From positions 69,235 to 133,234 of the forward strand of contig CAYOZJ010000002.1 of assembly GCA_964408485.1 (NCBI GenBank): a stretch of DNA of 64,000 nt, written 5' to 3'. The DNA comes from an uncultured Gammaproteobacteria bacterium. Lineage in GTDB: Bacteria; Patescibacteriota; Microgenomatia; Levybacterales; UBA12049. Below the pieces are notes generated by a model. The model was given only the letters and a program-made list of their open reading frames with translations, did no database searches and was not told the origin of the DNA. Made by a program: the position numbers and the translations under genes. Position 1 is the first letter of the stretch. Each line of letters begins with the position of its first letter. Of this stretch, positions 1 through 64,000 are shown one piece after another.

Positions 1-1324
1 TAATCATTTTGACTGCAGGAATATTAAATGAGTTACCCAATGCTTGTCTCATATCAACAACACCATGAAATTTCCCGTCATAATTAACTGGGCAATAGGC
101 AGGACCAGATGGATTTGGAAAACAAATTGGTTGGTCAGCAAAAGGTGTTGCTGCAGAATACCCTTTAATAAGCCCTTCTGCATAGGTGATTGGTTTAAAA
201 GATGACCCTGGTTGTCTGTGTTGGAGTGTAATATTCACATTACCATCTGTATGAGTTGTATCAAAATAGTCACGACTTCCAACCATTGCCAAGATTTCAC
301 CTGTTGCAGGATCTGTAACAACTGTAGCGCCATTGGTCACATGATACCCAACCAATTTAGCAACCTCACTCGCAACAGTATCTTGGGCAAAATTTTGAAT
401 CGTTAAATCAAGACTTGTTGTTACTCGTAGTCCTCCTGCTGCAACGCGGTCAGCCCCATATTGTTTTTCCAATAAGTCTTTTATGTAGAGGACAAAATGA
501 GGTGCTTTAATATCATCGGCAACATTGGCATAGGTAAGAGTCTCTGTAACTGCTTTGTCGTATTGGTCTTTTGTTATGTATCCTTGGTCGCGCATTGCTA
601 TAAGCACATCTTTCTGACGCTGTCTTGCTAGCTCTGGGTGGGGACCAAATGGGGAATAGGTTGTGGGCGCTTCAGGAAGTCCTGCAAGAAGAGCAGATTG
701 AGCAAGGTCTAAATCCTTTGCATGTTTGCCGAAATAGGTTTGGGATGCAGCCTCAATTCCATATGCTGTCCCGCCGTAAGGGATTTGATTTAAGTACAAC
801 TCTAAAATTCGTGCTTTTGGATAAAGAAGTTCGGTAAAAAATGCTAAGACAATTTCTCTCATTTTTCTTGTAACGGTTTGTTCGGGGGAGAGGAGTGAAT
901 TTTTGACTAATTGTTGGGTAATGGTTGATCCTCCTTGAATTTGTTTATGAAATACAATTACATAGAGCGCTCGAGCAATACCACGAAGGTCAATAGGACC
1001 ATGGTGATAAAAATCTCTATCCTCTATAGCAATCGTTGCATTCTGGACGTTATTGGGAATGGTTGCGAGGGGAATAAAAACTTGATTTTTCTTTTCGTAA
1101 ATGTTGTATAACAACGTACCATTTCGATCATAAATCTGTGTTGACTGAGGAATGTTGCCACTCGTCAGACTAATTGGAGATGGAAGGTCACGAAGGATAA
1201 AATAATAAAAAATGCCTGCAAGTAAAAGTAAAGGAAGAGCAATTCGCCCGTATACTATAAGCGTTTTGCGCGTTGGTTTTTTAAATACTTTTCGCACCGC
1301 TTTTGCAAGCTTCATTACTCTCAT
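1..1324 (-). CDS. Class A penicillin-binding protein (GT51 transglycosylase plus transpeptidase), 3' end beyond window
   Basis: My minus-strand translation from ATG at 1324 gives MRVMKLAKAVRKVFKKPTRKTLIVYGRIALPLLLLAGIF (TM anchor), then GT51 motifs EDRDFYHHGPIDLRGIARAL and GGSTITQQLVKN, then transpeptidase SSFKP (SxxK). There is no stop before position 1, and the frame was absent from the ORF track because it is truncated. Confidence 0.85.
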   Translation of the reverse strand, partial: MRVMKLAKAVRKVFKKPTRKTLIVYGRIALPLLLLAGIFYYFILRDLPSPISLTSGNIPQSTQIYDRNGTLLYNIYEKKNQVFIPLATIPNNVQNATIAIEDRDFYHHGPIDLRGIARALYVIVFHKQIQGGSTITQQLVKNSLLSPEQTVTRKMREIVLAFFTELLYPKARILELYLNQIPYGGTAYGIEAASQTYFGKHAKDLDLAQSALLAGLPEAPTTYSPFGPHPELARQRQKDVLIAMRDQGYITKDQYDKAVTETLTYANVADDIKAPHFVLYIKDLLEKQYGADRVAAGGLRVTTSLDLTIQNFAQDTVASEVAKLVGYHVTNGATVVTDPATGEILAMVGSRDYFDTTHTDGNVNITLQHRQPGSSFKPITYAEGLIKGYSAATPFADQPICFPNPSGPAYCPVNYDGKFHGVVDMRQALGNSFNIPAVKMI

Positions 1325-1356
1325 GATATCATTGAGAAGATTTTCTATCAAGAAAC

Positions 1357-2331
1357 ATGTTGAATTGGATAGACTATGCTATTGTAGCAATACTTCTTTT
1401 CTACGCAGTTGAAGGATATGCGTTAGGTGTAATTCCTGCATTCTTTGACTTGCTGCAGTTTAGTGCATCTTTTCTTTTAGGGCTTAAATTCTATAGTGCA
1501 CTCAATCCGCTTATTATTCACTTTTTTCCTCTTCCCGGAGGGATTGCAAGCGCAATAAGCTTTTTTGTTATTGCCTTCGTGAGCGAGTTTTTATTGCACA
1601 TTTTCTTTCGAATTCTGCTTAAAAGAGCATTTCAAGAAAGCTTTCTTCTAAAGCCTAATTTTCAAATGTTGAACAAAATACTTGGTATATTACCAGGAAG
1701 TATTTCAGGACTAGTCCTCGTGATGTTTATTATCACGGTTATTACCGCAATTCCTACAACTCCATTTCTTAAGCAAGCACTAAATACCTCCCGCATTGGG
1801 GGAGTACTTTTAGCAAAATCTCAGATTTTTGAAAAACAAGTTGGAAACATTTTTGGAAAAGCGGCAAATGACACAATTAACTTCCTGACTGTTGAGCCGG
1901 AAAGTAACTCAAGTGTTTCACTTCACTTTACGTATAGCAAAGGATTGCCAGATATATCAGCAGAACAAGAAATGCTTCAGATGGTAAATATGGAGCGCGG
2001 AAAAGTTGGACTTAAGGATTTAGATATGGATAATCTATTGCAGGTTGTTGCCCGCTCGCATGCGCAGGACATGCTTGTCAGAGGATATTTTTCCCATTAC
2101 ACACCTGAAGGCCTGAGTCCATTTGACCGAATGGATAAAGCAGGCATTGTCTACAGTTATGCAGGAGAGAATTTAGCCTTTGCGCCAAATGTCACTATTG
2201 CTATGCAAGGGCTCATGCAAAGCCCAGGCCACAGAGCAAATATTTTATCAAAAGATTTCGGGAAAGTAGGAGTTGGTGTGATAGATGCTGGTATTTACGG
2301 CGAAATGTTTGTACAGGAGTTCACTAACTAA
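1357..2331 (+). CDS. CvpA-family membrane domain fused to a C-terminal CAP/SCP (YkwD-like) domain
   Basis: N-terminus MLNWIDYAIVAILLFYAVEGYALG plus multiple TM segments are typical of CvpA. The C-terminus (YFSHYTPEGLSPFDRM...GENLAFAP...MQSPGHRANIL) matches the CAP/SCP domain signature. Confidence 0.6.
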   Translation: MLNWIDYAIVAILLFYAVEGYALGVIPAFFDLLQFSASFLLGLKFYSALNPLIIHFFPLPGGIASAISFFVIAFVSEFLLHIFFRILLKRAFQESFLLKPNFQMLNKILGILPGSISGLVLVMFIITVITAIPTTPFLKQALNTSRIGGVLLAKSQIFEKQVGNIFGKAANDTINFLTVEPESNSSVSLHFTYSKGLPDISAEQEMLQMVNMERGKVGLKDLDMDNLLQVVARSHAQDMLVRGYFSHYTPEGLSPFDRMDKAGIVYSYAGENLAFAPNVTIAMQGLMQSPGHRANILSKDFGKVGVGVIDAGIYGEMFVQEFTN

Positions 2332-2336
2332 AACTA

Positions 2337-2567
2337 TTAATTCTCGTCACTTCTTCTCCATGTGTCAGGATCAAGACGAGCGCTGCCTCCATGGGTATGT
2401 CGTTCTCCAGATATCGTATCTAAATTTCGTCGCCACATCTCACCAGGCTGCCATGTTTTAAATGGTCTAAGCCCATTACCACCGGTACTTAGATCTACAT
2501 CATTCTCGATTCTTCTTTTTCTTTGTTCTAGGGGCGTTTGATATTTCTTTTTTTGCTCAGTACCCAT
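2337..2567 (-). CDS. hypothetical small charged protein
   Basis: 76-aa ORF that fills the gap between two + strand genes. No recognisable domain and no clear SD. Confidence 0.25.
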   Translation of the reverse strand: MGTEQKKKYQTPLEQRKRRIENDVDLSTGGNGLRPFKTWQPGEMWRRNLDTISGERHTHGGSARLDPDTWRRSDEN

Positions 2568-2662
2568 ACTATTGGAAAAATTCTACCATCTTGAAAAAAG
2601 CAAGTCAATTCATTCTTCCTTAGCTCCTTGATCAAAAGTAATTTCCATACTATACTCAGTCT

Positions 2663-3700
2663 ATGATTCGTGTTGCAATTAATGGATACGGAAGAATTGG
2701 AAGAGTAGCACACAGAATCATGCTTCTTAAACATCCTGAGCTTGATGTCGTTGCAATCAATGCAGGGACTTCAACAGATTTGAAGGGTTGGATGTATCTT
2801 CTTAAGTATGATTCTAATTATGGAATATTGGATGGTGTTGACTTAGATATACGACTAAATACAGATAAGGCAAATCCCAACCTTCTCGGCAAGCTTCTGG
2901 TAAATAAAAAAGAAATTTCTGTTTTTTCCCAGAAAGACCCGAGTCTTCTTCCATGGGGGGATTTAAAAGTAGATGTTGTTATTGAATCCACGGGACACTT
3001 TCTTACGAAAGAAGATGCAAAAGCCCATATATCTGCAGGAGCAAAAAAGGTTGTTATTTCAGCTCCAGCTAAGGACGACACGCCTCCATACGTTGTATCC
3101 GTGAATGAAAAAGAGTATCGGGGAGAACAGATTGTGAGTAATGAATCATGTACAACCAATTGTATTACACCAGTTGCCAAAATAATGGAGGATGCATTTG
3201 GTGTAGAGAAAGCAATGATGACAACAATTCATGCATACACATCAGACCAGGAGCTTCAAGACGGGGGACACCATGATTATCGTCGGGCACGGGCTGCTGC
3301 AAAAAATATTGTCCCAACAACAAGCGGGGCGACTCTCGCTGCAGCACAAGTAATCCCTTCCCTTAAGGGTATATTCAATGGCCTTGCTCTTCGTGTACCT
3401 GTATCAACAGGATCGCTTTCTGATTTTACTTTCCTAGTAAAGAAAAATACAACAGTTGAGCAGGTAAATACTGCATTTAAAAAAGCAGCAAAAAATCCAA
3501 CATTTAAGGGAATTTTAGAAGCAACAAATGAGCCACTTGTTTCCTCAGATATTATTGGGAATTCTCATTCATCTATTGTTGACTTATCACTGACGCAAGT
3601 TGTGGGAGGGAATATGGTCAAAGTAATTGCGTGGTATGACAATGAATGGGGATATGCGCACAGATTGGTAGAATTAACGAGTGAAATTGGAGGAAAATAA
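2663..3700 (+). CDS. gap: glyceraldehyde-3-phosphate dehydrogenase
   Basis: MIRVAINGYGRIGR NAD-binding N-terminus, catalytic SCTTNC, C-terminal WYDNEWGY. Confidence 0.95.
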   Translation: MIRVAINGYGRIGRVAHRIMLLKHPELDVVAINAGTSTDLKGWMYLLKYDSNYGILDGVDLDIRLNTDKANPNLLGKLLVNKKEISVFSQKDPSLLPWGDLKVDVVIESTGHFLTKEDAKAHISAGAKKVVISAPAKDDTPPYVVSVNEKEYRGEQIVSNESCTTNCITPVAKIMEDAFGVEKAMMTTIHAYTSDQELQDGGHHDYRRARAAAKNIVPTTSGATLAAAQVIPSLKGIFNGLALRVPVSTGSLSDFTFLVKKNTTVEQVNTAFKKAAKNPTFKGILEATNEPLVSSDIIGNSHSSIVDLSLTQVVGGNMVKVIAWYDNEWGYAHRLVELTSEIGGK

Positions 3701-4293
3701 TGGACACAAATCCCGCAGACTTACGATTCCGCTTAATTTCCGTTTCCGGAAGAATTGCCTCAGGGTCAACTACGTTAGCCAAAAAACTCGCTCATGCACT
3801 ACGGTGGCAGCGGATGGAAGGTGGAGATATTTTCTGGGAAGCTGTACGGAGTAAATTAGGTCTTGATGTTAAGGATACAGGACTTCGCCCAGATGAGGAA
3901 GATTTAGCATTTGAAGCAATGCAAAAAGAAATTCTTACCACACGGGACCATATGGTTGTTGAAAGTAAACTTGCGGGGTTTGTTGCAAAGGATTTGAAAG
4001 ACGTGTTTCGGGTATTGGTTATTTGTGTTGATCCAGCAGGTGCAGATCAAACTAATATCCGTATCGATAGGCTTGTAAATCGCGAGCACATGAGTATTGC
4101 AGAGGCAAAAGAAGAAGTATTAGTAAGGGAGCAATCAGACGTTGATAAATGGAGACGTCTCTATGCTCCAACAGAGGCAGATTGGACATTTTGGAATGAG
4201 AAATATTACGACTTAGTTATAAATACGTATGCTCATGATCCAGACGAAGTCTTAGCTCTTGTTTTAGAAGCAGTTGGATATACTACGCAATAA
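3700..4293 (+). CDS. archaeal-type cytidylate (CMP) kinase family protein
   Basis: P-loop ISVSGRIASGSTTLAKKLA. Overall length and layout resemble ~190-aa archaeal CMK. The ATG overlaps the gap stop (ATAATGG). Confidence 0.55.
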   Translation: MDTNPADLRFRLISVSGRIASGSTTLAKKLAHALRWQRMEGGDIFWEAVRSKLGLDVKDTGLRPDEEDLAFEAMQKEILTTRDHMVVESKLAGFVAKDLKDVFRVLVICVDPAGADQTNIRIDRLVNREHMSIAEAKEEVLVREQSDVDKWRRLYAPTEADWTFWNEKYYDLVINTYAHDPDEVLALVLEAVGYTTQ

Positions 4294-4341
4294 AACTTCT
4301 TCTTGCAGAAAATAGCTATTGGTATTAGGATAGGAAAGCGT

Positions 4342-4908
4342 ATGAAGAAAATAATACTTATCTCGCTTCTTCTCTTCTTTTTTGTCTTTCCTAAAAATAG
4401 TATTGTTACGGCAGATGACAGCAGTATGAGCGCAACAGCGTCTCCAACAGCAGTGGTTGTTAATGACTATACACTTCCATACCCAGGTCTCTTACCAGAT
4501 AATCCCTTATATGTTATTAAGACAATTCGAGATAGAATTGTTACTTTTTTTATTTCTGATCCATTGAAGAAATCGTCATTTAACTTGCTTCAATCAGACA
4601 AGCGACTTGAAGCATCGTGGTATCTTTTGAAAAAGGATGTCAAGAATAATAGTCTTGCTCTTTCAACACTCTCTAAATCCACAACGTACTTTTCGCTATC
4701 TATTGACGAGTTACATAAAGCGCAGGGAAGCGGGGAAGACATAAATGCGCAGATAGATAGTATAAAAAATGCCATTGCCAAACATGTTGCTGTTGCCCAT
4801 GAAATGCTTTCTCTTCCAGGACTTGGAAATAAAAATGGATTTGCTCAGGAAGTAAAACGACTTGATAATATTCAGAAAACTGTATCGGGGTTTAGCCCTG
4901 AGGAGTAG
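4342..4908 (+). CDS. secreted protein, DUF5667-like
   Basis: Signal peptide MKKIILISLLLFFFVFP. The motif YTLPYPGLLPDNPLYVIK is, from memory, characteristic of DUF5667 proteins common in CPR genomes. The ORF track starts at 4303, but 4342 follows a better SD-like GGAAAG. Confidence 0.5.
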   Translation: MKKIILISLLLFFFVFPKNSIVTADDSSMSATASPTAVVVNDYTLPYPGLLPDNPLYVIKTIRDRIVTFFISDPLKKSSFNLLQSDKRLEASWYLLKKDVKNNSLALSTLSKSTTYFSLSIDELHKAQGSGEDINAQIDSIKNAIAKHVAVAHEMLSLPGLGNKNGFAQEVKRLDNIQKTVSGFSPEE

Positions 4909-5055
4909 GCTGACTTTAAGAAATTGACTAGAATCTGTTAACGAAGAAGAAGAGAATTTTCCACAAAAAAGAAACTGAGGCTAGAAAAAGGACTGACCCA
5001 ATTTGATACACTAATTGCTAGTTGACGCCACAGATTTAGGGTCCTAATATCGATA

Positions 5056-5082
5056 AGGACACTACATATGGGAAGTACTGTC
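5056..5082 (+). promoter_or_regulatory. candidate NrdR-box-like imperfect palindrome upstream of nrdR-nrdJ
   Basis: GGACACTACATATGGGAAGTACTGTCC partially matches the NrdR box consensus acaCwAtATaTwGtgt and lies ~35 bp upstream of the nrdR ATG. I found only one copy. Confidence 0.25.
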
Positions 5083-5113
5083 CAGGGCAGAAGGAGATCA
5101 TTAACAATTCATT

Positions 5114-5566
5114 ATGAAATGTCCATACTGCGGTAATAACCAAACAGAGGTTGTAGAAACACGAGATAACGAAGAGCTAGAGACAATACGCAGAAGACGC
5201 AGTTGCAGTAATTGTGGCAAACGCTTTACCACATATGAGCGCATAGAAAATGTCGATTTATATGTACGGAAAAAAGATGGAAGGCGTGAGCTTTTTAATA
5301 GGGATAAATTAAGAAAAGGTGTGCTAACATCTACAGAGAAAACAAAAATTTCTGTAGAGACAGCAGAAAAAATCGTTGCAGATATAGAGCAAGAGATTCG
5401 TGCAAAAGGAATACTTGAAATAAAAAGTAAAGAAATAGGGGACATGGTTGCAAAACGCTTGAAAAAATTAGACAAAGTAGCATATATTCGCTTTGCCAGT
5501 GTTTTTAAACGCTTTGTCGATGTAGAAGATTTTGAAAAAGAAGTAAGAAAGTTGGTAATTAAATAA
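5114..5566 (+). CDS. nrdR: transcriptional repressor NrdR
   Basis: MKCPYCGNNQTEVVETRD...CSNCGKRFTTYERIE zinc ribbon plus ATP-cone. Confidence 0.95.
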   Translation: MKCPYCGNNQTEVVETRDNEELETIRRRRSCSNCGKRFTTYERIENVDLYVRKKDGRRELFNRDKLRKGVLTSTEKTKISVETAEKIVADIEQEIRAKGILEIKSKEIGDMVAKRLKKLDKVAYIRFASVFKRFVDVEDFEKEVRKLVIK

Positions 5567-5567
5567 T

Positions 5568-8024
5568 ATGGGTGATACAAAAAAAACATTGGTTCCAAAT
5601 TTTGCAGGGACACTGCGCGAAACTGTCTTTATGGATAGATATGCCTTAAAAGATAAAGATGGTTTGCCAATTGAGCATTCCCCTGAAGAGACATGGAAAA
5701 GAGTTGCATGGGGTATTGCGCAAAATGAAAAGCCAAAAGACCGAAAAGTTTGGGAAAAACGATTCTATGATGCAATGTCTGACTTTAAATTTGTTCCTGG
5801 GGGGAGAATTCTCTCAGGAGCAGGGACAGATTATCAGGTAACCTACTTTAATTGTTTTGTTATTCCATCTCCTAGGGATTCACGAGGTGCAATTTTAGAT
5901 ACGCTTAAGCAAATGGTAGAAATTATGGCAAGAGGCGGCGGCGTTGGATTTAATTTATCTTCACTCAGGCCACGAGGTGCACGAGTAAAAAAAGTAAATG
6001 GAACGTCCTCAGGTCCTACAAATTGGGCAGCACTTTATTCTGTCGCCACAAGAGACATTGTTCAGCAAGCAGGGACAAGACGCGGTGCACTCATGCTTAT
6101 GCTGTGGGATTGGCATCCAGATGTTGAGGAGTTTATTACAGTCAAACAAGATCTTTCTAAAATTAATGGAGCCAACCTTTCTGTTTGTCTGTCAGATGCA
6201 TTTATGGAGGCTGTCAAAGCAGATGGCGACTGGGAATTAAAATATCCTGATTTGGATGATCCAAAGTACGATAAATACTGGGACGGAGAATTGGATAAAT
6301 GGATCGAGCGGGGAGGAAAAGTAAAAGTCTACAAAACAATCAAAGCAAAATACCTCTGGGATCTTATTTGTACTGCTGCATGGAGAAGTGCAGAGCCAGG
6401 TCTTCATTTCTTGGATAGGTCCAATAAAAGAAGCAATACGCACTATTTTGAAAGACTAGTTGCAACAAATCCGTGCGGTGAGCAGCCACTTGGTGCATGG
6501 GCTGTTTGTAATTTAGGCGCAATGAATTTGTCTGCGTACGTGAAAGATTCTGACTTGGCAAAAGATATTCCCGGATGGTTTGATTACGAATCATTTGGAA
6601 AAGACGTTAAAGTTGCGATGCGATTTATGGATAATGTGATTGATAAAACGTATTACTTCTTTAAAGACAATGAAGACTGTGCAAAAGATATTAGACGTAC
6701 TGGGCTTGGTATCATGGGGTTAGGAGATGCACTAATAAAGATGCATTTGCCATATGGGTCTGAAGAGTCGCTTCCTGTTATTGAAAAAATCTTTCAAGTC
6801 CTTAGAGACAATTCCTATCAGGCATCAGTTGAGGTAGCAAAGGAAAAAGGAGCATTTCCGCATTTCCAAAAAGAGGAGTTTCTTAAGGGGTATCACATTA
6901 AAGCATTGCCTCAGGATATAAGGGATGGTATTGCAAAGTATGGTATTCGAAACGGTGTCCTCTTAACGATTGCACCAACTGGGACGACATCTCTTGTTTC
7001 CGGCGTCTCTAGCGGGGTTGAGCCAGTGTATGAATTTGCATTCAAAAGACATGACAGGTTGGGTGAGCATATGATTTATCATCCACTTCTTGAAGAATGG
7101 TTAGCCTCTCATCAGGGGCAGGATAGGCCAAAATATTTTGTCTCAGCAAATGATTTGACACCAATGGAACATGTGAAAGTTCAAGCAATCGCGCAGGAAT
7201 ATATTGATTCCTCAATTTCCAAAACAGTGAATGGTCCAAAAACAGATTCTATTGAAGATGTGAAAGAACTGTATATGGCAGCATATGATTATGGTCTGAA
7301 GGGCGTTACGTATATGCGAGATGGATCAAGGCAAGGAGTTTTGGAAAGAGTAGATGATAAAAAGGAAGAAACAGCGGCAGTAGTTCAACCAACACTTCCA
7401 ATGATGCCTATGCTTTCCAGGCCTCAAAAAATTGAAGGAGTGACCTATCAAACAGAAACCCCAATGGGAAGTACATTTATTACGATTAATCACACAGAAG
7501 ATGGACAACCTTTTGAAGTCTTTATTAATATTGGTAAAAGTGGCAGTGATGTTTTCGGAATGGCAGAGGCACTTGGTCGAATGATTTCAACAAACCTTCG
7601 CCTTAATAGTGTTTTGGCTCCAAGAGAGAGAATCAAGCAAATTGTTGCTCAATTAACTGGTATTGGTGGATCAAGAAGTGTTGGATTTGGAGCGAATAGA
7701 GTTAAAAGTCTCCCCGATGCAATTGCAAAAATATTAGCAACACATTACAACTTGTCAGTAAATGGCAAAGTAGAGGATAGGCAAGTTATTACAAAAGTTA
7801 TGACCGATGGTGTTGTTCCAGCTCCTGAAACACATATCTCAGCAGAAGAACATGCGTCAGCAGAAGAAGCACATCCAGTAGCGCAGTTAACACTTGAAGG
7901 GAAAATGGAAGCAGCATCGACGAATACTTCTTTATATGATATTTGTCCAGAATGTGGCGTGAGCGCGTTTGCATATGAAGACGGATGTAAAAAATGCTAT
8001 AGCTGTGGGCATTCAGAATGCTGA
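5568..8024 (+). CDS. nrdJ: class II (adenosylcobalamin-dependent) ribonucleotide reductase with C-terminal zinc ribbon
   Basis: Active-site TNPCGEQPL plus long RNR large-subunit homology. C-terminal CPECG...CKKCYSCGHSEC zinc ribbon. Immediately follows nrdR. Confidence 0.9.
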   Translation: MGDTKKTLVPNFAGTLRETVFMDRYALKDKDGLPIEHSPEETWKRVAWGIAQNEKPKDRKVWEKRFYDAMSDFKFVPGGRILSGAGTDYQVTYFNCFVIPSPRDSRGAILDTLKQMVEIMARGGGVGFNLSSLRPRGARVKKVNGTSSGPTNWAALYSVATRDIVQQAGTRRGALMLMLWDWHPDVEEFITVKQDLSKINGANLSVCLSDAFMEAVKADGDWELKYPDLDDPKYDKYWDGELDKWIERGGKVKVYKTIKAKYLWDLICTAAWRSAEPGLHFLDRSNKRSNTHYFERLVATNPCGEQPLGAWAVCNLGAMNLSAYVKDSDLAKDIPGWFDYESFGKDVKVAMRFMDNVIDKTYYFFKDNEDCAKDIRRTGLGIMGLGDALIKMHLPYGSEESLPVIEKIFQVLRDNSYQASVEVAKEKGAFPHFQKEEFLKGYHIKALPQDIRDGIAKYGIRNGVLLTIAPTGTTSLVSGVSSGVEPVYEFAFKRHDRLGEHMIYHPLLEEWLASHQGQDRPKYFVSANDLTPMEHVKVQAIAQEYIDSSISKTVNGPKTDSIEDVKELYMAAYDYGLKGVTYMRDGSRQGVLERVDDKKEETAAVVQPTLPMMPMLSRPQKIEGVTYQTETPMGSTFITINHTEDGQPFEVFINIGKSGSDVFGMAEALGRMISTNLRLNSVLAPRERIKQIVAQLTGIGGSRSVGFGANRVKSLPDAIAKILATHYNLSVNGKVEDRQVITKVMTDGVVPAPETHISAEEHASAEEAHPVAQLTLEGKMEAASTNTSLYDICPECGVSAFAYEDGCKKCYSCGHSEC

Positions 8025-8222
8025 TGCATTCATAGCAGTATGCAGTAAGAATTATGGGCATATTGCGTAGAGCATAAAGCATAATTCATATATTTATACA
8101 TTGGGCAAACACCGTGTAATTCGGTGGAAGTGCCGCTACTGTAAATCCAGAAAACCATGTATAAATCATTCTCGAGCAAGAACGTTTTTGGGCACGTCCT
8201 TCTCGAGAGAGAGGGATTTTTT

Positions 8223-8885
8223 ATGGAATTAATCAAAAAAGTAATACAACAATGGAGTAAATCGATTGCTATTATTCTTTTTCTTGTCGTTGCGTTTTTT
8301 GCAGGCAATATTACTGTGTTCTCAAAAAGTGACCACCCGCAAGTTTTAGGAGCAAAAACCCAGATTACTCCTATTCCCACACGTACGCCGATTCCAACAA
8401 CAGTGCCAGTTACGATTGTTAACAATATTATTGTTCCAACATCAGTTCCATTAGCCATATCCCCAACACCTGTTCAGTTACCAATCGTTATCGTTGTTAC
8501 CCCCACGCCAACCCCGATTGAATCGGGGCCAACTATTTCACCCACAGAAATACCTATACCAACTGTTACGCCAACACCAGTTTCTCAAACAATAACCATA
8601 GATGTTGACTATGCCGGTGAGCATGCAGAAAGTATCTATACCACTTCAATTGCTGCAGGGGAAAGTGCATGGCAAGCTGTACAAGATGCAATCGGGTTAG
8701 CAAATATTCACTACACGGATTATGGAGGAAGCCTTGGAATATTCATTACCGGATTCAACGGAACAGACGCTAACTCAAGTCAATACTATGATTTCCAAGT
8801 AAATGGAATCTCGTCTAATGTAGGAGTTTCCTCATATACCGCTCAGGATAAAGACACCTTGAAGTTTGTGTTAACCGGTTTCTAA
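8223..8885 (+). CDS. secreted Pro/Thr-linker protein with C-terminal DUF4430-like (transcobalamin-like B12-binding) domain
   Basis: TM/signal IAIILFLVVAFFAG, a long P/T/V linker, and a C-terminal domain ITIDVDYAGE...WQAVQDA...HYTDYGGSLGIFITGFNG...YYDFQVNG that matches the DUF4430 fold family. Starts at ATG 8223 after GAGAGGGATTTTTT. Confidence 0.5.
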   Translation: MELIKKVIQQWSKSIAIILFLVVAFFAGNITVFSKSDHPQVLGAKTQITPIPTRTPIPTTVPVTIVNNIIVPTSVPLAISPTPVQLPIVIVVTPTPTPIESGPTISPTEIPIPTVTPTPVSQTITIDVDYAGEHAESIYTTSIAAGESAWQAVQDAIGLANIHYTDYGGSLGIFITGFNGTDANSSQYYDFQVNGISSNVGVSSYTAQDKDTLKFVLTGF

Positions 8886-8936
8886 TAGGTTCGACAAGCT
8901 CACTATTTATCCTGAGTTTATCGAAGGATTTCTAAT

Positions 8937-9449
8937 ATGAAAAATATTCTCGCTGTGTCTTTTATTATTCTCTCAGCAGTATTATTAAGGCTTGTTCCGC
9001 ATGTGCCTAACTTTGCGCCGATTGGGGCAATGGCACTTTTTGGAGGAGCCCATCTTCAAAAGCGATATGCATTTTTTCTTCCGTTACTAGTAATGGTTTT
9101 ATCAGATATTTTCTTAGGATTTAGCGCAAGTACGCCTTCGGTATATGTAAGTTTTCTTATTATCGTTGGTATTGGTATGTGGTTGAGAAATCATACCAGC
9201 ATTCAAAATGTAATCGTAGCATCGCTTATATCCTCGACTATCTTTTATCTGCTTACTAATTTTAATTTTTGGTATCCTCAAGCTTTATATCCGCGAACGT
9301 TTTCGGGCATGCTTGATTCCTATATCATGGCCCTTCCATTCTTCAGGCCAACAATATTTGGGGATTTGTTTTATAACGGACTCTTCTTTGGTGGGTATGC
9401 ACTGGTTCAAAAAATTCTTTTCAAACAAGTAAAAGTATATGAGCAGTAA
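8937..9449 (+). CDS. small polytopic membrane protein, possible ECF-type S-component (cobalamin uptake?)
   Basis: 170 aa with ~5-6 hydrophobic helices. Sits between the DUF4430 gene and the PduO-type adenosyltransferase gene. No diagnostic motif. Confidence 0.35.
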   Translation: MKNILAVSFIILSAVLLRLVPHVPNFAPIGAMALFGGAHLQKRYAFFLPLLVMVLSDIFLGFSASTPSVYVSFLIIVGIGMWLRNHTSIQNVIVASLISSTIFYLLTNFNFWYPQALYPRTFSGMLDSYIMALPFFRPTIFGDLFYNGLFFGGYALVQKILFKQVKVYEQ

Positions 9450-9990
9450 GATTTATACTAAAACAGGGGATAAAGGGAAGACATCACTTTTTGATGGGAC
9501 ACGGGTCAGCAAAGATAATATTAGACTTGAAACATATGGCACATTTGATGAGTTGAGTAGTTATCTAGGGGTTGCACAGTCATTTTCGAAAGATAAAAAA
9601 TTAATAAAAGATTTGCAATCTATTCAAAAGGATTTACTTGATATTGGAGCATGCCTTGCAAATCCGCATAACACCCCTAGCAGAACGTTTTTAACGTACC
9701 TTGATGCAAGAGTCATCTCCTTTGAAAAAAGTATTGATGAGCAGACTCAGAAACTTAAACCATTAACTAGCTTTATTCTCTTTACTGGGAATAGTGCTAG
9801 TGCTTTTTTGCAATTGTCTCGTTCTGTTGCAAGACGATCTGAGAGACGACTTACTACTCTTTCTCAGAAAACCCCTATTGCTGCTGAATTTATCCGTTAT
9901 TTTAATAGACTTTCAGATTTACTCTATACCATGGGGCGTTTTGCCAATAGAACAACAAAAAAAGAAGTTATTTGGGAGCCTTTTAAGTAA
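9439..9990 (+). CDS. PduO-type ATP:cob(I)alamin adenosyltransferase
   Basis: N-terminal YTKTGDKGKTSL motif typical of PduO/MMAB family. Confidence 0.85.
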   Translation: MSSKIYTKTGDKGKTSLFDGTRVSKDNIRLETYGTFDELSSYLGVAQSFSKDKKLIKDLQSIQKDLLDIGACLANPHNTPSRTFLTYLDARVISFEKSIDEQTQKLKPLTSFILFTGNSASAFLQLSRSVARRSERRLTTLSQKTPIAAEFIRYFNRLSDLLYTMGRFANRTTKKEVIWEPFK

Positions 9991-9992
9991 AT

Positions 9993-11252
9993 ATGGAGCA
10001 GAGTCCACACATGCAGAAAGTACAGGAAATTCATAGTGCTGTAACAGCAAGAAGAAACAAATTCCTTACCGAATATCAAAATCCACGACAAGGGAAGAGG
10101 GCACTTACTTATGAGCCAGCTCTGGATAGAGAAGTGTATAAGGTACTTAAAAGGTATGAACACGATCCTGAAAAAAATGCCTATGTGCACGTGCAGAATG
10201 AGTTAAATGCCTATACAGAGTTTCAGGTAGAAACATTTATTGGAGAACGGCTCAACGTTGGATTATCTTCATTTCGGTACGATTTGCGAGACGGCGAAAT
10301 GTATGGACAAGGAATGAATGAATCCCTTCTAGACATGATTTCCAGGGGGAGGGCATATCGAGAGCAAAGAGTAAAAGATGTTGATATACCAAGACAGGAA
10401 GCAGAAATTGTTCAATTTACCAAAATTCAAGATGTTATGACTAGCCCTCAGGCTGAGCTAGGTACGACCATTGTATCCATCTCCCCGCCTGGCGGAGAAG
10501 GATCGGTCTACGCGCATAATTTTTATGACGTTTTTGTTTTATCCGAAGATAGTGAAAAAAATCGATACGTTGCTGCACGCAGATATGCATCGGGATTATC
10601 ATTAGACGAGTATAAACAACTTGCTTCTCACCTTTCTGCGGGATATATGAATGATTATCGAGGTGAATCATTGGATAGTTACTTCTTATCCAAGCCATTA
10701 GTACTTGCCCAAAGCTCTTTGCTGTCTGGTGATCCAGAAGCAATTCATAAATTCCTTCATAAGGGTCATGAGTTTTTATCAAGTGAAGACTTTAATTATG
10801 TTAAGCGAGCAATTGCAGGATTAATCACAAGTTACGTTAATACACTTGTTGAGAATCCATCAGACGAGTTGCTGCTCAATAGTACATTGAACGTTATTAT
10901 GAATGAAGCAGATACTGTGGCTGATAATCTCAAGTATCCTTCGCGGCGTATTATAGAAATTCATGACCGATCAGTACGGGGATCACTTACTAGGGAGGAT
11001 ATACTTTCTGAAGGAAAGAAAAAAGTAAGGTCTGTTGCAACCGGATGTGGCGAATCTACCGGATTTGAGGTTGGAGGAGAGAATAGGTTGGGAAGTAATA
11101 TGTCTTCATTTAACAGTATGTACGATTTTGGTACAGATACACTTGGATCGCGAACATTTCATTGTCCAGATTGTGGAGAGATGAATCTGCGTCCATTAGA
11201 TGAGACTCTAAAAGAGTGTCAAAACTGTCATAGTCCAAAAGTTGCATGTTGA
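9993..11252 (+). CDS. hypothetical protein with C-terminal CxxC...CxxC zinc ribbon
   Basis: 419-aa ORF ending HCPDCGEMNLRPLDETLKECQNCHSPKVAC. No other recognisable domain. Confidence 0.5.
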   Translation: MEQSPHMQKVQEIHSAVTARRNKFLTEYQNPRQGKRALTYEPALDREVYKVLKRYEHDPEKNAYVHVQNELNAYTEFQVETFIGERLNVGLSSFRYDLRDGEMYGQGMNESLLDMISRGRAYREQRVKDVDIPRQEAEIVQFTKIQDVMTSPQAELGTTIVSISPPGGEGSVYAHNFYDVFVLSEDSEKNRYVAARRYASGLSLDEYKQLASHLSAGYMNDYRGESLDSYFLSKPLVLAQSSLLSGDPEAIHKFLHKGHEFLSSEDFNYVKRAIAGLITSYVNTLVENPSDELLLNSTLNVIMNEADTVADNLKYPSRRIIEIHDRSVRGSLTREDILSEGKKKVRSVATGCGESTGFEVGGENRLGSNMSSFNSMYDFGTDTLGSRTFHCPDCGEMNLRPLDETLKECQNCHSPKVAC

Positions 11253-11303
11253 CGGAGACAACATGCAATCCTGAGCGTAGTCGAAGGATCTCCTCCTTAT
11301 TTT

Positions 11304-11466
11304 ATGGAAGAATGTGTTGAGTGTTTTAAAATTAAATGTCGCGGATGCGGGTGGGAGCCAAATGAAGAGGAAGTTTTACTGGTTCAGTCTGGGAAATTAA
11401 CAACATGCCCTGAGTGTGGGTGGAGACCAGGAGAAATTCCTAATTATCATAGTCAGGATCTATAGC
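11304..11466 (+). CDS. small zinc-ribbon protein (two CxxC pairs)
   Basis: Not in the ORF track (<60 aa). My translation is MEECVECFKIKCRGCGWEPNEEEVLLVQSGKLTTCPECGWRPGEIPNYHSQDL. Confidence 0.35.
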
Positions 11467-11685
11467 ATCACTCGCTAATTCGAGAATACTACTTCTCATT
11501 TTTCGTCCTATTCGTTTCGGAAAAGTTTCAATCGGAGCTTCTTGAAAATCCGTTATAGACTGACTAAACCAATCTTCAGCGAGACTTCTTCTTTCTTCTA
11601 CCCCCAAACGTCTTACATGAGGTTCTAAGGCAGCCCTTGTTGCACCTCTAAGAAGTTTTCGTACTGGACTTTCATTGTATACCAT
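11440..11685 (-). CDS. hypothetical small protein
   Basis: 81-aa ORF, antisense to nothing else, charged. Confidence 0.3.
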   Translation of the reverse strand: MVYNESPVRKLLRGATRAALEPHVRRLGVEERRSLAEDWFSQSITDFQEAPIETFPKRIGRKMRSSILELASDAIDPDYDN

Positions 11686-11799
11686 GGGGGAATTATATAT
11701 GATTATAGGTTATATGTCAAAAAAGTAAGAAAACAATTGTTGGGTTTTTGAAAGGTTAATTTCATTGCCTCGTTTGTCAATGAATGCTATCATGGAGCT

Positions 11800-12267
11800 A
11801 TGGATCCCAAGACTCAGCAACCAATTCAAAATCCTGTCCCACAACAACCAACGCAACCGCCTATTCAGCAGCCGGTTAGACAACCAGTTGCTCCAATGCC
11901 AGCACAACCAATAAGTGGAGGATCCAAAGAAGCACCTGTCCCACTAGGAGCAGCACAAGAATGGGTTAGTCCGTCTACTCCTGAAGTTGTTATGCCAAAA
12001 GAAGTGTCAGAAGCAGGAGTTGAAGCAACACCGGTAATACAACCTATTCCTCAGCAGGTCCAGCAGCTTGGCGTACAGCATGCAAAAGAAGCAACACCTG
12101 TAGAATCTGTTGTTGCTGAGCCTTTAGGACTAAAAACCTCTCGTTCTGTTTTGGATCAGTTAAAGGCTGCGCATAAGAGCGTAAAGGAGTCTTTTTCTTG
12201 GCTTATTCGTCTTATTCTGAAAGAGCAAGAGAAAAAAGAAAACCATACAACATCAGGATATAATTAA
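11800..12267 (+). CDS. Pro/Gln-rich low-complexity protein upstream of coupling-ATPase gene
   Basis: QPIQNPVPQQPTQPPIQQPVRQPVAPMPAQP repeats. Stop is 4 bp before the next gene. Confidence 0.4.
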   Translation: MDPKTQQPIQNPVPQQPTQPPIQQPVRQPVAPMPAQPISGGSKEAPVPLGAAQEWVSPSTPEVVMPKEVSEAGVEATPVIQPIPQQVQQLGVQHAKEATPVESVVAEPLGLKTSRSVLDQLKAAHKSVKESFSWLIRLILKEQEKKENHTTSGYN

Positions 12268-12270
12268 GTT

Positions 12271-14640
12271 ATGCAAAACCTCGCCCAATTAAATGTATTT
12301 GATCTTTTGTCTTCCTTGGCAGCATCGTTTTTGATGCTTGGCTTACTCGGCGTTATTGGTTACTTTGGCGGTTATGCGCTTTTTCTGTGGTATAAGTGGA
12401 GGGATAGAGAGAAGTCCTCCCTAGACAGTGTTCTTCTACAAGTTTCTATGCCTCGGGATAATGAAATAAAAATCGATGCAGCAGAGCAGTTATTTGCCGG
12501 ATTTGCGTCTTTGCATAAGAGTGGAAGATTTGCATTTCTTCACCCACAACAACATATTTCTTTTGAATTGGTTGGCAAGCCAGGAGATATTCGCTACTAC
12601 ATTCATGTGCCAAAAAAACTTCGAGATTTAGTTGAAAAACAAATTAACGGGTCATATCCAGATGCAGACATAACGGTTGTTGATGAAAATGATGTAAAGC
12701 AAAAAGGTGTTATTGGTAATGAGTACAACATTTTTACGGAAGATGGGAAGGTTGCATTTGCTTCGTGGCGACCAAAAGGATCAGGATATTCACCAATGAA
12801 AATTTATAAAGACATGGCAGTTGATGGAATGAGTCTTCTCACGTCCACTATGGCAAAAATGCAAGAAGGTGAGGGAATGGCATTGCAAATTCTCCTTAGT
12901 CCAGCAGATAGCACGTGGAAAAAAGCAGGACGAGCGCACATTGGGAAAGTGAAAAAAGCAGAAAGTAATCCTGAGAAAGCAAGTTATTCTGCAGATCCAA
13001 AAGAGCTTGAGGCAATAGAAAATAAAATCAGTAAGGCAGGATTTGAGGTTATTATACGGGCTGTTGTGTGTTCATCAACCATGGAGGCGGCAAAAGGACA
13101 TTTAGATAATGTTGGAAGTGCTTTGGCAATGTTTGGCGGAGCAAATTCACTCACAAAAAATAAGCACCGCTTTAAAGGACTTTTTATGCAGGATTTTATT
13201 TATCGGTACTGGCCAATGTATAAAGGGACAGGAATTCTATCTTCAGAAGAATTGGCAACAATCTTCCATTTTCCAAATAAGCAAATAACAACTCCTGGCA
13301 TTTTCTGGCTTACATCCAAGCGTGCCCCCGCGCCAACACAAATTCCAGACACTGGACTCTTTCTTGGAAGAAGTACCTTTCGTGGTCTTTCACGACCTGT
13401 CCATATGCTTCAAGAAGATAGAGCTCGTCATATGTATATCATTGGTAAGACAGGTACGGGAAAATCGCAATTTCTTAAGCAAATGATTGTCCAGGATATA
13501 GAAAATGGTGAAGGTATCTGCGTGATTGATCCTCACGGTGACTTAATCGAGGAAATTCTTCTTCGTGTGCCGCCAAGTAGGGCAGAGGATGTAATTGTTT
13601 TTGATCCATCAGATACCCAGCGACCAATGGGAATCAATATTATGGAGGCATATACAGAGGATGAGAAGCACTACATGGTGTCTAGTATTATTGGCTTGTT
13701 TTACAAACTGTACGATCCAAATAAGACTGGTATTGTCGGTCCTCGACTTGAGCATGGCATTCGAAATGCAATGCTTACAGTTATGGCAGAACCAGGGAAC
13801 ACATTTATTGAAGTGCAACGTGCTATGACCGACAGCAATTTTGTCCAAGAGCTTTTACCAAAAGTGAATGACCCTATTATTAAGAGGTACTGGACTGACC
13901 AGATTGCTCAGACAAGTGATTTCCATAAGTCAGAAGTTTTGGATTACACCGTGTCGAAGTTTGGCCGCTTTATTACCAATAAATTAATGAGAAATATTAT
14001 TGGGCAATCTAAATCAGCATTTGATTTTAGAAAAATCATGGATGAGAAAAAGATTTTTCTTGTTAATTTGTCCAAAGGAAAAGTAGGGGAGGAAAATTCC
14101 CAATTCCTAGGTCTTATTCTTGTACCAAAGCTTTTAACAGCGGCAATGAGTAGACAAGATATTCCATATGATCAGCGTAAGGATTTTTATTTGTATGTTG
14201 ATGAATTTCAGAATTTTGCTACCCCCGACTTTGCTGCAATCCTTTCTGAGGCCCGTAAATACAAGCTTAATCTTATTGTTGCAAATCAGTTTACTGGGCA
14301 GATGGAAGATGATGTGAAGAATGCTATTTTTGGTAATGTGGGTACAATTGCATCTTTCAGAGTTGGTGTTCAGGATGCAAATTTTCTGCAGCATGAGTTT
14401 CAACCAACCTTTGCGGAGACAGACTTAATTAATGTAGACAGATTTAACGCGTATATTCGAACCGTTGTCCACGGTGAGCCTGTTAGCTCTTTTTCAATTG
14501 ATGTTACAAAAGATATGGCAAAGGAAAAAGCATTGGATAATCCAAGAGTTGCTGAGTTGATTAAGGAACTGTCTCGACTTAAGTATGCAAAAGACATTCA
14601 TCAGGTAGAGGCAGAAATTTCAGCGCGCGCGCGTCTGTAA
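12271..14640 (+). CDS. VirD4/TraG/TrwB-like type IV coupling protein family ATPase (membrane-anchored)
   Basis: N-terminal TM helices, Walker A IGKTGTGKSQF, Walker B LYVDEFQNF, then ARKYKLNLIVANQFTGQ typical of the T4CP/DUF87 family. Confidence 0.6.
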   Translation: MQNLAQLNVFDLLSSLAASFLMLGLLGVIGYFGGYALFLWYKWRDREKSSLDSVLLQVSMPRDNEIKIDAAEQLFAGFASLHKSGRFAFLHPQQHISFELVGKPGDIRYYIHVPKKLRDLVEKQINGSYPDADITVVDENDVKQKGVIGNEYNIFTEDGKVAFASWRPKGSGYSPMKIYKDMAVDGMSLLTSTMAKMQEGEGMALQILLSPADSTWKKAGRAHIGKVKKAESNPEKASYSADPKELEAIENKISKAGFEVIIRAVVCSSTMEAAKGHLDNVGSALAMFGGANSLTKNKHRFKGLFMQDFIYRYWPMYKGTGILSSEELATIFHFPNKQITTPGIFWLTSKRAPAPTQIPDTGLFLGRSTFRGLSRPVHMLQEDRARHMYIIGKTGTGKSQFLKQMIVQDIENGEGICVIDPHGDLIEEILLRVPPSRAEDVIVFDPSDTQRPMGINIMEAYTEDEKHYMVSSIIGLFYKLYDPNKTGIVGPRLEHGIRNAMLTVMAEPGNTFIEVQRAMTDSNFVQELLPKVNDPIIKRYWTDQIAQTSDFHKSEVLDYTVSKFGRFITNKLMRNIIGQSKSAFDFRKIMDEKKIFLVNLSKGKVGEENSQFLGLILVPKLLTAAMSRQDIPYDQRKDFYLYVDEFQNFATPDFAAILSEARKYKLNLIVANQFTGQMEDDVKNAIFGNVGTIASFRVGVQDANFLQHEFQPTFAETDLINVDRFNAYIRTVVHGEPVSSFSIDVTKDMAKEKALDNPRVAELIKELSRLKYAKDIHQVEAEISARARL

Positions 14641-14681
14641 GCTTTTCTGAGAGCCTCAAATCTGCTACAATTCACTCACTT

Positions 14682-14754
14682 GGGTCGGTAGCTCAGTTGG
14701 TTAGAGCACTTGTCTTATACACAGGCTGTCGGAGGTTCGAGTCCTCCCCGACCC
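14682..14754 (+). tRNA. tRNA-Ile (anticodon UAU)
   Basis: Cloverleaf folded by hand: acceptor GGGTCGG/CCGACCC, D-arm GCTC..GAGC, anticodon stem CTTGT/ACAGG with loop CTTATAC (U33, anticodon TAT, A37), T-arm GGAGG TTCGAGT CCTCC, discriminator A. No encoded CCA. Confidence 0.75.
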
Positions 14755-14760
14755 ACTGGA

Positions 14761-14795
14761 AAAATCCTTTCCCTTGGGGAGAGGATTTTTTTATT
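14761..14795 (+). terminator. rho-independent terminator after tRNA
   Basis: AATCCTTTCCCTTGGGGAGAGGATT hairpin followed by TTTTTTTATT. Confidence 0.6.
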
Positions 14796-14874
14796 GGTTG
14801 TGGACTCGAATGCCGGACTGAAGCGTAGCTGAAGGAGGCGGGGTCGCGAGGCGACAAAGTTGAACTTGTGACCG

Positions 14875-14899
14875 AGTCCTGCCCGACCCACTAACACCT
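14875..14899 (+). repeat. direct repeat of the tRNA-Ile 3' end (att-like)
   Basis: CGAGTCCTGCCCGACCCACT versus tRNA CGAGTCCTCCCCGACCCACT: about 20 nt with one mismatch, 125 bp downstream of the tRNA. Confidence 0.5.
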
Positions 14900-14942
14900 C
14901 ATTGACTCCTGAGCCTACTAGGTGTATGATTTTTGCTTCTTT

Positions 14943-16184
14943 ATGAAAACCGGCGTTATTGTTGATGCCTATTCGTCAGGGAGCTTACTTGCTCCTGAGT
15001 TTGCCAAGAAAGGTTATCAAATGATTCATGTTAGGAGTAAAGAAATCCCCGATAGGGCATATACTAATGCCCCTTTTCAGAAAAAGGATTTTATCGAAGA
15101 TATTTATGAGCCTGACCCTCAAAAACTTCTTGAAAGACTAAAGCAATACGATATCAGATTTGTCATTCCCGGAATTGAAACATCAGTTGAGCTGGCAGAT
15201 TTTTTAAGTGAAAGCCTTAATCTTCCCACCAATGGAACAGTATTAAGTTTTGCCAGACGAGATAAGTATGAAATGGTTAAACTTATTCGTAAAGCAGGGC
15301 TTCATACGGCAAGACAGATTAAGACAAATTCCCTTGAAGAAATGCTCACATTCGGAAGAAGTCTTTCTCAATTTCATGTTGTTTTAAAAGCATTGCGCAG
15401 TGCAGGCAATGATTTGGTATTTATTGCAAAAAATGAAGAGGAAGCGCGTGTTGGTTTTGAGAAAATCCTTGCAACAAAAACACAATTCATGGAAAACAAC
15501 ACGACTGTTTGTGTTCAGGAATTTCTAGAAGGGGAGGAATATATTGTAGATACTGTATCAGCCAACGGTCACGTTGTCGTAACAGACATATGGCGTCATA
15601 CATTCTCTCCCGCTAATGGATTGCCTGTTTTCTATGACTATGACGAACTTCTCTCACCAAGTGATCCCGATGCTGCAGAACTTTGTGAGTACACAGTAAA
15701 GGCTGTTAAAGCATTGGGAATTAAGTGGGGGCCAGCACATCCTGAAATTATGCTTACGCCGGACGGTCCGGCAGTTATTGAAATTGGTGCACGACTCGCA
15801 GGGGCAGGTATTCCTAAGCTTGCAAGAATAGGTCTTGGAAAAGCGCAAGTTGAATACACTGTTGCAGCATTTACGGATGTAAAAGAATTTGAAAACATGG
15901 TAAAGGAGAAAGTAAAACGTGCTAATTATTGCCTGTGGGTTTTACTCCTCTCGCATAATGAGGGAATATTGCAAAATCTTGAAAAATTTAACGATTTAGA
16001 AAAGCTTCCATCTTTTTATGAAAAGATTCTGGAAGTAAAGGTAGGGGAGAAGATAAAGAAAACACTTGATCTTACTTCAACTCCAGGTTTTGTTTTTTTA
16101 GTACACCCAGACAGGAATGTTGTTATGAATGACTATAAAAAGATTAGAGAACTTGAAGAAAATGGTCTATTTCCAGTAAAGTAA
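14943..16184 (+). CDS. ATP-grasp domain protein (ligase-type)
   Basis: ATP-grasp-like central region (VCVQEFLEGEEYIVDTVSANGHVVVTDIW). ATG 14943 (MKTGVIVDAY) is preferred over the track's GTG at 14922. Confidence 0.5.
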   Translation: MKTGVIVDAYSSGSLLAPEFAKKGYQMIHVRSKEIPDRAYTNAPFQKKDFIEDIYEPDPQKLLERLKQYDIRFVIPGIETSVELADFLSESLNLPTNGTVLSFARRDKYEMVKLIRKAGLHTARQIKTNSLEEMLTFGRSLSQFHVVLKALRSAGNDLVFIAKNEEEARVGFEKILATKTQFMENNTTVCVQEFLEGEEYIVDTVSANGHVVVTDIWRHTFSPANGLPVFYDYDELLSPSDPDAAELCEYTVKAVKALGIKWGPAHPEIMLTPDGPAVIEIGARLAGAGIPKLARIGLGKAQVEYTVAAFTDVKEFENMVKEKVKRANYCLWVLLLSHNEGILQNLEKFNDLEKLPSFYEKILEVKVGEKIKKTLDLTSTPGFVFLVHPDRNVVMNDYKKIRELEENGLFPVK

Positions 16185-18041
16185 CTAGGCTGCAAGCATT
16201 CTCCTATGGGTGTTTTCTTGTTTTCCTAATTCATATTCAATAATCCCATCAATAACTGCTGATTCAAGTGCATCAAAATCTCCCATGGATGCTATCGGAG
16301 CGCGCTCATTTGGTCCATGCTCGCCTTTATACTGGGGGCCGTTACTTGCCGCATGTAAAATAAAATCAGGACCAAAAAGTTCCCACAATTTATCCCGAAG
16401 AATCTTGATTTCAACGCCTGCATGAATTGTCGTTGTTTTGAATTTTTTATCTGATGGCAATGCTTTTGCTGCAGCTTTCTCTTCTATCTCTACAATTGGA
16501 TCAGAAAAGTCCGGTTGCCATGGGTAACCGATAAGCTCTGGGATAAAAGTAGTAGTTGCATCAAATTCATTCAAAACATTTCTAATAGCAGTTGCACGAA
16601 TACCATCATCTCCAAGCTGCTCGTTTTGTGAGCTTCTGGACATGATTGTTATCTGTATGCCTTCATCGGTAGTGTGTATGACAGAAAGATTGGATGACGT
16701 TTCGATTGCTTCTGGATCATTTGGACTCCATTCAATACCGAGTACACCATCTGGATTTAATGTATCTAAAAGCGCAAGTGTTTTATTTGTTGCAGCAGAT
16801 GTCATTGGAGGCATATTTTGTGTTTCTTTTCTTTCCTCAACGCGTCTGACCGTCAGAACATCTACTTCATCATCTTCTGCAATATCAGGATGTTCTTCAG
16901 AAAATCGTTTTAAGTCAACAACAGCTTGTGCATTTTTTACAGTTACCATTTCCTGTATTTGAGAAAGTATCTCATCTTCTTTGCCTTCTGGTACTGCTAA
17001 TACGAGATTTCTCACATCTATAGGAATTCCGTTGTGAGCATGTCCTCCATCCATTGCAACAAGGCGAATATCTTCTAAGCCCTCAATATCTTTTAATTGT
17101 CTAAACATTTCTGTAGCCTCAGTTATCTTATTCCATCTGCCGTTACCAATTCTGTCCCGCTCATCTCCAGAATGTCCACCTTGTGTGCCAAAAAGTCCTA
17201 GTGAAAGATGGGTAAATCCTTCGGGCATGGAAGGTTCTCGTGGTGTTTCAAGTGTTACTTTCGATCCAGTAAGTCCTGCATCACCAACAATACCGTTGAG
17301 TCGAGAATTATCTATATTAAGCAGATACCATTCTTTAGGCAATGGTTTGTCACCAAGTAGCTGTTCTCTTGTAAAAGAAAATGCTTTTGCGCCAAGAAGT
17401 CCAGGTTCTTCATCAGAGGTAGCATCTAAGTTGAGATCGGGATGTGCTTTATTTTCTCGTGAGACATGCTCAAGATATGCCATTCCCCAGGAAAGGGCCC
17501 ATGCGCAGTCAATACCTGATGATGTTTCAATACCTGACATCCAAAGGATAGGTTTGCCTGTTTTTTTATCAGGTATTTCCTTGAGCTGAAGAGCAACTCC
17601 TGCAACTGAAGGCTCGAGAAAGCCTACGTTTGCATCACTTACCATATCGTAATGACCTTGCATGTGAATTGCAGGCATTGCTTCAAATGGTTCTCCGCCA
17701 TAGGCTGCCAGATGCATATTAACATTGCCTGCTTTATCAATGCGGAAAGAAAGTTTTTGTTGCATCTCAGGATTTGTATTAAATTGATCTGTATATGCAG
17801 AGAAATATCCCATCATACCCAACTTATCTCCCGGTCCTCGGGGGATAAGAGAGATTTCTGTTGAGTAAAGTTCCAAGGCTCGAAGCGCAACAGGGGAGAG
17901 ATTCAGACGCTCTGGATTACCTGGTGTGAGTTCGTTTCTTCGTTTTACTTCACCGAAAACGGCGAGATTATTTGCGAGGTATTGCTCGGGTTGTAATCTT
18001 TTTCCGGCCTCTGGTCCTTGTTGTATTCTTAGTCTTTCCAT
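16185..18041 (-). CDS. M20-family (PepD/aminoacyl-histidine dipeptidase-like) metallopeptidase homolog, extended
   Basis: HMQGHYDMV (compare PepD HLDMV), SDEEPGLLGAKAF (metal-binding EE) and GGHSGDE (PepD GGHSG). At 618 aa it is longer than canonical PepD. Confidence 0.4.
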   Translation of the reverse strand: MERLRIQQGPEAGKRLQPEQYLANNLAVFGEVKRRNELTPGNPERLNLSPVALRALELYSTEISLIPRGPGDKLGMMGYFSAYTDQFNTNPEMQQKLSFRIDKAGNVNMHLAAYGGEPFEAMPAIHMQGHYDMVSDANVGFLEPSVAGVALQLKEIPDKKTGKPILWMSGIETSSGIDCAWALSWGMAYLEHVSRENKAHPDLNLDATSDEEPGLLGAKAFSFTREQLLGDKPLPKEWYLLNIDNSRLNGIVGDAGLTGSKVTLETPREPSMPEGFTHLSLGLFGTQGGHSGDERDRIGNGRWNKITEATEMFRQLKDIEGLEDIRLVAMDGGHAHNGIPIDVRNLVLAVPEGKEDEILSQIQEMVTVKNAQAVVDLKRFSEEHPDIAEDDEVDVLTVRRVEERKETQNMPPMTSAATNKTLALLDTLNPDGVLGIEWSPNDPEAIETSSNLSVIHTTDEGIQITIMSRSSQNEQLGDDGIRATAIRNVLNEFDATTTFIPELIGYPWQPDFSDPIVEIEEKAAAKALPSDKKFKTTTIHAGVEIKILRDKLWELFGPDFILHAASNGPQYKGEHGPNERAPIASMGDFDALESAVIDGIIEYELGKQENTHRRMLAA

Positions 18042-18058
18042 AGTGTTTTAATAAAAAA

Positions 18059-18086
18059 ATCTCCCTTTGGACAGGGAGATGTATTT
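18059..18086 (-). terminator. rho-independent terminator (minus strand) after recombinase gene
   Basis: ATCTCCCTGTCCAAAGGGAGAT hairpin followed on the minus strand by TTTTTTTATTA. Confidence 0.55.
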
Positions 18087-18145
18087 GCTTCAACAATCTC
18101 CCTTACTAGGAAAGAATGATTGAACATGCTGCAAAATGGTGCATA

Positions 18146-19015
18146 TTAAAGTTCGGTGAGGTGGGTATTTTCTTTTGCTCGGTCCGGGACAAATTCTAAA
18201 TATCTTTCTGTTGTAGAAAGTCTTTTGTGTCCAACAATTTTGGAAAGAAGGACCAACGATACGCCGTGTTTTAAGTGGTGGGCGATAAATGTGTGTCGAA
18301 GGTCATTAACCTTTGCACCTTTAATTTCGGCTAATCTAAAGTATCTTTCAACTGCTGTTCGGATATTTCGGATTAAGAATGGTCTGCCAGATTTGGTAAC
18401 AAAAATTCGCTCTTCAGCAACTGCAGGCCTGCCTTTTATGTATCTTTCCAATGATTCTTTTGCAGACTTATTAATTGGGACAACTCGTTCTTCATGCTTT
18501 TCAAATGGTCGAATGCGAAGACCTTCTGCAAGGACATCGTCCATACGAAGTTCGGCTAATTCGCCAATTCTAATTCCTGTTTGAAGCAAAAGCTCAATAA
18601 CAGCAAACATTCTCACATCATTTCGAGAGGCATCTCTGAGTGCTCGGTATTCTGTAGGTGTCAAAATGCGAGGTGCTGCGAGTGTGTATTGTGGGTGAGC
18701 AACTTGTAACGATGGGTCTTCTGAGACTAACCCTTTAGATTTTAAGAATCGGTAAAATGTGCGGATGGAATTAATCTTTCGGGAAAGGGACTTTGGTGTA
18801 TAACCAGAGCCTGAAAGTTTTGCTAAAAATGCCTCAATGTCTTCTTTTGTGATTCCTTCAATCTCTTTTTTCCCATTTTCTGCCAGAAAAGTAACCAACT
18901 GATCGATGTCTTTGGTGTATGCTACAATGGTAGCGTTTGATCTGGATTTTTCCTTGAGGAAATCGACAAATTGAGTCTTCGCGACGTCTAAAGTGAGTGT
19001 TGCCATAGTGTACAA
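18146..19015 (-). CDS. tyrosine site-specific recombinase, XerC/XerD-like
   Basis: N-terminal SAM-like domain. Catalytic-domain motifs LRHTFIAHHL and HKRLSTTERY (R-H-R-Y). At 289 aa it is Xer-sized. Confidence 0.85.
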   Translation of the reverse strand: MYTMATLTLDVAKTQFVDFLKEKSRSNATIVAYTKDIDQLVTFLAENGKKEIEGITKEDIEAFLAKLSGSGYTPKSLSRKINSIRTFYRFLKSKGLVSEDPSLQVAHPQYTLAAPRILTPTEYRALRDASRNDVRMFAVIELLLQTGIRIGELAELRMDDVLAEGLRIRPFEKHEERVVPINKSAKESLERYIKGRPAVAEERIFVTKSGRPFLIRNIRTAVERYFRLAEIKGAKVNDLRHTFIAHHLKHGVSLVLLSKIVGHKRLSTTERYLEFVPDRAKENTHLTEL

Positions 19016-19048
19016 AGCCTATAATATCATTTAATTTACCATAAGTCA

Positions 19049-19384
19049 ATGAAAAGAATTATTTACTTTGCAGCCATTGTTTTCCTCCTTACCGTAATTG
19101 CTAACCTATCTTTTTCCATTGTAACCCTTTGGTCAAAGCGAGATGTCTTAACGCAGGCACAATCGCAGTTGATAAAAGAGCAGGAAGAGCAGAGAAATCT
19201 TAAAAAACAGTGGAAACAGGTTAATTCACCTAATTTTGTAGAACAACAGGCACGAGATAAGCTCTTCTTAGGCAAACCAGGGGAGAGTTTGGTGCTTATT
19301 CCAACAGCATCGCCTTCAGCTGTGCAGCAGCAGTCTGCTAGCCAAGAACCTGTGCTTGAGCAGTGGTGGAAGCTATTCTTCTAG
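19049..19384 (+). CDS. ftsB: septum formation initiator (FtsB/DivIC family)
   Basis: N-terminal TM, coiled coil, and FVEQQARDKLFLGKPGE motif. Confidence 0.75.
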   Translation: MKRIIYFAAIVFLLTVIANLSFSIVTLWSKRDVLTQAQSQLIKEQEEQRNLKKQWKQVNSPNFVEQQARDKLFLGKPGESLVLIPTASPSAVQQQSASQEPVLEQWWKLFF

Positions 19385-21517
19385 TTATTTCCACACATCA
19401 CGAATATCTGTTGCGGGATTAATGGGAGAGGCAGGTTTGCTCAGATCAAATACCGCATAACGGGGATTATTTTCTGCGCTCGACCCGTCTTTATATGCAC
19501 TTTCGTCACTTCCAAGTCCAGTTGTATGAATCGTCTCTAGAAGATTTCCCATAGGGTCGGGTCTGCCACCCCAAACCTCGTCAGATACCTGATGTGCTCG
19601 AAGCATACCAACTGCTCCTACTTTATCGAGTTCATTTTGAACAGCAACGCGTGCATAATAATACGGTCCGTTGATTGCAGCACCTGTATAATTGGGTTTG
19701 CTAGATCGTCTCATGTTGGGATAAAAGCCTTCCGTGGAGGAGAGGAATTGATATGCTTTTCGTAAATCGCCCAAGCTTCGTTTCGTGGGGATCATCTCTA
19801 AGGTTCCCAAGCGAAAGATACGATCTTGAAAAAGAACTTCCGCATCATCACGATTGCTTGCATCAGTGGAGTCTGTATGAAGCGCTAAGATTTTTTGCAG
19901 ATCATCAAGGATTTGTTTTTTTTGCTGTTCCATTTCTTGTACACGGTTATCTGGAATAGGATCATTCCATGTTATTTGTCCGTCCATAAGCGTAGTTACT
20001 TGTTCTGGAGATAAGTGTGCATATTGATCCATCGTTAATGCTTGTGTTGCAGGTCCTCCATGAACTATAGATTTTCCATCTGCTGTAAATACCATTCGTG
20101 GTAATTGGTTAAAAAGAGAGACGTACTGCATGTTTAATGCCTGTCCTTTTTCTTGGCCAAAGGTTTGAATCAAATGTTGTGGAAATTCATGTGGTTTTAT
20201 TCCACCCGCGGTTTCATGATCTGCTTTCATAATCGTAATATGATCAGGGAAGAGATATTTAAGAGAAAGAATAGCTTCCATTACCTCAGTGTCTTTTGTC
20301 CCACGATCAATCAGATCACCCATAAATACTACTTGGACAGGTTTGCCAGCTGTCAAATCCTCTAAAACATGTTCTTTTTCCAGGACTTGTTTTACTGTCT
20401 TAAGATCACCATGAATATCTCCCAGTGCAACAACTCTTCCGGCATTCTTGGGAAGGAAAATAACGTTGCCCTCATGCGTTGGTATTTCCTGACTTATTCC
20501 GGATGCATCATTCATTTCCTGAATTGTTGCCTTCATCTTGCCTTGTCCAACCCACTTTTCTTTTGTCATTTGGTCAGTGATTGATTCAATAAGTTTGGCA
20601 TTGACCTTACTTCGTTCTTCAGATGGGAGTAGTTGAACCTGTTCAAAAACAAAACGTTTTGCTTTATCAGAGTCTTTTTGTGCTTCTTCCATGTTTATAA
20701 ATGCTCCTTGTGGCTTCTGTTCTGTAATTGACTCTAGTGGCTGTTGGATGGTTTGTTTATTTTTCATTTCTAATCCTTCTTGATAATAAGTAAGAATCTT
20801 TTTGTCTCGTTCTGACCAATCAGAGGTTGGAGTTTGGGAGAATTTAGTCATGTTTGCCCTTGCATCAGGGGATTTCAGATCATCCATTGTTTGGCGAAGG
20901 ACAATAAGCGCGTCAAATGCTTCATCAGATCCAAGCATCCATTTGGTAAGGAAGGTTTTAAGGTGTCTCATTTCATCAACAGTAAGTGCGTTAGCGAGAT
21001 TTTCATTCATATTGCCAGTACAGAATTTTTTATAAAACGCTCCTTCAGTATGCGTATCTCTGTCATAGAATTGCTTTTGTAGTTCTACTATTTCGTCACT
21101 TCCCATATTTCCTTGCATGATGTGTTGTTGAGTGGTGGTATCCAAGTCGAGAAGTTTTAAAAAAACAGCAGCACCTTTTTGTTGCTTAGAATTTACTATA
21201 TTTCCCATCTCTCTCCAGGCCTCAAAGCCCCAAAGTTGCATCTGTTCGTGCCTAATATCCTCCGGGGAAAGGGGATGATCGGGATTATTAATTTTTTTTG
21301 CAAATGCATCTGCATCTTGTTGTCTTTTGGCAACATTTCTATTATGGAGTGCATCAAAGGTTTTTCTACTTACTTCTGTGGGTGGGGTAGTATCCACGGG
21401 TTGAGTTAGATCAAATGCGCCTAATGCAATTCTATGCTTTAGGGCAGGGCTTGCTGGTTGCTTTTCTAAGTCTACAGATTTTTCTTGTGTTGGAATTCCT
21501 TCGGGAGCTTGTAGCAT
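19385..21517 (-). CDS. large protein with central PPP-family (calcineurin-like) metallophosphoesterase domain
   Basis: GDIHGD ... GDLIDRG ... ADHE (variant of GNHE) motifs in the middle of a 710-aa protein. No signal peptide seen. Confidence 0.55.
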   Translation of the reverse strand: MLQAPEGIPTQEKSVDLEKQPASPALKHRIALGAFDLTQPVDTTPPTEVSRKTFDALHNRNVAKRQQDADAFAKKINNPDHPLSPEDIRHEQMQLWGFEAWREMGNIVNSKQQKGAAVFLKLLDLDTTTQQHIMQGNMGSDEIVELQKQFYDRDTHTEGAFYKKFCTGNMNENLANALTVDEMRHLKTFLTKWMLGSDEAFDALIVLRQTMDDLKSPDARANMTKFSQTPTSDWSERDKKILTYYQEGLEMKNKQTIQQPLESITEQKPQGAFINMEEAQKDSDKAKRFVFEQVQLLPSEERSKVNAKLIESITDQMTKEKWVGQGKMKATIQEMNDASGISQEIPTHEGNVIFLPKNAGRVVALGDIHGDLKTVKQVLEKEHVLEDLTAGKPVQVVFMGDLIDRGTKDTEVMEAILSLKYLFPDHITIMKADHETAGGIKPHEFPQHLIQTFGQEKGQALNMQYVSLFNQLPRMVFTADGKSIVHGGPATQALTMDQYAHLSPEQVTTLMDGQITWNDPIPDNRVQEMEQQKKQILDDLQKILALHTDSTDASNRDDAEVLFQDRIFRLGTLEMIPTKRSLGDLRKAYQFLSSTEGFYPNMRRSSKPNYTGAAINGPYYYARVAVQNELDKVGAVGMLRAHQVSDEVWGGRPDPMGNLLETIHTTGLGSDESAYKDGSSAENNPRYAVFDLSKPASPINPATDIRDVWK

Positions 21518-21649
21518 ACAAAAATTGTACTGCAGGGGGAAGGAAAAGAGAAGGTGGGATAATCCTTTTTCTTAAAAAGGGTTTAATCTACTGGGTAGGT
21601 TTAAAAAAAACAATAACTCAGAAGATGTAGGAGAAAGGTTAGAAGAGAA

Positions 21650-21835
21650 TTATTTTTCTGGTGGAGTTCCAGTAATAATTCCTCTAATCCAATCTGGTAC
21701 GCGTCCATCTGAAGTTACTGGGTTTACGGGTGGGTTAGGTAATGAAATACGTTGGATTCCAAATGGATGTCTACCTCCTTCTGGAGTTGTAGATTTTGGT
21801 GCTTCTCTTTTTGATTGTCTTCTTGAATCGGTCAT
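21650..21835 (-). CDS. hypothetical small protein
   Basis: 61-aa Pro/Arg-rich ORF. Confidence 0.2.
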   Translation of the reverse strand: MTDSRRQSKREAPKSTTPEGGRHPFGIQRISLPNPPVNPVTSDGRVPDWIRGIITGTPPEK

Positions 21836-22347
21836 AATTATATTATACTATAAGTTTTAAAGTTGTCAATAAGGGAGTAAAAGGAGCTTGTTTATAACTT
21901 GTGTTGCGGGGCTAGGAGTTGCGCCTAGCCTGTGAGATTATGCATCTGTAATCTCTGATTACTCAGAGTGTCGGACTATATCTTCCAGCCAGTGGCTGGT
22001 TCAGCGTATAGTCTCTACGGGTTCTCACCAAGTGGCGAGTCTTCCCTCGGTATTGTCCTCCGTCAACTGACAGATAGGAGTCCACCGATATAGCTGAATT
22101 CAATTCTCATTATTGCTAATAAGATGGCCCATTATGTTAAGCCTCACGTGCACTGTACACTACCCCGCGTATGAGCATAGTATAGCATTATTTCATTGAT
22201 TTAGCCAGCCTCAATTGGTATACTTAGGGTACTTTCTAGTCACCTGAACTTGATTCAGGATCTCATTTTAAGAATGAGATCCTTCGTTTTACTCAGAATG
22301 ACAGGAGAAGATTGCCACGGAACATTCGTTCCTCGCAATGACGATAC
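21836..22347. other. ~500-bp ORF-free, hairpin-rich region (candidate structured RNA and/or repeat array)
   Basis: No ORF of 60 aa or more on either strand. Several perfect hairpins: GGCTAGGAGTTGCGCCTAGCC, CCAGCCAGTGGCTGG, GATTATGCATCTGTAATC, GATCTCATTTTAAGAATGAGATC. The 3' end carries family repeats (CTCAGAATGACAGG, GATTGCCACG...CCTCGCAATGACG) abutting tRNA. Confidence 0.3.
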
Positions 22348-22420
22348 GCCAGGGTAGCTCAGTGGTTAGAGCACCACATTCATAACGTGGCGGTCGGCAG
22401 TCCGACTCTGCCCCCTGGTA
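22348..22420 (+). tRNA. tRNA with CAU anticodon (Met, or Ile2 if lysidinylated)
   Basis: GCCAGGGTAGCTCAGTGGTTAGAGCACCAC... anticodon loop TTCATAA (CAT). The acceptor has a G1-U72 wobble and the T-loop TCCGACT is atypical (C55), so I am less certain it is functional. Confidence 0.55.
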
Positions 22421-22441
22421 CTAAGGAATTCTCAATTTTTT

Positions 22442-23236
22442 ATGGATGATAGACCAATTGGAGTACTCGATAGCGGAGTAGGGGGCTTGACCATCTGGAA
22501 AGAAATCCTTCGCGAACTTCCTCAGGAATCAACGATTTATATTGGTGACAGTAAACATGCACCGTATGGAGATAAATCACCAGATGAAATCTTTCAATTA
22601 GCTTCAGTTCTTATTCGTTTTCTTCTGAAAAAACGAGTCAAGCTTATTGTCATTGCATGTAATGTTATTACAACAAATGCTCTTGCTAGCCTGAGAAATG
22701 AATTTAAGCAAATTGCTATTGTTGGGACAGTCCCAGTTATTAAAAAGGCAGTAGAAGTCACAAAAACAGGGAAAATAGGAGTTTTATCAACTAACGGGAC
22801 AGCAAAAAGTCATTACCAGAAGCATCTTATTGAGCAGTTTGCTTTAGGGAAAGAAATAGTAAGTGTTGGTAATAATACTCTTGTCCCTTTTATTGAAAAA
22901 GGAATAACATCAGGTCCAAAGATTGATAATGCGCTGCGCACTGTATTGAAGCCATTCCAAAAGAAAAACATAGATGTTATCGCTTTAGGGTGTACTCATT
23001 TCCCATTTCTAAAAAATGAAATACAAAAAATCCTTGGACCAGGCGTTCTTCTTTTGGATTCTGGTCCTGCGATTGCAAGGCAAGTAAAGCGAATTTTACA
23101 GAAAAATGACGAGTTGAATAAGAAAAAGAAAGTTATCCATACTGTCTATACAACAGGGAATGCTGATATATTTGATGACATGATTGCAAAGCTAGGAATT
23201 GTAGGTGCAGGGAGGGCAAAACGACAAAACCTATAA
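22442..23236 (+). CDS. murI: glutamate racemase
   Basis: IGVLDSGVGGLT, IACNVITTNAL and GCTHFPFL motifs. Confidence 0.9.
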   Translation: MDDRPIGVLDSGVGGLTIWKEILRELPQESTIYIGDSKHAPYGDKSPDEIFQLASVLIRFLLKKRVKLIVIACNVITTNALASLRNEFKQIAIVGTVPVIKKAVEVTKTGKIGVLSTNGTAKSHYQKHLIEQFALGKEIVSVGNNTLVPFIEKGITSGPKIDNALRTVLKPFQKKNIDVIALGCTHFPFLKNEIQKILGPGVLLLDSGPAIARQVKRILQKNDELNKKKKVIHTVYTTGNADIFDDMIAKLGIVGAGRAKRQNL

Positions 23237-23253
23237 CCTGATACAATTGCCAT

Positions 23254-24657
23254 ATGAAGATAAGCGAATTACATACAAAACGAATTGCTATTTTGGGTCT
23301 TGGTGTAGAGGGATTAGCAACGGCACAATATTTTTTAGAACATAAGATTGCCTTTTCCATTATTGATGAAAAGTCATTTACCGAACTTTCTGAAGGAGGG
23401 GATTTAAAGAATGCTTTAGAAAAACTTAAAGAGAATACTATTCCACTCGTTTTGGGAGAAGTTCCCACAAAAGAGCAGCTAGCTCAGTACGATGTACTTG
23501 TAAGAGCACCTGGAATCTCTCTGAAGAAAGATTATCTGCGAGGATTTAGCGGTAGCATTACTTCTGCAACTAAGCTCTTTTTTGACAATTGCCCTGGGAA
23601 AATTATTGGTGTAACAGGGACAAAAGGAAAGGGAACAACCAGCACATTGATCTATGAAATGCTTAAAAGTGCAGGAATCGACGCATATCTTGGCGGCAAC
23701 ATAGGACTGCCTCCATTATCATTTTTGGATACAGTAGATGATCAATCTATTGTTGTTCTGGAGCTTTCTAGTTTTCAATTAGAAGACCTTCAAAAAAGTC
23801 CCCACATTAGTGTCATGCTTATGGTAACGCAGGAACACTTAGACGGTTTTGGAAATCAAAATTATCACAGCTCAATTCGTGAGTATGTTGATGCAAAAAG
23901 AAATATTGTCAGATTCCAAACAGCAGATGATATGGCAATTCTTAATACAGACTATCCTGCCACTACAGAATCAGCTGGTGTTACCTCGGCTCAGGTTGCG
24001 TGGGTGAGTAGATACAAGCCTGTTGGAACAGGGTGCTTTGTGAGAGACAATGAGGTAATTCTTCGCAGCAATAATCAGGAGACCAAAGTAATTGACGCAG
24101 CTGATATTTTTCTTCCTGGAGGACATAATTTAGAAAATATCTGTGCAGCAACTATGGCTGCGTATTTTGCAGGCGTTGATGTTGCTGAAATTGCATCAGT
24201 TCTCAAGACCTTTAAAGGCTTAGAACACCGGTTGGAGTTGGTTAGGGAGTTGGATGGTGTTAGATATTATGACGATTCTTTCTCAACGGTTCCTGAGACT
24301 GCTATTGCTGCAATTCAAGCATTTAGTAATCCAGAAATTTTAATCTTGGGGGGGTCAAGCAAGAAATCAGATTTTACTCAGCTTGGAAAGCTTATTAGCG
24401 AAACACCAAATATAAAAGCAATTATTGGGATTGGAGTAGAATGGCCAGTCATAGAATCAAGAATCAAGAATCAAGAATCAAGAATAAAAATAGTGACAGG
24501 GTTAACAACCATGAAAGATATTGTTGAGACAGTCAGGAAATTAAGTGAGCCAGGAGATGTTGTGCTTCTTTCTCCAGCCTGCGCATCATTTGGGATGTTT
24601 AAGAATTACAAAGACAGAGGCAATCAGTTTAAAGAGCAAGTAAACAAATTAACCTAA
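23254..24657 (+). CDS. murD: UDP-N-acetylmuramoylalanine--D-glutamate ligase (carries in-frame repeat insertion)
   Basis: ILGLGVEGLATAQYF plus GVTGTKGKGTTSTLIYEML. Contains an inserted ESRIKNQESRIKI peptide from a GAATCAA tandem repeat. Confidence 0.9.
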   Translation: MKISELHTKRIAILGLGVEGLATAQYFLEHKIAFSIIDEKSFTELSEGGDLKNALEKLKENTIPLVLGEVPTKEQLAQYDVLVRAPGISLKKDYLRGFSGSITSATKLFFDNCPGKIIGVTGTKGKGTTSTLIYEMLKSAGIDAYLGGNIGLPPLSFLDTVDDQSIVVLELSSFQLEDLQKSPHISVMLMVTQEHLDGFGNQNYHSSIREYVDAKRNIVRFQTADDMAILNTDYPATTESAGVTSAQVAWVSRYKPVGTGCFVRDNEVILRSNNQETKVIDAADIFLPGGHNLENICAATMAAYFAGVDVAEIASVLKTFKGLEHRLELVRELDGVRYYDDSFSTVPETAIAAIQAFSNPEILILGGSSKKSDFTQLGKLISETPNIKAIIGIGVEWPVIESRIKNQESRIKIVTGLTTMKDIVETVRKLSEPGDVVLLSPACASFGMFKNYKDRGNQFKEQVNKLT

Positions 24658-24756
24658 TTGACCTAATTTACCTAATTTCTAAAGAAATCCCAATTTCAAA
24701 ATTAGTTATTGGGTATTTTTTAGGTTAATTAGAAATTAGTAATTAGAAATTTTTGT

Positions 24757-26022
24757 ATGACTAGCAAAATTAAGTTCACTATTGAAAAGCGAGATAAAGC
24801 AAGTAAAGCAAGAGCTGGTAGACTTACCACTCCTCATGGAGTAGTCCATACACCAATGTTTATTCCTGTTGGAACACAAGCAACTGTTAAGACGCTTAGT
24901 CCGCATGAGCTGCAGGCTATGGGTGCTGAAATAGTTATGACAAATACCTATCATTTGCATCTTCGTCCGGGGGAGGAAGTAATAGAAAAAATGGGAGGGA
25001 TTGGAAAATTTATGTCTTGGAAGGGCCCTACTATGACAGATAGTGGGGGTTACCAGGTATTTTCTTTGGGTGCAGCTCAGAAAAAGATTACTTATAGAGG
25101 ACATAATGGTCAAAAGCTTAGCAAATTTAATAAGTCGGTTTTTCTCTCCCCTGAGAATATTGGATTACAATTGCCAGCTGTTACCAAAACTCGGGAAGAA
25201 AAAGAACTGAGTAAATTAAAATCAGCAAAAGTTACAGAGGAAGGGGTAAAGTTTTATTCCCATATTGATGGTCACATGGAGTGGTTTGATAGTGAAAAAT
25301 CAATTGCCATTCAGGAAAAATTAGGAGCGGATTTGATTGTTGCCTTTGATGATCATGAGTCGCCACTGTGGGATTACGAGTTAACAAAGATTTCATTAGA
25401 CAGAACTCATCAATGGGGGCTTCGAAGTCTTGCTGCGCAAACGAGGGATGACCAGCTTATGTATGGGATTGTCCATGGAGGTCATTTTCCAGATCTTCGA
25501 ATAGAGTCAGCAAAATTTGTGAATAAATATTTTGACGCAGTGTCCATTGGCGGATCATACAGTAGTAAAGAAATTCTCTACAGTATGGTTGAGGCATGTG
25601 TTAAAGAATTTGATGATGCAAAGCCCAGGCATTTGCTTGGAATTGCCGAAGTACAAGATCTTTTTGAAGCAGTGGAAAGAGGAATGGATTTTTTTGATTG
25701 TGTTGCAGCAACCAGAAGAGGAAGGCATGGAAGTGTATATATCAGTCCAGAAGAAGGCGGAACAACAAAAAACAATTACATTTTGGCTATTAAGCACAAC
25801 AAATACAGTTTGGATTCTGGCCCAATAGACAAAAACTGCACCTGTTATACATGCCAGAACTTTACCAGATCGTATATCTGTCATTTATTCCGTGCAGATG
25901 AAATCTTGGGTCAGCGGCTTGGTGCTTTGCATAATGTCCATTTTATTATTAATCTTGCCAAAAAAATCAGAGAAGCAATTTTGGAAGATAGATTTTTGGA
26001 GCTTAAGCATGAATGGATTTAG
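24757..26022 (+). CDS. tgt: queuine tRNA-ribosyltransferase
   Basis: TPHGVVHTPMFIPVGTQATVK, LGIAEVQDLF and zinc site CTCYTCQNFTRSYICHLF. Confidence 0.9.
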   Translation: MTSKIKFTIEKRDKASKARAGRLTTPHGVVHTPMFIPVGTQATVKTLSPHELQAMGAEIVMTNTYHLHLRPGEEVIEKMGGIGKFMSWKGPTMTDSGGYQVFSLGAAQKKITYRGHNGQKLSKFNKSVFLSPENIGLQLPAVTKTREEKELSKLKSAKVTEEGVKFYSHIDGHMEWFDSEKSIAIQEKLGADLIVAFDDHESPLWDYELTKISLDRTHQWGLRSLAAQTRDDQLMYGIVHGGHFPDLRIESAKFVNKYFDAVSIGGSYSSKEILYSMVEACVKEFDDAKPRHLLGIAEVQDLFEAVERGMDFFDCVAATRRGRHGSVYISPEEGGTTKNNYILAIKHNKYSLDSGPIDKNCTCYTCQNFTRSYICHLFRADEILGQRLGALHNVHFIINLAKKIREAILEDRFLELKHEWI

Positions 26023-27338
26023 TCAGTAGGATGTCCAATTTCTTCTAATGCCTGCTTTACGCTCCGGCCTCCTTGTTCTTCTGGAGTCAGAATGGGACTG
26101 TAACGCTTGGGTCTTCCTCGGAATTCATCTAGTATTGCCCCAGCCTGTCTTCGCGTCTGTCTTGCTTCTCGTACTTTTTCTCTATTAACAACATTAAATG
26201 TTTGGACGAATTCGCTACCTATTGCTTTTCTTCGCGCTTGTCTTGCCTCTCGGATTTTTCGTCTTCGATATTCTTTTATTCCTGCATTTCTTTCTGTCCG
26301 ACGCTTGGCAAGTTGCTCATCAACTCTTTCCATCCATGCTTCAGCTTGTCTATTTGCATCTTGAGGAGAAAAATCCTGATTAAGATAGCGCTCCAAAACT
26401 AACATTTTACCAACTGCAAGAAGTGCTTTATCTGCATTTCCATCCCAAAATGCATTATTTTGCGTGAGAAACTGCTCGACACGCTCAGGAGTTTTGTCTA
26501 GAAAAATAAGATGTCCAGCCATTGGGTCGTTAGTGTTGTGGCCGTTCTGTTTTTCAGCTGTTAAATATTCTTTTAATCTTGTTTGAGTAATTTCCTGGGG
26601 AAGCTGCACCATCCACAATAAATCCCAGTGTCTTTTTTGGTTATCTTCGGCAATGCCAACAAGCGTTGTTTTTGTTGCGTCAGATGTAAGATACGAAAGA
26701 GGAATACCTGTTTCTTCATGAAATTCTGCTTGCATTTGCTCAAGCGCACTTTTAGGCGTAGGGGGAATAAGTTGAGGCAATTCTTCATATCGCGTTGCGC
26801 CATTTGCATTCTTCTTAATGGGAGTTTGGGGTTGTCCTTCCCAGGATCCGCTTGCGGTAGTTGTTAGCGTGCGTGGATACAGGTTAACATTATCAGGTCT
26901 TGTACTTAAAACGATTTTATCGTCGCCAGTTATACCGATTGCCATAACACCACTGTGGCTGAGTTTGCGAGCTGTTTCATAAGGTGTATGTTCGTCTATG
27001 CCTGCACGGTGCTGAAAATAAGTTGCCGGAGCTGTTGTGTATTGGATAGCTTGCTGCTCTCCATGGTCTGTAAAGGAGGTAACAACATCGGCGGACGTTA
27101 TGTTAACTTTTAACGCGTCCCACGCTCCTTTACCGTTTTGTGTTTCCCTAAATGTGTCAATTTTTTGTTGAGATGCATGAAGTTCTTGAGGAGTAAGACG
27201 AGAAGGAGAATTGCCAATGAGTTGTAGGTGGTATCCGCTGAGAGAGGAGGGAGGAGGAATAACAAAACGGGAAGGATAAGGCTGCTTTCTCTCTAAAGAG
27301 AGATGTTTTTCAATCCTCATGAGTGGTTTTTCCCTCAT
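26019..27338 (-). CDS. hypothetical protein with Nudix-like box and Arg-rich C-terminus
   Basis: ALEQMQAEFHEETGI resembles the Nudix REx2EExG box. The C-terminus has repeated REARQARRKA / REARQTRRQA. Confidence 0.35.
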   Translation of the reverse strand: MREKPLMRIEKHLSLERKQPYPSRFVIPPPSSLSGYHLQLIGNSPSRLTPQELHASQQKIDTFRETQNGKGAWDALKVNITSADVVTSFTDHGEQQAIQYTTAPATYFQHRAGIDEHTPYETARKLSHSGVMAIGITGDDKIVLSTRPDNVNLYPRTLTTTASGSWEGQPQTPIKKNANGATRYEELPQLIPPTPKSALEQMQAEFHEETGIPLSYLTSDATKTTLVGIAEDNQKRHWDLLWMVQLPQEITQTRLKEYLTAEKQNGHNTNDPMAGHLIFLDKTPERVEQFLTQNNAFWDGNADKALLAVGKMLVLERYLNQDFSPQDANRQAEAWMERVDEQLAKRRTERNAGIKEYRRRKIREARQARRKAIGSEFVQTFNVVNREKVREARQTRRQAGAILDEFRGRPKRYSPILTPEEQGGRSVKQALEEIGHPTD

Positions 27339-27438
27339 AACCTGGAAGGATTATAAGGAAATGTTGTAGTAATAACAAGAGAGCAACAGGTAAAATTGGG
27401 GCTTGACAAAATACTAGCGTACTAGTATAATAGTACAC

Positions 27439-27690
27439 ATGCAATCTGAAGATCTCTGGTTGTTAGTAGGAGAGTTTACTAAAGCAAATTCAAAAGAAAA
27501 GCTTGAGAATCTGCTTAAAGGACTTCTGACACTAAGCGAAATTCAGGAATTAGCAGAGCGGTTTCGCATAGTGCAGCTTCTTAAAAAGGGAGTTGCTCAG
27601 CACGAGATAGCCAAAAAACTTGGAATTGGAGTGGCAACAGTCACAAGAGGTTCTAAGGAAATAAAACAAGGAAATTTTAAATATGTATAA
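27439..27690 (+). CDS. TrpR-like / YerC-YecD family DNA-binding protein
   Basis: 83 aa. LLKKGVAQHEIAKKLGIGVATVTRGSKE HTH typical of the TrpR/YerC family. Confidence 0.7.
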   Translation: MQSEDLWLLVGEFTKANSKEKLENLLKGLLTLSEIQELAERFRIVQLLKKGVAQHEIAKKLGIGVATVTRGSKEIKQGNFKYV

Positions 27691-27761
27691 CAAAAATAAC
27701 AAAGCAAATTGGCAGGACAACCTTTCTTTGAGGGGTTAAGTTCTGTTGTGGAATTTTTATA

Positions 27762-27790
27762 GCCTCTCGCATAGAGAGGTTTTTTTGTGG
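27762..27790 (+). terminator. rho-independent terminator
   Basis: AGCCTCTCGCATAGAGAGGTTTTTTTGTGG. Confidence 0.6.
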
Positions 27791-27800
27791 AAAGGAATAT

Positions 27801-28016
27801 ATGACAGAACAATTTAGAGAAGTTTTAAGAACAGTTAAGGGAGCAGGGGGATTGATAAGAAATCTTGTAGAAGATGCAGTAGAGGATCTAAGTGGTAGAA
27901 GAGCAAGAGAATACAAAAAACACATTGCTCGAAGACAGCAAGAGGATCCAACATTTGATCCAGGTAAGAGAGATTCGGATTCATATGATACGTCTAAAAG
28001 CTGTGGAAACGTATAG
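27801..28016 (+). CDS. small charged hypothetical protein (operon member 1)
   Basis: 71 aa, SD-like GGAAAGG upstream, follows terminator. Confidence 0.45.
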   Translation: MTEQFREVLRTVKGAGGLIRNLVEDAVEDLSGRRAREYKKHIARRQQEDPTFDPGKRDSDSYDTSKSCGNV

Positions 28017-28026
28017 ATGAAAGGAG

Positions 28027-28497
28027 ATGAGCAATATGAAAGGTGAAGTAAAAAGATTTTTTGAGAAAAGAAAAGACCAAGTGGTACGCCGTGCTTTATT
28101 AGAGCAGAGAGGTGAGGTATTAAAGGCCTCTGGATACCCTGATGTTGCACTTCACCCAATTGAAAGGGAGGGGCAGTATGTGTCCGAACGAAATAGAAGT
28201 CTCGTTCATAGAGTTTCTCTTGCTGAGGAGGATCGACAATACGTCCCATTTGCAGAAAGAAAATCCGAAAATACCACCTCTATGGAAGAATCTCGTGAAA
28301 GAACGTTTCGCGTTGGTGATTCTGTATATGCTCAATCATTTTATGTTGTTAGACCAGGTGGGTATGTGGTGCCTTATTATGAGTCAACGGTTGTTGAAAC
28401 TGAAGGACCTTTTAAAGGGGAGAGATATAAACATTCATTTCGAGGGAAAGATGAGATTGCACTTGCAGAGAGGTTAGAACGTGACGAAAGGAGGTGA
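28027..28497 (+). CDS. small charged hypothetical protein (operon member 2)
   Basis: 156 aa. Strong SD AAGGAGATGAGCAATATG. Arg/Glu-rich. Confidence 0.5.
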   Translation: MSNMKGEVKRFFEKRKDQVVRRALLEQRGEVLKASGYPDVALHPIEREGQYVSERNRSLVHRVSLAEEDRQYVPFAERKSENTTSMEESRERTFRVGDSVYAQSFYVVRPGGYVVPYYESTVVETEGPFKGERYKHSFRGKDEIALAERLERDERR

Positions 28498-28504
28498 ATA
28501 AAAT

Positions 28505-28822
28505 ATGAGTGGAAAACACAATAATGGAAGAAAGCATAAAGCTAAAGGACTAGGTCCTACGCTTTCAAGAAGGGAAAGAGTTGATCTATTGCAACTTTTT
28601 GCCCCAGAAGGAACAGTAGCAGTCAATTCGCACGGTGAAGCTACTCTTGTTACTGCGCGACAGAATGGGGAGGCTATTTTGCCAGGAACAGGAGGACTTA
28701 CGGAGCTACAACTTAATGAGAGCTCTCAGCATGGAACTGAAGTAATGAGAAGAAGAGAAGCGGAAGAAAGTATACGTAGACAAATGACAATGGGAGAGTT
28801 TCTTAGAGGAGGAAGAAAGTAA
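28505..28822 (+). CDS. small charged hypothetical protein (operon member 3)
   Basis: 105 aa. SD GAAAGGAGGTGAATAAAATATG. Confidence 0.5.
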   Translation: MSGKHNNGRKHKAKGLGPTLSRRERVDLLQLFAPEGTVAVNSHGEATLVTARQNGEAILPGTGGLTELQLNESSQHGTEVMRRREAEESIRRQMTMGEFLRGGRK

Positions 28823-28835
28823 TTTTTGAAAGGAG

Positions 28836-29039
28836 GTGATAGGTATGAAAAGACTAGAAATAGGAAGAATCTTGGATAGGGTGATTCCGAGAAGAGTGGA
28901 AAGACGACGCATAGCGCGAGAAGAGGCAGAAAAAGTTAGTATTGCAAGGGAGGTAATCAATAGGCGCAATACAGAGCTTGTCAGCCAAGGGAAAAGACCG
29001 GTTATTCTTGGAGAGTTTGGTGATTACGGATTCTTCTAA
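28836..29039 (+). CDS. small charged hypothetical protein (operon member 4)
   Basis: 67 aa. SD AAAGGAGGTGATAGGTATG. C-terminal GKRPVILGEFGDYGFF. Confidence 0.5.
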   Translation: MIGMKRLEIGRILDRVIPRRVERRRIAREEAEKVSIAREVINRRNTELVSQGKRPVILGEFGDYGFF

Positions 29040-29081
29040 GGTATCGGCAGGAGTGCACTCCTGCCACAAAGAAAGGAAAAT

Positions 29082-29777
29082 ATGAAAAATAAACAAATGA
29101 TAGGTATTTTAGGAGGTATGGGACCAAGTGCATCAGGCTATTTATATAATCTAATGAATAGTTTGGCTGTTAAAGAATATGGTGTAAAAAGAAATGATGA
29201 ATTTCCAGAGACCATTCTGTATTCTGTTCCTGTTCCTGATTTTATCTCTTCAAATAGAAATAAGGAAAAAGCATTACAGATGCTTGAAGGGCGGGTAAAA
29301 AGCCTTAATACATTTCCTGTAAAAGTGATCGGTATTGCTTGTAATACAGCACATATTCTATTACCTAATTTGGCTAAGCAGTCAAAATCACGATTCGTTT
29401 CTATGATTGATGAGGTTGTTGATAGAGTTTCACAGGAGGGTTTTAAAAATGTTGGTATTCTTGCTACTTCATCAACAATAAAGGCAAAACTCTATCAGAA
29501 GGGTTTAAAAATTAAAAACATACATACTATTATTCCTTCTTTGAAAGATCAGAAAGATCTTGATGAGATTATTAAAAGCATGGTGGGGGAAAGAGTTAGT
29601 ATGAAGCAGAGAAAAACAGTACTTTCAATCGTAGATAAATTCAAAAGCAAAGGTGCAGAAGCAATTATTTTGGGATGTACTGAGTTACCATTAATTTTTC
29701 CAAAACAATATTCTTTGCCTGTTTTTAATTCAGTAGAAATCTTAGCACGGGCACTTTTGAGAGAAACAATGATATAA
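29082..29777 (+). CDS. aspartate/glutamate racemase family protein
   Basis: MIGILGGMGPSAS, IGIACNTAHILL and ILGCTELPLIF motifs. Confidence 0.85.
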   Translation: MKNKQMIGILGGMGPSASGYLYNLMNSLAVKEYGVKRNDEFPETILYSVPVPDFISSNRNKEKALQMLEGRVKSLNTFPVKVIGIACNTAHILLPNLAKQSKSRFVSMIDEVVDRVSQEGFKNVGILATSSTIKAKLYQKGLKIKNIHTIIPSLKDQKDLDEIIKSMVGERVSMKQRKTVLSIVDKFKSKGAEAIILGCTELPLIFPKQYSLPVFNSVEILARALLRETMI

Positions 29778-29778
29778 T

Positions 29779-30117
29779 ATGAACAATATGGATAAAATAA
29801 CATTTGATGATTTCGCAAAATTAGAAATTCGCATTGGGACAATTCTCTCAGCAGAAAAAGTTCCAGATGGAGACAAGTTACTTAAATTACAAGTAGACTT
29901 TGGTGATGAAAAACGTCAAATCATGGCTGCAATTGCACTTTTTTATCCAGATCCAGAAGTTTTGATTGGTAAGCAAACACCTGTTGTTACTAATTTGGAG
30001 CCAAGAAAATTTAAAGGACATGAAAGCCAGGGTATGATAATTGCAACTGATAACGAAGAAGGAATAGTATTATTAACGCCGGAGAAAAAAGTTCCATCTG
30101 GAGCACGCGTACATTAA
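29779..30117 (+). CDS. tRNA-binding domain protein (CsaA/Trbp111-like)
   Basis: FAKLEIRIGTILSAEKVPDGDKLLKLQVDFGDE...QGMIIA OB-fold tRNA-binding signature. Confidence 0.75.
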   Translation: MNNMDKITFDDFAKLEIRIGTILSAEKVPDGDKLLKLQVDFGDEKRQIMAAIALFYPDPEVLIGKQTPVVTNLEPRKFKGHESQGMIIATDNEEGIVLLTPEKKVPSGARVH

Positions 30118-30119
30118 CT

Positions 30120-30842
30120 ATGAAAACGAAATTACTCTATTTAGAAGATTCTTATCTAAAGGAAATGGATGCAATAATTCTAGAAGTGTATCCAGATGCA
30201 AATGGTGCATATAAGGTAATTCTTGACCAGACTGTTTTTTATCCTGTTGGTGGAGGGCAATCGACGGATCAAGGAACACTAACGAGCGATTCATGGATTG
30301 GTAAGGTTATTGAAGTAGTCATAAAAGAAGGAGAAGTATGCCACTTTGTGAAGACCCAAGTTGCACCAGTTGTTGGGATGAAAGTGCATGGCGTTATTGA
30401 TTGGGATAGACGATATAAGAATATGCGATATCATTCAGCAGGGCACATTGTTGACTTTGCATTATTTGTGCTTGGATACTCGCCAAATACGCTCAAGCCT
30501 CTTAAAGCCGATCACGGAAAAAAGCCTTGGATTATGTATGGAGGAGAGGTTAAAGAGGACATTCGAGAGCAATTAGAGGAGAAAGCGAATGAATTAGTTG
30601 AGAAAGATTTGAAATTCACATGGCTTTTCCAACCCCTAGAAGACTTACAAAAAGAGGCAATCTATTTGCAGCCTGGTCTTCCAACAAATAAGCCACTGCG
30701 AACTTTGCGGCTTGAAACAGTAGGAGCAGTAGCAGATGGGGGAACACAGGTACATTCAACGAAAGAAGTAGGAAAAATTACCATTCCCGAAATAACGTTT
30801 GATGGACAAGATACAGTAGTACACTACACAGTAGAAGGATAA
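30120..30842 (+). CDS. AlaX-like alanyl-tRNA editing protein (SAD domain)
   Basis: HSAGHIV (HxxxH) and DGGTQVHST (CxxxH-like) zinc motifs of the AlaX / ThrRS-AlaRS second additional domain. Confidence 0.7.
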   Translation: MKTKLLYLEDSYLKEMDAIILEVYPDANGAYKVILDQTVFYPVGGGQSTDQGTLTSDSWIGKVIEVVIKEGEVCHFVKTQVAPVVGMKVHGVIDWDRRYKNMRYHSAGHIVDFALFVLGYSPNTLKPLKADHGKKPWIMYGGEVKEDIREQLEEKANELVEKDLKFTWLFQPLEDLQKEAIYLQPGLPTNKPLRTLRLETVGAVADGGTQVHSTKEVGKITIPEITFDGQDTVVHYTVEG

Positions 30843-30845
30843 AAT

Positions 30846-31841
30846 ATGGATAAAAAGAAAAAAGTATATAGCGGCATGCGGGCAACAGGGACAGGAAGAC
30901 TTCATCTTGGTAATTATTTAGGTGGAGCAAAAGGAATGCTTGCCTTGCAAGATGAGTATGACTGCACATTTTCTGTTGTAGATGCCCATGCAGTAACCAC
31001 TCCGTACGATCCAAAAATGCTTCGTGAGCAGGTACGAAATGTTATCTTGGATTATTTGGCAGTGGGACTTGATCCTGAGAAGTGTCGGATAGAAATTCAA
31101 TCTCAAATTCCCCAACACACAGAGCTGGGGTATTATCTTTCCAGCGTCTATCCATTAGCGCCATTAGAAGATTTACCAACATTTAAAGAGAAAAAAGCGC
31201 AATATCCTAAAAATGTAACCGCAGCTTTACTTAACTATCCTATCCTTATGGCAGCAGATATTCTTTTGTATAAAAGCGAATTAGTACCTGTTGGTATTGA
31301 TCAGGAGCCCCATTTGGAAGTTGCCAGAGAGATTGCTAGAAAATTTAACGCCGCGTATGGACAGACTTTCCCAGAGCCTGTGAGATTTAAAACAAAAGGA
31401 GAATATGTGCCATCACTTTTGGGACATGGGAAAATGAGTAAAACAGTCGAGGGAAGCTCAATTTACTTGGCAGATGATTTGGAAACAATTAAGAAAAAAT
31501 TAGCAAAAGTTACGACAGATTCTGGTACAAAAGGGGGACCAATTCCAAAAGAGGGAAGCGTTACGAATCTTTTTGCACTTTTTGCCCTTTTTAATAAAGA
31601 TGATATGCATAAAAAGTTTAAGAATGACTACGAAAAAGGCGTTATTCGCTACGGCGATATGAAGAATTTCTTGGCAGAGGCAATATATGAAGAGTTAAAA
31701 CCGATCCAAGAAAAGAGGAAATATTTCGAAGAAAATCCAGCGCTTGTTGATGAGATTTTGGCAGAAAGTCACGAAAAATGTCTTGCAATTGCCCGGGAAA
31801 CAATGCTTGAGGTGAAAGAAAAAATGGGACTACCTCTCTAG
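30846..31841 (+). CDS. trpS: tryptophan--tRNA ligase
   Basis: SGMRATGTGRLHLGNYLG (HIGH-class) and KMSKT (KMSKS) motifs. Confidence 0.9.
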   Translation: MDKKKKVYSGMRATGTGRLHLGNYLGGAKGMLALQDEYDCTFSVVDAHAVTTPYDPKMLREQVRNVILDYLAVGLDPEKCRIEIQSQIPQHTELGYYLSSVYPLAPLEDLPTFKEKKAQYPKNVTAALLNYPILMAADILLYKSELVPVGIDQEPHLEVAREIARKFNAAYGQTFPEPVRFKTKGEYVPSLLGHGKMSKTVEGSSIYLADDLETIKKKLAKVTTDSGTKGGPIPKEGSVTNLFALFALFNKDDMHKKFKNDYEKGVIRYGDMKNFLAEAIYEELKPIQEKRKYFEENPALVDEILAESHEKCLAIARETMLEVKEKMGLPL

Positions 31842-31906
31842 ACGAGTATTAAGGGGTTAGTATTAAGTATAAAGCAAAATTTCCTTAATACTTTATACTA
31901 AATTCT

Positions 31907-32686
31907 TTATACTTCTATTGTTGCAATTAGCCCGTAATGGTCTGATAAATGCTCATTGTCCAGTGCCTTAAAATCTCTAACTTTTATATCAGGACTTGCG
32001 AATATGTAGTCCACAGGAAAGCCAGGATTAATATCATGCCAATTGCGATGATTCAGAGGATCAATGGTATTTTTTATTCCAAATTCTTTAGTAAGATCTT
32101 TGGCATATTTCTCTAAATCCAGAATAGTTGGTTGGTCATCCTGAATATTAAAGTCTCCAGAGAGGATAAATGGTGATTCAAGCTTACTCACGTAATCAAT
32201 AAACTTTACGTTTTGTTCTCGTTGATGGGGTTGTTCGAGGGAAGTCTTGGCCCAAGCTAAATGTGCATTAACAACATCTAATCTTTTTCCATCAATCGAG
32301 AAAGTAAGGTGATATGCATTTCTAGCAAAATCCTCAAACGTTGTTCGGCCAACGGGGAAGGGCGTGTCTCTTTTATAGAGCCAAAGTGTATCCTCATGCA
32401 GAAGAGTAAATGATTTTTTGTAGAAAATTGCATTAGATTGACTAATAAAAATTGATTCCGGAACAAACGTACTGTGGATTGATTCTTTCCCAACATATTC
32501 ATCTCCCAAGACTTCCTGTAGCGCACTAAAGCAATCAGTAATAGGATGCATATCAGACTTTTCTGGTTTTAGTTTGCCGACTTCTTGAAAGCAGAGAATA
32601 TCAAAGGTATTTTTCTCTAAGTACGATTTGATAGCAGGAAAGTGCATACCGGTAAGCATATTTAATTGGAGGATTTTTAATTTCAT
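31907..32686 (-). CDS. endonuclease/exonuclease/phosphatase (EEP) family protein
   Basis: LKILQLNMLTGMHFP...FDILCFQEV N-terminus and C-terminal SDHYGL. Confidence 0.7.
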   Translation of the reverse strand: MKLKILQLNMLTGMHFPAIKSYLEKNTFDILCFQEVGKLKPEKSDMHPITDCFSALQEVLGDEYVGKESIHSTFVPESIFISQSNAIFYKKSFTLLHEDTLWLYKRDTPFPVGRTTFEDFARNAYHLTFSIDGKRLDVVNAHLAWAKTSLEQPHQREQNVKFIDYVSKLESPFILSGDFNIQDDQPTILDLEKYAKDLTKEFGIKNTIDPLNHRNWHDINPGFPVDYIFASPDIKVRDFKALDNEHLSDHYGLIATIEV

Positions 32687-32752
32687 AGGGATTTAGTGTA
32701 TCAAAAATAGCAGAGAAAAGGGACTGGAGAGCATGTGGTAGAATGAAACACG

Positions 32753-33658
32753 ATGCGAAAATTACAGCCTGAAAGAGTAAGAGAATTCCGCAGAAAAATA
32801 CTTTCCTGGTATAAAAAGAATAAGCGTGATTTACCTTGGCGCCATCCTTCGCTAAAGCTTCGGAATGGTAAAGGACGTGATCCTTATGCAATTCTTGTTT
32901 CAGAAGTAATGCTTCAACAAACACAAGTGAGTCGAGTCATTGAAAAATATAATGAGTGGATAAAAGCATTTCCAACAATTAGGAAATTGGCAAAAGCATC
33001 TTTTAGAGATATCTTGTCTCGTTGGTCAGGGCTTGGATACAACAGGCGTGCTTTATATCTGCAGCAGCTTGCCCAGGATATTGTGAAAAATCACCATGGA
33101 AAGTTTCCGCAGAATGAAAAAGAGCTACAAAAGCTTCCTGGCATTGGGGAATATACAGCTAGAGCAATTCTTTGTTTTGCATTTAATGAGCAAGTTGCTG
33201 TAGTGGATACAAATATCAGAAAAGTCATACTTACAAATTTTTTCTCTGAGCGAGCGAGGCGAGTCGAAGAGCCTTCGACAGGCTCAGGCAAAAAAGGTTC
33301 TGGGCAAGCCAGAATGACAGATAAAGAAATCCAAGAAATTGCAAATCAGCTTCTTCCAAAAGGAAAGGCCTATGAGTGGAATCAGGCGCTTATGGACTAT
33401 GCATCGAGTGAGTTAAAGCAGGAAAAAATACCAATTCCTAAGCAGTCAAAATTTAAAGATTCAGATAGGTATTATCGTGGAGAGATTTTGCGTATGCTTC
33501 TTACTAATCCTGCCTATTCATTTGAAGAGGTACAAAAACATTTTGTAGAAATCAAAAAAGAAATTTCTTCGCAGCGCCTTGAGAGAATAGTTCAAACATT
33601 ATATAAGGATAGATTTATTGAATATACAAAATCCGTTATAGTTCTGAGAAAGAATTAA
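32753..33658 (+). CDS. HhH-GPD DNA glycosylase (MutY/Nth family) with in-frame repeat insertion
   Basis: WYKKNKRDLPWR, PYAILVSEVMLQQTQV and LPGIGEYTARAILCFAFNEQVAVVDTNIRKV (HhH-GPD). Contains inserted FFSERARRVEEPSTGSGKKGSGQARMTDK. Confidence 0.8.
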   Translation: MRKLQPERVREFRRKILSWYKKNKRDLPWRHPSLKLRNGKGRDPYAILVSEVMLQQTQVSRVIEKYNEWIKAFPTIRKLAKASFRDILSRWSGLGYNRRALYLQQLAQDIVKNHHGKFPQNEKELQKLPGIGEYTARAILCFAFNEQVAVVDTNIRKVILTNFFSERARRVEEPSTGSGKKGSGQARMTDKEIQEIANQLLPKGKAYEWNQALMDYASSELKQEKIPIPKQSKFKDSDRYYRGEILRMLLTNPAYSFEEVQKHFVEIKKEISSQRLERIVQTLYKDRFIEYTKSVIVLRKN

Positions 33659-33885
33659 ATAAAAGGAAGTAGTCGCCATCTTCTTTTTCTTTCGGGCTGA
33701 GGTTGGAAAAGAGGCTGGGAAGCTTCTTGTTGTTGTCGATGGGCAAGTGCAGCATCTTCGAGATCGACAAAAACTCTCGTGACATCAACAATATTACCAA
33801 GCCTATCTCTTTCGAAAACTAAGTGGGTGGGGCGATACTCCAGTGACACAGATATAGGTATACGTTTTGAGTAGTAAAAAATCAA
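33655..33885 (-). CDS. hypothetical small protein
   Basis: 76-aa ORF in an otherwise empty 540-bp spacer. Confidence 0.2.
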   Translation of the reverse strand: MIFYYSKRIPISVSLEYRPTHLVFERDRLGNIVDVTRVFVDLEDAALAHRQQQEASQPLFQPQPERKRRWRLLPFI

Positions 33886-33931
33886 ATAAAAAATCTGCAG
33901 ATTTATGTAAGGAATTTGTCAGGGATAAGAG

Positions 33932-34114
33932 TTAACGGGTTCGTTCGTTTTCAGGATGTAGTTTATGAATGTCTCGTTCCATGTTTATGTCTCTTGTAGT
34001 CCATAGCCTTAAGCCTCGTGGAATTCTTGTTGCTCCAAAAGGGACTGCATGATATCTTGATGCTTCATCTCTGTCTGAAAGATCTCTCAAAAAATAACTA
34101 TCAATTTGTGTCAT
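33932..34114 (-). CDS. hypothetical small protein
   Basis: 60-aa ORF in the same spacer. Confidence 0.2.
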   Translation of the reverse strand: MTQIDSYFLRDLSDRDEASRYHAVPFGATRIPRGLRLWTTRDINMERDIHKLHPENERTR

Positions 34115-34207
34115 AGTCCTATAATATCTAGATCGTAGTACAATGTTAGTTCATTGTCAACTATTTGTCAGATTTTTAGCATTATTAATGCACTATTTTG
34201 TATTCTA

Positions 34208-34217
34208 TGGTATACTC
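34208..34217 (+). promoter_or_regulatory. extended -10 promoter element (TGGTATACT) upstream of ftsH
   Basis: TGnTATACT about 10 bp before the ATG at 34228. Confidence 0.35.
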
Positions 34218-34227
34218 AAAATCACGC

Positions 34228-36099
34228 ATGCCTCAGCCAAAGAAAACTCAGCGAAAAATAGTAAAATTCAAAGTTAATTTTTCCTGGAAAAACCTCTTTT
34301 TGTATGGATTCCTTCTCCTTATGCTCCTTCTTCTTTTTGCTGGATTTACCAGTGAAAATCCAACACAAAAAAGTGTCGCACTTTCTCAAATTGTTAATGA
34401 CGTAAAGAGTGGGAAGGTAAAAGAGTTAACAGTCTCGGATACAAAAATTGTTGCAACCGAACAAAATGGAAGTGTACAAAGTACAAAAGAAGCAGGGAGC
34501 AGCGTCTATACACTTTTTAAAGACGCAGGAGGAAGTCTGGACAAGACAAAAGTAACCATTAAAGATGATAGCAGTCTGACTAACTGGGTCAATATTTTAT
34601 CTGGTGTTTTGCCAATTGTCCTTATGATTGCATTCTTTTACTTCCTCTTTAGACAAGCGAGAGGTGCGCAGGAAAATATATTTTCCTTTGGACAGAGTAG
34701 AGCAAAGCAATTTAGTAAAGATACGCCTAAAACAACCTTTGCTGATGTTGCAGGAGTAGATGATGCAAAACAAGAATTATCTGAAATCGTTGATTTCCTC
34801 AAAAATCCTGGTAAATATAAAGCAATGGGAGCGCGTACTCCAAAAGGAGTACTCATGATTGGTCCAAGTGGCACTGGTAAGACGCTTTTAGCCCGCGCAA
34901 CAGCAGGAGAAGCAGGCGTTGCATTCTTCTCTATGGCAGGATCTGAATTTATGGAAATGCTTGTTGGTGTTGGGGCTTCAAGAGTGAGAGATCTGTTTAA
35001 CACAGCTAAAAAAGCACAACCTGCAATTATCTTTATTGATGAAGTTGATGCAATTGGGAGACAACGGGGAAGTGGACTTATGGGCGGACATGATGAGCGT
35101 GAGCAGACGCTTAATCAAATTTTGGTTGAGATGGATGGATTTACTCAAAATGAGCAAATCGTTGTTATGGCAGCAACCAATAGACCAGATGTCTTGGATC
35201 CTGCATTAGTACGTCCTGGAAGATTTGACAGACGCGTAAGTCTGGATATGCCCGATTTGGAAGGCAGAAAAGCAATTCTTCTTATTCATTCTAAAGGCAA
35301 ACCAATGGAGAAAAATGTTGACTGGGAGAAAGTTGCCAAGAGGACTGTTGGATTTAGTGGTGCAGATTTGGAAAACATGCTTAATGAAGCAGCGATTGGC
35401 GCAGCAAGAAGTGGAAAGACAGCAATAGATATGGCAGAGCTGGAAGAGTCTGCAACAAAAGTAAAATTAGGACCTGAGAAAAAAAGGTTACAGTCAGAGG
35501 AAGATAAGAAAATGACTGCATATCACGAAGGAGGTCACGCATTGGTGAGTTGGTTTATGCCTCATTTAGAGCCAATTCATAGAATTTCTATTGTGAGTCG
35601 TGGTATGAGTCTGGGACACACGATGGCAGAGTCAGATGATCATTTGCACGAAACCAAGACATATCTCCTTGAACAAATCGCTATGATGCTTGGTGGGAGA
35701 GCAGCAGAGCAGGTGGTATTTGGAGAAATAACAACTGGAGCCTCTAACGATATAGAAAAAGCAACGTCAGTTGCAAGACAGATGGTCTTAGAGCTTGGAA
35801 TGAGCGATTTAGGACCGGTTAATTTGGCGCCTGACAAGAGATTTATCTATGAGGGATATGAAGTATCTCCTGAAATGAAATCTCATGTAGATAGTGAAGT
35901 AAAAAAGATTTTAGATGAAGGGTATAGAATTGCAATGAAAGTCCTTAAAGACTTACGCAAAGACTTAGATAAATTGGCAGAAGCATTACTGAAGAAGGAG
36001 ACAATGGAATCAGAAGAATTTGTCTTGCTTCTTGGAGCAAAGCCAAAGGGTGTTAGTCCATTTCTTCCTAGAATTGCTGCAGCTAAGGTAAGAAGTTAA
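34228..36099 (+). CDS. ftsH: ATP-dependent zinc metalloprotease FtsH
   Basis: Two TM segments, AAA Walker [12 protein letters not shown], and HEGGHA zinc motif. The track start of 34198 is also possible. Confidence 0.95.
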
Positions 36100-36294
36100 G
36101 CAGCTTTTCTCGCAGGTGATTGTGATCGTGTTCTTCCTCTTGCAGCTCTTACTCCTCTAAAAAGAAGTTCAACAGGTTTTTGTAGAATCCTTCTAGGAAT
36201 TTCCGGTTGAGCAAGAAGAGGTCCAACCACTTGTATTGCTTGCTCCGCTAGTTGTTCGAGTATCATATAGTAATTATATCATGGAGGTAGAATA

Positions 36295-37320
36295 TTGTCA
36301 TGGTATACTACAAAGTACATGAAAAAGTTACTTCTGATTGATGGAAATGCCATTTTACACCGTGCATTTCATGCCTATCCACCAGTATTTTCTGACAAAG
36401 AGGGTAATCCTACAAATGCTATTTATGGCTTTTATGCAATGCTTTTAAAAGTTATGGAGGAGGTAAAACCAGATTTACTCACCATTTGCTTTGATCAAGG
36501 TGCGCCGACTTTTCGCATGAATATGTATGCTGGGTATCATGCCAATAGGCCAAAAATGCAGGACACATTGGGAGTACAGGTCGAGCCCTTGCGTGAGTCT
36601 TTGCGTAAAATAGGAATTCCCGTTGAAGCAATCGATGGATATGAAGCAGATGATTTAATTGGGACATTATCTCATCAAGCGTCAAGCGTAAGGCGTAAAG
36701 GGGAAAGTTTGGAAACAATAATCCTAACAGGTGACAGGGATCTTTTGCAGTTAATTAACGAGCATACCAAAGTTCTTATGCCAATAACAGGAATTACGAA
36801 GTCTGTCTTAATGGATGAAGGAGCAGTTGAGGCAAAATACGGCATAAAGGCAAGTCAGGTAATTGATTACAAAGCCTTAGTTGGCGACCCGTCTGATAAC
36901 TATCCAGGTGTTGGGGGAATAGGTCCTAAAACAGCGGCAACACTTCTTAAAGAGTGGGAAACATTGGAGAATTTGTATACCCATTTGGGAGATATAAAAC
37001 CTGAGTTGAGTCAAAAATTAGCTCAAGATGCAGAGCAGGCAATGCTATGCAAGAAGTTGGCAACCATTCAGCTAGACGTACCTGTTCATTTAGATATAAA
37101 GAAAGCAGATGTAGACAATTTTTCTCTGGAAAAGTTTTTGGATATTTTCGAGCACTTCAATATTCACTCATTGGTTAAGAGGCTTAGTCTAGCGCTAGGA
37201 AGTGAAGCACCTATAACACGAAGCGAGACGAAGCAATCTAGTTTAAAGAAAGATTCTGGACAAGCCAGAATGACGAAAGAAGAAAAGAAGAAAGAGGATA
37301 GTCAACTAGAGCTACTTTAG
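36295..37320 (+). CDS. 5'-3' exonuclease (stand-alone Pol I 5'-nuclease/FEN domain) with repeat-derived C-terminal tail
   Basis: LLLIDGNAILHRAFHA and GDRDLLQL, H3TH region. The C-terminal ~40 aa (SETKQSSLKKDSGQARMTKEEKKKED) derive from repeat DNA. Confidence 0.85.
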   Translation: MSWYTTKYMKKLLLIDGNAILHRAFHAYPPVFSDKEGNPTNAIYGFYAMLLKVMEEVKPDLLTICFDQGAPTFRMNMYAGYHANRPKMQDTLGVQVEPLRESLRKIGIPVEAIDGYEADDLIGTLSHQASSVRRKGESLETIILTGDRDLLQLINEHTKVLMPITGITKSVLMDEGAVEAKYGIKASQVIDYKALVGDPSDNYPGVGGIGPKTAATLLKEWETLENLYTHLGDIKPELSQKLAQDAEQAMLCKKLATIQLDVPVHLDIKKADVDNFSLEKFLDIFEHFNIHSLVKRLSLALGSEAPITRSETKQSSLKKDSGQARMTKEEKKKEDSQLELL

Positions 37321-37502
37321 TGTGGTCTGTGTGAGATTTTTCTTGCATGTAATTCTCTAAAAATTGCTTCCATGCCTCCTCGTTCTCTCGTAGCGACTGT
37401 TTCTATTGGTGACCTTGTTTCACCAGCTAACATTTTTTGAGCAGTCCTTCTTTTTGCTCGGGTAATCTTTGCTTCTTGGGTTTTACTTCGCAATTCGGTC
37501 AT
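37317..37502 (-). CDS. hypothetical small basic protein
   Basis: 61 aa, Arg/Lys-rich. Confidence 0.25.
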   Translation of the reverse strand: MTELRSKTQEAKITRAKRRTAQKMLAGETRSPIETVATRERGGMEAIFRELHARKISHRPH

Positions 37503-37556
37503 CTGTCTGAGTATGAAGCAATAGAATGTCCTGTCAATGTGTCAATAAAAAGATAG

Positions 37557-38300
37557 CTATTCTGATTTCTTCTTCCAATTTACGGCCTTAATAAGTGGAG
37601 CAAAAAGATCTTTATCCGGAGGATAAGTAACTGACTCTCGCTCTTCCTTTGTGGGTTTTCTTTCAACAAAAGTAATATCAGGAATATCAATAATAACAGC
37701 TAAAGGTTGTTGTTCTTTACCTTCACCCATGGTAAAGCCTGCTGCAATAGACAAGCCATCAACGAAATTTGTCTGTGTATATTTCATTTCTTTTCCAAAA
37801 ATATCTTTTGTCCCAATGTAATTTTTTATAGGCATAAATCCACACCAGCCAAGTCCAACACTTACAGAGCCATTGCGAAGGGGAAGATAGGTGCTGTCTG
37901 CAATAATTACGCCAACATGGTTTAGGCCGTACGTTTTACGCAGGAATTTCCATATTCTTTCAGCAGAGACAAAAGAATCTTTTGGAAGAAGGACATAAAC
38001 CCTATCTGCATTAGACTCATCAATGCCAGCCCAATACATAACAATATTGTCCTTGATGGTGAGTATACTTTGCCATTCTTTTGGCCAATCAGGATTACTC
38101 AGATATCTATCTGCTTCTTGATGGATTAGTTTTTCTTTATCTTCTGTAAGTGGTGCAACGCGGCCTTCTGTAATGCTGACAATCTTAGATGTAATGACAA
38201 CAATAGTGTTTTCTTGAAGTTGAGGAAGAGAGTCGTTAAGAATTTCCTCAAGCTTATCTCCTATAACGATCTTTTTTGTTTTAATTGGTGTTATTAGCAT
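37557..38300 (-). CDS. CofE-like (F420-0:gamma-glutamyl ligase family) protein
   Basis: IKTKKIVIGDKLEEI...VVITSKIVSITEGRVAPL resembles the CofE N-terminal signature (AQKIVSKAEGRVV). Confidence 0.45.
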   Translation of the reverse strand: MLITPIKTKKIVIGDKLEEILNDSLPQLQENTIVVITSKIVSITEGRVAPLTEDKEKLIHQEADRYLSNPDWPKEWQSILTIKDNIVMYWAGIDESNADRVYVLLPKDSFVSAERIWKFLRKTYGLNHVGVIIADSTYLPLRNGSVSVGLGWCGFMPIKNYIGTKDIFGKEMKYTQTNFVDGLSIAAGFTMGEGKEQQPLAVIIDIPDITFVERKPTKEERESVTYPPDKDLFAPLIKAVNWKKKSE

Positions 38301-38393
38301 AGAAGAAAATTGCTCTATTGCTGAATTACTAAATTGTTCTAGAAAAACAATATAACAATTTAAGAATTTAACAATTAGTATAGTGAGATTGCT

Positions 38394-39101
38394 TCACTTC
38401 GTTCGCAATGACGAATCACTTTTTAACCAGCGGACGCCGAGATACACTAGTGGTGTTTCAATAATAGACATAAAGCAGCGAAGAAGCCAATAGGGAAGAG
38501 CTATGCCTGCAATAAAGGAAATATTTGCTCCAAAGGATACATTGAGGGCCCAGAATGCTAGCGTCATAAAGATTGCTGTATCAAAAAACTCAGAGACAAA
38601 ATTACTTACATTTGTCCTGAGCCAGAGGTTTTTCTTGCCTAATTTTTGCCTCATTTTCGCAAAAATAAATACGTCAGAGAATTCAGAAATCGCAAATGCA
38701 ATAAGGGATGCTGCAGAAAAACGAATGGATATACCAAAGATTGTGTTGTACGCATTATTTGTTGAAAGAAATCTGGTGCTTGGAGGAAGGGAGGTCGCTA
38801 ATATAGAGAAAAGAAGTAAGAAAAAAATCATAAAAAGACTACTTCTGACAATGCTTTGTGCGCGGGCCTTGCCATAGACCTCTACAATAATGTCATTTGC
38901 TGCGTAAATGAATGGCAAAATAAAAATAACAACAGTTGCATTAAGGTGAAATGTACCAAGAGTTGCGATAGGAAATGTTTTAGCACCCATGACTTCGGAA
39001 ATAATTACGCAGGTAATATAAAATGCTGCAAGGAGGTCAAATTTCTGGATATTTATCATGATGTAGAGCATGATACGGGAAGTATATGAGGCTGTCAACA
39101 T
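38394..39101 (-). CDS. YhhQ/DUF165 family queuosine-precursor transporter-like membrane protein
   Basis: Polytopic. PFIYAANDIIVEVYGKARA resembles the YhhQ/VUT family core. The last 10 codons and the stop derive from a repeat element. Confidence 0.5.
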   Translation of the reverse strand: MLTASYTSRIMLYIMINIQKFDLLAAFYITCVIISEVMGAKTFPIATLGTFHLNATVVIFILPFIYAANDIIVEVYGKARAQSIVRSSLFMIFFLLLFSILATSLPPSTRFLSTNNAYNTIFGISIRFSAASLIAFAISEFSDVFIFAKMRQKLGKKNLWLRTNVSNFVSEFFDTAIFMTLAFWALNVSFGANISFIAGIALPYWLLRCFMSIIETPLVYLGVRWLKSDSSLRTK

Positions 39102-39183
39102 GGTAAATTACTATACAAAGTGGGTCAGATTGATACATTGTATTTTAATAAGCGGGTCGTATAATTCAACTTGTTGAAAGGGG

Positions 39184-39405
39184 GTGAAAAATATGGCAAC
39201 ATCAGAAGGAGATTCATATCTTGTTTACGATCTTAAGCGAGGGGGTGAAATGGTAACTGTTTGGAGACCAACAGCTCCTAAAAACGGCCCAGGATATTCT
39301 GCGCAAGAAGCAGGTGTGCAGATTGCAGCTGCAATTCATCAAGGGAAAAGAAATGCGAGAATAGAGGTTGTTCGCCCAGCAGATACAAGACGTTTAAGGG
39401 TATAA
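39184..39405 (+). CDS. small hypothetical protein (dispersed small-protein family candidate)
   Basis: 73 aa, SD AAAGGGGGTGAAAAATATG. Motif EMVTVWRPTAPKNGPGYS. Confidence 0.45.
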   Translation: MKNMATSEGDSYLVYDLKRGGEMVTVWRPTAPKNGPGYSAQEAGVQIAAAIHQGKRNARIEVVRPADTRRLRV

Positions 39406-39446
39406 GTCCAATTGTTTTGAACTAACGAACAGGTTATACTTGTTTC

Positions 39447-40727
39447 ATGCCTAGAATAGCCCTGGTTCACGATTATATTAAAGAATACGGTGGAGCGGAA
39501 AGGGTACTAGAGACTTTGCATGAAATGTATCCCAATGCACCTGTATTTACCCTAGTATATTGTCCAAAATTCTTAGGACCACATAAAGATAGATTTAAGA
39601 ATTGGGATATCCGCACATCATTTCTTCAGTCTATCCCTTTTAAAGAAAAATTTATTAGCATCTTTCGGCTTTTTGCCCCATTTATTTTTCCATTTTTCAA
39701 CTTTGCTGGGTACGATGTAATCATTGTAAGCGCAACAGGGGCATATAGTCCCAACGTAGTTGGGACAAGAGGTAAGAAGGAAGAGGTAAGAAGTAAGGAA
39801 AGTGACCATACGCCATACGCCATACGCCATACGCCGTATCACATCTGCTACTGCCACACGCCGCCCAGATATTTGTATGGATACGCAACAGCTAGAGAAC
39901 TAAAAAAGAATTCTCTTATTCGATTATTGGCAGAATGGATGAATAAATGGCTTGTGCGAGTAGACAAAAAGTCCAGTAAAAATGTGGATTTGTATATTGC
40001 CAATTCAGAAGAAGTACGAGCACGAATTAAGAAATTTTATAACAAAGATGCAATTGTTGTGTATCCACCAGTTGATGTTCCTTCAGTGTCATTCCTGCGA
40101 AGGCAGGAATCCAGGAAAGGAACTGGATCCCGGATCGGAGTCCGGGATGACAATTTTTATCTAGCAGGCGGGCGTCTTGCCAGGCCAAAGCATTTCGATT
40201 TAATCATCAAGGTAGCAAATGAATTAAAGTTGTCCCTCAAGATTTTTGGGAAAGGATTTGCAGGGTATGGAGAAGAGCTGTATGATTTGGCAAATAGACT
40301 ACAGCAAGCAGACTACAGTAAAGAAGCTGTAGTCGGTAGTCCGAAAGCTGTAAGCGTTATTACGTTTTTGGGAGAAGTAACAGATGAAGAAAAAATACAT
40401 CTTATGTCCGGTGCTAAAGCATTTATTATGAGTAGTGAAGATGAGGATTTTGGCATAACACCAGTTGAGGCAATGGGGGTTGGGACACCGGTGATTGCAT
40501 ATAAGAGTGGTGGACTTAAAGAAACAGTTATTGATGGCAAGACAGGAGTATTTTTTGACATGTTATCTGCAGAAAGTCTAATTGGGGCAATAAAGAAGTT
40601 TGAAGCCCTTCGACAAGCTCAGGGTAAAAGACTGTCTGAGAATTGTATTGCGCAAGCGCAAAAATTTAGCAAAGAGAACTTTGAAAAAGGAATTCGTTCT
40701 GTCATCTCTAAAATCTTGTCATCCTGA
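39447..40727 (+). CDS. glycosyltransferase family 4 (GT1-fold) with multiple in-frame repeat insertions
   Basis: MPRIALVHDYIKEYGGAERV N-terminus and C-terminal EDFGITPVEAMGVGTPVIA (E-x7-E region). Inserted peptides EEVRSKESDHTPYAIRHTPYH and SFLRRQESRKGTGSRIGVRDD. The stop lies inside a GTCATCCTGAG repeat. Confidence 0.8.
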   Translation: MPRIALVHDYIKEYGGAERVLETLHEMYPNAPVFTLVYCPKFLGPHKDRFKNWDIRTSFLQSIPFKEKFISIFRLFAPFIFPFFNFAGYDVIIVSATGAYSPNVVGTRGKKEEVRSKESDHTPYAIRHTPYHICYCHTPPRYLYGYATARELKKNSLIRLLAEWMNKWLVRVDKKSSKNVDLYIANSEEVRARIKKFYNKDAIVVYPPVDVPSVSFLRRQESRKGTGSRIGVRDDNFYLAGGRLARPKHFDLIIKVANELKLSLKIFGKGFAGYGEELYDLANRLQQADYSKEAVVGSPKAVSVITFLGEVTDEEKIHLMSGAKAFIMSSEDEDFGITPVEAMGVGTPVIAYKSGGLKETVIDGKTGVFFDMLSAESLIGAIKKFEALRQAQGKRLSENCIAQAQKFSKENFEKGIRSVISKILSS

Positions 40728-40942
40728 GCTTGCGAAGGATATATTCTTCACTTTGTTTAGAATGACAAAGGAAAAAGATTTCTCACTTCGTTCGAAATGA
40801 CACTCTTCTTACTTATTTCTAACCTCCTCTTACACAATATTAATTGTAATTTCATTTAAGAGTTCTATCCTGTCAGGAAGCTGTTGGGGAATCGTTGGCC
40901 ATAGGTCAAGTTAAAGATTCTCTGCAGGAATATAATTAGCTT

Positions 40943-41143
40943 ATGGCAGAAGATTTATTTTTCACCCCAGACATGGTATTTGATCCTAAAGCACTCGACA
41001 TACTTCTTCCTCCTCAGCCTTATACTGCTGAGTCTTCCCCAATTGTAAAAGTACAAAACGTAGCGCCTATTGGGCAGGAAAAACAAAGAAGAAAACCTCG
41101 CGAAAGATCCAAGCCAGCGAAGCGCCTGCGAATGGCAACCTAA
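40943..41143 (+). CDS. hypothetical small protein
   Basis: 66-aa ORF, weak support. Confidence 0.2.
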   Translation: MAEDLFFTPDMVFDPKALDILLPPQPYTAESSPIVKVQNVAPIGQEKQRRKPRERSKPAKRLRMAT

Positions 41144-41328
41144 GGCTGACAAAAAACTGACAAAATAGTTTAAAAATAGATAAATTTAGCCTCAGAAGTC
41201 CTCTTGACATCCCGTAGTAAAGGGAGTACTATTTCTTCTATTGTTATTGTTTTGGACGATAAAGTTGAAGCAAGGTACTGCCTACTCCTAATTTCTTCGT
41301 CAAAACTCTGAGGAGGTGAATTTATTTT

Positions 41329-41514
41329 ATGTCAGAAAGAAAAGATGGATATGACTACGGAGCAGATAGCGGAGATGATAATCTTGCTCGTGTACAAAGA
41401 CAGGTAGAAGAGGGCAGACGCCCAGTTATATTAAGAAGTCCACGAGATGGAAGTGTAACTGTAGTAACAAGAGTTATTCACGATTTACCAGGTCAGTCAA
41501 AGAAAAAAATCTAG
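41329..41514 (+). CDS. small hypothetical protein (dispersed small-protein family candidate)
   Basis: 61 aa, strong SD GAGGAGGTGAATTTATTTTATG, followed by terminator. Motif GRRPVILRSPRDGSVTVV. Confidence 0.5.
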   Translation: MSERKDGYDYGADSGDDNLARVQRQVEEGRRPVILRSPRDGSVTVVTRVIHDLPGQSKKKI

Positions 41515-41538
41515 TTAAAACCTGAAGAATTTTATCTT

Positions 41539-41575
41539 ACAACCTCTGATTGAACTCAGAGGTTGTATTTTTATG
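41539..41575 (+). terminator. rho-independent terminator
   Basis: ACAACCTCTGATTGAACTCAGAGGTTGT hairpin followed by ATTTTTAT. Confidence 0.7.
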
Positions 41576-41644
41576 TCTCTTCTTGCTATCTTACTCATTC
41601 TTTGCTATTATTTTCAATTGGAACTAGTAAAATAGTTTCACTGT

Positions 41645-42349
41645 ATGGGATCGAATTATTTAGATAAAATAGTCATATCTATTGGTGGATCCCTTATCGT
41701 TCCTAATGGAGGAATTGATACACAATTTTTGAAGCAACTTAATGACTTCATAAGACAGCAACTGGCAAGTCACCCCGACCGCCAGTTTTTTTTGGTAATA
41801 GGGGGTGGAGGGACAGCCAGACAGTATCGTGATGCAGGAAAAGATTCAGTAAAGAATATTACTGAAGAAGATTTGGACTGGCTTGGTATCCATGCGACTC
41901 GCCTTAATGCTCATTTAGTCCGTACTCTTTTTGCAGATATAGCCCACCCAACCATTATTGAGCATTATGATGTCATACGAAAAGTGGAAGAGCCAGTCGT
42001 TGTTGCGTCAGGTTGGAAGCCTGGTTGGTCAACTGACTTTGATTCAGTCCTTCTCTGCGAAGACTACAGCGTAAAAACAGTCCTCAACCTCTCCAACATC
42101 AAACAAGTTTACACAGCAGATCCTAAAAAAGACCCAAATGCCAAACCAATTGACCATATTTCCTGGGCAGATTACAGGAAAATGGTTGGAGACGTGTGGA
42201 CACCTGGGCTTAATGCGCCATTTGATCCTATTGCTTCAAGAAAAGCAGAAGAACTTGGAGTAAAAACAGTTGTTATGGATGGATTAGACTTTGCAAATAT
42301 AGAAAAGTATTTTGATGGAAAACCCTTTTTAGGGACAGTGATTGAGTGA
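41645..42349 (+). CDS. pyrH: uridylate (UMP) kinase, archaeal-like amino-acid-kinase fold
   Basis: IVISIGGSLIVPNGG and FFLVIGGGGTARQY. Confidence 0.7.
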   Translation: MGSNYLDKIVISIGGSLIVPNGGIDTQFLKQLNDFIRQQLASHPDRQFFLVIGGGGTARQYRDAGKDSVKNITEEDLDWLGIHATRLNAHLVRTLFADIAHPTIIEHYDVIRKVEEPVVVASGWKPGWSTDFDSVLLCEDYSVKTVLNLSNIKQVYTADPKKDPNAKPIDHISWADYRKMVGDVWTPGLNAPFDPIASRKAEELGVKTVVMDGLDFANIEKYFDGKPFLGTVIE

Positions 42350-42510
42350 GCTACAGGCTCACAATTCTTCGAGTGAGGCTAAAGCCGAATCGAGAAGTTC
42401 TCGACTTCGCTAGCGCTACGCTCGAACAATAATAGTCTACTTCCTCTTGCATTTTTGATTTTTCGTACTATAATTGCTTTTTGTTGAGTCGGAATCAGCA
42501 GAAAGAAGAA

Positions 42511-42764
42511 TTATGCCATTTCTAACAAAATCGCACTGTGAATATTTAAGAGAAGATTTAAAAAATGAACAGAACGTTTATGATTCTTGTGCCAACAATG
42601 ATGGAGTTCGCTGGGTACAAGGGAGCTATAAAGATGAAATATCGGGTTGTCAAAGAAGAATACTTGAAAATAATATTATCCCCCTCATAGGAGGACTTAA
42701 TACAAATGGCTGTAATTATGATTTACGAAGAAGTGTGCAAAAAGGCCTTGAAAAGCTTAAATGA
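42511..42764 (+). CDS. small Cys-containing hypothetical protein
   Basis: MPFLTKSHCEYLRE... with 5 Cys. The track ORF is 42474..42764. Confidence 0.3.
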
Positions 42765-42776
42765 TATAATCACTCC

Positions 42777-43997
42777 ATGATCCTCAGGTCAATTCTTCTT
42801 CAGCATTTTCGCAATTATACCCAGGAAAAGTTTGATTTTTCAGAAACTCTCACTCTTATTATTGGAGTAAATACTGCCGGTAAAACCAATCTTTCTGAGG
42901 CAATATATTTACTTGCAACAGGGAAGAGTTTTAAGGCAGGTAATGATACATTTATGATTGCTTTTGGACAAGAGATTGCAAGGGTGGGAGGATTGCTGGA
43001 AGATGTCATCCCCGACCAGATCGGGGATCCAGGAAAAGAACTGGATTCCCGCTTTCGCGGGAATGACAGTAAAAAAAAGGATGACGGTTTGGACAAGACT
43101 AAAATAGAAGTAGTTATCGCCAGTCCTCAGGCAACTGGAGGGAGATTTAGCAAGAAATTTCTTATAAATGGTGTTGGAAAATCGCGGAATAGTTTGCGAG
43201 GTATGCTCCCAATTGTCCTTTTCCGGCCTGAAGAATTGGACATTATTATTGATGGACCAAGTCTCAGGCGCGCATTTCTTAATGAAGTACTTGAGCAGGC
43301 AGATAAAGAATATGCCCAAGCATTATCTGTCTTCGAACGGTCTCTTAGGCAGCGCAATGCGCTTCTTCGTATAGCTCAGGAGACTGGAAAACGAAATAGT
43401 GAGCAATTTGATTATTGGGACGAGCTTCTTATTGAGAGTGGGCAGACAATTACACAAAAGCGTGAAGAATTTTTGGTATTTATCAATTCATCCACTCATG
43501 ATATTTTTCCTTTACAGACTTTTTTCGATAAGAGTATTATTTCTCGCGAACGGTTAGATGGATATGAGATGGCAGAAGTCGGGGCAGGGGTGACCCTTGT
43601 AGGGCCTCACAGAGATGATTTCTTTGTGAACATGGAATATCCTGGTTTTAATCCCAACCCTCATCCCAGCTCGCCGAGGCAAGCTGACCTTCTCCCAAAA
43701 GGAGAAGGAGAACAAGGTGATATCCACTACGTGGATATACGATTTTTCGGTTCGAGGGGGCAGCAGAGACTTGCAGTGCTCCAGTTAAAAATGCTCCAAA
43801 TACAGTATTTGGAAAAGAAACTAGGAGTATTGCCACTTCTTATCTTGGATGATATTTTTTCTGAATTAGATAGTAACCATATTCAGCTTGTTTTGGATAA
43901 CGTGAAAGGATGCCAAATCATTCTAACCACAACGCATAGGGAGTTTATTCCACAAAAGGTATTACGTGAGGCTAGTGTGGTAGAATTAGAGCGATAA
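42777..43997 (+). CDS. recF: DNA replication and repair protein RecF with in-frame palindromic-element insertions
   Basis: MILRSILLQHFRNY, Walker A GVNTAGKTNLSEAIY and C-terminal LILDDIFSELD. Inserted VIPDQIGDPGKELDSRFRGNDSKKKDDG. Confidence 0.85.
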   Translation: MILRSILLQHFRNYTQEKFDFSETLTLIIGVNTAGKTNLSEAIYLLATGKSFKAGNDTFMIAFGQEIARVGGLLEDVIPDQIGDPGKELDSRFRGNDSKKKDDGLDKTKIEVVIASPQATGGRFSKKFLINGVGKSRNSLRGMLPIVLFRPEELDIIIDGPSLRRAFLNEVLEQADKEYAQALSVFERSLRQRNALLRIAQETGKRNSEQFDYWDELLIESGQTITQKREEFLVFINSSTHDIFPLQTFFDKSIISRERLDGYEMAEVGAGVTLVGPHRDDFFVNMEYPGFNPNPHPSSPRQADLLPKGEGEQGDIHYVDIRFFGSRGQQRLAVLQLKMLQIQYLEKKLGVLPLLILDDIFSELDSNHIQLVLDNVKGCQIILTTTHREFIPQKVLREASVVELER

Positions 43998-44093
43998 TTG
44001 TTATATTGTTATCGCTCGCAATGCTCGCTTATTGTTACATGGTTAACAATTTAGCCATATAGCAATTTAGCAATTTTTTAACGCAGTTAGTCT

Positions 44094-44972
44094 ATGCAAC
44101 AATTTGACATAAAACAACTGAAACAGCTTTACATTCCACCAGCTGGATCTCATAAAGGGGACAATGGAAAGGTTATGGTTATTGGCGGAAGTCAGCTTTT
44201 TCATGCTGCATCACTTTGGTCTTTGGAAATTGCATCAAAAATTGTAGATATGGTTTTTTACTCATCAGTTGATGCAAACAATGCACTCGTTGAAAAAGAA
44301 AAGGAAGCATTTAGAAATGGGATTATTGTTCCAAGAAATAAAATTGAAGATTACATTGCAGAGGCAGATAGCGTACTTATTGGGCCAGGATTACCAAGAG
44401 AGAATGGCTACGAGGCAGGCGATGACGATACAAAAATTCTCACCGAAAAACTTCTTAAAAAATATCCCAATAAGCGATGGGTAATTGATGGTGGTAGTTT
44501 GCAGGTGATTAACCCTGACCTTATTCCACAAAATGCTATTCTTACGCCACATCATCAAGAATTTGAAAGACTGTTTGGAAAGCGTCAAGCGTCAAGCGTC
44601 AAGCGTAAAGGAGAGAAAGAGATTGCCGCGGTCGCTAAAGACTCCCTCGCAATGACGGTTGGGGAGATGGCAAAGAAATATCACTGTATTGTTTTACTGA
44701 AAGGTCCAGAAGATGTTGTTTGTTCGGAAAATGAATGTGTAAGAGTTCCGGGAGGTAATGCAGGTATGACAAAAGGTGGAACAGGAGATGTGCTTGCAGG
44801 GCTTACAGCAGCTTTATATTCCCAAAACGCTGACGCATTCTTAGTAGCAACTTCTGCAAGCTATATCAATAAAAAAACAGGTGAGTCTCTTTTTGAAAAA
44901 CAAGGCTATTACTTTAACTCAAGTGATTTAGTGAAGGAAATCCCAGGAGTCATGAAAGAATTACTGCTCTAA
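44094..44972 (+). CDS. ADP-dependent NAD(P)H-hydrate dehydratase / YjeF C-terminal carbohydrate-kinase-like domain protein
   Basis: GDNGKVMVIGGSQLFHAASL and GGTGDVLAG. Carries the insertion KRQASSVKRKGEKEIAAVAKDSLAMTVGE. Confidence 0.75.
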   Translation: MQQFDIKQLKQLYIPPAGSHKGDNGKVMVIGGSQLFHAASLWSLEIASKIVDMVFYSSVDANNALVEKEKEAFRNGIIVPRNKIEDYIAEADSVLIGPGLPRENGYEAGDDDTKILTEKLLKKYPNKRWVIDGGSLQVINPDLIPQNAILTPHHQEFERLFGKRQASSVKRKGEKEIAAVAKDSLAMTVGEMAKKYHCIVLLKGPEDVVCSENECVRVPGGNAGMTKGGTGDVLAGLTAALYSQNADAFLVATSASYINKKTGESLFEKQGYYFNSSDLVKEIPGVMKELLL

Positions 44973-45266
44973 TTTTTCTTTTATTTTGCTTAAATTTATT
45001 GTTATAAGTACTGCAAGAATCGTAATAATCACTGCGTAGATAAGAAGAGAGAAGATGCCGTAGTTTGCGGGGAAGAATTTTTTAATGTAGTCATTCACAA
45101 CGCTTTGAATAACGTTATTCCATGCGAGTGCAGCAACTAATCCAAATCCGCTTGTTGCAAGGGTGATCATTTGCGTAACAATAGCAATTTGCAATTCCTT
45201 TTTTTGTGACTTTGTTGGGATTGGTTTGTCCGATTTTTCAGCCATGCTATAATTGTACCATAACAA
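44961..45266 (-). CDS. small two-TM membrane protein
   Basis: 101 aa with two hydrophobic helices. Confidence 0.4.
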   Translation of the reverse strand: MLWYNYSMAEKSDKPIPTKSQKKELQIAIVTQMITLATSGFGLVAALAWNNVIQSVVNDYIKKFFPANYGIFSLLIYAVIITILAVLITINLSKIKEKLEQ

Positions 45267-45354
45267 ATTATTTGTTTATTTCGAGTTAATGCGTTAACGG
45301 GTTAGATTTCTTAACTCGTGAACTCGTTAGCCCGTTAATATTTTAATAAAAATT

Positions 45355-46407
45355 ATGTATACCCCAACCTACACAATAAGCAATACAATCCTTCGTAATA
45401 TTGGTCTTATTGAGGCTGCAAAACAGGTAATTGATAGCGCTCCACTTCTTCCGTACTATGAAAAGAAATTTCGCGACGATGCTATGGTAAGAGCTGTCCA
45501 TTATGGCACGCATATTGAAGGAAACGAACTGTCACTCAATCAGGCAGAAAAAGTTTTGTCTGGTCAGATTGTTGACGCACGCGACCGAGATATTCAAGAG
45601 GTCTTAAATTATCGAAAGGTTATGGAGATGATCGGTTCATCGGAAATCGGGAATCGGGAATCGGGAATTGACGAAGAACTTATTTTTAAACTCCATAAGC
45701 TTACAGTCACTAAAGTTTTACCCGAAGAGCAGTCTGGTAATTATCGAAAAACAAAGGTAGTTATTCGCAATAGCCGCAGTGCAGAAGTAGTATTTACGCC
45801 GCCTTCTCCTGAGGAAGTAGCTGGACAAATGAGTGATTTTATTGCATTTATACAAACTCAGTCAGGTCAAGATATTCATCCAATATTGAAATCTGGAATT
45901 GTTCATTATGAATTCGTGAGAATTCATCCGTTTGTCGATGGAAATGGTCGGGTAGCACGGGCACTCTCGACTCTTATTCTTTTTTTGGAAGGGTATGACA
46001 TTCGACAGTTTTTCTCTTTGGAAGAATACTTTGATAAAGATGCTCTCAGCTATTACGAGGCACTGCAAAGTGTTGGGAAAAATAATGGAGACGTGACAAA
46101 TTGGCTTGAGTATTTTACTCATGGTCTTGCCTATGAGTTGGGAAGAATCCGGGAAAGAGTAGAGCATGTATCTGTAGATAATAGGCTTAAGCAGCGACTT
46201 GGTGGCAAGCCAATGATGCTGACAGACAGGCAGTTGAGGATTGTTGAATATATTCAAGAAACAGGTTTTCTGCAAAATCAAGCATTTAAAGAATTATTTC
46301 CAATGATTTCTGAAGACGCAGTGCTTTTGGATTTAAAAGAACTAGTTAAAGCTGGTCTTATTAAGAAATCAGGTGTCACTAAGGGCGCAAGGTATGTGAT
46401 GAGCTAA
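45355..46407 (+). CDS. Fic family protein (AMPylase-type) with C-terminal wHTH
   Basis: Fic motif HPFVDGNGRVARAL. Contains inserted IGNRESGI repeats from GAATCGG heptamers. Confidence 0.85.
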   Translation: MYTPTYTISNTILRNIGLIEAAKQVIDSAPLLPYYEKKFRDDAMVRAVHYGTHIEGNELSLNQAEKVLSGQIVDARDRDIQEVLNYRKVMEMIGSSEIGNRESGIDEELIFKLHKLTVTKVLPEEQSGNYRKTKVVIRNSRSAEVVFTPPSPEEVAGQMSDFIAFIQTQSGQDIHPILKSGIVHYEFVRIHPFVDGNGRVARALSTLILFLEGYDIRQFFSLEEYFDKDALSYYEALQSVGKNNGDVTNWLEYFTHGLAYELGRIRERVEHVSVDNRLKQRLGGKPMMLTDRQLRIVEYIQETGFLQNQAFKELFPMISEDAVLLDLKELVKAGLIKKSGVTKGARYVMS

Positions 46408-46450
46408 ATAATATTTGAGTTTTTAGCATTTTAGGTATAAACTTTTCGTT

Positions 46451-47302
46451 ATGACAAATGGACCAGTACCCGAAGCAAATAGAGGAAAAGAGGCTGCAAG
46501 AAGCTCAACAAGAATTCATTTTGGTTTCCAAGGAGAGCAGACTCCATTTGCAGATCCTCGAATAAATGCACATCAATTAAGAATACTTGGTAATGGAGTA
46601 ACAGGATTCATGAATAAATGTGTCCAAGATGGGATTACAACTGCAGTCTTTTTTGACACAAAGTCCCGTCCAGCTGCCCTTATTTTTAGAGATGTCTGGA
46701 GAAAGACATTGGGAAAACAAGGAATTCCCATGCCAAAAATACGCTTTGTTAATAATGGGAGAAGGGAAATGGATCCTGATGGAGATGCAGCAAATGCTGC
46801 AAGAGTAAAAGAAGCTCCACAAGTACTACCTAAGCGATTTGGAACATTAGCAGACGAACGTGTTTGCCTTGTCGATGACACTTCTGTTTCAGGACAAACA
46901 ATGCGAAATGGTAAGGCAGCATTTGATGCGGCATTTCCTCAAGCTGAGCAGATTTCGCAGCACATCCTCTTTACAGGACTGCCATTTTGGGATTCTAATG
47001 GAACAAATGATCCTGACTCTCTTGGAGTTGGAAGACTATTTCATGCCTCTTATGAAGAGGGCAAACCAAGCGTGAGTGATTGGACAGCAGCATCCTTTCT
47101 TAAACGTCTTGATCAGGCTCGGAAGAACACAATACCAGAAGATACATATGTTGAAGGAGACCCAACAGGTCCCATTAGTGCTCAGCAACATCGTGAGCTT
47201 CGTGCGGCAACTCTACAGCGTATGAGAGCGCTGAGAAGTCAGTTGCACGATGTATCAGATGTAATTGTTGCAAATTCTCAAATAATTACACCCCATAAGT
47301 GA
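46451..47302 (+). CDS. phosphoribosyltransferase (type I PRTase)-like domain protein
   Basis: RVCLVDDTSVSGQTM matches the PRPP-binding motif. The rest of the protein is unrecognised. Confidence 0.45.
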   Translation: MTNGPVPEANRGKEAARSSTRIHFGFQGEQTPFADPRINAHQLRILGNGVTGFMNKCVQDGITTAVFFDTKSRPAALIFRDVWRKTLGKQGIPMPKIRFVNNGRREMDPDGDAANAARVKEAPQVLPKRFGTLADERVCLVDDTSVSGQTMRNGKAAFDAAFPQAEQISQHILFTGLPFWDSNGTNDPDSLGVGRLFHASYEEGKPSVSDWTAASFLKRLDQARKNTIPEDTYVEGDPTGPISAQQHRELRAATLQRMRALRSQLHDVSDVIVANSQIITPHK

Positions 47303-47424
47303 GTGTGCTCTAATGAAAAGACACAGCAAATGTGCTAGGATTGGTCTATGACTTTTACTCATTTAGCTTCATTTCTTCATGTAATTAATAGACAAAAATG
47401 GGACAGTAAGGTATACTATAAGTT

Positions 47425-47703
47425 ATGAATACAGATAGATGTAGTTATGGAGGTAGAGCATGCGGACGTGATGGAATTCGTTGTGTTCTTCGCGAAGGAG
47501 TGAAGAGCCAAGGGAAAATGGGGGCTCCAGATGCAAACGACCCAACAGTTGGGGGGCCAAACTGGCCTTCAGAAACATGGGATACCTATACCCGTGATGT
47601 TCAGCAACAGGCAGATACGAGAGGGTGTCGAAAACCAGATGGCGTAAGACGAACAATACAAAGAGTTACGAGTGCAAAAAAGAAGCGAGGAGAGTTTAAA
47701 TAG
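47425..47703 (+). CDS. small hypothetical protein
   Basis: 92 aa, Gly/Arg-rich. Confidence 0.3.
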   Translation: MNTDRCSYGGRACGRDGIRCVLREGVKSQGKMGAPDANDPTVGGPNWPSETWDTYTRDVQQQADTRGCRKPDGVRRTIQRVTSAKKKRGEFK

Positions 47704-47730
47704 AATTTCTTTTCATGATATACTCGTGTT

Positions 47731-49521
47731 ATGACCTTTGCGAAATTAGCCTCGTATTTTGAAAAATTAGAAGCAACTTCCTCCCGTTTAGAGCTTATCC
47801 GTATTCTCTCAGAACTCTTCAAAGAAATAAAAACTCCAGATGAAATAGAAAAGGTATGTTATTTGGTTCAGGGTCGTATTGCGCCATTTTTTGAAGCAAC
47901 AGAAATCGGAATGGCAGAACGGACTGTGGCACAGTCCGTTGCTACAGCATTTAATGTCGAAAAAGAGAAAGTCTTAAAAGAATATAGTAAGCGTGGAGAT
48001 TTAGGGTTGGTTACGTATGAGCTTGCGCAAGAAGTAAGAAGTAAGAATTATGAATCAAGAATAACCATAGATGAGGTGTTTGAAACTTTAATAAAAATAG
48101 CAAAGACTAGTGGGGAAGGAACTGTTGAAAAACGACTAACATTATTAACAGATCTTTTGCAAAAAGTAGACGCACTTTCAGCAAAGTTTCTTGTACGCAT
48201 TCCACTAGGTAATCTTCGTTTGGGAATTGGTGACCCAACTGTTTTAGATGCACTCGCGACAGTAAAATTGGGAGATAAAACCCAGCGACATTATTTAGAA
48301 GATGCATACAATAGGACATCTGACTTAGGACTTATTGCAAAAACTCTTTGGTCAGAAAAAAGCGCAATGAAAGCATTGGGTGCAGTCGAAAAATTAGAAG
48401 TAACAGTTGGTAAGCCAATTCGAAGCGAATTGTGCGAGCGTCTTCCTAGTCCTGAAAAAACAATAGAAAAAATGGGGACAGTGGATTCACAGTTTAAATA
48501 CGATGGATTTCGCGTACAAATTCATAAAAATGGAAATGAAATCTCGCTTTTTTCTCGTAATTTAGAAAATATGACCCATATGTTTCCAGAGCTTATAGAG
48601 GGAGCCAAGAGACAAATTAAAGCGCGTAGCGCAATTCTGGATAGCGAAGCATTAGCATACATACCTGAGTCTGAAGAATTTTTGCCTTTCCAGGAGACAA
48701 CAAAACGAAGACGTAAGCATAATATAGAAGAAACAATGGCCAAGCTTCCACTTAAGTCATTTGTTTTTGACATTTTGTATAAAGATGGCAAGTCACTTAT
48801 TGGCGAACCTTTAGAAAAGCGTTTGGAGATTTTGTCAAAAACCCTTCGGCCAGCTCAGGGCAAGCAGTTTAACGATAGTGTTCTTTTTCCAGCAGATACT
48901 AAAAAGATTTCTGATGCAAAGGTGTTATCTCTTATGCTTGATGACGCAATTTCTAAAGGCTTAGAGGGAATAGTAGTAAAGAAATTGAATAGTCTTTACG
49001 AAGCAGGCGCGCGCAATTTTAACTGGGTAAAGCTAAAGCGTAACCAGTCTGGTGAGTTAACAGATACGGTTGACTGTGTGATTTTAGGATACATTTTTGG
49101 CAAAGGAAAGCGAACAGCATTTGGCGCAGGAGCATTATTGGTTGGTGTGTATGATAAAGCATCAGATAGCTTTGTAACAGTAAGTAAGATTGGAACAGGA
49201 TTAACTGATGAGGAGTGGAAAAGTATTAAGGAAAGGACAAAAGGATTAGAACTTTCTCATAAGCCAGCTCGGGTGAGCTCTATTATAGAACCAAGTGTTT
49301 GGGTAAAGCCTGAGATTGTTATAGAGGTCTTGGCAGATGAGATTACAAGAAGTCCTATTCATACAGCAGGAGCTACTTTGGAGAACGGAAAAGTCGTTGA
49401 GCCAGGATATGCTCTCAGATTTCCACGGTTAGTTAACTTTCGGGATAAAGATAAAAAATCAGAAGATGCAACGGATGTGAAAGAGTTGATTGAAATGTAT
49501 AAGAGTCAAGGAAAGAAGTAG
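47731..49521 (+). CDS. ATP-dependent DNA ligase
   Basis: Adenylation motif KYDGFRVQIH (KxDG), OB domain. Inserted heptamer-derived QEVRSKNYESRI. Confidence 0.85.
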   Translation: MTFAKLASYFEKLEATSSRLELIRILSELFKEIKTPDEIEKVCYLVQGRIAPFFEATEIGMAERTVAQSVATAFNVEKEKVLKEYSKRGDLGLVTYELAQEVRSKNYESRITIDEVFETLIKIAKTSGEGTVEKRLTLLTDLLQKVDALSAKFLVRIPLGNLRLGIGDPTVLDALATVKLGDKTQRHYLEDAYNRTSDLGLIAKTLWSEKSAMKALGAVEKLEVTVGKPIRSELCERLPSPEKTIEKMGTVDSQFKYDGFRVQIHKNGNEISLFSRNLENMTHMFPELIEGAKRQIKARSAILDSEALAYIPESEEFLPFQETTKRRRKHNIEETMAKLPLKSFVFDILYKDGKSLIGEPLEKRLEILSKTLRPAQGKQFNDSVLFPADTKKISDAKVLSLMLDDAISKGLEGIVVKKLNSLYEAGARNFNWVKLKRNQSGELTDTVDCVILGYIFGKGKRTAFGAGALLVGVYDKASDSFVTVSKIGTGLTDEEWKSIKERTKGLELSHKPARVSSIIEPSVWVKPEIVIEVLADEITRSPIHTAGATLENGKVVEPGYALRFPRLVNFRDKDKKSEDATDVKELIEMYKSQGKK

Positions 49522-49541
49522 ATTTGTAATCTATAGTATAT

Positions 49542-49819
49542 TCTTGCTTATGGTTGATAGGAAATGCGGATTAGATACTACCAAGGATTGCAAAGATTGT
49601 GGGGGACAGTTTGGTGCAGATAGATTGAGAGAGTTACGCGAACGAGAAAAAGATCTTCAAATAGACACAGAAGTTGATACTGATAGTAAAAGAAAAACCA
49701 TAGCAGATATAGGGAGAAGAAAAAGAATGGTTAACGAATGGCTTAGAAATGGGCGATGTCGTGTTGCTACAGGACATATTGCTGATCTCCTTAAAACCTT
49801 AGAAAAACCACAAGTATGA
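49542..49819 (+). CDS. small Cys-containing hypothetical protein
   Basis: MVDRKCGLDTTKDCKDCGG...RNGRCRVATGH. The track ORF 49490..49819 overlaps the ligase end, so ATG 49542 is preferred. Confidence 0.3.
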
Positions 49820-49874
49820 TATGTATCACGATTTTTCTTTCGCTCAATTAATTAGTCTATGTTAGAATAACTTC

Positions 49875-51374
49875 ATGGTTGATGTTGTTGCAGATTTACA
49901 TCTGCATTCTCGTTTCTCCAGAGCGGTTAGTCCTCAAATGACTCCTCCCACAATGGCACAATTTGGAGACCAGAAAGGGATAGATCTTTTGGCAACAGGA
50001 GACTGGACACATCCGGTATGGTTTCGGGAAATCAGCAACTTTCTCACAGAAGCAGAAGAAGGACTGTATAAAATCAAGAATCCAACTCCCCAAAATGAAA
50101 AGACACGATTTCTTCTTTCTGTAGAAATTGCCTCTATTTATTCCCAAGGAGGGAAGGGAAGAAGGATTCACAACTTAGTATTTGTTCCATCCTTCGAAGT
50201 GGCAGCAAAAGTAAATAAAGAGCTGATAAAACGCGGATTTAATTTATCTTCTGACGGGAGGCCAATCATAGGATTTTCCTCAAAGAATTTACTTTCACTT
50301 CTCCTTGAAGTAGATGAGCGGTGTCTTCTTATTCCCGCTCATGTCTGGACGCCATGGTTTGGCATTTACGGACAGATGTCTGGGTTTCAAAGTCTTGCGG
50401 AAGCATTTGAAGAATTAGCACCAAAGATTTATGGAATAGAGACAGGTCTTTCAAGTGATCCGGAGATGAATTGGCAAGTTGATGAGCTAAAGACAAGGTC
50501 AATTCTTAGCTTTTCTGATGCACATTCTCCTGCGAAAATGGGGCGAGAAGCAACGGTTTTTCGCTTGGACAGCTTGTCTTATGAGAATATTCGTCAAGCA
50601 ATAATGGCGCCAAGCCTTCGTTCCGTCATTGCGAGCAAAGCGAAGCAATCTAATATAAATAAGGAGAAGATTGCCACGTCGCAAGCTCCTCGCAATGACA
50701 ATGTTAATAAAGTACTCTACACCATAGAATTTTATCCAGAAGAGGGGAAGTACCATTATTCAGGCCATAGAAATTGCGGAATTACCATGACGCCACAAGA
50801 GCAAGCAGCAGCGCATAATATTTGTCCTGTATGTAAAAGGTCTCTTACCGATGGGGTTATGAGACGTGTTCAGGAACTCGTAGAAAAGGACCCTTCGGCA
50901 TCGGTTCGGCAAGCTCACGACGAGGGCTCAGGGCAAGGTCCCTTTGGAAGTCATACGCCTAATAAAAGTGGCCTTGTCTGGATAACAGACCCTAAAGAAA
51001 ATCGTCCACCATTTGTCAAAATAGTACCGCTCCAGGAAATAATTAGTGAGGCAATTGGGAGTCCTTTTGCAAGCCCGAAGGTAAAAGTAATCTTCGATAT
51101 GCTCTGTAAAGACGGACTCTCTGAATTTAATGTACTCCTTAAATTGCCCTTACCAGATATTGAGCGAATAAGTCTTAGTATTACTTCAAAAGAATTTGCT
51201 GAAAAAATTACTGATGGAATAAAGAAAGTACGTGCAGAGCAAATTGTGATTAAGCCAGGATACGACGGTGTATTTGGGGTAGTAAAGATTTGGAGTGATG
51301 AGAATGACAGTGAAAACCCTTCGACTTCGCTCAGGGAAAAAGATACTGAAGAGCAGATTGGATTAGAGTTTTAG
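49875..51374 (+). CDS. Endonuclease Q (EndoQ)-like PHP-domain nuclease with zinc finger
   Basis: DLHLHSRFSRAVSPQMT PHP N-terminus, LIPAHVWTPWFGIYG, SFSDAHSPAKMGREAT, KYHYSGHRNCGI and CPVCKRSL zinc finger, RPPFVKIVPLQEII. All are collinear with archaeal EndoQ as I recall it. Confidence 0.7.
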   Translation: MVDVVADLHLHSRFSRAVSPQMTPPTMAQFGDQKGIDLLATGDWTHPVWFREISNFLTEAEEGLYKIKNPTPQNEKTRFLLSVEIASIYSQGGKGRRIHNLVFVPSFEVAAKVNKELIKRGFNLSSDGRPIIGFSSKNLLSLLLEVDERCLLIPAHVWTPWFGIYGQMSGFQSLAEAFEELAPKIYGIETGLSSDPEMNWQVDELKTRSILSFSDAHSPAKMGREATVFRLDSLSYENIRQAIMAPSLRSVIASKAKQSNINKEKIATSQAPRNDNVNKVLYTIEFYPEEGKYHYSGHRNCGITMTPQEQAAAHNICPVCKRSLTDGVMRRVQELVEKDPSASVRQAHDEGSGQGPFGSHTPNKSGLVWITDPKENRPPFVKIVPLQEIISEAIGSPFASPKVKVIFDMLCKDGLSEFNVLLKLPLPDIERISLSITSKEFAEKITDGIKKVRAEQIVIKPGYDGVFGVVKIWSDENDSENPSTSLREKDTEEQIGLEF

Positions 51375-51512
51375 GCTTCTTGACTTTTGATTGCAAATTT
51401 CTCCATACTAAATATGTAGTAAGTATTAGGTATTACGTATTAAGTATATTAAGGAACTTTATTTATACATACTACTTACTACTTAATACAAAACGGGAGG
51501 GGGGTGAAATAT

Positions 51513-51950
51513 ATGGCACAAAGTAAAAATTGGCAAGATATGATGGAAGAATGGTTTGGCAAATTGCCAATGCTTCCAAAAGGAGGACGGGATGTCTTGG
51601 TAAAAGTTGCTCCATGGGTCGCATTAATTTTTGGAGTCTTAGGTGTTTTGGTTGGCCTTGGAGGACTTGGTTTGTTATCAGTTTTGTCTCCAATGATGCT
51701 TCTTGGATCTGGAATGAGTAATACAGCAGGATCACTTTTGAGTGTTGCTGTTTCTTTAGTAAGTTCAGTATTATTACTGCTTGCTTTCCCAGGTCTTAAA
51801 AAGCGAAAGATGCAAGGATGGAACATGCTTTTCTGGAGTGAAGTTGCAGCATTTGTTTCGTCGTTAGTTGCATTATCTATCGTTGGCGGCGTAATAGGCG
51901 CAGCTATTGGATTTTATCTGTTATATCAGATTAAGAGTTATTACAAGTGA
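51513..51950 (+). CDS. small polytopic membrane protein
   Basis: SD GGGAGGGGGGTGAAATATATG. Gly/Leu-rich TM helices. Confidence 0.5.
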   Translation: MAQSKNWQDMMEEWFGKLPMLPKGGRDVLVKVAPWVALIFGVLGVLVGLGGLGLLSVLSPMMLLGSGMSNTAGSLLSVAVSLVSSVLLLLAFPGLKKRKMQGWNMLFWSEVAAFVSSLVALSIVGGVIGAAIGFYLLYQIKSYYK

Positions 51951-52002
51951 TTTGTTTATAAACAAATAAAAAAAGGATACGGTGAAAACCTGTGTCCTTT
52001 TT

Positions 52003-52235
52003 TGTCATTTCGAACAAAGCGAGAAATCTCATTCAAGTATTTTTCTTCTTCTGTACTTTTGTGCCGACAAAAGATACCAAAAACTCTCGCCAAGGTCTTG
52101 TTCGAGCTTTCAAAAAAGAGCTCCAAAGCTAAAAGTACGCAGTTCGCTTTCACTTTCTTTACGCTTTTATGCCCTTTTTCTTATGCACTCACTGCAAATT
52201 GGCGAATAAGAACCATTTACATGAGGAGTATAATA
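52003..52235 (+). repeat. ~200-bp dispersed repeat copy A (upstream of pth)
   Basis: Near-identical core to 63530..63745 (..CTCTCGCCA.G..CTTGTT..AGCTTTCAAAAAAGAGCT.CAAAGCTAAAAGTACGCAGTTCGCTTTCACTTTCTT.ACGCTTTT..). Confidence 0.7.
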
Positions 52236-52241
52236 AGACAT

Positions 52242-52856
52242 ATGAAATTAATAGTGGGACTCGGTAATCCAGGCGAAAAGTATGAGAAAACAAGACATAA
52301 CATAGGATTTATGGCATTGGATAGTTTCCTCAAAGATTTTGAGTCTACAAAAGATACGGTTTGGACAGATAGTAAAAAATTCAAATCAGATATTGCAGAA
52401 ATTGCGTGGCAACGACAAACTGATGGTGACAAATCTCATGACCCTGAAAAAGTTATTTTAGCCAAGCCTAAAACATATATGAATGATTCAGGTCTAGCTG
52501 TTAAATTACTGATAGATTTTTACAAGGTACAGCCAGAAGATCTGTGGATACTGCATGACGATGTGGATTTTCCTGCAGGATCTATGCGAATTCGATTAGG
52601 AGGAGCATCAGCAGGGCACAGAGGGATCATGTCTATTATTGAGCATTTGGGTACAGACCAATTTTATCGCTTTCGCTTAGGCATTGGGAGGCCGGGGGAA
52701 AGTGAACACAGTGGAGTAAGTCATTATGTACTGGATACCTTTAACCATGAAGACCACAGTAATGTAAGGGAACTTCTTAAGCGGACAAGCAAGGCTATTG
52801 AGCTAGGACTAGAAAAAGATTTAACCGCTGCAATGAACAAATATAACTCCAAATAG
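52242..52856 (+). CDS. pth: peptidyl-tRNA hydrolase
   Basis: MKLIVGLGNPGEKYEKTRHNIGF N-terminus. The track ORF extends upstream through the repeat, so 52242 is preferred. Confidence 0.85.
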   Translation: MKLIVGLGNPGEKYEKTRHNIGFMALDSFLKDFESTKDTVWTDSKKFKSDIAEIAWQRQTDGDKSHDPEKVILAKPKTYMNDSGLAVKLLIDFYKVQPEDLWILHDDVDFPAGSMRIRLGGASAGHRGIMSIIEHLGTDQFYRFRLGIGRPGESEHSGVSHYVLDTFNHEDHSNVRELLKRTSKAIELGLEKDLTAAMNKYNSK

Positions 52857-53002
52857 GCTTTGTCCTTTCAGGACACCAGGAAAGACGGCACGTATATGTT
52901 TTTGCCTCCGCTCAAACTATGTAATAAGTTCCTTACGGAATTACAGTAAGCCTATCAGGATTCAGTCAAGCAGGAAAGAAAAAAGACGATATAATACTCC
53001 TT

Positions 53003-53527
53003 ATGGTAGAAGGTAGAACACGATATCAACGAGTCCGAACATCTAAGGCAACCCTTCCTGAGTTACTTGCCGATCCAGATGCAAGAGTAGTTGTAGTTAC
53101 GGAAAAATCTGGTGTTTCTGAGCGTCAACGACATACAAAAGCAAGTCTTGTTACTGGAAGAGAGCTTGATGCATATGACGTTGCTGGTGGGCAAGAAGGC
53201 GCTTCGTTAGTAGTTGCGAAGCGACGTAGAGGGCCACGAATAAACTCGGATGGAAACGTTGGTCTTGCAAGAAGGAGTTACTATGATGACATGGATGTTC
53301 AGGGATTGAATACTTCCAATGTAGACCTAACAGATCCTAAAGCAACGCTTTCTGTAGGATGGGGTCAAAATAGAAAAGAAACAGGGGCAGTGGTAGGGAT
53401 ATTTGTGAAAAACGTATTAGAAGATGAAGACGATTATCAGTCGAGTTGGCGAGAGAGAAGGGCAAGGGTTGAGAGTGACAGTAAATGGATGCTACATGGT
53501 CTTGGTATGGGAACATGGGATAGCTAA
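53003..53527 (+). CDS. hypothetical protein (dispersed small-protein family candidate)
   Basis: 174 aa, Arg/Gly/Asp-rich. N-terminal EGRTRYQRVRTS...ARVVVV. Confidence 0.4.
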   Translation: MVEGRTRYQRVRTSKATLPELLADPDARVVVVTEKSGVSERQRHTKASLVTGRELDAYDVAGGQEGASLVVAKRRRGPRINSDGNVGLARRSYYDDMDVQGLNTSNVDLTDPKATLSVGWGQNRKETGAVVGIFVKNVLEDEDDYQSSWRERRARVESDSKWMLHGLGMGTWDS

Positions 53528-53577
53528 TTTTTCCTCCAAGGGTCTTTAGTTATTGTTTGTCTGCTATACTATCCTCA

Positions 53578-53858
53578 TGCAATCCATCAAGCAGGTTTTA
53601 GATAAATTCAATCCCACAACAGATAAATATATTTCCCGTGAATTTCAGAGCTTTGGCGTCCATTTAGCAGAGGCGCTTGATGACATGAAACATAAGTCAC
53701 TCTATATAAAAATGGCCAAAACAATTCATAGATCTATTCTTGAAAAAGCGCTTTCATTTTGTGTTGATAGTAATGCCAAAAGCAAAGGCGCTCTTTTTAT
53801 GTGGAAAGTGACACAATTACGCAAAGATTATAGCGCGAAGCTCAAAGAACAAAAGTAA
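53578..53858 (+). CDS. hypothetical small helical protein
   Basis: MQSIKQVLDKF... The track start 53553 is a TTG. Confidence 0.35.
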
Positions 53859-53930
53859 TTGGGTCATCCTGGCTTGTCCAGGATCTAGATTCTGGATGCG
53901 CTTTGCTTACCAGAATGACAGGAGAATTTT

Positions 53931-54494
53931 ATGTCTAAGATTAAGCAGCAAAAACAGAAAAAAACATCTTTTTTTACCTCTCCCAGGTGGGCGTATGTTG
54001 GGTCATTTGTTTTATCTGTTGTCCTTATTTGGCTTGCGTTTCATTTTCGTACTCGACTCGAACACTTTAGGTCTTTAGGACTTTTGGGAATCTTTTTAAT
54101 TAACCTTTTTGCTTCGGCAACTATTTTTCTTCCTGCACCTGGTATTGCCAGTGTTGTTGCTGGGGGAGCATTGTACCCACCACTTCTTGTAGGGCTTGTC
54201 GCGGCACTAGGGGCGTCTTTCGGAGACATGCTGTCTTATTTTCTGGGAAGGGCAGGGACACATGTTGTCCTTAACCATACGCAGTATAAATTTTATGAAA
54301 AGTTTAAAAAGTTCTTTTCGCGCTTCGCAGGACCATTAATTTTCCTTTTTGCTTTTATTCCTAATCCTGTTTTTGATGCCATTGGTATTTTGGCAGGAGC
54401 AACAGAATACCCACCAATACGCTATTTCTTGATTATGTTTGGAGGAAGGTTTGCAAGAAATATACTCTTGGCATTGTTGGGGGCAAGACTTTAG
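53931..54494 (+). CDS. DedA/VTT-domain family membrane protein
   Basis: FLPAPGIASVVAGGALYPP...GASFGDMLSYFLGR typical of DedA/YqaA. Confidence 0.6.
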   Translation: MSKIKQQKQKKTSFFTSPRWAYVGSFVLSVVLIWLAFHFRTRLEHFRSLGLLGIFLINLFASATIFLPAPGIASVVAGGALYPPLLVGLVAALGASFGDMLSYFLGRAGTHVVLNHTQYKFYEKFKKFFSRFAGPLIFLFAFIPNPVFDAIGILAGATEYPPIRYFLIMFGGRFARNILLALLGARL

Positions 54495-54576
54495 CAGCAG
54501 TATGCGATATGAATAATGCAATAAAAATAAAATACACCGTAGGCCTACTGCTTAATTCATATTGCTTTTTGCACAA

Positions 54577-54858
54577 ATGAAAATAACGCATCTTCTTATT
54601 TTTGGCAAAGTTCATGGGGTAGGGTTTCGCAAATATATAAAACATAACGGGACCAAGCTTGGATTAAAAGGATGGGTTAGGAATCTTCCCGAAGGGACGG
54701 TAGAAGCAGAAGTATCGGGATCAGAAGAACAAGTTGGAAGGCTTATCTCCTTAGCAAAAAAAGGCCCATTCTTGGCAGAGGTAACTAATGTTGAAATTCA
54801 AGAACATGAAAAAGATTTTCCGTATGAAGAATTTCTTCTTAGGCACGATATTGACTAA
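54577..54858 (+). CDS. acylphosphatase
   Basis: FGKVHGVGFRKY, GLKGWVRNLPEGTVE. Confidence 0.8.
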   Translation: MKITHLLIFGKVHGVGFRKYIKHNGTKLGLKGWVRNLPEGTVEAEVSGSEEQVGRLISLAKKGPFLAEVTNVEIQEHEKDFPYEEFLLRHDID

Positions 54859-54895
54859 TTATTAGTTGATTAACGGGTTAATGTGTTAACGAGTT

Positions 54896-55285
54896 ATGAA
54901 AATAACCAAATTTGAAGACCTCGATGTTTGGAAATTAAGTTTAGAGATAACAAAGTTAATATACGATCTAACATCTAAGAAATTATTTTCTCAAGATTAC
55001 GGTTTAAAGGATCAAATAAGAAGGGCAATTGTATCTGTTAGTTCTAATATTGTTGAGGGGTTTGAAAAAAACAATAATAATGAATTTATTAGGTATCTTC
55101 TGATTGCGAAGGGATCTGTTGGGGAGGTAAGGAATCAATTGTATGTGGCTTTAACAGTACAATACATTTCTCGAGATGAGTTTGAACAAATTAATCCAAA
55201 GCTTTTTATATTAGCAGATCAAATTGGTAGGTTTGTTATTTATTTAAAGACGAAACGAAATAACAAAGAATTCCAAACCCGTTAA
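54896..55285 (+). CDS. four-helix-bundle protein (TIGR02436 / 23S rRNA IVS protein / Avd-like)
   Basis: FEDLDVWKLSLEITKLIY...SNIVEGF...LLIAKGSVGEVRNQL signature of the family. Start and stop codons lie inside flanking palindromic repeat arms. Confidence 0.8.
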   Translation: MKITKFEDLDVWKLSLEITKLIYDLTSKKLFSQDYGLKDQIRRAIVSVSSNIVEGFEKNNNNEFIRYLLIAKGSVGEVRNQLYVALTVQYISRDEFEQINPKLFILADQIGRFVIYLKTKRNNKEFQTR

Positions 55286-55304
55286 CCCGTGAACTCGTTA
55301 ATTA

Positions 55305-56459
55305 TCAAATCCTCTTAATAATCCTGGAGACAAAATACGCCCCTAGGATTGTTGCTATTGGGACTGAGAGCATAAGGCCAATACTTCCGGCAAGTGTACG
55401 CACAATTTCCTCCCCAAATTGCTGATTATTAATAATTACCCACAGTGGTAAATGGCTGGGGTTAAGAAGTAAGAAGATAAAAATAGGAAGAGAAGTGCCT
55501 GCATATGCCAGGACTAGTGTATTAATGAGTGAGGCAATATGCTCTTTGCCAATATTCATGCCATGCTCAATAAGGTGTAAAAATGATTGATCTTTATTTG
55601 CTTTAAAAAGGGCAAAAATGCTAGCAACTTGGGTGGTGGTAATGTCATTAAGTGCACCTAATGTACCAATAATAATGCCACCAAGGAGGATTCCTTGCGG
55701 GTTAATACTTATATTTGGTGCAATCTCCAGCAAATAACTGTCTTCTGTGCCAAGGCCTGTTAGGTGAGCAATATTTACAAATAAAACAGACAAGAAATAG
55801 GTTGCAATAAGCGCAAGAAAAGTAGATGCAACAGCAATGGTCGTTTGCTTGGAAAAGCCGTGGGCAAGAAATGTTGTGACAAATAAAATAACAAATGATC
55901 CAAGAAGAGAAGTGGTGAGAGGGTCTGCGTTGTGGAAAAGAATTTGCGGAACAATGTAGCCAATAATAACAAAAAGACTTACTCCAAGGCCAAGGAGTGC
56001 CCCAAGCCCCTTCTTACCGGCAATAAGAAAGATACAGAGAGCAAAGGCAATAAAAAGGCCAATAAGTTCTGGAATTCGGTAAACATCGGTAATAGTGTAG
56101 CGGGTTTGTCCATCAGGTCCGACATTTTTATCTACAACAACTGTTTGACCGTCGTGATATTTAACAAACGCAGCAAGTCTTGCATCAGAGCCTTGATCGA
56201 GAGTAATCTCTTTACCGTTGTCAGCTCCATCTAAAATTTTCAGTCGCAATGTTTGGGTAATAGTTGTGTATCCGCCATCGGTAATAAGCGTAGATTCTTT
56301 TAAAACGCGCTCAACAACTGCTTTTTCATAAATTTCCTTATTGGTCATTGCTTGTCCCGAAGAAGGTGGGGTTTGGGCAAGTGCTTTAGGTGCAGCATAT
56401 GGCAAATAGCATATGGCACATAGGAGGAAACCAAAAAGAAAAGAGAAGACTTGTTTCAT
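55305..56459 (-). CDS. YibE/F family membrane protein
   Basis: Signal/TM N-terminus, then many TM helices. LVLAYAGTSLPIFIFLLLN typical of YibE/F. Confidence 0.6.
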   Translation of the reverse strand: MKQVFSFLFGFLLCAICYLPYAAPKALAQTPPSSGQAMTNKEIYEKAVVERVLKESTLITDGGYTTITQTLRLKILDGADNGKEITLDQGSDARLAAFVKYHDGQTVVVDKNVGPDGQTRYTITDVYRIPELIGLFIAFALCIFLIAGKKGLGALLGLGVSLFVIIGYIVPQILFHNADPLTTSLLGSFVILFVTTFLAHGFSKQTTIAVASTFLALIATYFLSVLFVNIAHLTGLGTEDSYLLEIAPNISINPQGILLGGIIIGTLGALNDITTTQVASIFALFKANKDQSFLHLIEHGMNIGKEHIASLINTLVLAYAGTSLPIFIFLLLNPSHLPLWVIINNQQFGEEIVRTLAGSIGLMLSVPIATILGAYFVSRIIKRI

Positions 56460-56533
56460 GAGTTAGAGTATAGCAAATGAAGATGAACAAACCCAATCCT
56501 TGACGCCCAGAGAATATATACTATAATACCTTT

Positions 56534-57103
56534 ATGTCAGAAAATGAAGCACTACTTTTAGTAAATAAAGGCAAAGTGACTCGAGCAAACCGCGTAAGAA
56601 GCAGAATCAGAGGAATTATCGAAGGAGCAGATGAGGTTTTAGAAGTAGATTCTCGTAATAATCCAACCCACGAGCTTGAAGGAGTACTATTTGCTAGGTC
56701 TTTAAGACTACCTGGCGCAACAACAAAAGAGGTTCAGAGAGTAGCAGGACCATGGTTAAAAAGATTGGCAGCAATGCGAAACGTAGCAGGACAACTATAT
56801 GCAGGTGAGTCTGTTTTGCTAAAGACAGCAGAAGAAGGAGATTATCAGGTAGCGGGAGGAGTGTCCAAGGGCGAGTTATTAGCAACAAATTCTCATCTCT
56901 TAATTAGAGAGCTTGATACAAATGAAGAGCTGAGGATTTCACAAAGAAGAGGATGGGAAGGTGGTCTATTTTGGGGACCTGTGACAAAAACGACATTTGA
57001 AGCGGGTGGTAGAAAATATACAGTTAGATCTCAGAGAGATGGAGCTGAGCAAGTGGTCGTTGGTTTTAAATCATCAAAAAAAGGAAAATCAAGAACTTCA
57101 TAA
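56534..57103 (+). CDS. hypothetical protein (dispersed small-protein family candidate)
   Basis: 189 aa. C-terminal GRKYTVRSQRDGAEQVVVGF closely resembles GRRPVILRSPRDGSVTVV of the 41329 ORF. Confidence 0.4.
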   Translation: MSENEALLLVNKGKVTRANRVRSRIRGIIEGADEVLEVDSRNNPTHELEGVLFARSLRLPGATTKEVQRVAGPWLKRLAAMRNVAGQLYAGESVLLKTAEEGDYQVAGGVSKGELLATNSHLLIRELDTNEELRISQRRGWEGGLFWGPVTKTTFEAGGRKYTVRSQRDGAEQVVVGFKSSKKGKSRTS

Positions 57104-57222
57104 CTCCTCTTGGTCCTTTCGACAAACTCCGGGTCAATGCAGAGTAAAAATTACAGTCTTGACAAATGCAACTGAGTTGCATATACTAACAATGTTTGAT
57201 CTTGTATAACTAAGGCAATACA

Positions 57223-57687
57223 TTGATTACATTTGAGAATCTGTCTGCAGCAGGTTTTCAAAATAACTTTATGAATATGCAACACGATTGTTCTATTGAA
57301 TTAAGAGAAGCAGATTTGGCAGCAACACCTGCCAGGATTGCAGCGCTACGATTGTTTGAATCGCATGAATCACCACTAGACGCTGTTCATCTTATCGATC
57401 ATTTGCAAAAAGAATTGGGAATAGACAGAGTAACTGTTTTTCGCATACTTAATGCATTTGTAGAAAAAGGACTTATTACAAAACTAGAATTCGGGGAAGG
57501 GAAGGCACGGTACGAATTAGCAAAGGAAGATCACCATCATATTATTTGTGAAAATTGTGGAGCTGTGGAAGATGTTGCAGATACTGTTTTGCCAGCTTTG
57601 GAGAAACAAATTAGTAAGAAAACAGGGTTTTTAGTAAAACGCCACTCACTTGAATTCTTTGGATTATGTAAAAATTGTCAAGCGTAA
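57223..57687 (+). CDS. Fur family transcriptional regulator (Zur-like)
   Basis: HHHIICENCGAVEDV...CKNCQ metal-binding motifs. Precedes the znuACB-type genes. Confidence 0.8.
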   Translation: MITFENLSAAGFQNNFMNMQHDCSIELREADLAATPARIAALRLFESHESPLDAVHLIDHLQKELGIDRVTVFRILNAFVEKGLITKLEFGEGKARYELAKEDHHHIICENCGAVEDVADTVLPALEKQISKKTGFLVKRHSLEFFGLCKNCQA

Positions 57688-57817
57688 GTGTCATCCTGAG
57701 CAAGCTAGAGGATATATTCTTTCCCGACTCGGGACTAGGTTCGCAGAACCGTTGCACACGTTCAGAATGACAATAGGACTGGATCCCGGATCGGAGTCCG
57801 GGATGACAAATTAATAT

Positions 57818-58732
57818 ATGAAAAAAATATTTATCATTATTTTACTTATTATCCTAGGAGTAGGGGGATTTATTGTTCTAAACAATACACAAAAAGTTAC
57901 GCAAAATTCTAATAAGCTCCAGATTGCCGCATCTTTCTATCCAATGTACTTTTTTGCTTCCCAAATTGCAGGAGATAAGGCGGATGTTTTTAACATTACT
58001 CCCGCATCTGCTGAACCCCATGATTACGAGCCAACCACACAGGATGTTGCAAAAATAACAACAAGCAAGATGCTTATCCTCAATGGTGGCCAGCTCGAAC
58101 CGTGGGGAGACAAAATACAAGATCAATTGAAAGGATCGGACGTTTTGATCGTTACGGCAGGTCAGGGTCTTGCAGATAAGACACTTAATGAGGATGGGAA
58201 GACAATTCAGGATCCACATATTTGGCAAAATCCAGAACTTGCCAAACAACAAGCAGCTGTTATTGAAAAGGGTTTTGAGAAAATTGACTCTAAGAATTCC
58301 AACTATTATAGTGAGAACTTGAAAAAACTAGAAGATGAGCTAGATCAATTAGACAAAGAGTATAAAAATGGTTTAGCAAGCTGCACATTAAAAGATTTTG
58401 TCACTTCTCATGCGGCATTTGGCTATATGGCAGCACAATATGGTATTAACCAAGTAGCAATTAGTGGCGTAAGTCCTGATGAAGAACCATCTTCTCAGAA
58501 GCTTGCAGAGGTAGCAGACTTGGTGAAAAAAGAGCATATTGGTGTGGTCTTTTTTGAAAGTTTGGTCAGTCCAAAATTATCAGAAACAATTGCCCAGGAA
58601 ACAGGAGCAAAGGCTTTAGTGCTTGACCCACTTGAAGGAATTCCACAGGAGGAGGCCCAGAAAGGCGCTAATTATTTTTCTATCATGAGACAAAATTTAG
58701 CTAATCTTCGTACCGCTTTGCAATGTAAGTAG
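57818..58732 (+). CDS. metal (zinc) ABC transporter substrate-binding protein, ZnuA/TroA family
   Basis: Signal peptide. Cluster 9 SBP homology (QIAASFYPMYFFASQIAGDKADV, DPHIWQNP). Confidence 0.8.
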   Translation: MKKIFIIILLIILGVGGFIVLNNTQKVTQNSNKLQIAASFYPMYFFASQIAGDKADVFNITPASAEPHDYEPTTQDVAKITTSKMLILNGGQLEPWGDKIQDQLKGSDVLIVTAGQGLADKTLNEDGKTIQDPHIWQNPELAKQQAAVIEKGFEKIDSKNSNYYSENLKKLEDELDQLDKEYKNGLASCTLKDFVTSHAAFGYMAAQYGINQVAISGVSPDEEPSSQKLAEVADLVKKEHIGVVFFESLVSPKLSETIAQETGAKALVLDPLEGIPQEEAQKGANYFSIMRQNLANLRTALQCK

Positions 58733-58890
58733 GCTTTGTCCTTCGGACACCGGGAAAGCCTGCCGCAAAAGTATTGGCCACCGCCAATATTATTAATAAT
58801 TGCCTGTCGGCATTGCGGTAATTTTTGAGCAAAGCGAGAAGTTCTCACTTTCGTTCGGACAATAGAACCAATATACTAAAGTTAATCCTT

Positions 58891-59637
58891 ATGCATAACG
58901 AAAATATCATTGAGTTAAAAAATGTTTCTTTTTCGTATGGGGAAGAGGCAGTAATAGATAACATTAATTTGTCTGTCCATAAAGGTGATTACTTGGGCAT
59001 TATTGGGCCAAATGGAGGAGGGAAATCAACGCTTCTGCGTCTTATGCTTGGACTTTTAAAGCCAACTCATGGAGAGGTTTTGCTGTATGGGAAAAAGATT
59101 ACGGAATTTAAAGATTGGTCAAAGATAGGCTATGTCAGCCAACATGTAACGCATATTGATCCACATTTCCCTATGACAGTTGAAGAAGTGGTAAGTATGG
59201 GAAGGTATCCAAAAGTAGGGCTTTTTAGAATGCTCTCTCAAAAAGACAAAGATATTGTTAAAGAAGCAATTTGTCAGGTAGAAATGCTGCCATTTCGTAA
59301 CCGTCTGGTAGGAGACCTATCTGGTGGACAACAGCAACGAGTTTTTATTGCCAGAGCGCTGTCTGGTCAACCAGAAGTAATTCTTCTTGATGAACCAACG
59401 GTTGGTGTTGATGAAAAAACCCAAAAGCAATTTTATTCACTTCTTCAAAAATTGAATGTGGAGCTTAATTTAACTCTTATCTTAGTGTCTCACGAATTGG
59501 ATATTGTTGCTCATGAGGCAACAGAGATTGCATATATTAACCGCGAACTTGTCTATCATGGAATTCCTAAGAAATTTCTTCATAGTGAATATTTTGAAAA
59601 ACTAACAGGGAAGGGAGAACACGAGCATAGCTCGTGA
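58891..59637 (+). CDS. metal ABC transporter ATP-binding protein (ZnuC-like)
   Basis: Walker A GPNGGGKST, signature LSGGQQQRV, Walker B ILLDEP. The track ORF starts 58825 inside a repeat, so ATG 58891 is preferred. Confidence 0.85.
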   Translation: MHNENIIELKNVSFSYGEEAVIDNINLSVHKGDYLGIIGPNGGGKSTLLRLMLGLLKPTHGEVLLYGKKITEFKDWSKIGYVSQHVTHIDPHFPMTVEEVVSMGRYPKVGLFRMLSQKDKDIVKEAICQVEMLPFRNRLVGDLSGGQQQRVFIARALSGQPEVILLDEPTVGVDEKTQKQFYSLLQKLNVELNLTLILVSHELDIVAHEATEIAYINRELVYHGIPKKFLHSEYFEKLTGKGEHEHSS

Positions 59638-59735
59638 GAAGCAAGAATCATGAATTAAGAATTATGCAGAGGGTTTATTAAAAATAAAGTACCTTATATC
59701 CATAATTCATACTTCTTGATTCATAATTCATATTT

Positions 59736-60533
59736 ATGCTAGATATATTTCAATACTCATTCATGATAAGAGCTTTAGAGGTGGGACTCCTTATTGGTGC
59801 GATCGCACCGCTTATTGGTATTTTCTTAGTGCTTCGGAGATATTCACTTATTGCCGATACATTGTCTCATGTCTCTTTAGCAGGTGTTGCTGTAGGCTTA
59901 CTTATAAATGTTAATCCACTCCTTACTGCAATTGGTGCAGCAGCTATTTCGTCGGTCATTATCGAGCGTCTTAGGCTTTCTAAAAGGGTATATGGTGAGT
60001 CTGCCTTGTCTATTTTCCTTTCAGGAAGTCTTGCAGTTGCAATTATTCTTATTAGTCTTGCACATGGATTTCGTGTTGATTTGTTTAACTATCTTTTTGG
60101 AAGTATTGTTACGGTTAAGCAATCTGATGTGTATATTATTCTGGGTGCTGGAATAATTGTTTTTTTAACTATTCTTGCTTTCTATAAAGAGCTTGTCTAT
60201 GTAACATTCGATGAAGAGGCAGCGCAAGTTGGGGGAATTCCAACGAGATTTATTAATATTCTCCTTATTATTCTAGCTGCAATTACTGTAGCGCTTTCTA
60301 TTCCTATTGTTGGTGTCCTTCTTATATCAGCTCTTATTGTTATTCCTGTCGTGACAAGTCTTCAGCTTCAAAAAAGCTTCTTGCAGACTATTTTGTATGC
60401 GGAAGGGATTTCTCTTTTCTCCGTTATTGCAGGTATTATCGGGTCATTTTACTTAAATATTCCAGCAGGTGGAGCCATTGTGGTGATTAATTTAGTTTTG
60501 TTCTGTTTGTCTTTATTGATAAAACAAAAGTAA
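59736..60533 (+). CDS. metal ABC transporter permease (ZnuB-like)
   Basis: Polytopic. Typical ABC-3 family layout. Confidence 0.8.
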   Translation: MLDIFQYSFMIRALEVGLLIGAIAPLIGIFLVLRRYSLIADTLSHVSLAGVAVGLLINVNPLLTAIGAAAISSVIIERLRLSKRVYGESALSIFLSGSLAVAIILISLAHGFRVDLFNYLFGSIVTVKQSDVYIILGAGIIVFLTILAFYKELVYVTFDEEAAQVGGIPTRFINILLIILAAITVALSIPIVGVLLISALIVIPVVTSLQLQKSFLQTILYAEGISLFSVIAGIIGSFYLNIPAGGAIVVINLVLFCLSLLIKQK

Positions 60534-60574
60534 GAGTAGTTTGTCTGGGAAGTGAGTAGGAGTATACCTACTCT

Positions 60575-60814
60575 TTACCTTTCTGTGCTTCCGCCAGAAC
60601 GAATTGCTCTTATGAGGGTTCCTCCGAGGTCTCTTTTGGTAGCTTCATCTGCTACGGCAAATATTGTCCTAAGACCAACCTCTCTTGCGTAAAATTTGAG
60701 CCCATCCTGAAGTAATTCTCTCATTTCTTGAACTGCCTCTCTGCGTACCCGTTCATTTTTTGCAATACGTCGTTGATTCCAAGATATAGCTGCATCAACA
60801 GGTTTAATTCTCAT
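60575..60814 (-). CDS. hypothetical small basic protein
   Basis: 79 aa, Arg-rich, no domain recognised. Confidence 0.3.
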   Translation of the reverse strand: MRIKPVDAAISWNQRRIAKNERVRREAVQEMRELLQDGLKFYAREVGLRTIFAVADEATKRDLGGTLIRAIRSGGSTER

Positions 60815-60911
60815 ATAGCAATACTATATCACGTTTAAAATAAACCGCTTGACTGAATCCTGACAATTATTATAGGTTGACATTTTTAATAGAACGCTGT
60901 ATTATCCCTTC

Positions 60912-61448
60912 ATGGTATTTGGAAGAGCAGCAGAAAGAGTAGAAGCCATTGATAGGATGGTTGGTCGTCTTAACGCAGCGTTTCTTTCTTCTCGCACGCG
61001 AAAACCTTCAGAATCTTCTGCAAAAGGATTACCATCTATTCCTTCCAAGCAATTAGCTATTATCGAGCAAGGGTTACGAAGAGTGGCAAAGAAGAGACCT
61101 TTGTTACCTAGACCTCGCTTTTTTCCTCAAGTTGAAAACACAGAAACCACATTAGCAAGACCAGGCAATGTTGCCGCAGATGTCTATACAGAGACGCAAG
61201 GTTTGGGTGTAGTAGGGGGAGCGGTAAAAGTAGATGCTACTTTGAGACCTCATACTTTTGCTGCATCAATTCCAGGCGTTCCGTATGAAGTAAAAGCTAC
61301 CTATAAAGCGCATGGTCCTCATGACATATTTAGACCCGGTCAAAGCGCAGAACTTGACGTAACGTATTTTGAGTACGATGGGATAGGGCCTGACGGGCGA
61401 ATAAAAGTTAAAGCTGTTGCACATTCCAATAAACCACTTCATCCATAA
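60912..61448 (+). CDS. hypothetical protein
   Basis: 178 aa, Arg/Pro/Gly-rich, no domain recognised. Confidence 0.4.
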   Translation: MVFGRAAERVEAIDRMVGRLNAAFLSSRTRKPSESSAKGLPSIPSKQLAIIEQGLRRVAKKRPLLPRPRFFPQVENTETTLARPGNVAADVYTETQGLGVVGGAVKVDATLRPHTFAASIPGVPYEVKATYKAHGPHDIFRPGQSAELDVTYFEYDGIGPDGRIKVKAVAHSNKPLHP

Positions 61449-61526
61449 GATCTAATCCAACGCTCCAGAAGTAGTTGTTCCACATGAAGAGATTCTTTAA
61501 AGTAGAGAAGATTTTTTGATTTAACC

Positions 61527-62327
61527 TTATTTTGCTAGTGCGGCATCGATTGCGGCTTTGAATTGTGCGTAAGGTACTGCACCGGAGATAAGAACACCGT
61601 TAACAAATGTTGCTGGTGTTCCATTAACACCTGCTTTTTGTCCGTCATTATAATCCGCAGTTGCTTTACTGTCTTCTTTTTTAGTATCTAGACAGGTCTT
61701 GAAGTCATCACCATTCATACCCAGGCTGACAGCTGTTTTCGTAAGATTATCGGTAGTGTACATGGATGTATCAGACTCATCTGGTTGATTCTTGTATAGC
61801 CAGTCATGATAATCCCAGAATTTTCCTTGATCATTTGCGCATTCTGCTGCATCTGCTGCAACATTACTTGCTGGTCCAAGGAAGGGGAATTGTCTAAATG
61901 CAAACTTTACTTTGCCCGTATCCACATAGTCTTTAATCAACTGAGGCTCAACTTTTGTAAAGAATTGTTCACAGTATGGGCATCTAAAATCTGCAAATTC
62001 TATAATAGTTACTTTTGCATCTTTATTTCCTAAGACTGGAAAATGACCAACAGATACATCAACTGGAGCTCCTTGTGCAGCAGCGGGAGCTGTACCTGCA
62101 TCTTGTGTTCCGGCTGTTTGAGCGGGTGCATATGCGCTACCACTAACCCAGAAAACTTTTGTTAATAATGATCCTAGAAGAAAGGACGCAACAAGAAGAA
62201 GAGCCATAAGGACTGGTGTCCAAGACGAGGGAAGTGGAACTCTAGATGGAATTGTAAAAGAGACTGTTCGTTTTTTAGATTCTGCTGGAGTGGATTCTGT
62301 ATGCTCTGAGGTTTTTCGTGTTGGCAT
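61527..62327 (-). CDS. DsbA-family thiol:disulfide oxidoreductase, membrane-anchored
   Basis: N-terminal TM, CPYC active site in FADFRCPYCEQFF. Confidence 0.8.
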   Translation of the reverse strand: MPTRKTSEHTESTPAESKKRTVSFTIPSRVPLPSSWTPVLMALLLVASFLLGSLLTKVFWVSGSAYAPAQTAGTQDAGTAPAAAQGAPVDVSVGHFPVLGNKDAKVTIIEFADFRCPYCEQFFTKVEPQLIKDYVDTGKVKFAFRQFPFLGPASNVAADAAECANDQGKFWDYHDWLYKNQPDESDTSMYTTDNLTKTAVSLGMNGDDFKTCLDTKKEDSKATADYNDGQKAGVNGTPATFVNGVLISGAVPYAQFKAAIDAALAK

Positions 62328-62484
62328 AATAAAGAGTATACCGAGTTCTTAACAAATATGTCAAGAAACAAAAGCATATTTCTATTGCTAAATTACTATA
62401 TTGCTAAATTGTTATTAACAATATAAGAATTTGTTAATTTAACAATTTCGTTTTACTCAATGTGACAGTTGTTTGTAATACTAC

Positions 62485-63504
62485 ATGTATAGTAATGTAA
62501 AAGGTATGAGTAAAATAATCTTCTTTGAAGTACAAGAGTGGGAAAAGGAATTTTTAGAAAAAGCATTTGGGGAAAGGGCAGTGTTAACCGATAAAACATT
62601 AGATGCAACAAATGTTTTGGAATATAAAGACATAGAAATTGCTTCTTGTTTTCGAAATTCAACTTTTAATAAACAAGTTTTAGACCAGCTTCCTCATTTA
62701 AAATATATTACAGCTCGCGCAACAGGATTTGACCAGATAGATATTGCGTATTGCACAGAAAAGGGAATCGTTGTGAGTAATGTGCCAGCATATGGAGTGC
62801 ATACTGTTGCCGAGCATGCTTTTACGCTTATGCTTGCTTTAGCAAAAAAACTTATTCCCTCAATTGAGCGTACACGAAAAGGGGATTTCAGCCTGAAAGA
62901 TCTCATGGGAATAGATTTAAATACTAAAACACTTGGTATTGTTGGTGCGGGGAAGATTGGAACAGCGGTTATTCATATTGCCAGATGTTTTGGTATGCAT
63001 ATACTCATTCTTAAGCATCACGATGAAATAAGTGAAAATAGTAACATAGAATATGTTGATTTACCCACACTTCTGAAAAGATCTGATTTTGTTACACTCC
63101 ATTTGCCCCTTACCCAACAGACAAAACATATTATTAATAAGCAAAATATTAAAGAGTTTAAAAAGGGGTCGTACCTTATTAATACAGCTCGGGGAGGACT
63201 TATTGAAACAGAGGCAATTTTGGATGGACTGGAGAGTGGAATTTTGGCAGGAGTAGGACTTGATGTATTGGAAGATGAGAAAATGATTAGTGAAGAAGGG
63301 GAATTATTATCTAACAAGCCGCTACATGAGCATCCATCGGGGACAGAAAGAATTGAAATGGAGCTTCTTAAAAGAGACGATGTGCTCATAACTCCCCATA
63401 AAGCTTTTTATACACAGGAAGCAGTACACGAGCTTTTGGAAGTAACGAAAGAAAATATAGAGAAGTTTGAAAAAGGCGAGCCACAGAATGTTGTAGAAAG
63501 TTAA
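62485..63504 (+). CDS. D-isomer-specific 2-hydroxyacid dehydrogenase family protein
   Basis: NAD-binding GIVGAGKIGTAV and catalytic region ...TLHLPLT...NTARGGL. Confidence 0.85.
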   Translation: MYSNVKGMSKIIFFEVQEWEKEFLEKAFGERAVLTDKTLDATNVLEYKDIEIASCFRNSTFNKQVLDQLPHLKYITARATGFDQIDIAYCTEKGIVVSNVPAYGVHTVAEHAFTLMLALAKKLIPSIERTRKGDFSLKDLMGIDLNTKTLGIVGAGKIGTAVIHIARCFGMHILILKHHDEISENSNIEYVDLPTLLKRSDFVTLHLPLTQQTKHIINKQNIKEFKKGSYLINTARGGLIETEAILDGLESGILAGVGLDVLEDEKMISEEGELLSNKPLHEHPSGTERIEMELLKRDDVLITPHKAFYTQEAVHELLEVTKENIEKFEKGEPQNVVES

Positions 63505-63529
63505 CAGAAGCTTGATTCAGTCTCCTTTC

Positions 63530-63745
63530 ATTGTCATTTCGAACAAAATGAGAAATCTTTTCTTTTTAACTTCTCTTGTACCGACAAGAGAAGCAGAAGC
63601 TCTCGCCAGGCCTTGTTCCAGCTTTCAAAAAAGAGCTTCAAAGCTAAAAGTACGCAGTTCGCTTTCACTTTCTTAACGCTTTTCCGCTCTTTTTCTCTCG
63701 CAGTCACAGCGGATTGGCGAATAAAGACCGCGGAAAATTTACCTC
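63530..63745 (+). repeat. ~200-bp dispersed repeat copy B (upstream of partial ORF at 63780)
   Basis: See copy A at 52003..52235. Confidence 0.7.
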
Positions 63746-63779
63746 ATAGTTGTTGACTTTTTTCAAAAAGAGAGTAGAA

Positions 63780-64000
63780 TGCAAACCAGTATGGTAGTTG
63801 ATAGAGCAGAACAAGCAGCAGCAATAGAGGAAGCACATCAAGCGGCAGAAAGTTTATTAAGAGAAGTTACCCCCAACGAACAACGCAGAACTAGAGATGA
63901 GAATGGTGTCTACAGCGGATACTTTGGAGTAAATGGTACATCTATTGATGTTTTTCAAGATTCAACAGGACACGTAAAAAGCATACGTGTAAGATATCCT
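63780..64000 (+). CDS. hypothetical protein, 3' end beyond window
   Basis: ATG at 63780 (MQTSMVVDRAEQ...) continues to the window edge. Confidence 0.35.

Follow-up and report, generated by a model that had tools for sequence, protein, structure and literature searches.

Results

A stand-alone 5'-3' exonuclease gene

The window, by which we mean the whole 64-kb stretch of DNA analyzed here (G+C content 39.4%), carries on its plus strand a gene for a stand-alone, FEN-like 5'-3' exonuclease of 333 aa (36319..37320), assigned on the basis of Pfam, homologs, alignment and an AF2 model. The frame is open from a TTG at 36295 to 37320, and the starts of orthologs agree with the ATG at 36319. Residues 3-175 correspond to the Pfam domain 5_3_exonuc_N (PF02739; E 5.6e-52, 176.2 bits against a cut-off of 34.3) and residues 177-268 to 5_3_exonuc (PF01367; E 7.2e-31, 107 bits against a cut-off of 40). 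The columns that are invariant in the ortholog alignment (D8, D59, E109, D111, D112, D139, D141, D190 and D193) are all retained. With both domains over the gathering score and the catalytic acidic residues in place, the protein falls within the 5'-3' exonuclease/FEN family. The initial annotation had called this a Pol I 5'-nuclease gene; by Pfam it encodes a stand-alone exonuclease and not the N-terminal domain of a Pol I gene.

The top PDB match was the 5'-nuclease domain of Taq Pol I. Both Pfam domains and the metal-binding acidic residues are common to bacterial 5'-3' exonucleases and flap endonucleases, including the Pol I domain, mycobacterial FenA (6C33) and E. coli Xni/ExoIX (3ZD8). 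The window protein differs from these PDB relatives in being stand-alone and in having a disordered C-terminal linker with a QLELL end, which is not seen in them. The AF2 model, whose mean pLDDT is 85.4, predicts the fold with confidence through residue 296, whereupon pLDDT drops below 50 (residues 297-333). The nuclease gene is ordinary and intact.

Searches returned 6451 homologs, the closest named ones being from Patescibacteria, and the homologs of a neighboring YjeF gene bear the name Candidatus Levybacteria. Because homologs of both genes carry such names, we take the host to be a Patescibacteria (CPR) bacterium. The ortholog alignment comprised 30-31 close orthologs with 54-85% identity, and DNA was compared for 17 of them. 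Related loci are designated L001, L002 and so on; L001 (85% identity) and L002 contain the two closest nuclease orthologs. Scans of genome and metagenome contigs with the nuclease returned 12 and 18 loci, respectively, mostly 50-55% identical, repeat-free relatives, so that exact-protein look-ups supplied most of the DNA of close orthologs. An exact-protein look-up found no second assembly covering the gene. The open frame, together with analogous inserts in many other assemblies, argues against the inserts described below being an assembly chimera.

An ancestral tail with a putative clamp-binding motif

The last ~40 residues of the protein had been described in the initial annotation as translated repeat DNA appended to the conserved nuclease domain. 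We found that a C-terminal tail, consisting of a hypervariable K/E-rich linker followed by a QLELL-type motif, occurs in all 31 aligned orthologs, with the terminal motif varying as QLGLL, QMELI or QLDLL. Q329 and L332 are invariant among these sequences, with conservation of 90% or more at L330 and L333. The last 14 residues are encoded by the ancestral end of the tail, KEEKKKEDSQLELL (37276..37317, plus strand), which aligns base by base with the orthologs. Repeat-derived sequence accounts for approximately residues 298-322 of 333, or ~22 linker residues (PITRSETKQSSLKKDSGQARMT); to that extent the description holds, but it does not extend to the whole tail, a homologous extension being present in 31/31 orthologs.

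That the last ~40 residues are repeat DNA throughout, added to a nuclease that once ended at its H3TH domain, might be suggested by the end of the Pfam domains at residue 268 and by the two repeat modules that lie within the tail. This origin is nevertheless highly improbable, as tails of similar length with a QLELL end are found in all 31 orthologs, those of L001, L003 and L004 contain no repeat module, and the final 14 residues match the orthologs at every base. Comparison with orthologs thus contradicts the claim that the tail was appended. Since every ortholog has the tail, the tail is ancestral and the repeats are later insertions in a pre-existing disordered linker.

The QLELL codons occupy the last 15 nt (37303-37317, plus strand) in a segment with pLDDT below 50, and the motif is present in 31/31 orthologs. 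The beta-clamp-binding consensus is QL(D/S)LF, usually located in flexible termini (PMC6511837). Pentapeptides of the form Q-L-x-L-[F/L] dock in the hydrophobic cleft of DnaN. In sequence and position QLELL fits this QL[S/D]LF type, and we infer that it is a putative beta-clamp-binding peptide.

Two REP modules in the tail linker

Relative to L001 and L002, which have a gap here, the tail contains a 33-nt insertion (37210..37242, plus strand) with a degenerate, head-truncated REP unit in minus sense. The unit itself, GCGAGACGAAGCAATCT at ~37223-37239, reads ..RSETKQS.. and corresponds to the tail-side half of intact units of the ATTGC type, i.e., those at 50624-50651 (CGTCATTGCGAGCAAAGCGAAGCAATCT) and in the YjeF gene of L003. 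The former is the left unit of an inverted REP pair at 50624..50699 (CGTCATTGCGAGCAAAGCGAAGCAATCT ... GATTGCCACGTCGCAAGCTCCTCGCAATGAC), in frame in ORF 49875-51374, which we used as a reference and which provides the best match to the degenerate module. This module is short and decayed, and the match alone is weak, a shared 10-mer being expected ~0.1 times by chance. Its head is gone, and folding prediction detected no remaining fold.

The second module, at 37252..37275 (plus strand), is an intact CGTC-type REP hairpin, GATTCTGG-ACAAG-CCAGAATGACG, translated as DSGQARMT. On the minus strand it reads CGTC-ATTCTGG-cttgt-CCAGAAT-ctt, with a 7-bp stem and a 5-nt loop; the predicted DNA folding energy is -5.5 kcal/mol (z -5.65), and 0/200 shuffles were as stable. 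The 23-nt hairpin GATYCTGGRCAAGCCAGRATGAC has three copies in the window (37252, 33296-33318 and 53863-53885) versus 0 in shuffles, and the same unit is also present in L005, L015, L039 and L042-L044. Shorter segments of the modules recur as well, CGAAGCAATC at 37229 and 50641 and CCAGAATGAC at 33309, 37265 and 53910, in agreement with the earlier observation that tail modules are repeated elsewhere in the window. The two modules (37223/37252) form an inverted pair with tags outward. L001 lacks the hairpin, and L002 has another, GATCCTGAAACAAGTTCAGGATGAC, with a different stem and reading frame at a nearly identical place.

A heptamer insert in a surface loop

Upstream of the tail, the nuclease gene contains the tract CAAGCGT CAAGCGT AAGGCGT AAAGG at 36676..36701 (plus strand), detected by TRF with period 7 and 3.4 copies. 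It is imperfect, with ~2 perfect units plus one imperfect unit and 82% matches. A heptamer insertion had been proposed here initially; the tract is real, although it starts 4 nt upstream of the position first given. The inserted portion, TCAAGCGTAAGGCGT (36682-36696, plus strand), is 15 nt long and encodes SSVRR (+5 aa). DNA alignment shows a 15-nt gap facing it in L001 and in L002, and alignment with Taq Pol I places a 5-residue gap precisely at this site, which confirms the insertion. Its flanks are the ancestral CAAGCG (Gln-Ala) on the left and AAAGG on the right. In the AF2 model the insert extends the end of helix 110-127, which follows the EADD metal site, ahead of strand 131-136; pLDDT is 78 in this block versus 95-97 in the adjoining blocks. 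Folding predicted no hairpin in the tract. Because folding revealed no structure in either the tract or the left tail module, we rejected a hairpin role for both.

The occurrence of the same CAAGCGT heptamer in the YjeF gene, also noted initially, was verified: the nuclease tract and the YjeF array are 90% identical over 30 nt. A 26-nt degenerate pattern matched the window only at 36676-36701 and 44586-44611, with 0 matches in 100 dinucleotide shuffles. Both tracts can be read as QASSV[KR]RKG, but this common reading has no evidential value, as a 3-unit heptamer array runs through all three frames. Chance or low-complexity likeness in an A/G-rich region, which the K/E-rich tail and the trivial AAAGAAGA repeats listed by TRF at 37267-37295 could bring to mind, has a negligible probability: the heptamer and tail patterns were both found 0 times in 100 shuffles, and the matching segments are precisely those missing from orthologs.

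As to the source of the insert, orthologs read CAGGCA/AAAG at this site, so that pure local slippage leaves the T of the CAAGCGT unit unexplained. Microhomology-mediated copying is plausible because the CAAGCG and AAAGG flanks match the ends of the YjeF array.

A heptamer array in place of a REP unit in YjeF

The repeat locus of the YjeF/NAD(P)HX dehydratase gene (44580..44656, plus strand), delineated by TRF and a hairpin scan, consists of an (AAGCGTC) x4.4 array at 44580-44610, an 11-nt spacer and a REP unit, GATTGCC..CTCGCAATGAC, at 44622-44656. The segment 43041-48483, which includes this array and REP as well as two further arrays, is 100% identical in two independent Logan assemblies. 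At the corresponding site L002 is free of inserts and L003 carries both units of a REP pair. In the window only the right unit is a REP, and the array stands on the left, in the place of the left unit of L003. Approximately one-fourth of 103 YjeF orthologs are insert-free, and the others have REP pairs, heptamer arrays or inverted heptamer arrays. In L037 the site is occupied by (TTGTCGC)x4 adjoining TGTCAT.

Gain or loss of one 7-nt unit, 7 not being a multiple of 3, would frameshift the nuclease off, and heptamer repeats cause phase variation in other bacteria. We consider it extremely unlikely, however, that the nuclease tract is such a contingency locus: ~2 perfect units and one imperfect unit are too short for frequent slippage, the nuclease is a single-copy housekeeping gene and similar arrays lie in many housekeeping genes, and the neighboring arrays are identical in two other assemblies.

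A family of CGTC-tagged hairpins

The window contains 25 hairpins ending in ATGAC versus 3.4 in shuffles, and ~21 REP units in total. Read on the other strand, a unit consists of the tag (C/T)GTC, a stem arm whose first bases are AT, a short loop, the second stem arm and three trailing nucleotides; for example, the unit at 43045 is TGTC-ATTCCCGC-gaaa-GCGGGAAT-CCA. Among strict AT..AT hairpins in the window and related loci, the next trinucleotide is GAC in 32 cases, versus 0-7 cases for 12 other trinucleotides, and 29/32 strict units end in GACA or GACG (= TGTC or CGTC). In 13/32 the 5' flank reads TGG, equivalent to CCA when the tag strand is read, and in the rest it reads TAG, GAG or AAG; the nuclease unit has AAG (CTT on the tag strand). 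Stems are 8 bp at 40088, 40127, 43005, 43045 and 57783, 7 bp in the nuclease unit and 5 bp in an ATTGC../ATTTC.. sub-family, whose 12-22-nt loop lies outside the 4-5-nt loop criterion. AT opens the stem in every unit. The commonest loops are ACAAG (that of the nuclease unit), TCAAG, TTTC and CTTC, and some are 6 nt long. Inverted pairs with outward tags are typical here (40088/40127, 43005/43045, 50625/50670, 53863/53889 and 37223/37252).

As a control for circularity, sites were also selected by tag and loop alone. At these sites 155/169 inner stem positions were Watson-Crick paired in 14 different arms, and the REP units as a whole have 14-15 distinct stems. Since pairing persists across 14 arm sequences, the hairpin is kept by covariation. 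An Rfam scan of the window returned only 2 tRNAs and an AdoCbl-II riboswitch, with no match at the repeats. A Pfam scan of 10 unannotated ORFs of the 64-kb window for a mobilizing enzyme found no transposase, Y1 or RAYT; it did detect one XerC-like integrase as well as a TraG/VirD4-like ATPase. In scans of viral contigs, 3 contigs had the exact REP and 19 had (AAGCGTC)n, with unrelated GC content; these matches indicate that the sequences are widespread and have no bearing on transfer.

The CGTC-tagged REP superfamily has been defined by a CGTC/TGTC tag (variant CCTC), an 8-9-bp stem in which A and T come first, a 4-5-nt loop and a 3-nt tail that is mostly CCA; its members often form dimers, lie in part within genes and have no transposase associated with them (Di Nocera, De Gregorio & Rocco 2013, PMC3733652). 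By their sequence features, the window hairpins appear to fit this superfamily. They have the terminal tag, the 4-5-nt loop (in the nuclease unit) and multiple dispersed, heterogeneous units with inverted dimers. The common features include the unpaired CGTC/TGTC tag, the AT-first stem, a 4-6-nt loop, many dispersed heterogeneous units, often in inverted pairs, and some units in frame within genes, notably replication and repair genes. The 3-nt tail is CCA in 13/32 strict units, and no transposase was found among the 10 ORFs scanned. Unlike the published families, those described here have a Patescibacteria/CPR host; the nuclease unit has a 7-bp stem rather than 8-9 bp and a CTT rather than CCA tail; and the window has a sub-family with a 5-bp stem and a 12-22-nt loop.

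Period-7 arrays

Five strict period-7 arrays were found in the window versus 0.05 in shuffles, and none at periods 6, 8 and 10-12. Of the 41 TRF rows for the window, 13 have period 7, and the 0.53 Mb of related loci contain 92 period-7 arrays versus 3 of period 6 and 36 of period 8. Many different units are involved, and copy numbers cluster at 4.3-4.7. These arrays are long simple sequence repeats of the heptanucleotide type, i.e., tandem 7-nt units above both chance and other periods. Arrays also occur within further housekeeping genes, including those for a MurD-like protein, a ligase, Fic and a glycosyltransferase.

Some arrays resemble parts of REP units. At 45639, TGACG comes after (CGGGAAT)n, which amounts to the arm of a REP and its tag; the array at 24453 lies between GTCAT and GTGAC; and the unit of the YjeF array includes the REP head CGTCA. 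Most array units, however, show no REP likeness, and a TGAC/GTCA tag was not enriched beside 65 non-redundant heptamer arrays (6 versus 4.9 expected from random intervals). With no overall enrichment of the tag near arrays, derivation of arrays from REPs is no more than a lead. One speculative and rather doubtful extension is that heptamer arrays and CGTC hairpins are two products of a single DNA-processing activity of Patescibacteria, which would reiterate ~7 nt of a REP, taken either from a stem arm or from the head next to the tag, up to a favored length of ~30-33 nt and would lead to interchange at shared hot spots.

Repeats inside genes and reuse of insertion sites

Ten of 21 REP units lie within ORFs, all in frame. 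This fraction is 48% compared with a coding fraction of 87%; the units are therefore depleted in genes, yet far from excluded from them. The plus-sense intragenic units (n=6) are read solely in the ..MT or ..[N/D]D frames, and no other readings are seen because aTGAc is a stop in one plus-sense frame. Genes with in-frame REPs or heptamer arrays include those for the nuclease, a glycosylase, a RecF-like ATPase, NAD(P)HX dehydratase, a glycosyltransferase and a ligase.

Both nuclease sites are used in other loci. At the loop site, L015 and L017 carry REP pairs, L005 a decayed REP, L018 an AAATCCY array and L007 a 14-nt duplication; in the tail, L002, L015 and L016 have REPs that are read in other frames. 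Because other orthologs hold unrelated REP dimers or heptamer arrays there, both sites are permissive hot spots. In a strict search few inserts lacked a counterpart in L002, L003 and L015, as orthologs bear their own inserts at these sites. Most simply, units would insert at scattered places and persist only where the site is permissive; alternatively, the reuse could be due to active targeting.

Discussion

The comparisons described above show that the pieces of the nuclease gene are insertions from dispersed families, that the hairpin is structurally constrained, that the insertion sites are reused, and that both the reading frame and the terminal motif have been preserved. The explanation we favor, and regard as probable, is that the nuclease picked up three in-frame pieces of the genome's short repeat DNA, i.e., the REP pair of the tail and the heptamer fragment of the loop, whose spread, be it that of selfish or non-autonomous DNA or one through template switching, was followed by filtering through selection. 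The repeats would spread either with the help of some enzyme or through template switching at hairpins, and intragenic copies would survive if they are in frame, free of stops and located within a loop or disordered linker. In the tail, the frame would have to hold so that QLELL is still made. The effect on the protein would most likely be neutral, the loop being lengthened slightly and the tether extended. The least certain step is the origin of the heptamer insert, which most likely arose by polymerase slippage or by microhomology-mediated copying of another (CAAGCGT)n array. Mobility itself is suggested by the presence and absence of units between species.

Could the inserts instead be functional and under selection, with the REP hairpin acting as an RNA element (in stability, as an RNase site or as a translational pause) or with the encoded peptides tuning the loop or the tether between nuclease and clamp? 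REPs have been proposed as RNA elements (PMC3733652), the covarying stems indicate that structure is maintained, and a REP occupies a nearly equal place in the linker of several orthologs. However, the covariation is family-wide, including intergenic copies, and is expected if the mobilizing or copying process needs the hairpin. In addition, the closest ortholog has no inserts, the units of orthologs vary in sequence, orientation and frame with no conserved peptide, and the left unit of the window has decayed and folds no more. We therefore regard a selected function as unlikely and favor acquisition of repeat DNA under selective filtering.

Several known systems have related features. REPIN/RAYT systems consist of GTAG REPs mobilized by IS200/IS605-like tyrosine transposases. 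The window repeats resemble them in inverted hairpin pairs and a conserved unpaired tetranucleotide, which makes spread that is single-stranded and hairpin-dependent plausible. The tag, however, is (C/T)GTC and not GTAG, and no RAYT was found among the 10 unannotated ORFs scanned in the window, so that GTAG REPs flanking a RAYT do not describe this case. The published CGTC families are likewise without a RAYT or known transposase (PMC3733652).

The intragenic share of REP units, nearly half in the window, is far above what is usual for REPs. A parallel is offered by Rickettsia palindromic elements (RPE). Like these, the repeats described here are short palindromes in frame in conserved housekeeping genes of a small genome, at surface-compatible sites and with the protein left intact. 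RPE-1 is ~100-150 nt long. It is thus much longer than the units of the window, where heptamer arrays additionally share site types, and the two are likened by features, not by sequence. RPEs were reportedly described by Ogata et al. in 2000 as 'selfish DNA in protein-coding genes'. The RPE-type pattern, i.e., an in-frame palindromic repeat in conserved protein-coding genes that is missing in orthologs, is what we observed.

With regard to the arrays, cyanobacterial STRR repeats are comparable heptanucleotide repeats. A heptanucleotide excess in prokaryotes (Mrazek et al. 2007) has been ascribed to polymerase slippage, as cited in PMC4679880. As in the heptanucleotide long repeats of that report (PMC4679880), period 7 is by far the commonest here, with few copies per array and many units. 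Unlike them, the arrays described here are ~30-33 nt long and in frame in housekeeping genes at REP hot spots, and at one orthologous position an array stands in for a REP unit. Our literature search, whose coverage was incomplete, found no papers linking REP or MITE terms with CPR/Patescibacteria. Intragenic CGTC-type REPs of the RPE sort and the heptamer excess are known; the host lineage is new.

CPR/Patescibacteria genomes are small and usually called streamlined, and the window shows the opposite at a fine scale. Peptides such as ..SGQARMT, ..RDDK, VIASEAKQS and ESRIKNQ in CPR proteins correspond to repeat DNA and not to domains; they inflate apparent protein novelty and may upset alignments and family clustering. 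Insertion sites reused in many lineages flag the loops and linkers of essential proteins that are permissive. The range of the CGTC REP type, for which no mobilizing enzyme is known, thus reaches a deep-branching radiation, and the small genomes of CPR could ease the search for that enzyme. The replacement of a REP by an array and the tether with a putative clamp motif are the parts worth following.

Archaeal and eukaryotic FEN1 has a PIP-box tether at its C-terminus, and the architecture of the window nuclease resembles this arrangement. The conserved C-terminal QLELL suggests a sliding-clamp tether for the stand-alone bacterial flap nuclease, comparable to that between FEN1 and PCNA.

Insertion Hot Spot in NAD(P)HX Dehydratase Genes

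The gene for NAD(P)HX dehydratase (YjeF) has an insertion hot spot after the sequence TPHxxEFxxLF. It is located at positions 44580-44656 of the window, at ~14340-14440 and 1624-1665 of the related loci L003 and L037, respectively, and in the YjeF genes of two further loci, L038 and L039. Among 103 orthologs, the site is empty in some, whereas in others it contains a pair of REP units, a heptamer array, or heptamer arrays in inverted orientation. In the window, the (AAGCGTC)n array occupies the position that the left REP unit has in L003. In intergenic DNA, inverted pairs of heptamer or nonamer arrays form long imperfect palindromes (window positions 51416-51489, 59645-59732, and 24647-24751); the L038 YjeF gene has the same inverted-array design, but in frame within the gene (NQESR..SLFMIHD). 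The length of all period-7 arrays, in the window and in related loci, clusters at 4.3-4.7 copies (~30-33 nt) irrespective of the unit sequence, a possible sign that array length is set by the generating process and not by open-ended slippage.

Repeat Inserts in Other Genes

The glycosyltransferase encoded at 39447-40727 exceeds its orthologs by ~60 amino acids. The additional residues are encoded by two heptamer arrays that lie side by side (39767-39797 and 39806-35), by the REP pair 40088/40127, by the palindrome GACTACAG..CTGTAGTC (~40290-40340), and by a 15-nt insert for QGKRL (~40610). The gene for a RecF-like ATPase (42777-43997) contains a REP pair (43005/43045) that encodes VIPDQIGD..DSRFRGND, and residues 291-316 of the protein form a 26-residue insert with a second, differing palindrome, CCTTCTCC-caaaa-GGAGAAGG, which is probably a member of a repeat family other than REP. 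In an HhH-GPD glycosylase gene, a REP unit at 33296-33318 encodes GSGQARMT, and the L002 version of this gene has, at position 6949, a unit with another stem near the same residue (~182-184). This is the second DNA-repair gene in which an insertion site is reused. In L015 (position 2117), the HhH-GPD glycosylase gene also contains a REP unit, yet at residue ~113.

REP units also occur in a longer element, a ~210-nt repeat whose two copies (52003-52215 and 63532-63730) are ~85% identical, begin with the unit TGTCATTTCGAAC..GAGAAATC, and lie upstream of promoter-like sequences. Peptidyl-tRNA hydrolase is the product of the ORF predicted from position 52002; its true start is probably near 52275.

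C-Terminal Motif of the 5'-Nuclease and Spread of Its Hairpin

The stand-alone 5'-nuclease has the same type of C-terminal end, QL[E/G/D/A]L[L/I], in each of its 31 orthologs (protein alignment A1), preceded by a disordered linker of variable length. This terminal motif (QLELL in the window, 37303-37317) resembles a beta-clamp-binding motif and would provide a FEN1/PCNA-like tether in a bacterium.

The exact hairpin of the 5'-nuclease tail, ATTCTGG-ACAAG-CCAGAAT-GACA, was found in three IMG/VR contigs (L042-L044; 46-58% G+C), together with sister REP units that have covarying stems and an identical loop. Since the base composition of these contigs is very different, the REP family is widespread well beyond the lineage of the window.

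Other Features of the Window

The 64-kb window also contains an AdoCbl-II riboswitch (8093-8165), upstream of ORF 8157, and codes for a TraG/VirD4-like coupling ATPase (12271-14640) and a XerC-like tyrosine recombinase (18146-19015).

Follow-up and report, generated by a model that had tools for sequence, protein, structure and literature searches.

Background

NTS and SRM are oriented repeats that are bound and cut as single-stranded DNA (ssDNA) by small GIY-YIG Ssn nucleases and that flank ssn genes (PMC11893778). The SRM follow the degenerate pattern HGTCWYN(0-2)YYVSBRHN(0-5)WNVSBRGN(0-2)RNCYNB (Chenal et al., Nat Commun 2025, PMC11893778), and the C directly 3' of the palindrome is reported to be the most critical position for binding by SsnA (PMC11893778).

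The locus described here lies in a 64-kb stretch of DNA, the whole of which was analyzed and is hereafter called the window. We put the probability at roughly 75% that the last six codons and the stop codon of its Vut_1 gene are one copy of an SRM-type hairpin repeat seated on a spacer-less gene junction. The window repeats are like the NTS/SRM repeats of SsnA in being oriented 28-30-nt units of (C)GTC, palindrome, loop, palindrome and C (PMC11893778), and in occurring in many copies, often as inverted pairs. The subtype at the end of Vut_1 (the focal subtype) differs: its stem is AT-rich and 5 bp long, its loop is purine-rich and 12 nt long, and it falls outside the degenerate motif as published. 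Of the window copies, about half lie in coding regions, in contrast to 2% of NTS copies in N. meningitidis (PMC11893778). The host also differs, being a CPR/Patescibacteria genome, and an ssn gene was not seen in the 64-kb window.

Other palindromic families share part of this description. The RPE are palindromic elements found in frame in Rickettsia housekeeping genes (Ogata et al. 2000, via PMC10969869). The window modules are like RPE in their insertion pattern, with small palindromic repeats in frame in unrelated housekeeping genes of a reduced genome, and in adding peptide segments to loops, linkers and termini (PMC10969869); RPE are about 100-150 bp long with a conserved peptide of their own, whereas window units are 25-32 nt, single or paired. 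REP/BIME with RAYT, and REPINs, are also short oriented hairpins with a conserved 5' tetranucleotide and inverted pairs, flanking the gene of an enzyme thought to act on the hairpin as ssDNA. They combine GTAG with a Y1 transposase, whereas the focal family combines GTC(A) with a GIY-YIG nuclease, and REPs, unlike window modules, are essentially extragenic. The dRS3 of Neisseria (ATTCCC-N8-GGGAAT) is the core of the NTS-type window copies, although the focal subtype has another palindrome. Like the window modules, dRS3/NIME and Correia elements flank genes, are tied to recombination or diversification and can alter gene ends; the 100-150-bp structure with TIRs and TA duplication of Correia elements is missing here, where flanks are random and a TSD was not seen.

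Results

A hairpin module at the end of the Vut_1 gene

The junction between Vut_1 and the gene downstream contains the following features.

38394..39101, minus strand: ORF of a Vut_1/YhhQ-type (queuosine-precursor) transporter (PF02592, E=1.8e-37, and homologue alignment)
38385..38413 (read 38413..38385), minus strand: focal hairpin module CGTCATTGCGAACGAAGTGAAGCAATCTC, 29 nt, CGTC-ATTGC-gaacgaagtgaa-GCAAT-CTC
38397..38414, minus strand: six module-encoded terminal codons, TCG TCA TTG CGA ACG AAG (SSLRTK), the module contributing from the second base of the first TCG on
38394..38396, minus strand: Vut_1 stop codon TGA, in the module loop, where the family consensus is CGA
38306..38376, no strand assigned: AT-rich inverted repeat with an 8-nt period, occupying the remaining spacer up to the F420_ligase start
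37557..38300, minus strand: F420-0:gamma-glutamyl-ligase-like gene (F420_ligase), downstream of Vut_1

The minus-strand sequence and its translation, ending in RWLKSDSSLRTK before the stop, are exactly as given in the original prediction, and homologue alignment places the true start of Vut_1 probably near 39059 (MINIQKF...). The repeat had been credited with the last 10 codons as well as the stop. In 111 independent copies the element is bounded as (c)CGTCAT...AATCT(C), beyond which the flanks are random, and this leaves 'GTGATT' outside the repeat; the module therefore supplies six codons and the TGA. It is an SRM/NTS-like repeat of the subtype GTCATTGCGAGC...GAAGCAATC. At the loop position of the focal TGA, C is found in 86% of copies and T in about 14-18%. 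The focal TGA is a C-to-T allele of the loop CGA, and a common one; the earlier derivation of TGA from a GTCAT/ATGAC context was wrong for this gene and for GT4.

Homologues and the gene junction

In 118 of the 119 other Vut_1 homologues the conserved 'WL' is followed by 2-9 (median 4) variable, Lys-rich residues, after which the protein ends. These 118 lack an SSLRTK-type tail, and the query Vut_1 leaves the homologue alignment exactly at the module boundary, so that homology with orthologues stops before the final residues, as the original prediction implied. At 12 genome loci and in 6 more metagenome contigs, the junction DNA showed no module overlapping the Vut_1 stop, and at most of the element-free loci fetched the Vut_1 stop abuts or overlaps the start codon of the next gene. 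Because Vut_1 C-termini diverge and the stops of element-free relatives abut the next start, we conclude that the module supplies the terminal codons and the stop. The idea that elements replace native 3' ends holds to that extent, but at most 1-4 native codons, none of them conserved, were displaced, and the protein lost no functional end. Between Vut_1 and F420_ligase, most relatives have a RibD_C gene.

The closest relative (L019) has a different module, located 9 nt after its native stop. A distant homologue (L001) carries this module at the same codon, TAA taking the corresponding position in the loop and a related AT-rich repeat coming after the module; its assembly is independent and contiguous from Vut_1 across the module into the following gene. 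The L001 Vut_1 belongs to another clade and is 68% identical to the query, while for each of the two there are element-free neighbours at about 85% identity. Near-identical genomes yielded no pair of an empty and a filled site, and the insertion point and mechanism are thus seen only indirectly.

Three other accounts of this gene end can be weighed at this point. Coincidental resemblance of a native tail to the repeat has nothing but the shortness of the sequence in its favour and is effectively refuted, since the 26-nt pattern match has an expectation of 0, an identical 28-mer is present in an unrelated contig of 62% GC (L093), and the tail is missing from all but one of the other homologues. 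Programmed read-through of the TGA, fusing Vut_1 to F420_ligase, would fit the shared frame of the two genes, which are separated by 31 sense codons with no other stop, yet an open frame of such length has a chance probability of a few per cent. We rejected this fusion as extremely unlikely on the basis of TGA usage, TGA being an ordinary stop here (10 of 58 genes), and of L001, where the equivalent stop is TAA with a TAG nine codons later.

The third account is a MAG contig mis-joined at a repeat common to co-occurring genomes. The MAG is the one assembly that supports the join of Vut_1 to the module. In Logan, an independent contig from this genome begins exactly at 38413, the first base of the module, a second one ends just before a further module at 63533, and NCBI is the sole recorded source of the exact Vut_1 protein. 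A 28-31-nt repeat breaks graphs at k=31, the value used by Logan, yet ordinary reads span such a repeat. Both flanks of Vut_1 are most similar to one relative, L022, and the L001 assembly crosses the corresponding junction unbroken. With the stop located within the module, the ORF would also end identically whichever copy follows. We consider a mis-join very improbable.

Modules across the window

Members of the same superfamily were found throughout the window; those with a bearing on gene ends or reading frames are listed here.

37252..37274, minus strand: module in frame in the variable C-terminal linker of the 5'-3' exonuclease ('DSGQARMT')
40088..40151, no strand assigned: inverted module pair in frame inside GT4 ('SFLRRQESRKGTGSRIGVRDD')
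40718..40742, plus strand: GTCATCCTGAGCTTGCGAAGGATAT module, supplying the last two codons of GT4 and its TGA (40725-40727)
40743-40766 and 40777-40801, minus strand: two more modules after the GT4-end module
43005..43067, no strand assigned: inverted pair, NTS-type, in frame inside RecF, both modules matching the published SRM regex
50625..50699, no strand assigned: inverted pair of the focal subtype in frame inside a PHP-like gene ('VIASKAKQS...SQAPRND')
53863..53919, no strand assigned: inverted module pair occupying a 72-nt spacer and beginning 4 nt past the native stop
57690..57807, no strand assigned: three-module cluster occupying the 3' spacer of a Fur-like gene and beginning 2 nt past the native stop

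The proposed kinship of the focal element with a copy near 50623 was borne out: GTCATTGCGAACGAAGTGAAGCAATC (38412..38387, minus) and GTCATTGCGAGCAAAGCGAAGCAATC (50625..50650, plus) are the sole window matches to GTCATTGCGARC-N-GAAGCAATC, for which shuffles expect 0. A looser 12-mer pattern had 8 window matches compared with 0.38 expected, and the GTC–palindrome–C hairpin superfamily has 16 high-confidence copies in the 64-kb window compared with 1.2 expected. Units span 23-36 nt and pairs about 60-80 nt. The stems differ between subtypes yet stay complementary (ATTGC/GCAAT, ATTTC/GAAAT, ATCCTGG/CCAGGAT, ATCCT/AGGAT, ATTCTGG/CCAGAAT, ATTCCCGC/GCGGGAAT and ATCCCGGA/TCCGGGAT).

Half of the copies (8/16) are read through in frame inside real genes, the hosts of high-confidence modules being RecF, GT4, NAD(P)HX dehydratase, the PHP-like gene and the 5'-3' exonuclease; an EndoIII-like gene has one imperfect module in frame. 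The Pfam domains of RecF and NAD(P)HX dehydratase extend across the inserts, and the exonuclease keeps its native C-terminal 'QLELL' beyond the linker module. In GT4, the segment occupied by the internal pair is missing from the orthologue L020 and has a different sequence in L022. The GT4 stop does lie inside GTCATCCTGAG at 40718, as predicted, and the protein, with its module-encoded end, has the same length as two orthologues. For the four-helix-bundle gene, the TAA (55283-55285) was correctly placed inside CCCGTTAACCCG, but this belongs to a different repeat class. Stop donation is not a special property of the element, given that half of the copies are read through in genes and others begin 2-4 nt past a native stop. 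Apparent cases of a stop inside a module in high-GC metagenome contigs proved to be spurious ORFs across module pairs and were left out of the evidence.

Rfam at the gathering threshold returned only 2 tRNAs and a cobalamin riboswitch in the window, and its E-value mode gave a sole match, a sub-threshold WsnRNA46 on the RecF module pair. A literature search for the repeat as a literal string returned mostly primer coincidences, the GTCATTCCCGC subtype giving the sole useful match.

Modules could instead be selected as functional 3'-end signals, acting as mRNA-stabilizing or terminator hairpins or as translation-modulating hairpins by the stop. In E. coli, REP within about 15 nt of stop codons are reported to modulate translation (Liang, Rudd and Deutscher, 2015). 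Several window modules start 0-4 nt from stop codons (38394, 40727, 53858 and 57687), and one is again at the same codon in L001; closeness to stops is, however, expected, because spacers are 0-130 nt and modules fill them. Folded as DNA, the 5-bp focal stem had a predicted energy of -2.2 kcal/mol (z about 0), no better than shuffles, compared with -9.0 kcal/mol (z=-5.8) for an NTS-type window copy. The 141-nt junction region folded as RNA was no more stable than shuffles. A terminator/promoter scan of the junction was negative, with 0 terminator-like sites and no T-run in 38150-38500. An intrinsic (rho-independent) terminator, with its G+C-rich stem and T-run, was rejected on these grounds and on the weakness of the focal stem. 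Nearly all Vut_1 homologues do without the module, and for the half of the copies inside coding regions such a role would be senseless. Selection as a 3'-end signal is improbable.

Membership of the Ssn/SRM family

The orientation-giving GTC (usually CGTC) is present directly 5' of the palindrome in the focal copy (CGTC|ATTGC...) and in all window subtypes. Its palindrome, ATTGC/GCAAT, can form an ssDNA hairpin, albeit with the low predicted stability given above, and it is followed directly by C (GCAAT-C), just as ...AT-C ends 16 window modules. Four window copies (40123-40152, 43004-43032, 43041-43068 and 57779-57808) fit the published SRM regex in its strict form, compared with 0.07 expected, but the focal copy is not among them; one window copy equals the Neisseria NTS save for a single mismatch.

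Beyond the window, at least 120 metagenome contigs, ranging from 31-75% GC, contain an almost unaltered focal 28-mer between random flanks. In L079, L080, L093, L101 and L111, PF01541 GIY-YIG genes of about 95 aa have GTCATTGCGA modules less than 400 nt away. Modules lie on both sides of the GIY-YIG genes found beside the focal subtype, as in the NTS-ssn-NTS layout, and the catalytic Y/Y/E spacing of the proteins matches that of published SsnA mutants (PMC11893778). GIY-YIG was the sole recurrent small-protein family adjoining modules in 80 loci. Among the matches listed in a search for Ssn-like proteins, Chloroflexota and other phyla dominate. Searches by regex, Pfam and tblastn/HMM found no GIY-YIG gene in the 64-kb window, nor in the Levybacteria loci searched. 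A candidate Ssn target is ssDNA carrying CGTCATTGCGAGCGAAGCGAAGCAATCT, and recognition by an Ssn enzyme may take place in the window organism.

Other family assignments were set aside. Conservation ends at the 29-nt core in 111 copies, with random flanks and no duplicated flank seen, and a MITE was rejected; REP/RAYT (REPIN) was rejected because, in the 80 loci covered, the small genes recurrently adjoining modules are GIY-YIG and not Y1 transposase. None of the window modules is an element of about 100-150 bp with a family-specific conserved peptide, as an RPE would be, although they do share the in-frame insertion into unrelated housekeeping ORFs without disruption. That the focal module belongs to the SRM-type family is shown by its architecture, its copy number and the comparison of orthologues, as well as by its reappearance in a second lineage and by the Ssn-like genes that its subtype flanks elsewhere.

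Discussion

The module, an oriented hairpin of about 29 nt that reads (C)GTC, palindrome, loop, palindrome and C, belongs to the NTS/SRM superfamily. In this gene-dense Levybacteria-like (CPR) genome, the ancestral Vut_1 stop probably abutted or overlapped the next start codon. A mobile or recombinogenic module, together with the AT-rich periodic repeat, would have inserted or recombined into this spacer-less junction, displacing the native stop together with no more than a few tail codons that are not conserved. Translation now enters the module and halts at the first in-frame stop, the TGA allele of the consensus loop CGA. Since the native C-terminus is a short basic tail of variable sequence, such a change would be tolerated. 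Stop donation would be a passive consequence rather than a function of the element, and the effect on the transporter was probably neutral. We infer both the insertion event itself and the neutrality of the insertion.

A possible, though unlikely, alternative is that the module marks a boundary of recombination or cassette exchange, with the Vut_1 allele replaced from another Levybacteria lineage and the 3' crossover lying at the module or beside it. The dRS3/NTS repeats that flank diversified Neisseria genes would be a parallel, and this alternative is compatible with an SRM-type repeat forming the gene end. The window Vut_1 nests with L002/L003/L009 (about 82% identity, versus 71% for L022), while L022 is the nearest relative for F420_ligase, GT4 and exonuclease (52%, 58% and 66%, versus about 41% for L002/L003). 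The window Vut_1 carries 25 consecutive clade-A diagnostic sites up to residue 208, whereas the element-encoded tail and the downstream genes both resemble clade B. The window and L001 both differ from their nearest Vut_1 relatives in downstream gene content, and an A-type lineage (L004) is present in the same sample as the window genome. Nevertheless, the NJ trees carry no support values and F420_ligase is fast-evolving (40-52% identity). An A-type Vut_1 also sits beside GT4 and exonuclease in L019 and L017, so that differential loss of RibD_C or F420_ligase can explain the synteny. There are 0 diagnostic sites between residue 208 and the module, and the breakpoint is therefore not placeable.

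Conclusions

An SRM-type repeat forming the end of Vut_1 ties the 'junk peptide' repeats of many phyla (SLRxK*, VIASEAKQS, SFLRRQESR and similar) to the recently described Ssn/SRM system and widens that system to a subtype missed by the published motif. In a gene-dense CPR genome, these repeats enter coding sequence and gene termini at an RPE-like frequency. Annotation and phylogeny can be misled by such repeats, which rewrite C-termini, inflate ORFs and break k-mer assemblies exactly at repeat edges. The associated GIY-YIG enzymes may bring new ssDNA cleavage specificities. It is speculative, and rather doubtful, that Ssn-type repeats in CPR/Levybacteria are boundaries for ssDNA-mediated (transformation-type) exchange and that Vut_1 is an allele acquired by lateral replacement, with the module as its 3' crossover. 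If this were true, it would explain why modules differ at the same loops, linkers and gene ends across relatives, and in ultra-small genomes both gene order and protein termini would owe much to repeat-bounded recombination.

The end of the Vut_1 gene

The original prediction that the Vut_1/YhhQ-type transporter gene stops within a repeat copy was borne out by the sequence.

39101..38394, minus strand: Vut_1/YhhQ-type transporter ORF, 235 codons, ending in GVRWLKSDSSLRTK and a stop (PF02592, E=1.8e-37)
38413..38385, minus strand: focal module, a 29-nt hairpin repeat copy
38396..38394, minus strand: Vut_1 stop TGA, in the loop of the focal module

GTCATTGCGAACGAAGTGAAGCAATC at 38412..38387 matches GTCATTGCGAGCAAAGCGAAGCAATC at 50625, and the pattern GTCATTGCGARC-N(4-14)-GAAGCAATC was found in the window only at these two sites and never in 100 shuffles. 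A repeat search paired the corresponding 28-nt arms (38386-38413 and 50624-50651; 89% complementary). Ten codons had been attributed to the repeat. Because the module boundary is set by 111 metagenome copies, the count is six (TCG, from the module's second base, TCA TTG CGA ACG AAG), plus TGA. In these 111 copies, from unrelated metagenome contigs, conservation of the focal subtype ends sharply at (c)CGTCATTGCGAGCGAAGCGAAGCAATCT(C) and the flanks are random. The focal module is a member of an oriented hairpin-repeat superfamily and encodes the terminal codons and stop of Vut_1.

The TGA does not derive from a GTCAT/ATGAC context, as had been suggested. It is the T allele of a loop position whose family consensus is CGA, with C in 86% of copies and T in about 14-18%. 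The T allele also occurs in other window subtypes (40801, 40766, 63533). The 28-mer of the window copy also stands unchanged in L093, an unrelated contig of 62% GC, and the stop-bearing allele therefore exists apart from Vut_1. The focal module is open in four of six reading frames; one reverse frame always has a stop (caaTGAc), and one forward frame has a stop only in the T allele. The Vut_1 TGA shares its frame with the ATG of the downstream F420_ligase gene, with 31 sense codons and no further stop between (38300-38396), such that the consensus CGA would fuse the two genes. The shared frame is probably due to chance, as it is not conserved in L001, a comparison locus.

Homologue C-termini and junctions

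The C-termini of orthologues are not homologous through the last residues, and divergence begins exactly at the module edge. Of 120 Vut_1 homologues (64-100% identity), 118 end in GV[KR]WL followed by 2-9 residues (median 4), and the tails in this set are Lys-rich and non-conserved. The window tail, KSD-SSLRTK, equals the longest of them at 9 residues. Junction DNA was read for 12 loci from reference genomes and a further 6 metagenome contigs; the relatives carrying Vut_1 loci are Levybacteria/Microgenomates MAGs. Element-free relatives have a spacer-less junction, and most of the loci read have a native stop that adjoins the next gene start or overlaps it (AAATGAAA in L003/L005, TAGGAAATG in L002).

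One other homologue, P0083 in contig L001, ends in WLKSD-PSLRAR and a stop (DNA GAT CCG TCA TTG CGA GCA AGG TAA AGCAATCTCA). It has the same module as the window at the same codon, with the stop (here TAA) at the same loop position, and an AT-rich 8-nt-periodic repeat comes after the module, like the AT-rich partner at the window junction. Since P0083 and the window Vut_1 fall in different clades (68% mutual identity, each with element-free neighbours at about 85%), the presence of the module at both junctions implies that it was gained twice or that the junction moved by lateral transfer. In L019, the closest relative (84%), a different GTCAT module lies 9 nt past the native Vut_1 stop. Modules therefore appear to have been acquired repeatedly at this junction, given that L001 and L019 also carry them there.

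In sample SRR9179560, Logan contigs of the same genome match the window at 100% identity but break at modules: L145 begins at 38413, exactly where the module has its first base, and L024 stops at 63510. The join of Vut_1 to the module is thus supported by one assembly. As the stop lies inside the module, the ORF end would be the same whichever copy comes next. L001 is an independent assembly, continuous across gene, module and next gene. Identical modules recur in the SRR9179560 community, since k-mer assemblies break exactly at module edges, and an L003-like Levybacteria lineage (L004) co-occurs in the sample.

Module architecture and copies

Modules were scanned for as GTC, an AT-starting stem (>=5 bp), a loop, the second stem arm and C. 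The 64-kb window holds 16 high-confidence modules, where shuffles give 1.2, and also imperfect copies. Subtype stems are ATTGC/GCAAT, ATTTC/GAAAT, ATCCT/AGGAT, ATTCTGG/CCAGAAT, ATCCTGG/CCAGGAT, ATTCCCGC/GCGGGAAT and ATCCCGGA/TCCGGGAT. The two arms co-vary in every subtype, which points to a need for hairpin formation. Single modules, tandem modules and inverted pairs with 10-40 nt between all occur; in 54% of the 111 focal-subtype copies an inverted partner lies no more than 90 nt away, with a non-conserved spacer in between. Two tandem modules (22280-22342) lie 5 nt upstream of tRNA-Met (22348-22421). The focal module has a weak stem (-2.2 kcal/mol; z about 0 relative to shuffles), while an NTS-type copy reaches -9.0 (z=-5.8). 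Folding and a terminator/promoter scan of the Vut_1 junction gave no evidence of a terminator, promoter or roadblock role.

Relation to NTS/SRM repeats and Ssn nucleases

The Neisseria NTS, CGTCATTCCCGCGMAVGCGGGAATCYRG, contains dRS3, and the degenerate Ssn-related motif (SRM) covers hairpin repeats that SsnA, a small GIY-YIG nuclease, binds and cleaves solely when they are ssDNA (Chenal et al. 2025, PMC11893778). Cleavage is governed by GTC 5' of the palindrome and binding by C 3' of it; ssnA is typically repeat-flanked (NTS-ssnA-NTS), and its catalytic mutants are Y6/Y17/E64 (PMC11893778). The window copy at 43041-43068 is an NTS with one mismatch, and four window copies fit the strict SRM regex (0.07 expected). 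The focal subtype does not fit this regex; CGTC, palindrome and 3' C are all kept. The NTS-type pair in RecF (43000-43076) has a sub-threshold Rfam match to the Wolbachia sRNA WsnRNA46 (RF02625, 27.9 bits, E=0.025), in keeping with the SRM repeats already described from Wolbachia.

When metagenomes were scanned for the focal 28-mer, degenerate at five positions, at least 120 contigs were hit. Since GC spans 31 to 75% across the 80 contigs analysed in detail, the 28-mer is held constant whatever the host composition. CGTCATTGCGAGCGAAGCGAAGCAATCT is essentially invariant in contigs L025-L144 (31% to 75% GC), and in high-GC contigs it yields recurrent 'junk' peptides in spurious ORFs (SLRGAQRRSN, HCEERSDEAIS, and IASLRSQ before a stop).

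Clustering of small ORFs near modules gave one real recurrent family, about 95 aa, PF01541 GIY-YIG ('YIYIMTN...IYTGVTNDLKRRVYEH...GFTKKY...LVYYE...REKQIKG'). Its Y8/Y19/E66 are spaced as the residues of the SsnA catalytic mutants. An HMM of this family found its genes in contigs L079, L080, L093, L101 and L111 and a weak match in L143; GTCATTGCGA modules lie within 400 nt of the gene in all but L143, and on both sides in L101, L080 and L093. The focal subtype is thus Ssn-associated elsewhere; no such gene was found in the 64-kb window or the Levybacteria loci. Among the matches listed, the family is very large, 80-95% identical across phyla and mostly on short contigs, as would be expected of a mobile, repeat-flanked gene.

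Modules in other genes

Stops within repeats had also been proposed for two further genes.

39447..40727: GT4 glycosyltransferase gene, last codons TTG TCA TCC TGA module-encoded
54896..55285: four-helix-bundle (23S rRNA IVS-type) gene, ending ACC CGT TAA inside CCCGTTAACCCG

The GT4 stop is indeed module-encoded, and its TGA lies in CCTGAG of the stem, again outside the proposed context. Replacement is limited to two codons and the stop, because the L022 and L020 orthologues have the same length as the window protein, ±1 residue. The four-helix-bundle TAA does lie in a repeat, one of a different, GTTAAC-containing periodic family that brackets the gene in inverted orientation. The gene and these GTTAACGGGTTAA-type repeats together occupy 54867-55301, with the TAA in the downstream repeat, and similar repeats occur at 45267-45354 and near 33928. 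The arrangement resembles a small cassette with repeats at its borders.

Of the 16 high-confidence modules, eight sit within real single genes and are translated through in frame (RecF, GT4, NAD(P)HX dehydratase, a PHP-like protein and a 5'-3' exonuclease linker), and an EndoIII-like glycosylase gene contains a further, imperfect one. SMC_N spans RecF residues 3-391 across its in-frame modules. Alignments with relatives place these segments as lineage-specific insertions in variable loops or linkers; relatives can have other modules at the same protein positions ('GFRVKPGMT' in L022 GT4, 'ISRFARDDK' in L008 exonuclease), and modules are much rarer in related loci than in the window. Some clusters fill entire spacers, starting 2-4 nt past native stops (53858, 57687). 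As spacers here are only 0-130 nt, any intergenic insertion touches a stop or start, and stop 'donation' is the outcome of insertion landing a few bases upstream of a stop. Tandem 7-mers (AGCGTCA and others) form a second repeat class within coding sequence, in frame in the 5'-3' exonuclease, NAD(P)HX dehydratase and GT4 ('HTPYAIRHTPY') genes (36675-36704, 44581-44621, about 39790-39830).

Other repeats in the window

AT-rich inverted repeats of 3-4 tandem 7-8-nt units (e.g. AACAATTT/AGCAATAT or AGAATCA) fill many spacers, usually directly upstream of a start codon, with a locus-specific unit. They could be operators, promoters or another mobile class. A non-coding repeat of about 190 nt, beginning with a GTCATTTCGAAC module, is present twice, once upstream of the peptidyl-tRNA hydrolase gene and once upstream of a further gene, at the window edge; it could be a composite element or ncRNA.

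8030-8090, 24658-24756, 31842-31906, 38306-38376, 44040-44080, 51400-51480, 54495-54561, 59638-59735, 62376-62447: AT-rich inverted repeats
52004-52214, 63533-63729: non-coding repeat of about 190 nt, with 87% identity across 122 nt
8093-8165: AdoCbl-II riboswitch (RF01689, 44.3 bits), upstream of ORF 8157-8885

Discussion

We propose that the module and its AT-rich periodic repeat entered the Vut_1 junction by insertion or recombination. The native stop and no more than 1-4 codons of the tail would have given way to the module, with translation now ending at the first in-frame stop in its loop. The altered end was presumably tolerated, because the native C-terminus is a short and variable basic stretch and the new one is basic too.

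That the module marks a boundary of recombination, a role put forward for dRS3/NTS in Neisseria (PMC11893778), seems unlikely. In its favour, the window Vut_1 groups with L002/L003/L009 (25/25 clade-diagnostic sites over residues 25-208 are of that type), the nearest F420_ligase, GT4 and exonuclease are those of L022, and in both module-bearing loci the downstream gene differs from that of the nearest Vut_1 relatives; however, the gene trees are NJ without support values, and differential gene loss is an alternative.

Gene-tree discordance extends over 36295-40727 against L002, L003, L017, L019, L020 and L022. Lineages sharing 81-84% identity with the window in Vut_1 share only about 41% in F420_ligase; the genes flanking Vut_1 are nearest to L022, where Vut_1 identity is 71%. 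Vut_1 is unusually conserved (65-84%) compared with its neighbours (40-66%).

The Vut_1 finding is real and was correctly spotted in the original prediction; its significance is modest. It is one case in which hairpin repeats of the SRM/NTS type have colonised a compact CPR genome, coding regions included, in a manner like that of Rickettsia palindromic elements. Less ordinary are a subtype that the published motif does not capture, the extreme conservation of its 28-mer across phyla, and the high intragenic fraction of modules, about 50% in the window compared with 2% in Neisseria (PMC11893778).

Follow-up and report, generated by a model that had tools for sequence, protein, structure and literature searches.

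Short repeats that combine an unpaired CGTC tag, often TGTC, with a hairpin were described as CGTC-tagged REPs and divided into families CGTC-1 to CGTC-4 by Di Nocera, De Gregorio & Rocco in 2013 (PMC3733652). According to that survey, the group takes in Neisseria dRS3 and RPE-4 and RPE-6 of R. conorii, CCTC is a further tag variant, and the members have stems of 8-9 bp opening with AT, loops of 4-5 nt, and a short unpaired 3' CCA tail. Most are paired as inverted dimers, in some of which the two ends of the spacer are complementary, and they are sited near ORF 3' ends; dimers that lie in frame inside genes encode 20-30 aa and are often found in replication and repair genes (PMC3733652). The survey reports no associated transposase, and Patescibacteria are absent from the 5 phyla that it lists. 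In 2025, Chenal et al. described Ssn (SsnA), a small GIY-YIG ssDNA nuclease that binds such hairpins as ssDNA and cleaves them, on one strand only, a few nucleotides upstream of the tag (PMC11893778). Its gene, of the single-domain cd10448 type, is often flanked by the motif (PMC11893778). Its sites include the 28-nt Neisseria NTS, CGTCATTCCCGCGMAVGCGGGAATCYRG, and the SRM pattern HGTCWYN(0-2)YYVSBRHN(0-5)WNVSBRGN(0-2)RNCYNB, and a role of NTS/SsnA in natural transformation is described for N. meningitidis only (PMC11893778). That study covered RefSeq representative genomes and mentions neither Patescibacteria nor in-frame coding copies (PMC11893778).

Two further systems invite comparison. 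Rickettsia RPEs (Ogata et al. 2000, cited by PMC3733652) are small palindromic repeats lying in frame in conserved genes of a reduced genome, where they add surface peptides. GTAG REPs, REPINs, and BIMEs consist of a tag and a hairpin, form inverted dimers and mosaic chains after genes, and are recognized at the hairpin by a single-strand-specific enzyme, the HUH tyrosine transposase RAYT. We joined 3 literatures, on the RPEs of Rickettsia, on CGTC-tagged REPs, and on the Ssn nuclease and the NTS/SRM sites that it recognizes, and extended them to the candidate phyla radiation (CPR), in which small genomes make repeats in essential genes conspicuous, whether these are selfish or regulatory. In a 64-kb stretch of an uncultured Patescibacteria genome (the whole stretch of DNA that was analyzed, hereafter the window), we studied a 66-nt segment of a glycosyltransferase gene that is probably an SRM-type inverted dimer, tolerated in the gene and with a putative Ssn partner. 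The phenomenon is known, and its occurrence in Patescibacteria is new; also new are the same dimer at one codon and in one frame of 5 GT4 orthologs, where it is far better conserved than the gene, the flanking of ssn genes by these hairpins in Roizmanbacteria, and 3 loop hot spots for inserts across 120 orthologs.

Anatomy and family of the dimer in the GT4 gene

The GT4 glycosyltransferase ORF hosting the insert (39447-40727, plus strand, 426 aa in the ORF list) matched both Glyco_transf_4 (PF13439) and Glycos_transf_1 (PF00534) in Pfam, in agreement with an earlier sequence-only reading of this DNA, and the features that this reading described were found where it had placed them. Its central feature, a 66-nt unit at 40087-40152 (plus strand) that runs from TGTCAT to ATGACA and is read in frame as SFLRRQESRKGTGSRIGVRDD, was confirmed together with its 2 palindromes, and we identified a third, CCAG-N8-CTGG. 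In the unit, 2 TGTC-tagged hairpins are joined as an inverted dimer with tags outward and CCA tails inward, and the tails of the 2 arms pair to form the third stem. The left, NTS-like arm (40087-40114, plus strand) has a TGTC tag, an 8-bp stem (ATTCCTGC/GCAGGAAT), the loop GAAG, and the tail CCAG, and the right arm (40123-40152, minus strand) has a TGTC tag, an 8-bp stem (ATCCCGGA/TCCGGGAT), a 6-nt loop, and again the tail CCAG. Both arms end in ...AAT/GAT-CCAG. The fold proposed earlier as a check was recovered as 3 hairpins, with -18.9 kcal/mol as DNA (z = -5.7) and -35.9 kcal/mol as RNA (z = -5.8), and none of 200 shuffles folded as well in either form.

The left arm agrees with the 28-nt Neisseria NTS at 25 of 28 positions, and the differences include one compensatory C-G to T-A stem pair, because of which this arm falls outside the strict SRM pattern. 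The right arm matches the published SRM pattern exactly and is identical to an intergenic copy at 57778-57812 in 34 of 35 nt. By sequence, the unit belongs to the TGTC/CGTC-tagged REP (dRS3/NTS/SRM) family. The sequence-only reading had assigned it to a sequence family different from that of the Rickettsia elements; this has to be corrected, as the unit has the anatomy of CGTC/TGTC-tagged REPs and a near-NTS arm, and the family, as the survey defines it, includes RPE-4 and RPE-6 (PMC3733652). TGTC is the tag of the GT4, recF, and other window copies, the GT4 stems measure 8 bp, and the loops of 4 nt (left) and 6 nt (right) compare with 4-5 nt in the definition given there (PMC3733652). The comparison with Rickettsia palindromic elements was itself apt, with an in-frame palindromic insert missing from orthologs in the GT4, recF, and endonuclease Q genes. 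The two differ in host, an uncultured CPR bacterium here and an obligate intracellular alphaproteobacterium there, and the classic RPE-1 of Rickettsia is a much longer element.

The TGTCAT/ATGACA terminal inverted ends, small size, and multiple copies of the unit would also suit a MITE. Such elements have terminal inverted repeats of ~15-30 bp and a target-site duplication, whereas the inverted ends here are only the 6-nt tags of 2 independent monomers that are also found singly, the arms combine freely with different partners, and no target-site duplication was seen at the GT4 and recF junctions; we therefore consider a MITE very improbable. For the QMITE of Coxiella, the published paper gives no GTCAT/ATGAC sequence for comparison. 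It is extremely unlikely that the units are GTAG-type REPs/REPINs moved by RAYT, an IS200/IS605-like tyrosine transposase. The general resemblance in short tagged palindromes, inverted dimers, and after-gene positions (PMC3733652) is countered by a TGTC/CGTC tag in place of GTAG, by the CGTC repeats appearing without a transposase in the 2013 survey (PMC3733652), and by the flanked gene in CPR relatives, which encodes a GIY-YIG nuclease; further, neither a RAYT nor a Y1 transposase was found among the ~20 window ORFs scanned.

Under the SRM-type reading, which we favor, the monomer consists of an unpaired (T/C)GTC tag, an 8-bp AT-first stem, a short loop, and a CCA(G) tail, and 2 monomers join with tags outward and tails paired as the third stem. 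The repeats are probably dispersed in this Patescibacteria genome, mostly directly after genes. Read in all 6 frames, the dimer is open in 4 and has only a terminal TGA in the other 2, and the repeats are probably tolerated inside genes for this reason, because inserts survive only at lengths divisible by three, and because the surviving copies sit in surface loops or inter-domain linkers. Translation of the GT4 dimer would add about 22 linker residues. The peptide SFLRRQESRKGTGSR is the predicted product of reading through the GT4 element.

Copies of the repeat elsewhere in the window

Further copies of the unit, which the sequence-only reading had suggested counting across the assembly, were identified within the window. 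Exact GTCAT-plus-hairpin sites numbered 21 against a shuffle mean of 3.0, a second count of tagged hairpins gave 26 against 6.1 in shuffles, and the published SRM pattern had 4 matches (40123-40152, 43004-43032, 43041-43068, and 57779-57808) against 0.08 in 100 dinucleotide shuffles. Dimers start at 40087, 40717, 43004, 50624, and 53862. GC skew is positive over the entire window, which offers no switch for comparing module orientation with replication direction. A scan of the whole window at Rfam gathering thresholds found 2 tRNAs and an AdoCbl-II riboswitch, none of them at the repeats.

Besides GT4, the repeat-decorated genes are recF and those of the endonuclease Q, 5'-3' exonuclease, and HhH-GPD glycosylase homologues. 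A second three-hairpin dimer (43004-43069, plus strand) lies in frame in recF (DVIPDQIGDPGKELDSRFRGNDS) in the orientation opposite to that of the GT4 copy; both of its arms fit the SRM pattern, with loops of 4 and 5 nt, and the arm at 43041-43068 matches the NTS at 27 of 28 positions. RecF residues 76-127 align to just residues 78-97 of the solved RecF 5z67. A tagged dimer (50624-50700, plus strand) is likewise in frame in the endonuclease Q homologue, where it reads SVIASKAKQS...APRNDN, and residues 252-278 of this protein are unmatched in PfuEndoQ 5zb8. A single tagged hairpin (37251-37275, minus strand; KDSGQARMT) falls in the C-terminal tail of the 5'-3' exonuclease, with a sister in the HhH-GPD glycosylase gene (33293-33317; GSGQARMTD), and a tagged module at 38386-38413 (minus strand) gives the Vut_1 transporter gene its last residues and TGA stop (SSLRTK*).

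Between genes, we identified an inverted dimer with 7-bp stems (53862-53920) that starts 4 nt after one gene and ends 11 nt before the next (fold z = -3.6 for 53861-53887), and a cluster of tagged modules (57689-57808), one arm of which (57779-57808) differs very little from the right arm of the GT4 dimer.

Insertion, conservation, and the Ssn link

Insertion status was assessed by ortholog alignment and a neighbor-joining tree over 120 Patescibacteria orthologs of the GT4 protein, and loop location was taken from an AlphaFold model. The ORF carries at least 5 repeat-derived segments, and the 3 insertions counted earlier are joined by a 57-nt hairpin (about 40283-40364) and a 15-nt module (40607-40624). 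None of the segments is present in the shortest orthologs (360-364 aa) or in the nearest relatives on the tree, and in L003, an ortholog in synteny, the site-1 insert (60 nt), the site-3 insert (57 nt), and the entire 3' chain are missing, which supports reading the segments as insertions. The earlier proposal that they are lineage-specific insertions held for insertion and failed for lineage specificity in 2 of them, the site-2 dimer recurring in 4 other orthologs and the site-1 insert in one (L133). The same recurrence had been named beforehand as a sign of ancestral segments, and it does occur for these 2 inserts. As predicted, the inserts are on loops, falling in low-confidence stretches of the model (residues 110-126, 226-232, and 293-300) that lie between predicted secondary-structure elements. 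Three loop hot spots gather inserts among the 120 orthologs.

The site-2 dimer has an identical junction and frame in 5 GT4 orthologs, those of the window and 4 others, and its flanks are just 50-70% identical. In the closest pair, the window and L003, the dimer is identical at 62 of 65 positions against 69% for the remaining CDS and 47% at third positions (P = 1.6e-7). One loop nucleotide of the element is deleted in L003 and offset by +4 nt directly behind the element, and this compensated indel argues for translation through the element. Differences among the 5 orthologs fall mainly in the loops and central spacer, and changes in the stems include compensatory pairs and, in L134, a G-T wobble. 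A shared junction and frame within diverged flanks, mostly conserved stems with compensatory changes, and a dimer so much better preserved than its host CDS would also fit a dimer of ancient origin, passed down vertically with the gene and selected as a functional nucleic-acid structure, as opposed to a selfish repeat that simply persists; the structure might be an intragenic ssDNA site modulating recombination or transformation of the locus, or an mRNA structure. We consider this unlikely, as the dimer is patchily distributed on the ortholog tree and missing from the nearest relatives, the same dimer occurs in recF in the opposite orientation, and the left stem has decayed in L135. In addition, the loop variant TCGGAGT is common to the GT4 copy and the intergenic copy at 57779-57808 and is not found in the orthologous copies, which points to copy-to-copy exchange. 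In the SRM-type reading, the stems are probably kept intact by exchange with other genomic copies, by selection on the hairpins, or by both. The GT4 family offers a natural experiment, with 3 loop hot spots, 120 variants, and one dimer kept at one codon, and could separate targeted insertion, selective retention, and homogenization by gene conversion.

Chimeric joins induced by repeats during assembly or binning could in principle also place such segments in frame, and same-sample short-read Logan contigs do break at repeats, one of them ending shortly before the 63532 module. An artefact is nevertheless almost certainly not the explanation, given that independent assemblies from other samples (L003 from ENA, L004 from NCBI, L134, L135, and L136) have the dimer at the identical place, with intact frames and compensated indels. 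In practice, repeats of this kind break short-read assemblies and yield numerous spurious or extended ORFs in CPR genomes.

Beyond the orthologs, at least 119 stretches from species-representative genomes contain the dimer junction, 55 of them with both tags, and the hosts of the both-tag dimers include Daviesbacteria, Roizmanbacteria, Uhrbacteria, Taylorbacteria, Saccharibacteria, Proteobacteria, and Planctomycetota. Across 37 aligned dimers, 96.7% of cells were paired, and we counted 42 double-sided changes against 11.8 in shuffles, with none of 500 shuffles as high. All 37 carry a CGTC or TGTC tag and invariant AT and TA pairs; their CCAG tail was set by the search pattern, a constraint of which the window copies are free.

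Unlike the Neisseria NTS/SsnA system, the window is without an ssn gene: no ssn-like ORF was found in the 64 kb by 2 regex screens or by an HMM built from 120 Ssn homologues (E <= 10), and Pfam identified no GIY-YIG domain in 9 small repeat-adjacent ORFs. In Roizmanbacteria and related CPR genomes, by contrast, genes identified as ssn by homology are flanked by hairpins. At 7 CPR loci (L124, L126-L131), no more than 21 nt separate a GTCAT hairpin from a GIY-YIG gene, assigned to its family by Pfam PF01541 and homology only, and in L124, L130, and L131 an inverted hairpin pair brackets the gene at 17-19 nt. This arrangement, a 97-aa single-domain GIY-YIG gene between inverted hairpins, is like the NTS-ssnA-NTS locus of Neisseria (PMC11893778). 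Compared with an SRM-flanked representative, GIY-YIG proteins of 97 aa named as Candidatus Roizmanbacteria show 76-89% identity. By analogy with other bacteria, an Ssn enzyme may act on the window copies.

A bolder and improbable version of this idea makes the Ssn/SRM system of Patescibacteria an active generator of protein insertions, with homing-like nick-and-copy at one GT4 linker codon and with heptamer arrays arising partly by slippage of SRM arms. Homing-like placement or restoration of the dimer, driven by a GIY-YIG nuclease, would account for its near-identical stems and its shared nucleotide position and frame in 5 divergent orthologs.

Other segments in and behind the GT4 gene

The site-1 insert (39767-39840, plus strand) consists of a purine-rich 7/14-nt array, then AAAGTGAC, and then (CCATACG)x4.3, and encodes GKKEEVRSKESDHTPYAIRHTPYH. 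The heptamer arrays reported earlier are real, with TRF placing them at 39767-39797 (period 7/14) and 39806-39835 (CCATACG x4.3, 100% matches); they had been listed with the 66-nt unit among the repeat-derived segments and are a separate, unexplained repeat class. The insert corresponds to a 60-nt gap in L003 and to model residues 110-126 (pLDDT <50), and the homologous insert in L133 is at the same site, of equal length, and roughly 85% identical in nucleotides, as judged by eye. As a general origin for the arrays, slippage beside GTCAT tags was not supported, with 2 of 12 perfect arrays adjacent to a tag against 1.2 expected; an example array for the SRM-arm slippage idea is (CGGGAAT)4, then TGACG, in the Fic gene (45639-45673). 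A literature search on heptanucleotide repeats in CPR found nothing relevant.

The site-3 insert (about 40283-40364, plus strand) contains GACTACAG twice, 14 nt apart, and an inverted CTGTAGTC hairpin, and encodes part of NRLQQADYSKEAVVGSPKAVSV. Fifty-seven nt of it are missing from L003, the corresponding model residues 293-300 have pLDDT <50, and no further copy was found within the window. The site-1 heptamer array and the site-3 GACTACAG hairpin are separate lineage-specific inserts at 2 other loop hot spots and are not SRMs.

At the 3' end, the stop TGA (40725-40727) lies inside GTCATCCTGAGCTTGCGAAGGAT (40718-40740), in line with the earlier claim that a repeat supplies the stop codon. 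It belongs to a weak TGTC-tagged hairpin module (40717-40741, plus strand), whose TCC-TGA is the GT4 stop; the module is missing in L003, whose CDS ends at its own TAG. In GTAG repeats the stop codon can come from the tag, according to the survey, whereas here it comes from the internal TGA of a tagged module (PMC3733652). The chain of modules beyond the stop was also recovered, as 2 further modules on the minus strand (40743-40767 and 40778-40802) identified by a tag-plus-hairpin search, the first of which forms an inverted dimer with 40717-40741. Unlike the CGTC-REPs of the survey (PMC3733652), the 3'-chain modules are AT-richer derivatives with 5-bp stems only and loops of 10-12 nt. None of them fits the SRM pattern, single modules, including 40717-40741, fold no better than shuffles (z about 0), and their putative family membership rests on the tag, an AT-first stem that covaries between copies, and a C tail. 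No intrinsic terminator was found in a scan of 40500-41200, which argues that the chain is not a classical terminator. As RNA, 40710-40840 folds with z = -2.35, and the minus-strand modules are 88-93% complementary to copies at 52003 and 63532.

The small 15-nt module CCTTCGACAAGCTCAGGG (40607-40624, plus strand) adds 5 residues in the RQAQGKR region; 7 of the 120 orthologs have 11 residues, not 6, at this position, and 5 related copies of the module were identified in the window.

Identity of the repeat within the glycosyltransferase gene

The ORF at 39447..40727 encodes a 426-aa family-4 glycosyltransferase (GT4; N-terminal PF13439 and C-terminal PF00534 in Pfam). At 40087-40152 it contains a 66-nt element reading TGTCAT...ATGACA, with two strong palindromes, just as a sequence-only reading had described, and a third, CCAG-N8-CTGG, between them. 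The predicted fold comprises three hairpins closed by terminal TGTC/GACA pairing (-18.9 kcal/mol, z = -5.7 as DNA; -35.9 kcal/mol, z = -5.8 as RNA), and 0 of 200 shuffles were as good in either case. In-frame survival is easy for such a sequence, since 4 of its 6 reading frames are open and the other 2 are stopped only by the terminal TGA of ATGACA.

We compared the element with the Neisseria Transformation Sequence (NTS; CGTCATTCCCGCGMAVGCGGGAATCYRG), which includes the dRS3 repeat, and with the degenerate Ssn-related motif, SRM (Chenal et al. 2025, PMC11893778). The left arm, 40087-40114, matched NTS at 25 of 28 positions, 2 of the 3 differences forming a compensatory C-G to T-A stem pair, and a second stretch at 43041-43068 (minus strand) matched at 27 of 28. 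The SRM pattern was identified 4 times in the window (40123-40152, 43004-43032, 43041-43068, and 57779-57808) versus 0.08 expected from 100 dinucleotide shuffles. The anatomy also fits the definition of CGTC-tagged REPs, as far as the account of the family in Di Nocera et al. (2013, PMC3733652) goes: a CGTC tag (often TGTC), 8-9 bp stems starting with complementary AT, 4-5 nt loops, a CCA tail, and mainly inverted dimers, some having spacers with complementary ends. Loop length fits in part, being 4 nt in the left arm but 6 nt in the right. That account gives no association with transposases, identifies dRS3 of Neisseria with CGTC-1 and, in Rickettsia conorii, the palindromic elements RPE-6 and RPE-4 with CGTC-1 and CGTC-4, respectively, and describes intragenic in-frame dimers coding 20-30 amino acids, many in replication and repair genes. 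Given the NTS and SRM matches and this anatomy, the 66-mer is an inverted dimer of two CGTC-tagged REP/dRS3/NTS/SRM monomers, with tags outward and CCA tails inward, the tails (ATCCAG/CTGGAT) making the middle stem. The proposed likeness to Rickettsia palindromic elements therefore holds, but their assignment to different families does not; this family is already known, its in-frame dimers in repair genes being described in that 2013 account and its partner enzyme found in 2025 (PMC11893778).

Insertion sites and conservation of the dimer among orthologs

The best 120 homologues of the GT4 protein were glycosyltransferases throughout (360-471 aa), those with organism names belonging to Patescibacteria (Levybacteria, Roizmanbacteria, Microgenomates, and Saccharimonadales). 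Their length varied widely at 3 positions: site 1, after SATGAY-xPN (baseline 9 residues in 57 of 120, maximum 55); site 2, which holds the dimer, after YPPV in the linker joining the two Rossmann-like halves (baseline 11, maximum 55); and site 3, after GYGEEL (baseline 9 in 42 of 120, maximum 42). The proteins nearest to the window GT4 in a neighbour-joining tree (P0014, P0013, P0005, and P0018) have baseline lengths at all 3 sites, and in an alignment of 23 of the 120 homologues, those of 360-364 aa have none of the segments. In L003, a locus whose neighbouring genes match the window and whose GT4 gene has 69% nucleotide identity, 60 nt are cleanly missing at site 1, as are 57 nt at site 3 (window ~40283-40364). 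The segments are thus insertions, as proposed. The 3 originally listed stand, but the count was too low: the 57-nt segment at site 3, a hairpin unique in the window that carries a 14-nt direct repeat, had been missed, along with a fifth segment, 15 nt of CCTTCGACAAGCTCAGGG (40607-40624), which is also in L003 and 7 of the 120 orthologs. In an AlphaFold2 model (mean pLDDT 81.5), residues 110-126, 226-232, and 293-300 fall below pLDDT 50; they lie within inserts and between predicted secondary-structure elements, in agreement with the suggested placement on loops. Another short low-confidence stretch, residues 143-148, is outside the inserts.

A repeat also supplies the stop codon of the gene. 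The TGA at 40725-40727 sits in GTCATCCTGAGCTTGCGAAGGAT, with 2 related modules beyond it on the opposite strand (40743-40767 and 40778-40802), whereas L003 lacks this ~110-nt chain and ends with its own TAG. The chain modules (40717-40802) are AT-richer, with GTCAT, a 5-bp stem, and a 10-12 nt loop, and the three inner stem bases covary between copies (TGC/GCA, TTC/GAA, TCT/AGA, CCT/AGG). Singly they folded no better than shuffles and none fitted the SRM pattern; the first 2 pair with each other. We file them with the tagged-REP family on anatomy only.

In the window, L003, and 3 further loci (L134, L135, and L136), the dimer at site 2 occupies one junction in one frame (...S-[LV]/T | SF[LS]R...), although identity in the 150 nt flanking it on each side is no more than 50-70%. 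Between the window and L003, the dimer is identical at 62 of 65 positions, versus 69% for the rest of the coding sequence and 47% for third codon positions (binomial P = 1.6e-7), with all 3 differences in loops. Stems vary in a compensatory manner in L134 (ATCCCGGA/TCCGGGAT to ATTCCGGA/TCCGGAAT, plus a G-T wobble) and in the right stem of L135, whose left stem has decayed; L136 has lost the spacer, both stems being identical to those of L003. A 1-nt loop deletion in L003 is offset by 4 extra bases directly after the element, so the reading frame matters, which argues that the dimer is translated. The right arm in the window, with loop TCGGAGT, matches an intergenic copy (57778-57812) at 34 of 35 nt, whereas the orthologous copies carry TCAAGT (3 of 4) or, in L135, TCAGGT; the loop common to the GT4 arm and the intergenic copy points to exchange between copies within one genome. 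Such conservation would fit a retained, constrained element, gene conversion, or insertion at this spot more than once. The recurrence of this unusually conserved dimer at a single codon of a glycosyltransferase from CPR bacteria is new.

Copies in the window and other genomes and a probable link with Ssn

As the earlier reading anticipated, the element has other copies. Hairpins with GTCAT and a stem starting at AT numbered 21 in the window versus 3.0 in shuffles (26 versus 6.1 with one mismatch permitted). A second three-hairpin dimer lies in recF (42777-43997) at 43004-43069, in orientation opposite to the GT4 copy and in frame (DVIPDQIGDPGKELDSRFRGNDS); in the solved RecF structure 5z67, only residues 78-97 correspond to query residues 76-127. 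An in-frame tagged dimer at 50624-50700 belongs to an endonuclease Q homologue (49875-51374); residues 252-278 of the homologue are absent from PfuEndoQ 5zb8. Single tagged hairpins were identified in the tail of a 5'-3' exonuclease gene (37251-37275; gene 36295-37320) and in an HhH-GPD glycosylase gene (33293-33317; gene 32753-33658), and a module at 38386-38413 gives the last residues and TGA stop of a Vut_1 transporter gene. Intergenic modules (53862-53920, 57689-57808, and 63532-63561) mostly lie a few bases 3' of a gene. By crude gene calls, ~8 of ~20 modules are in the coding 89% of the window and ~12 in the remaining 11%. Five of ~10 repeat-decorated genes have products acting on DNA, including, with the 4 such genes already named, ATP-dependent DNA ligase (47731-49521); this echoes the location in replication and repair genes described in the 2013 account (PMC3733652), in a window rich in such genes anyway.

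A two-copy repeat of ~210 nt (52003-52215 and 63532-63745; 87-95% identical) opens with a tagged module, TGTCATTTCGAACAAAGCGAGAAATC, followed by ~180 nt without a convincing ORF; it had no Rfam match at the gathering threshold and may represent a longer element or encode a small RNA. In the same sample, one short-read contig (L002, Logan SRR9179560; equivalent to ~60378-63510) stops shortly before the module at 63532, and tagged repeats are likely to break up the short-read assemblies of such genomes.

A scan for the dimer junction (GGAATCCAG-N6-10-CTGGATCCC), with each species represented by a single genome, gave at least 119 stretches, of which untagged matches are to be disregarded since some tens are expected by chance; 55 carried both (T/C)GTCAT and ATGAC(A/G) with the expected spacing. 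Among the matches listed, these were from Patescibacteria (Daviesbacteria, Roizmanbacteria, Uhrbacteria, Taylorbacteria, and Saccharibacteria) and many Proteobacteria, Planctomycetota, and others. In 37 aligned dimers, 96.7% of cells were paired in the three-hairpin structure, far above every slid control, with 42 double-sided changes versus 11.8 in column shuffles (0 of 500 reached that); the inner stem positions are the informative pairs because the search pattern fixed the outer ones.

In other bacteria, the nuclease Ssn recognises such hairpins as ssDNA, cleaving a few bases before the tag (PMC11893778). L056, a locus with 6 SRM matches in 8 kb, codes a 97-aa protein made of a single GIY-YIG domain (PF01541, E = 2e-16); the gene is preceded by an SRM hairpin ~20 nt away and followed closely by a degenerate inverted copy. 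The closest relatives of this protein are 76-89% identical and include proteins from NCBI-named Candidatus Roizmanbacteria and Patescibacteria group bacterium, and in CPR contigs coding such relatives the gene adjoins tagged hairpins. In 3 of these loci (L124, L130, and L131), inverted GTCAT hairpins bracket the gene 17-19 nt from start and stop, matching the NTS-ssnA-NTS arrangement of Neisseria (PMC11893778); L126 and L127 each have a tagged hairpin 9 nt upstream of the gene. The linkage of ssn to the hairpins thus exists in CPR genomes related to the window; both this linkage and Patescibacteria as a host phylum are new. An HMM of 120 Ssn homologues, which recovered positive controls, found no ssn-like gene at E <= 10 in the 64-kb window. 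We infer that an Ssn of the window genome would recognise the hairpin copies and act on them; copies may persist in genes by being nearly stop-free, in loops, and homogenised or selected.

Heptamer arrays and other features

The insert at site 1 is a different kind of repeat from the tagged hairpins. Tandem Repeats Finder bore out the heptamer array reported there, with arrays at 39767-39797 (period 7/14) and 39806-39835 (CCATACG x4.3, perfect). A homologous insert of identical length and roughly 85% nucleotide identity occupies this site in L133 (protein 56% identical), and HTPxAIRHxPxH-like peptides occur in scattered GT4 orthologs. Further arrays lie in frame within the ORFs for MurD, the 5'-3' exonuclease, NnrD, Fic, and DNA ligase (24453-24485, 36677-36700, 44580-44610, 45639-45668, and 48029-48062), and between genes (51416-51489, 59645-59732, and 8034-8090), where inverted pairs could form long hairpins. 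Perfect arrays of at least 3 copies numbered 4 in the 64-kb window versus 8 in ~1 Mb of other loci. The arrays had no general or significant association with GTCAT tags, and a literature search for heptanucleotide repeats in CPR gave nothing relevant. The Fic-gene array (45639-45673) is (CGGGAAT)x4 followed by TGACG, which on the other strand reads as a CGTCA tag and then the NTS stem arm ATTCCCG in tandem, and looks like an amplified SRM arm.

A short repeat family, CCTTCGAC(A/C)(A/G)GCTCAGG(G/C), has five copies in the window (8910-8927, 33272-33289, 40607-40624, 48843-48860, and 57116-57133), 3 of them in ORFs (glycosylase, GT4, and DNA ligase) and read as xLRQAQGK or PSTGSG. 'SGQ'-like peptides were also seen in endonuclease Q (residues ~339-373) and in other GT4 orthologs, where they occupy a fourth site. 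We also identified an AdoCbl-II (cobalamin) riboswitch aptamer at 8093-8165 (44.3 bits versus a gathering score of 36.5), upstream of the ORF 8157..8885, and a tRNA-Ile with anticodon TAT (UAU) at 14682-14756, which is uncommon in bacteria, where AUA is usually decoded by a lysidine-modified CAU tRNA.
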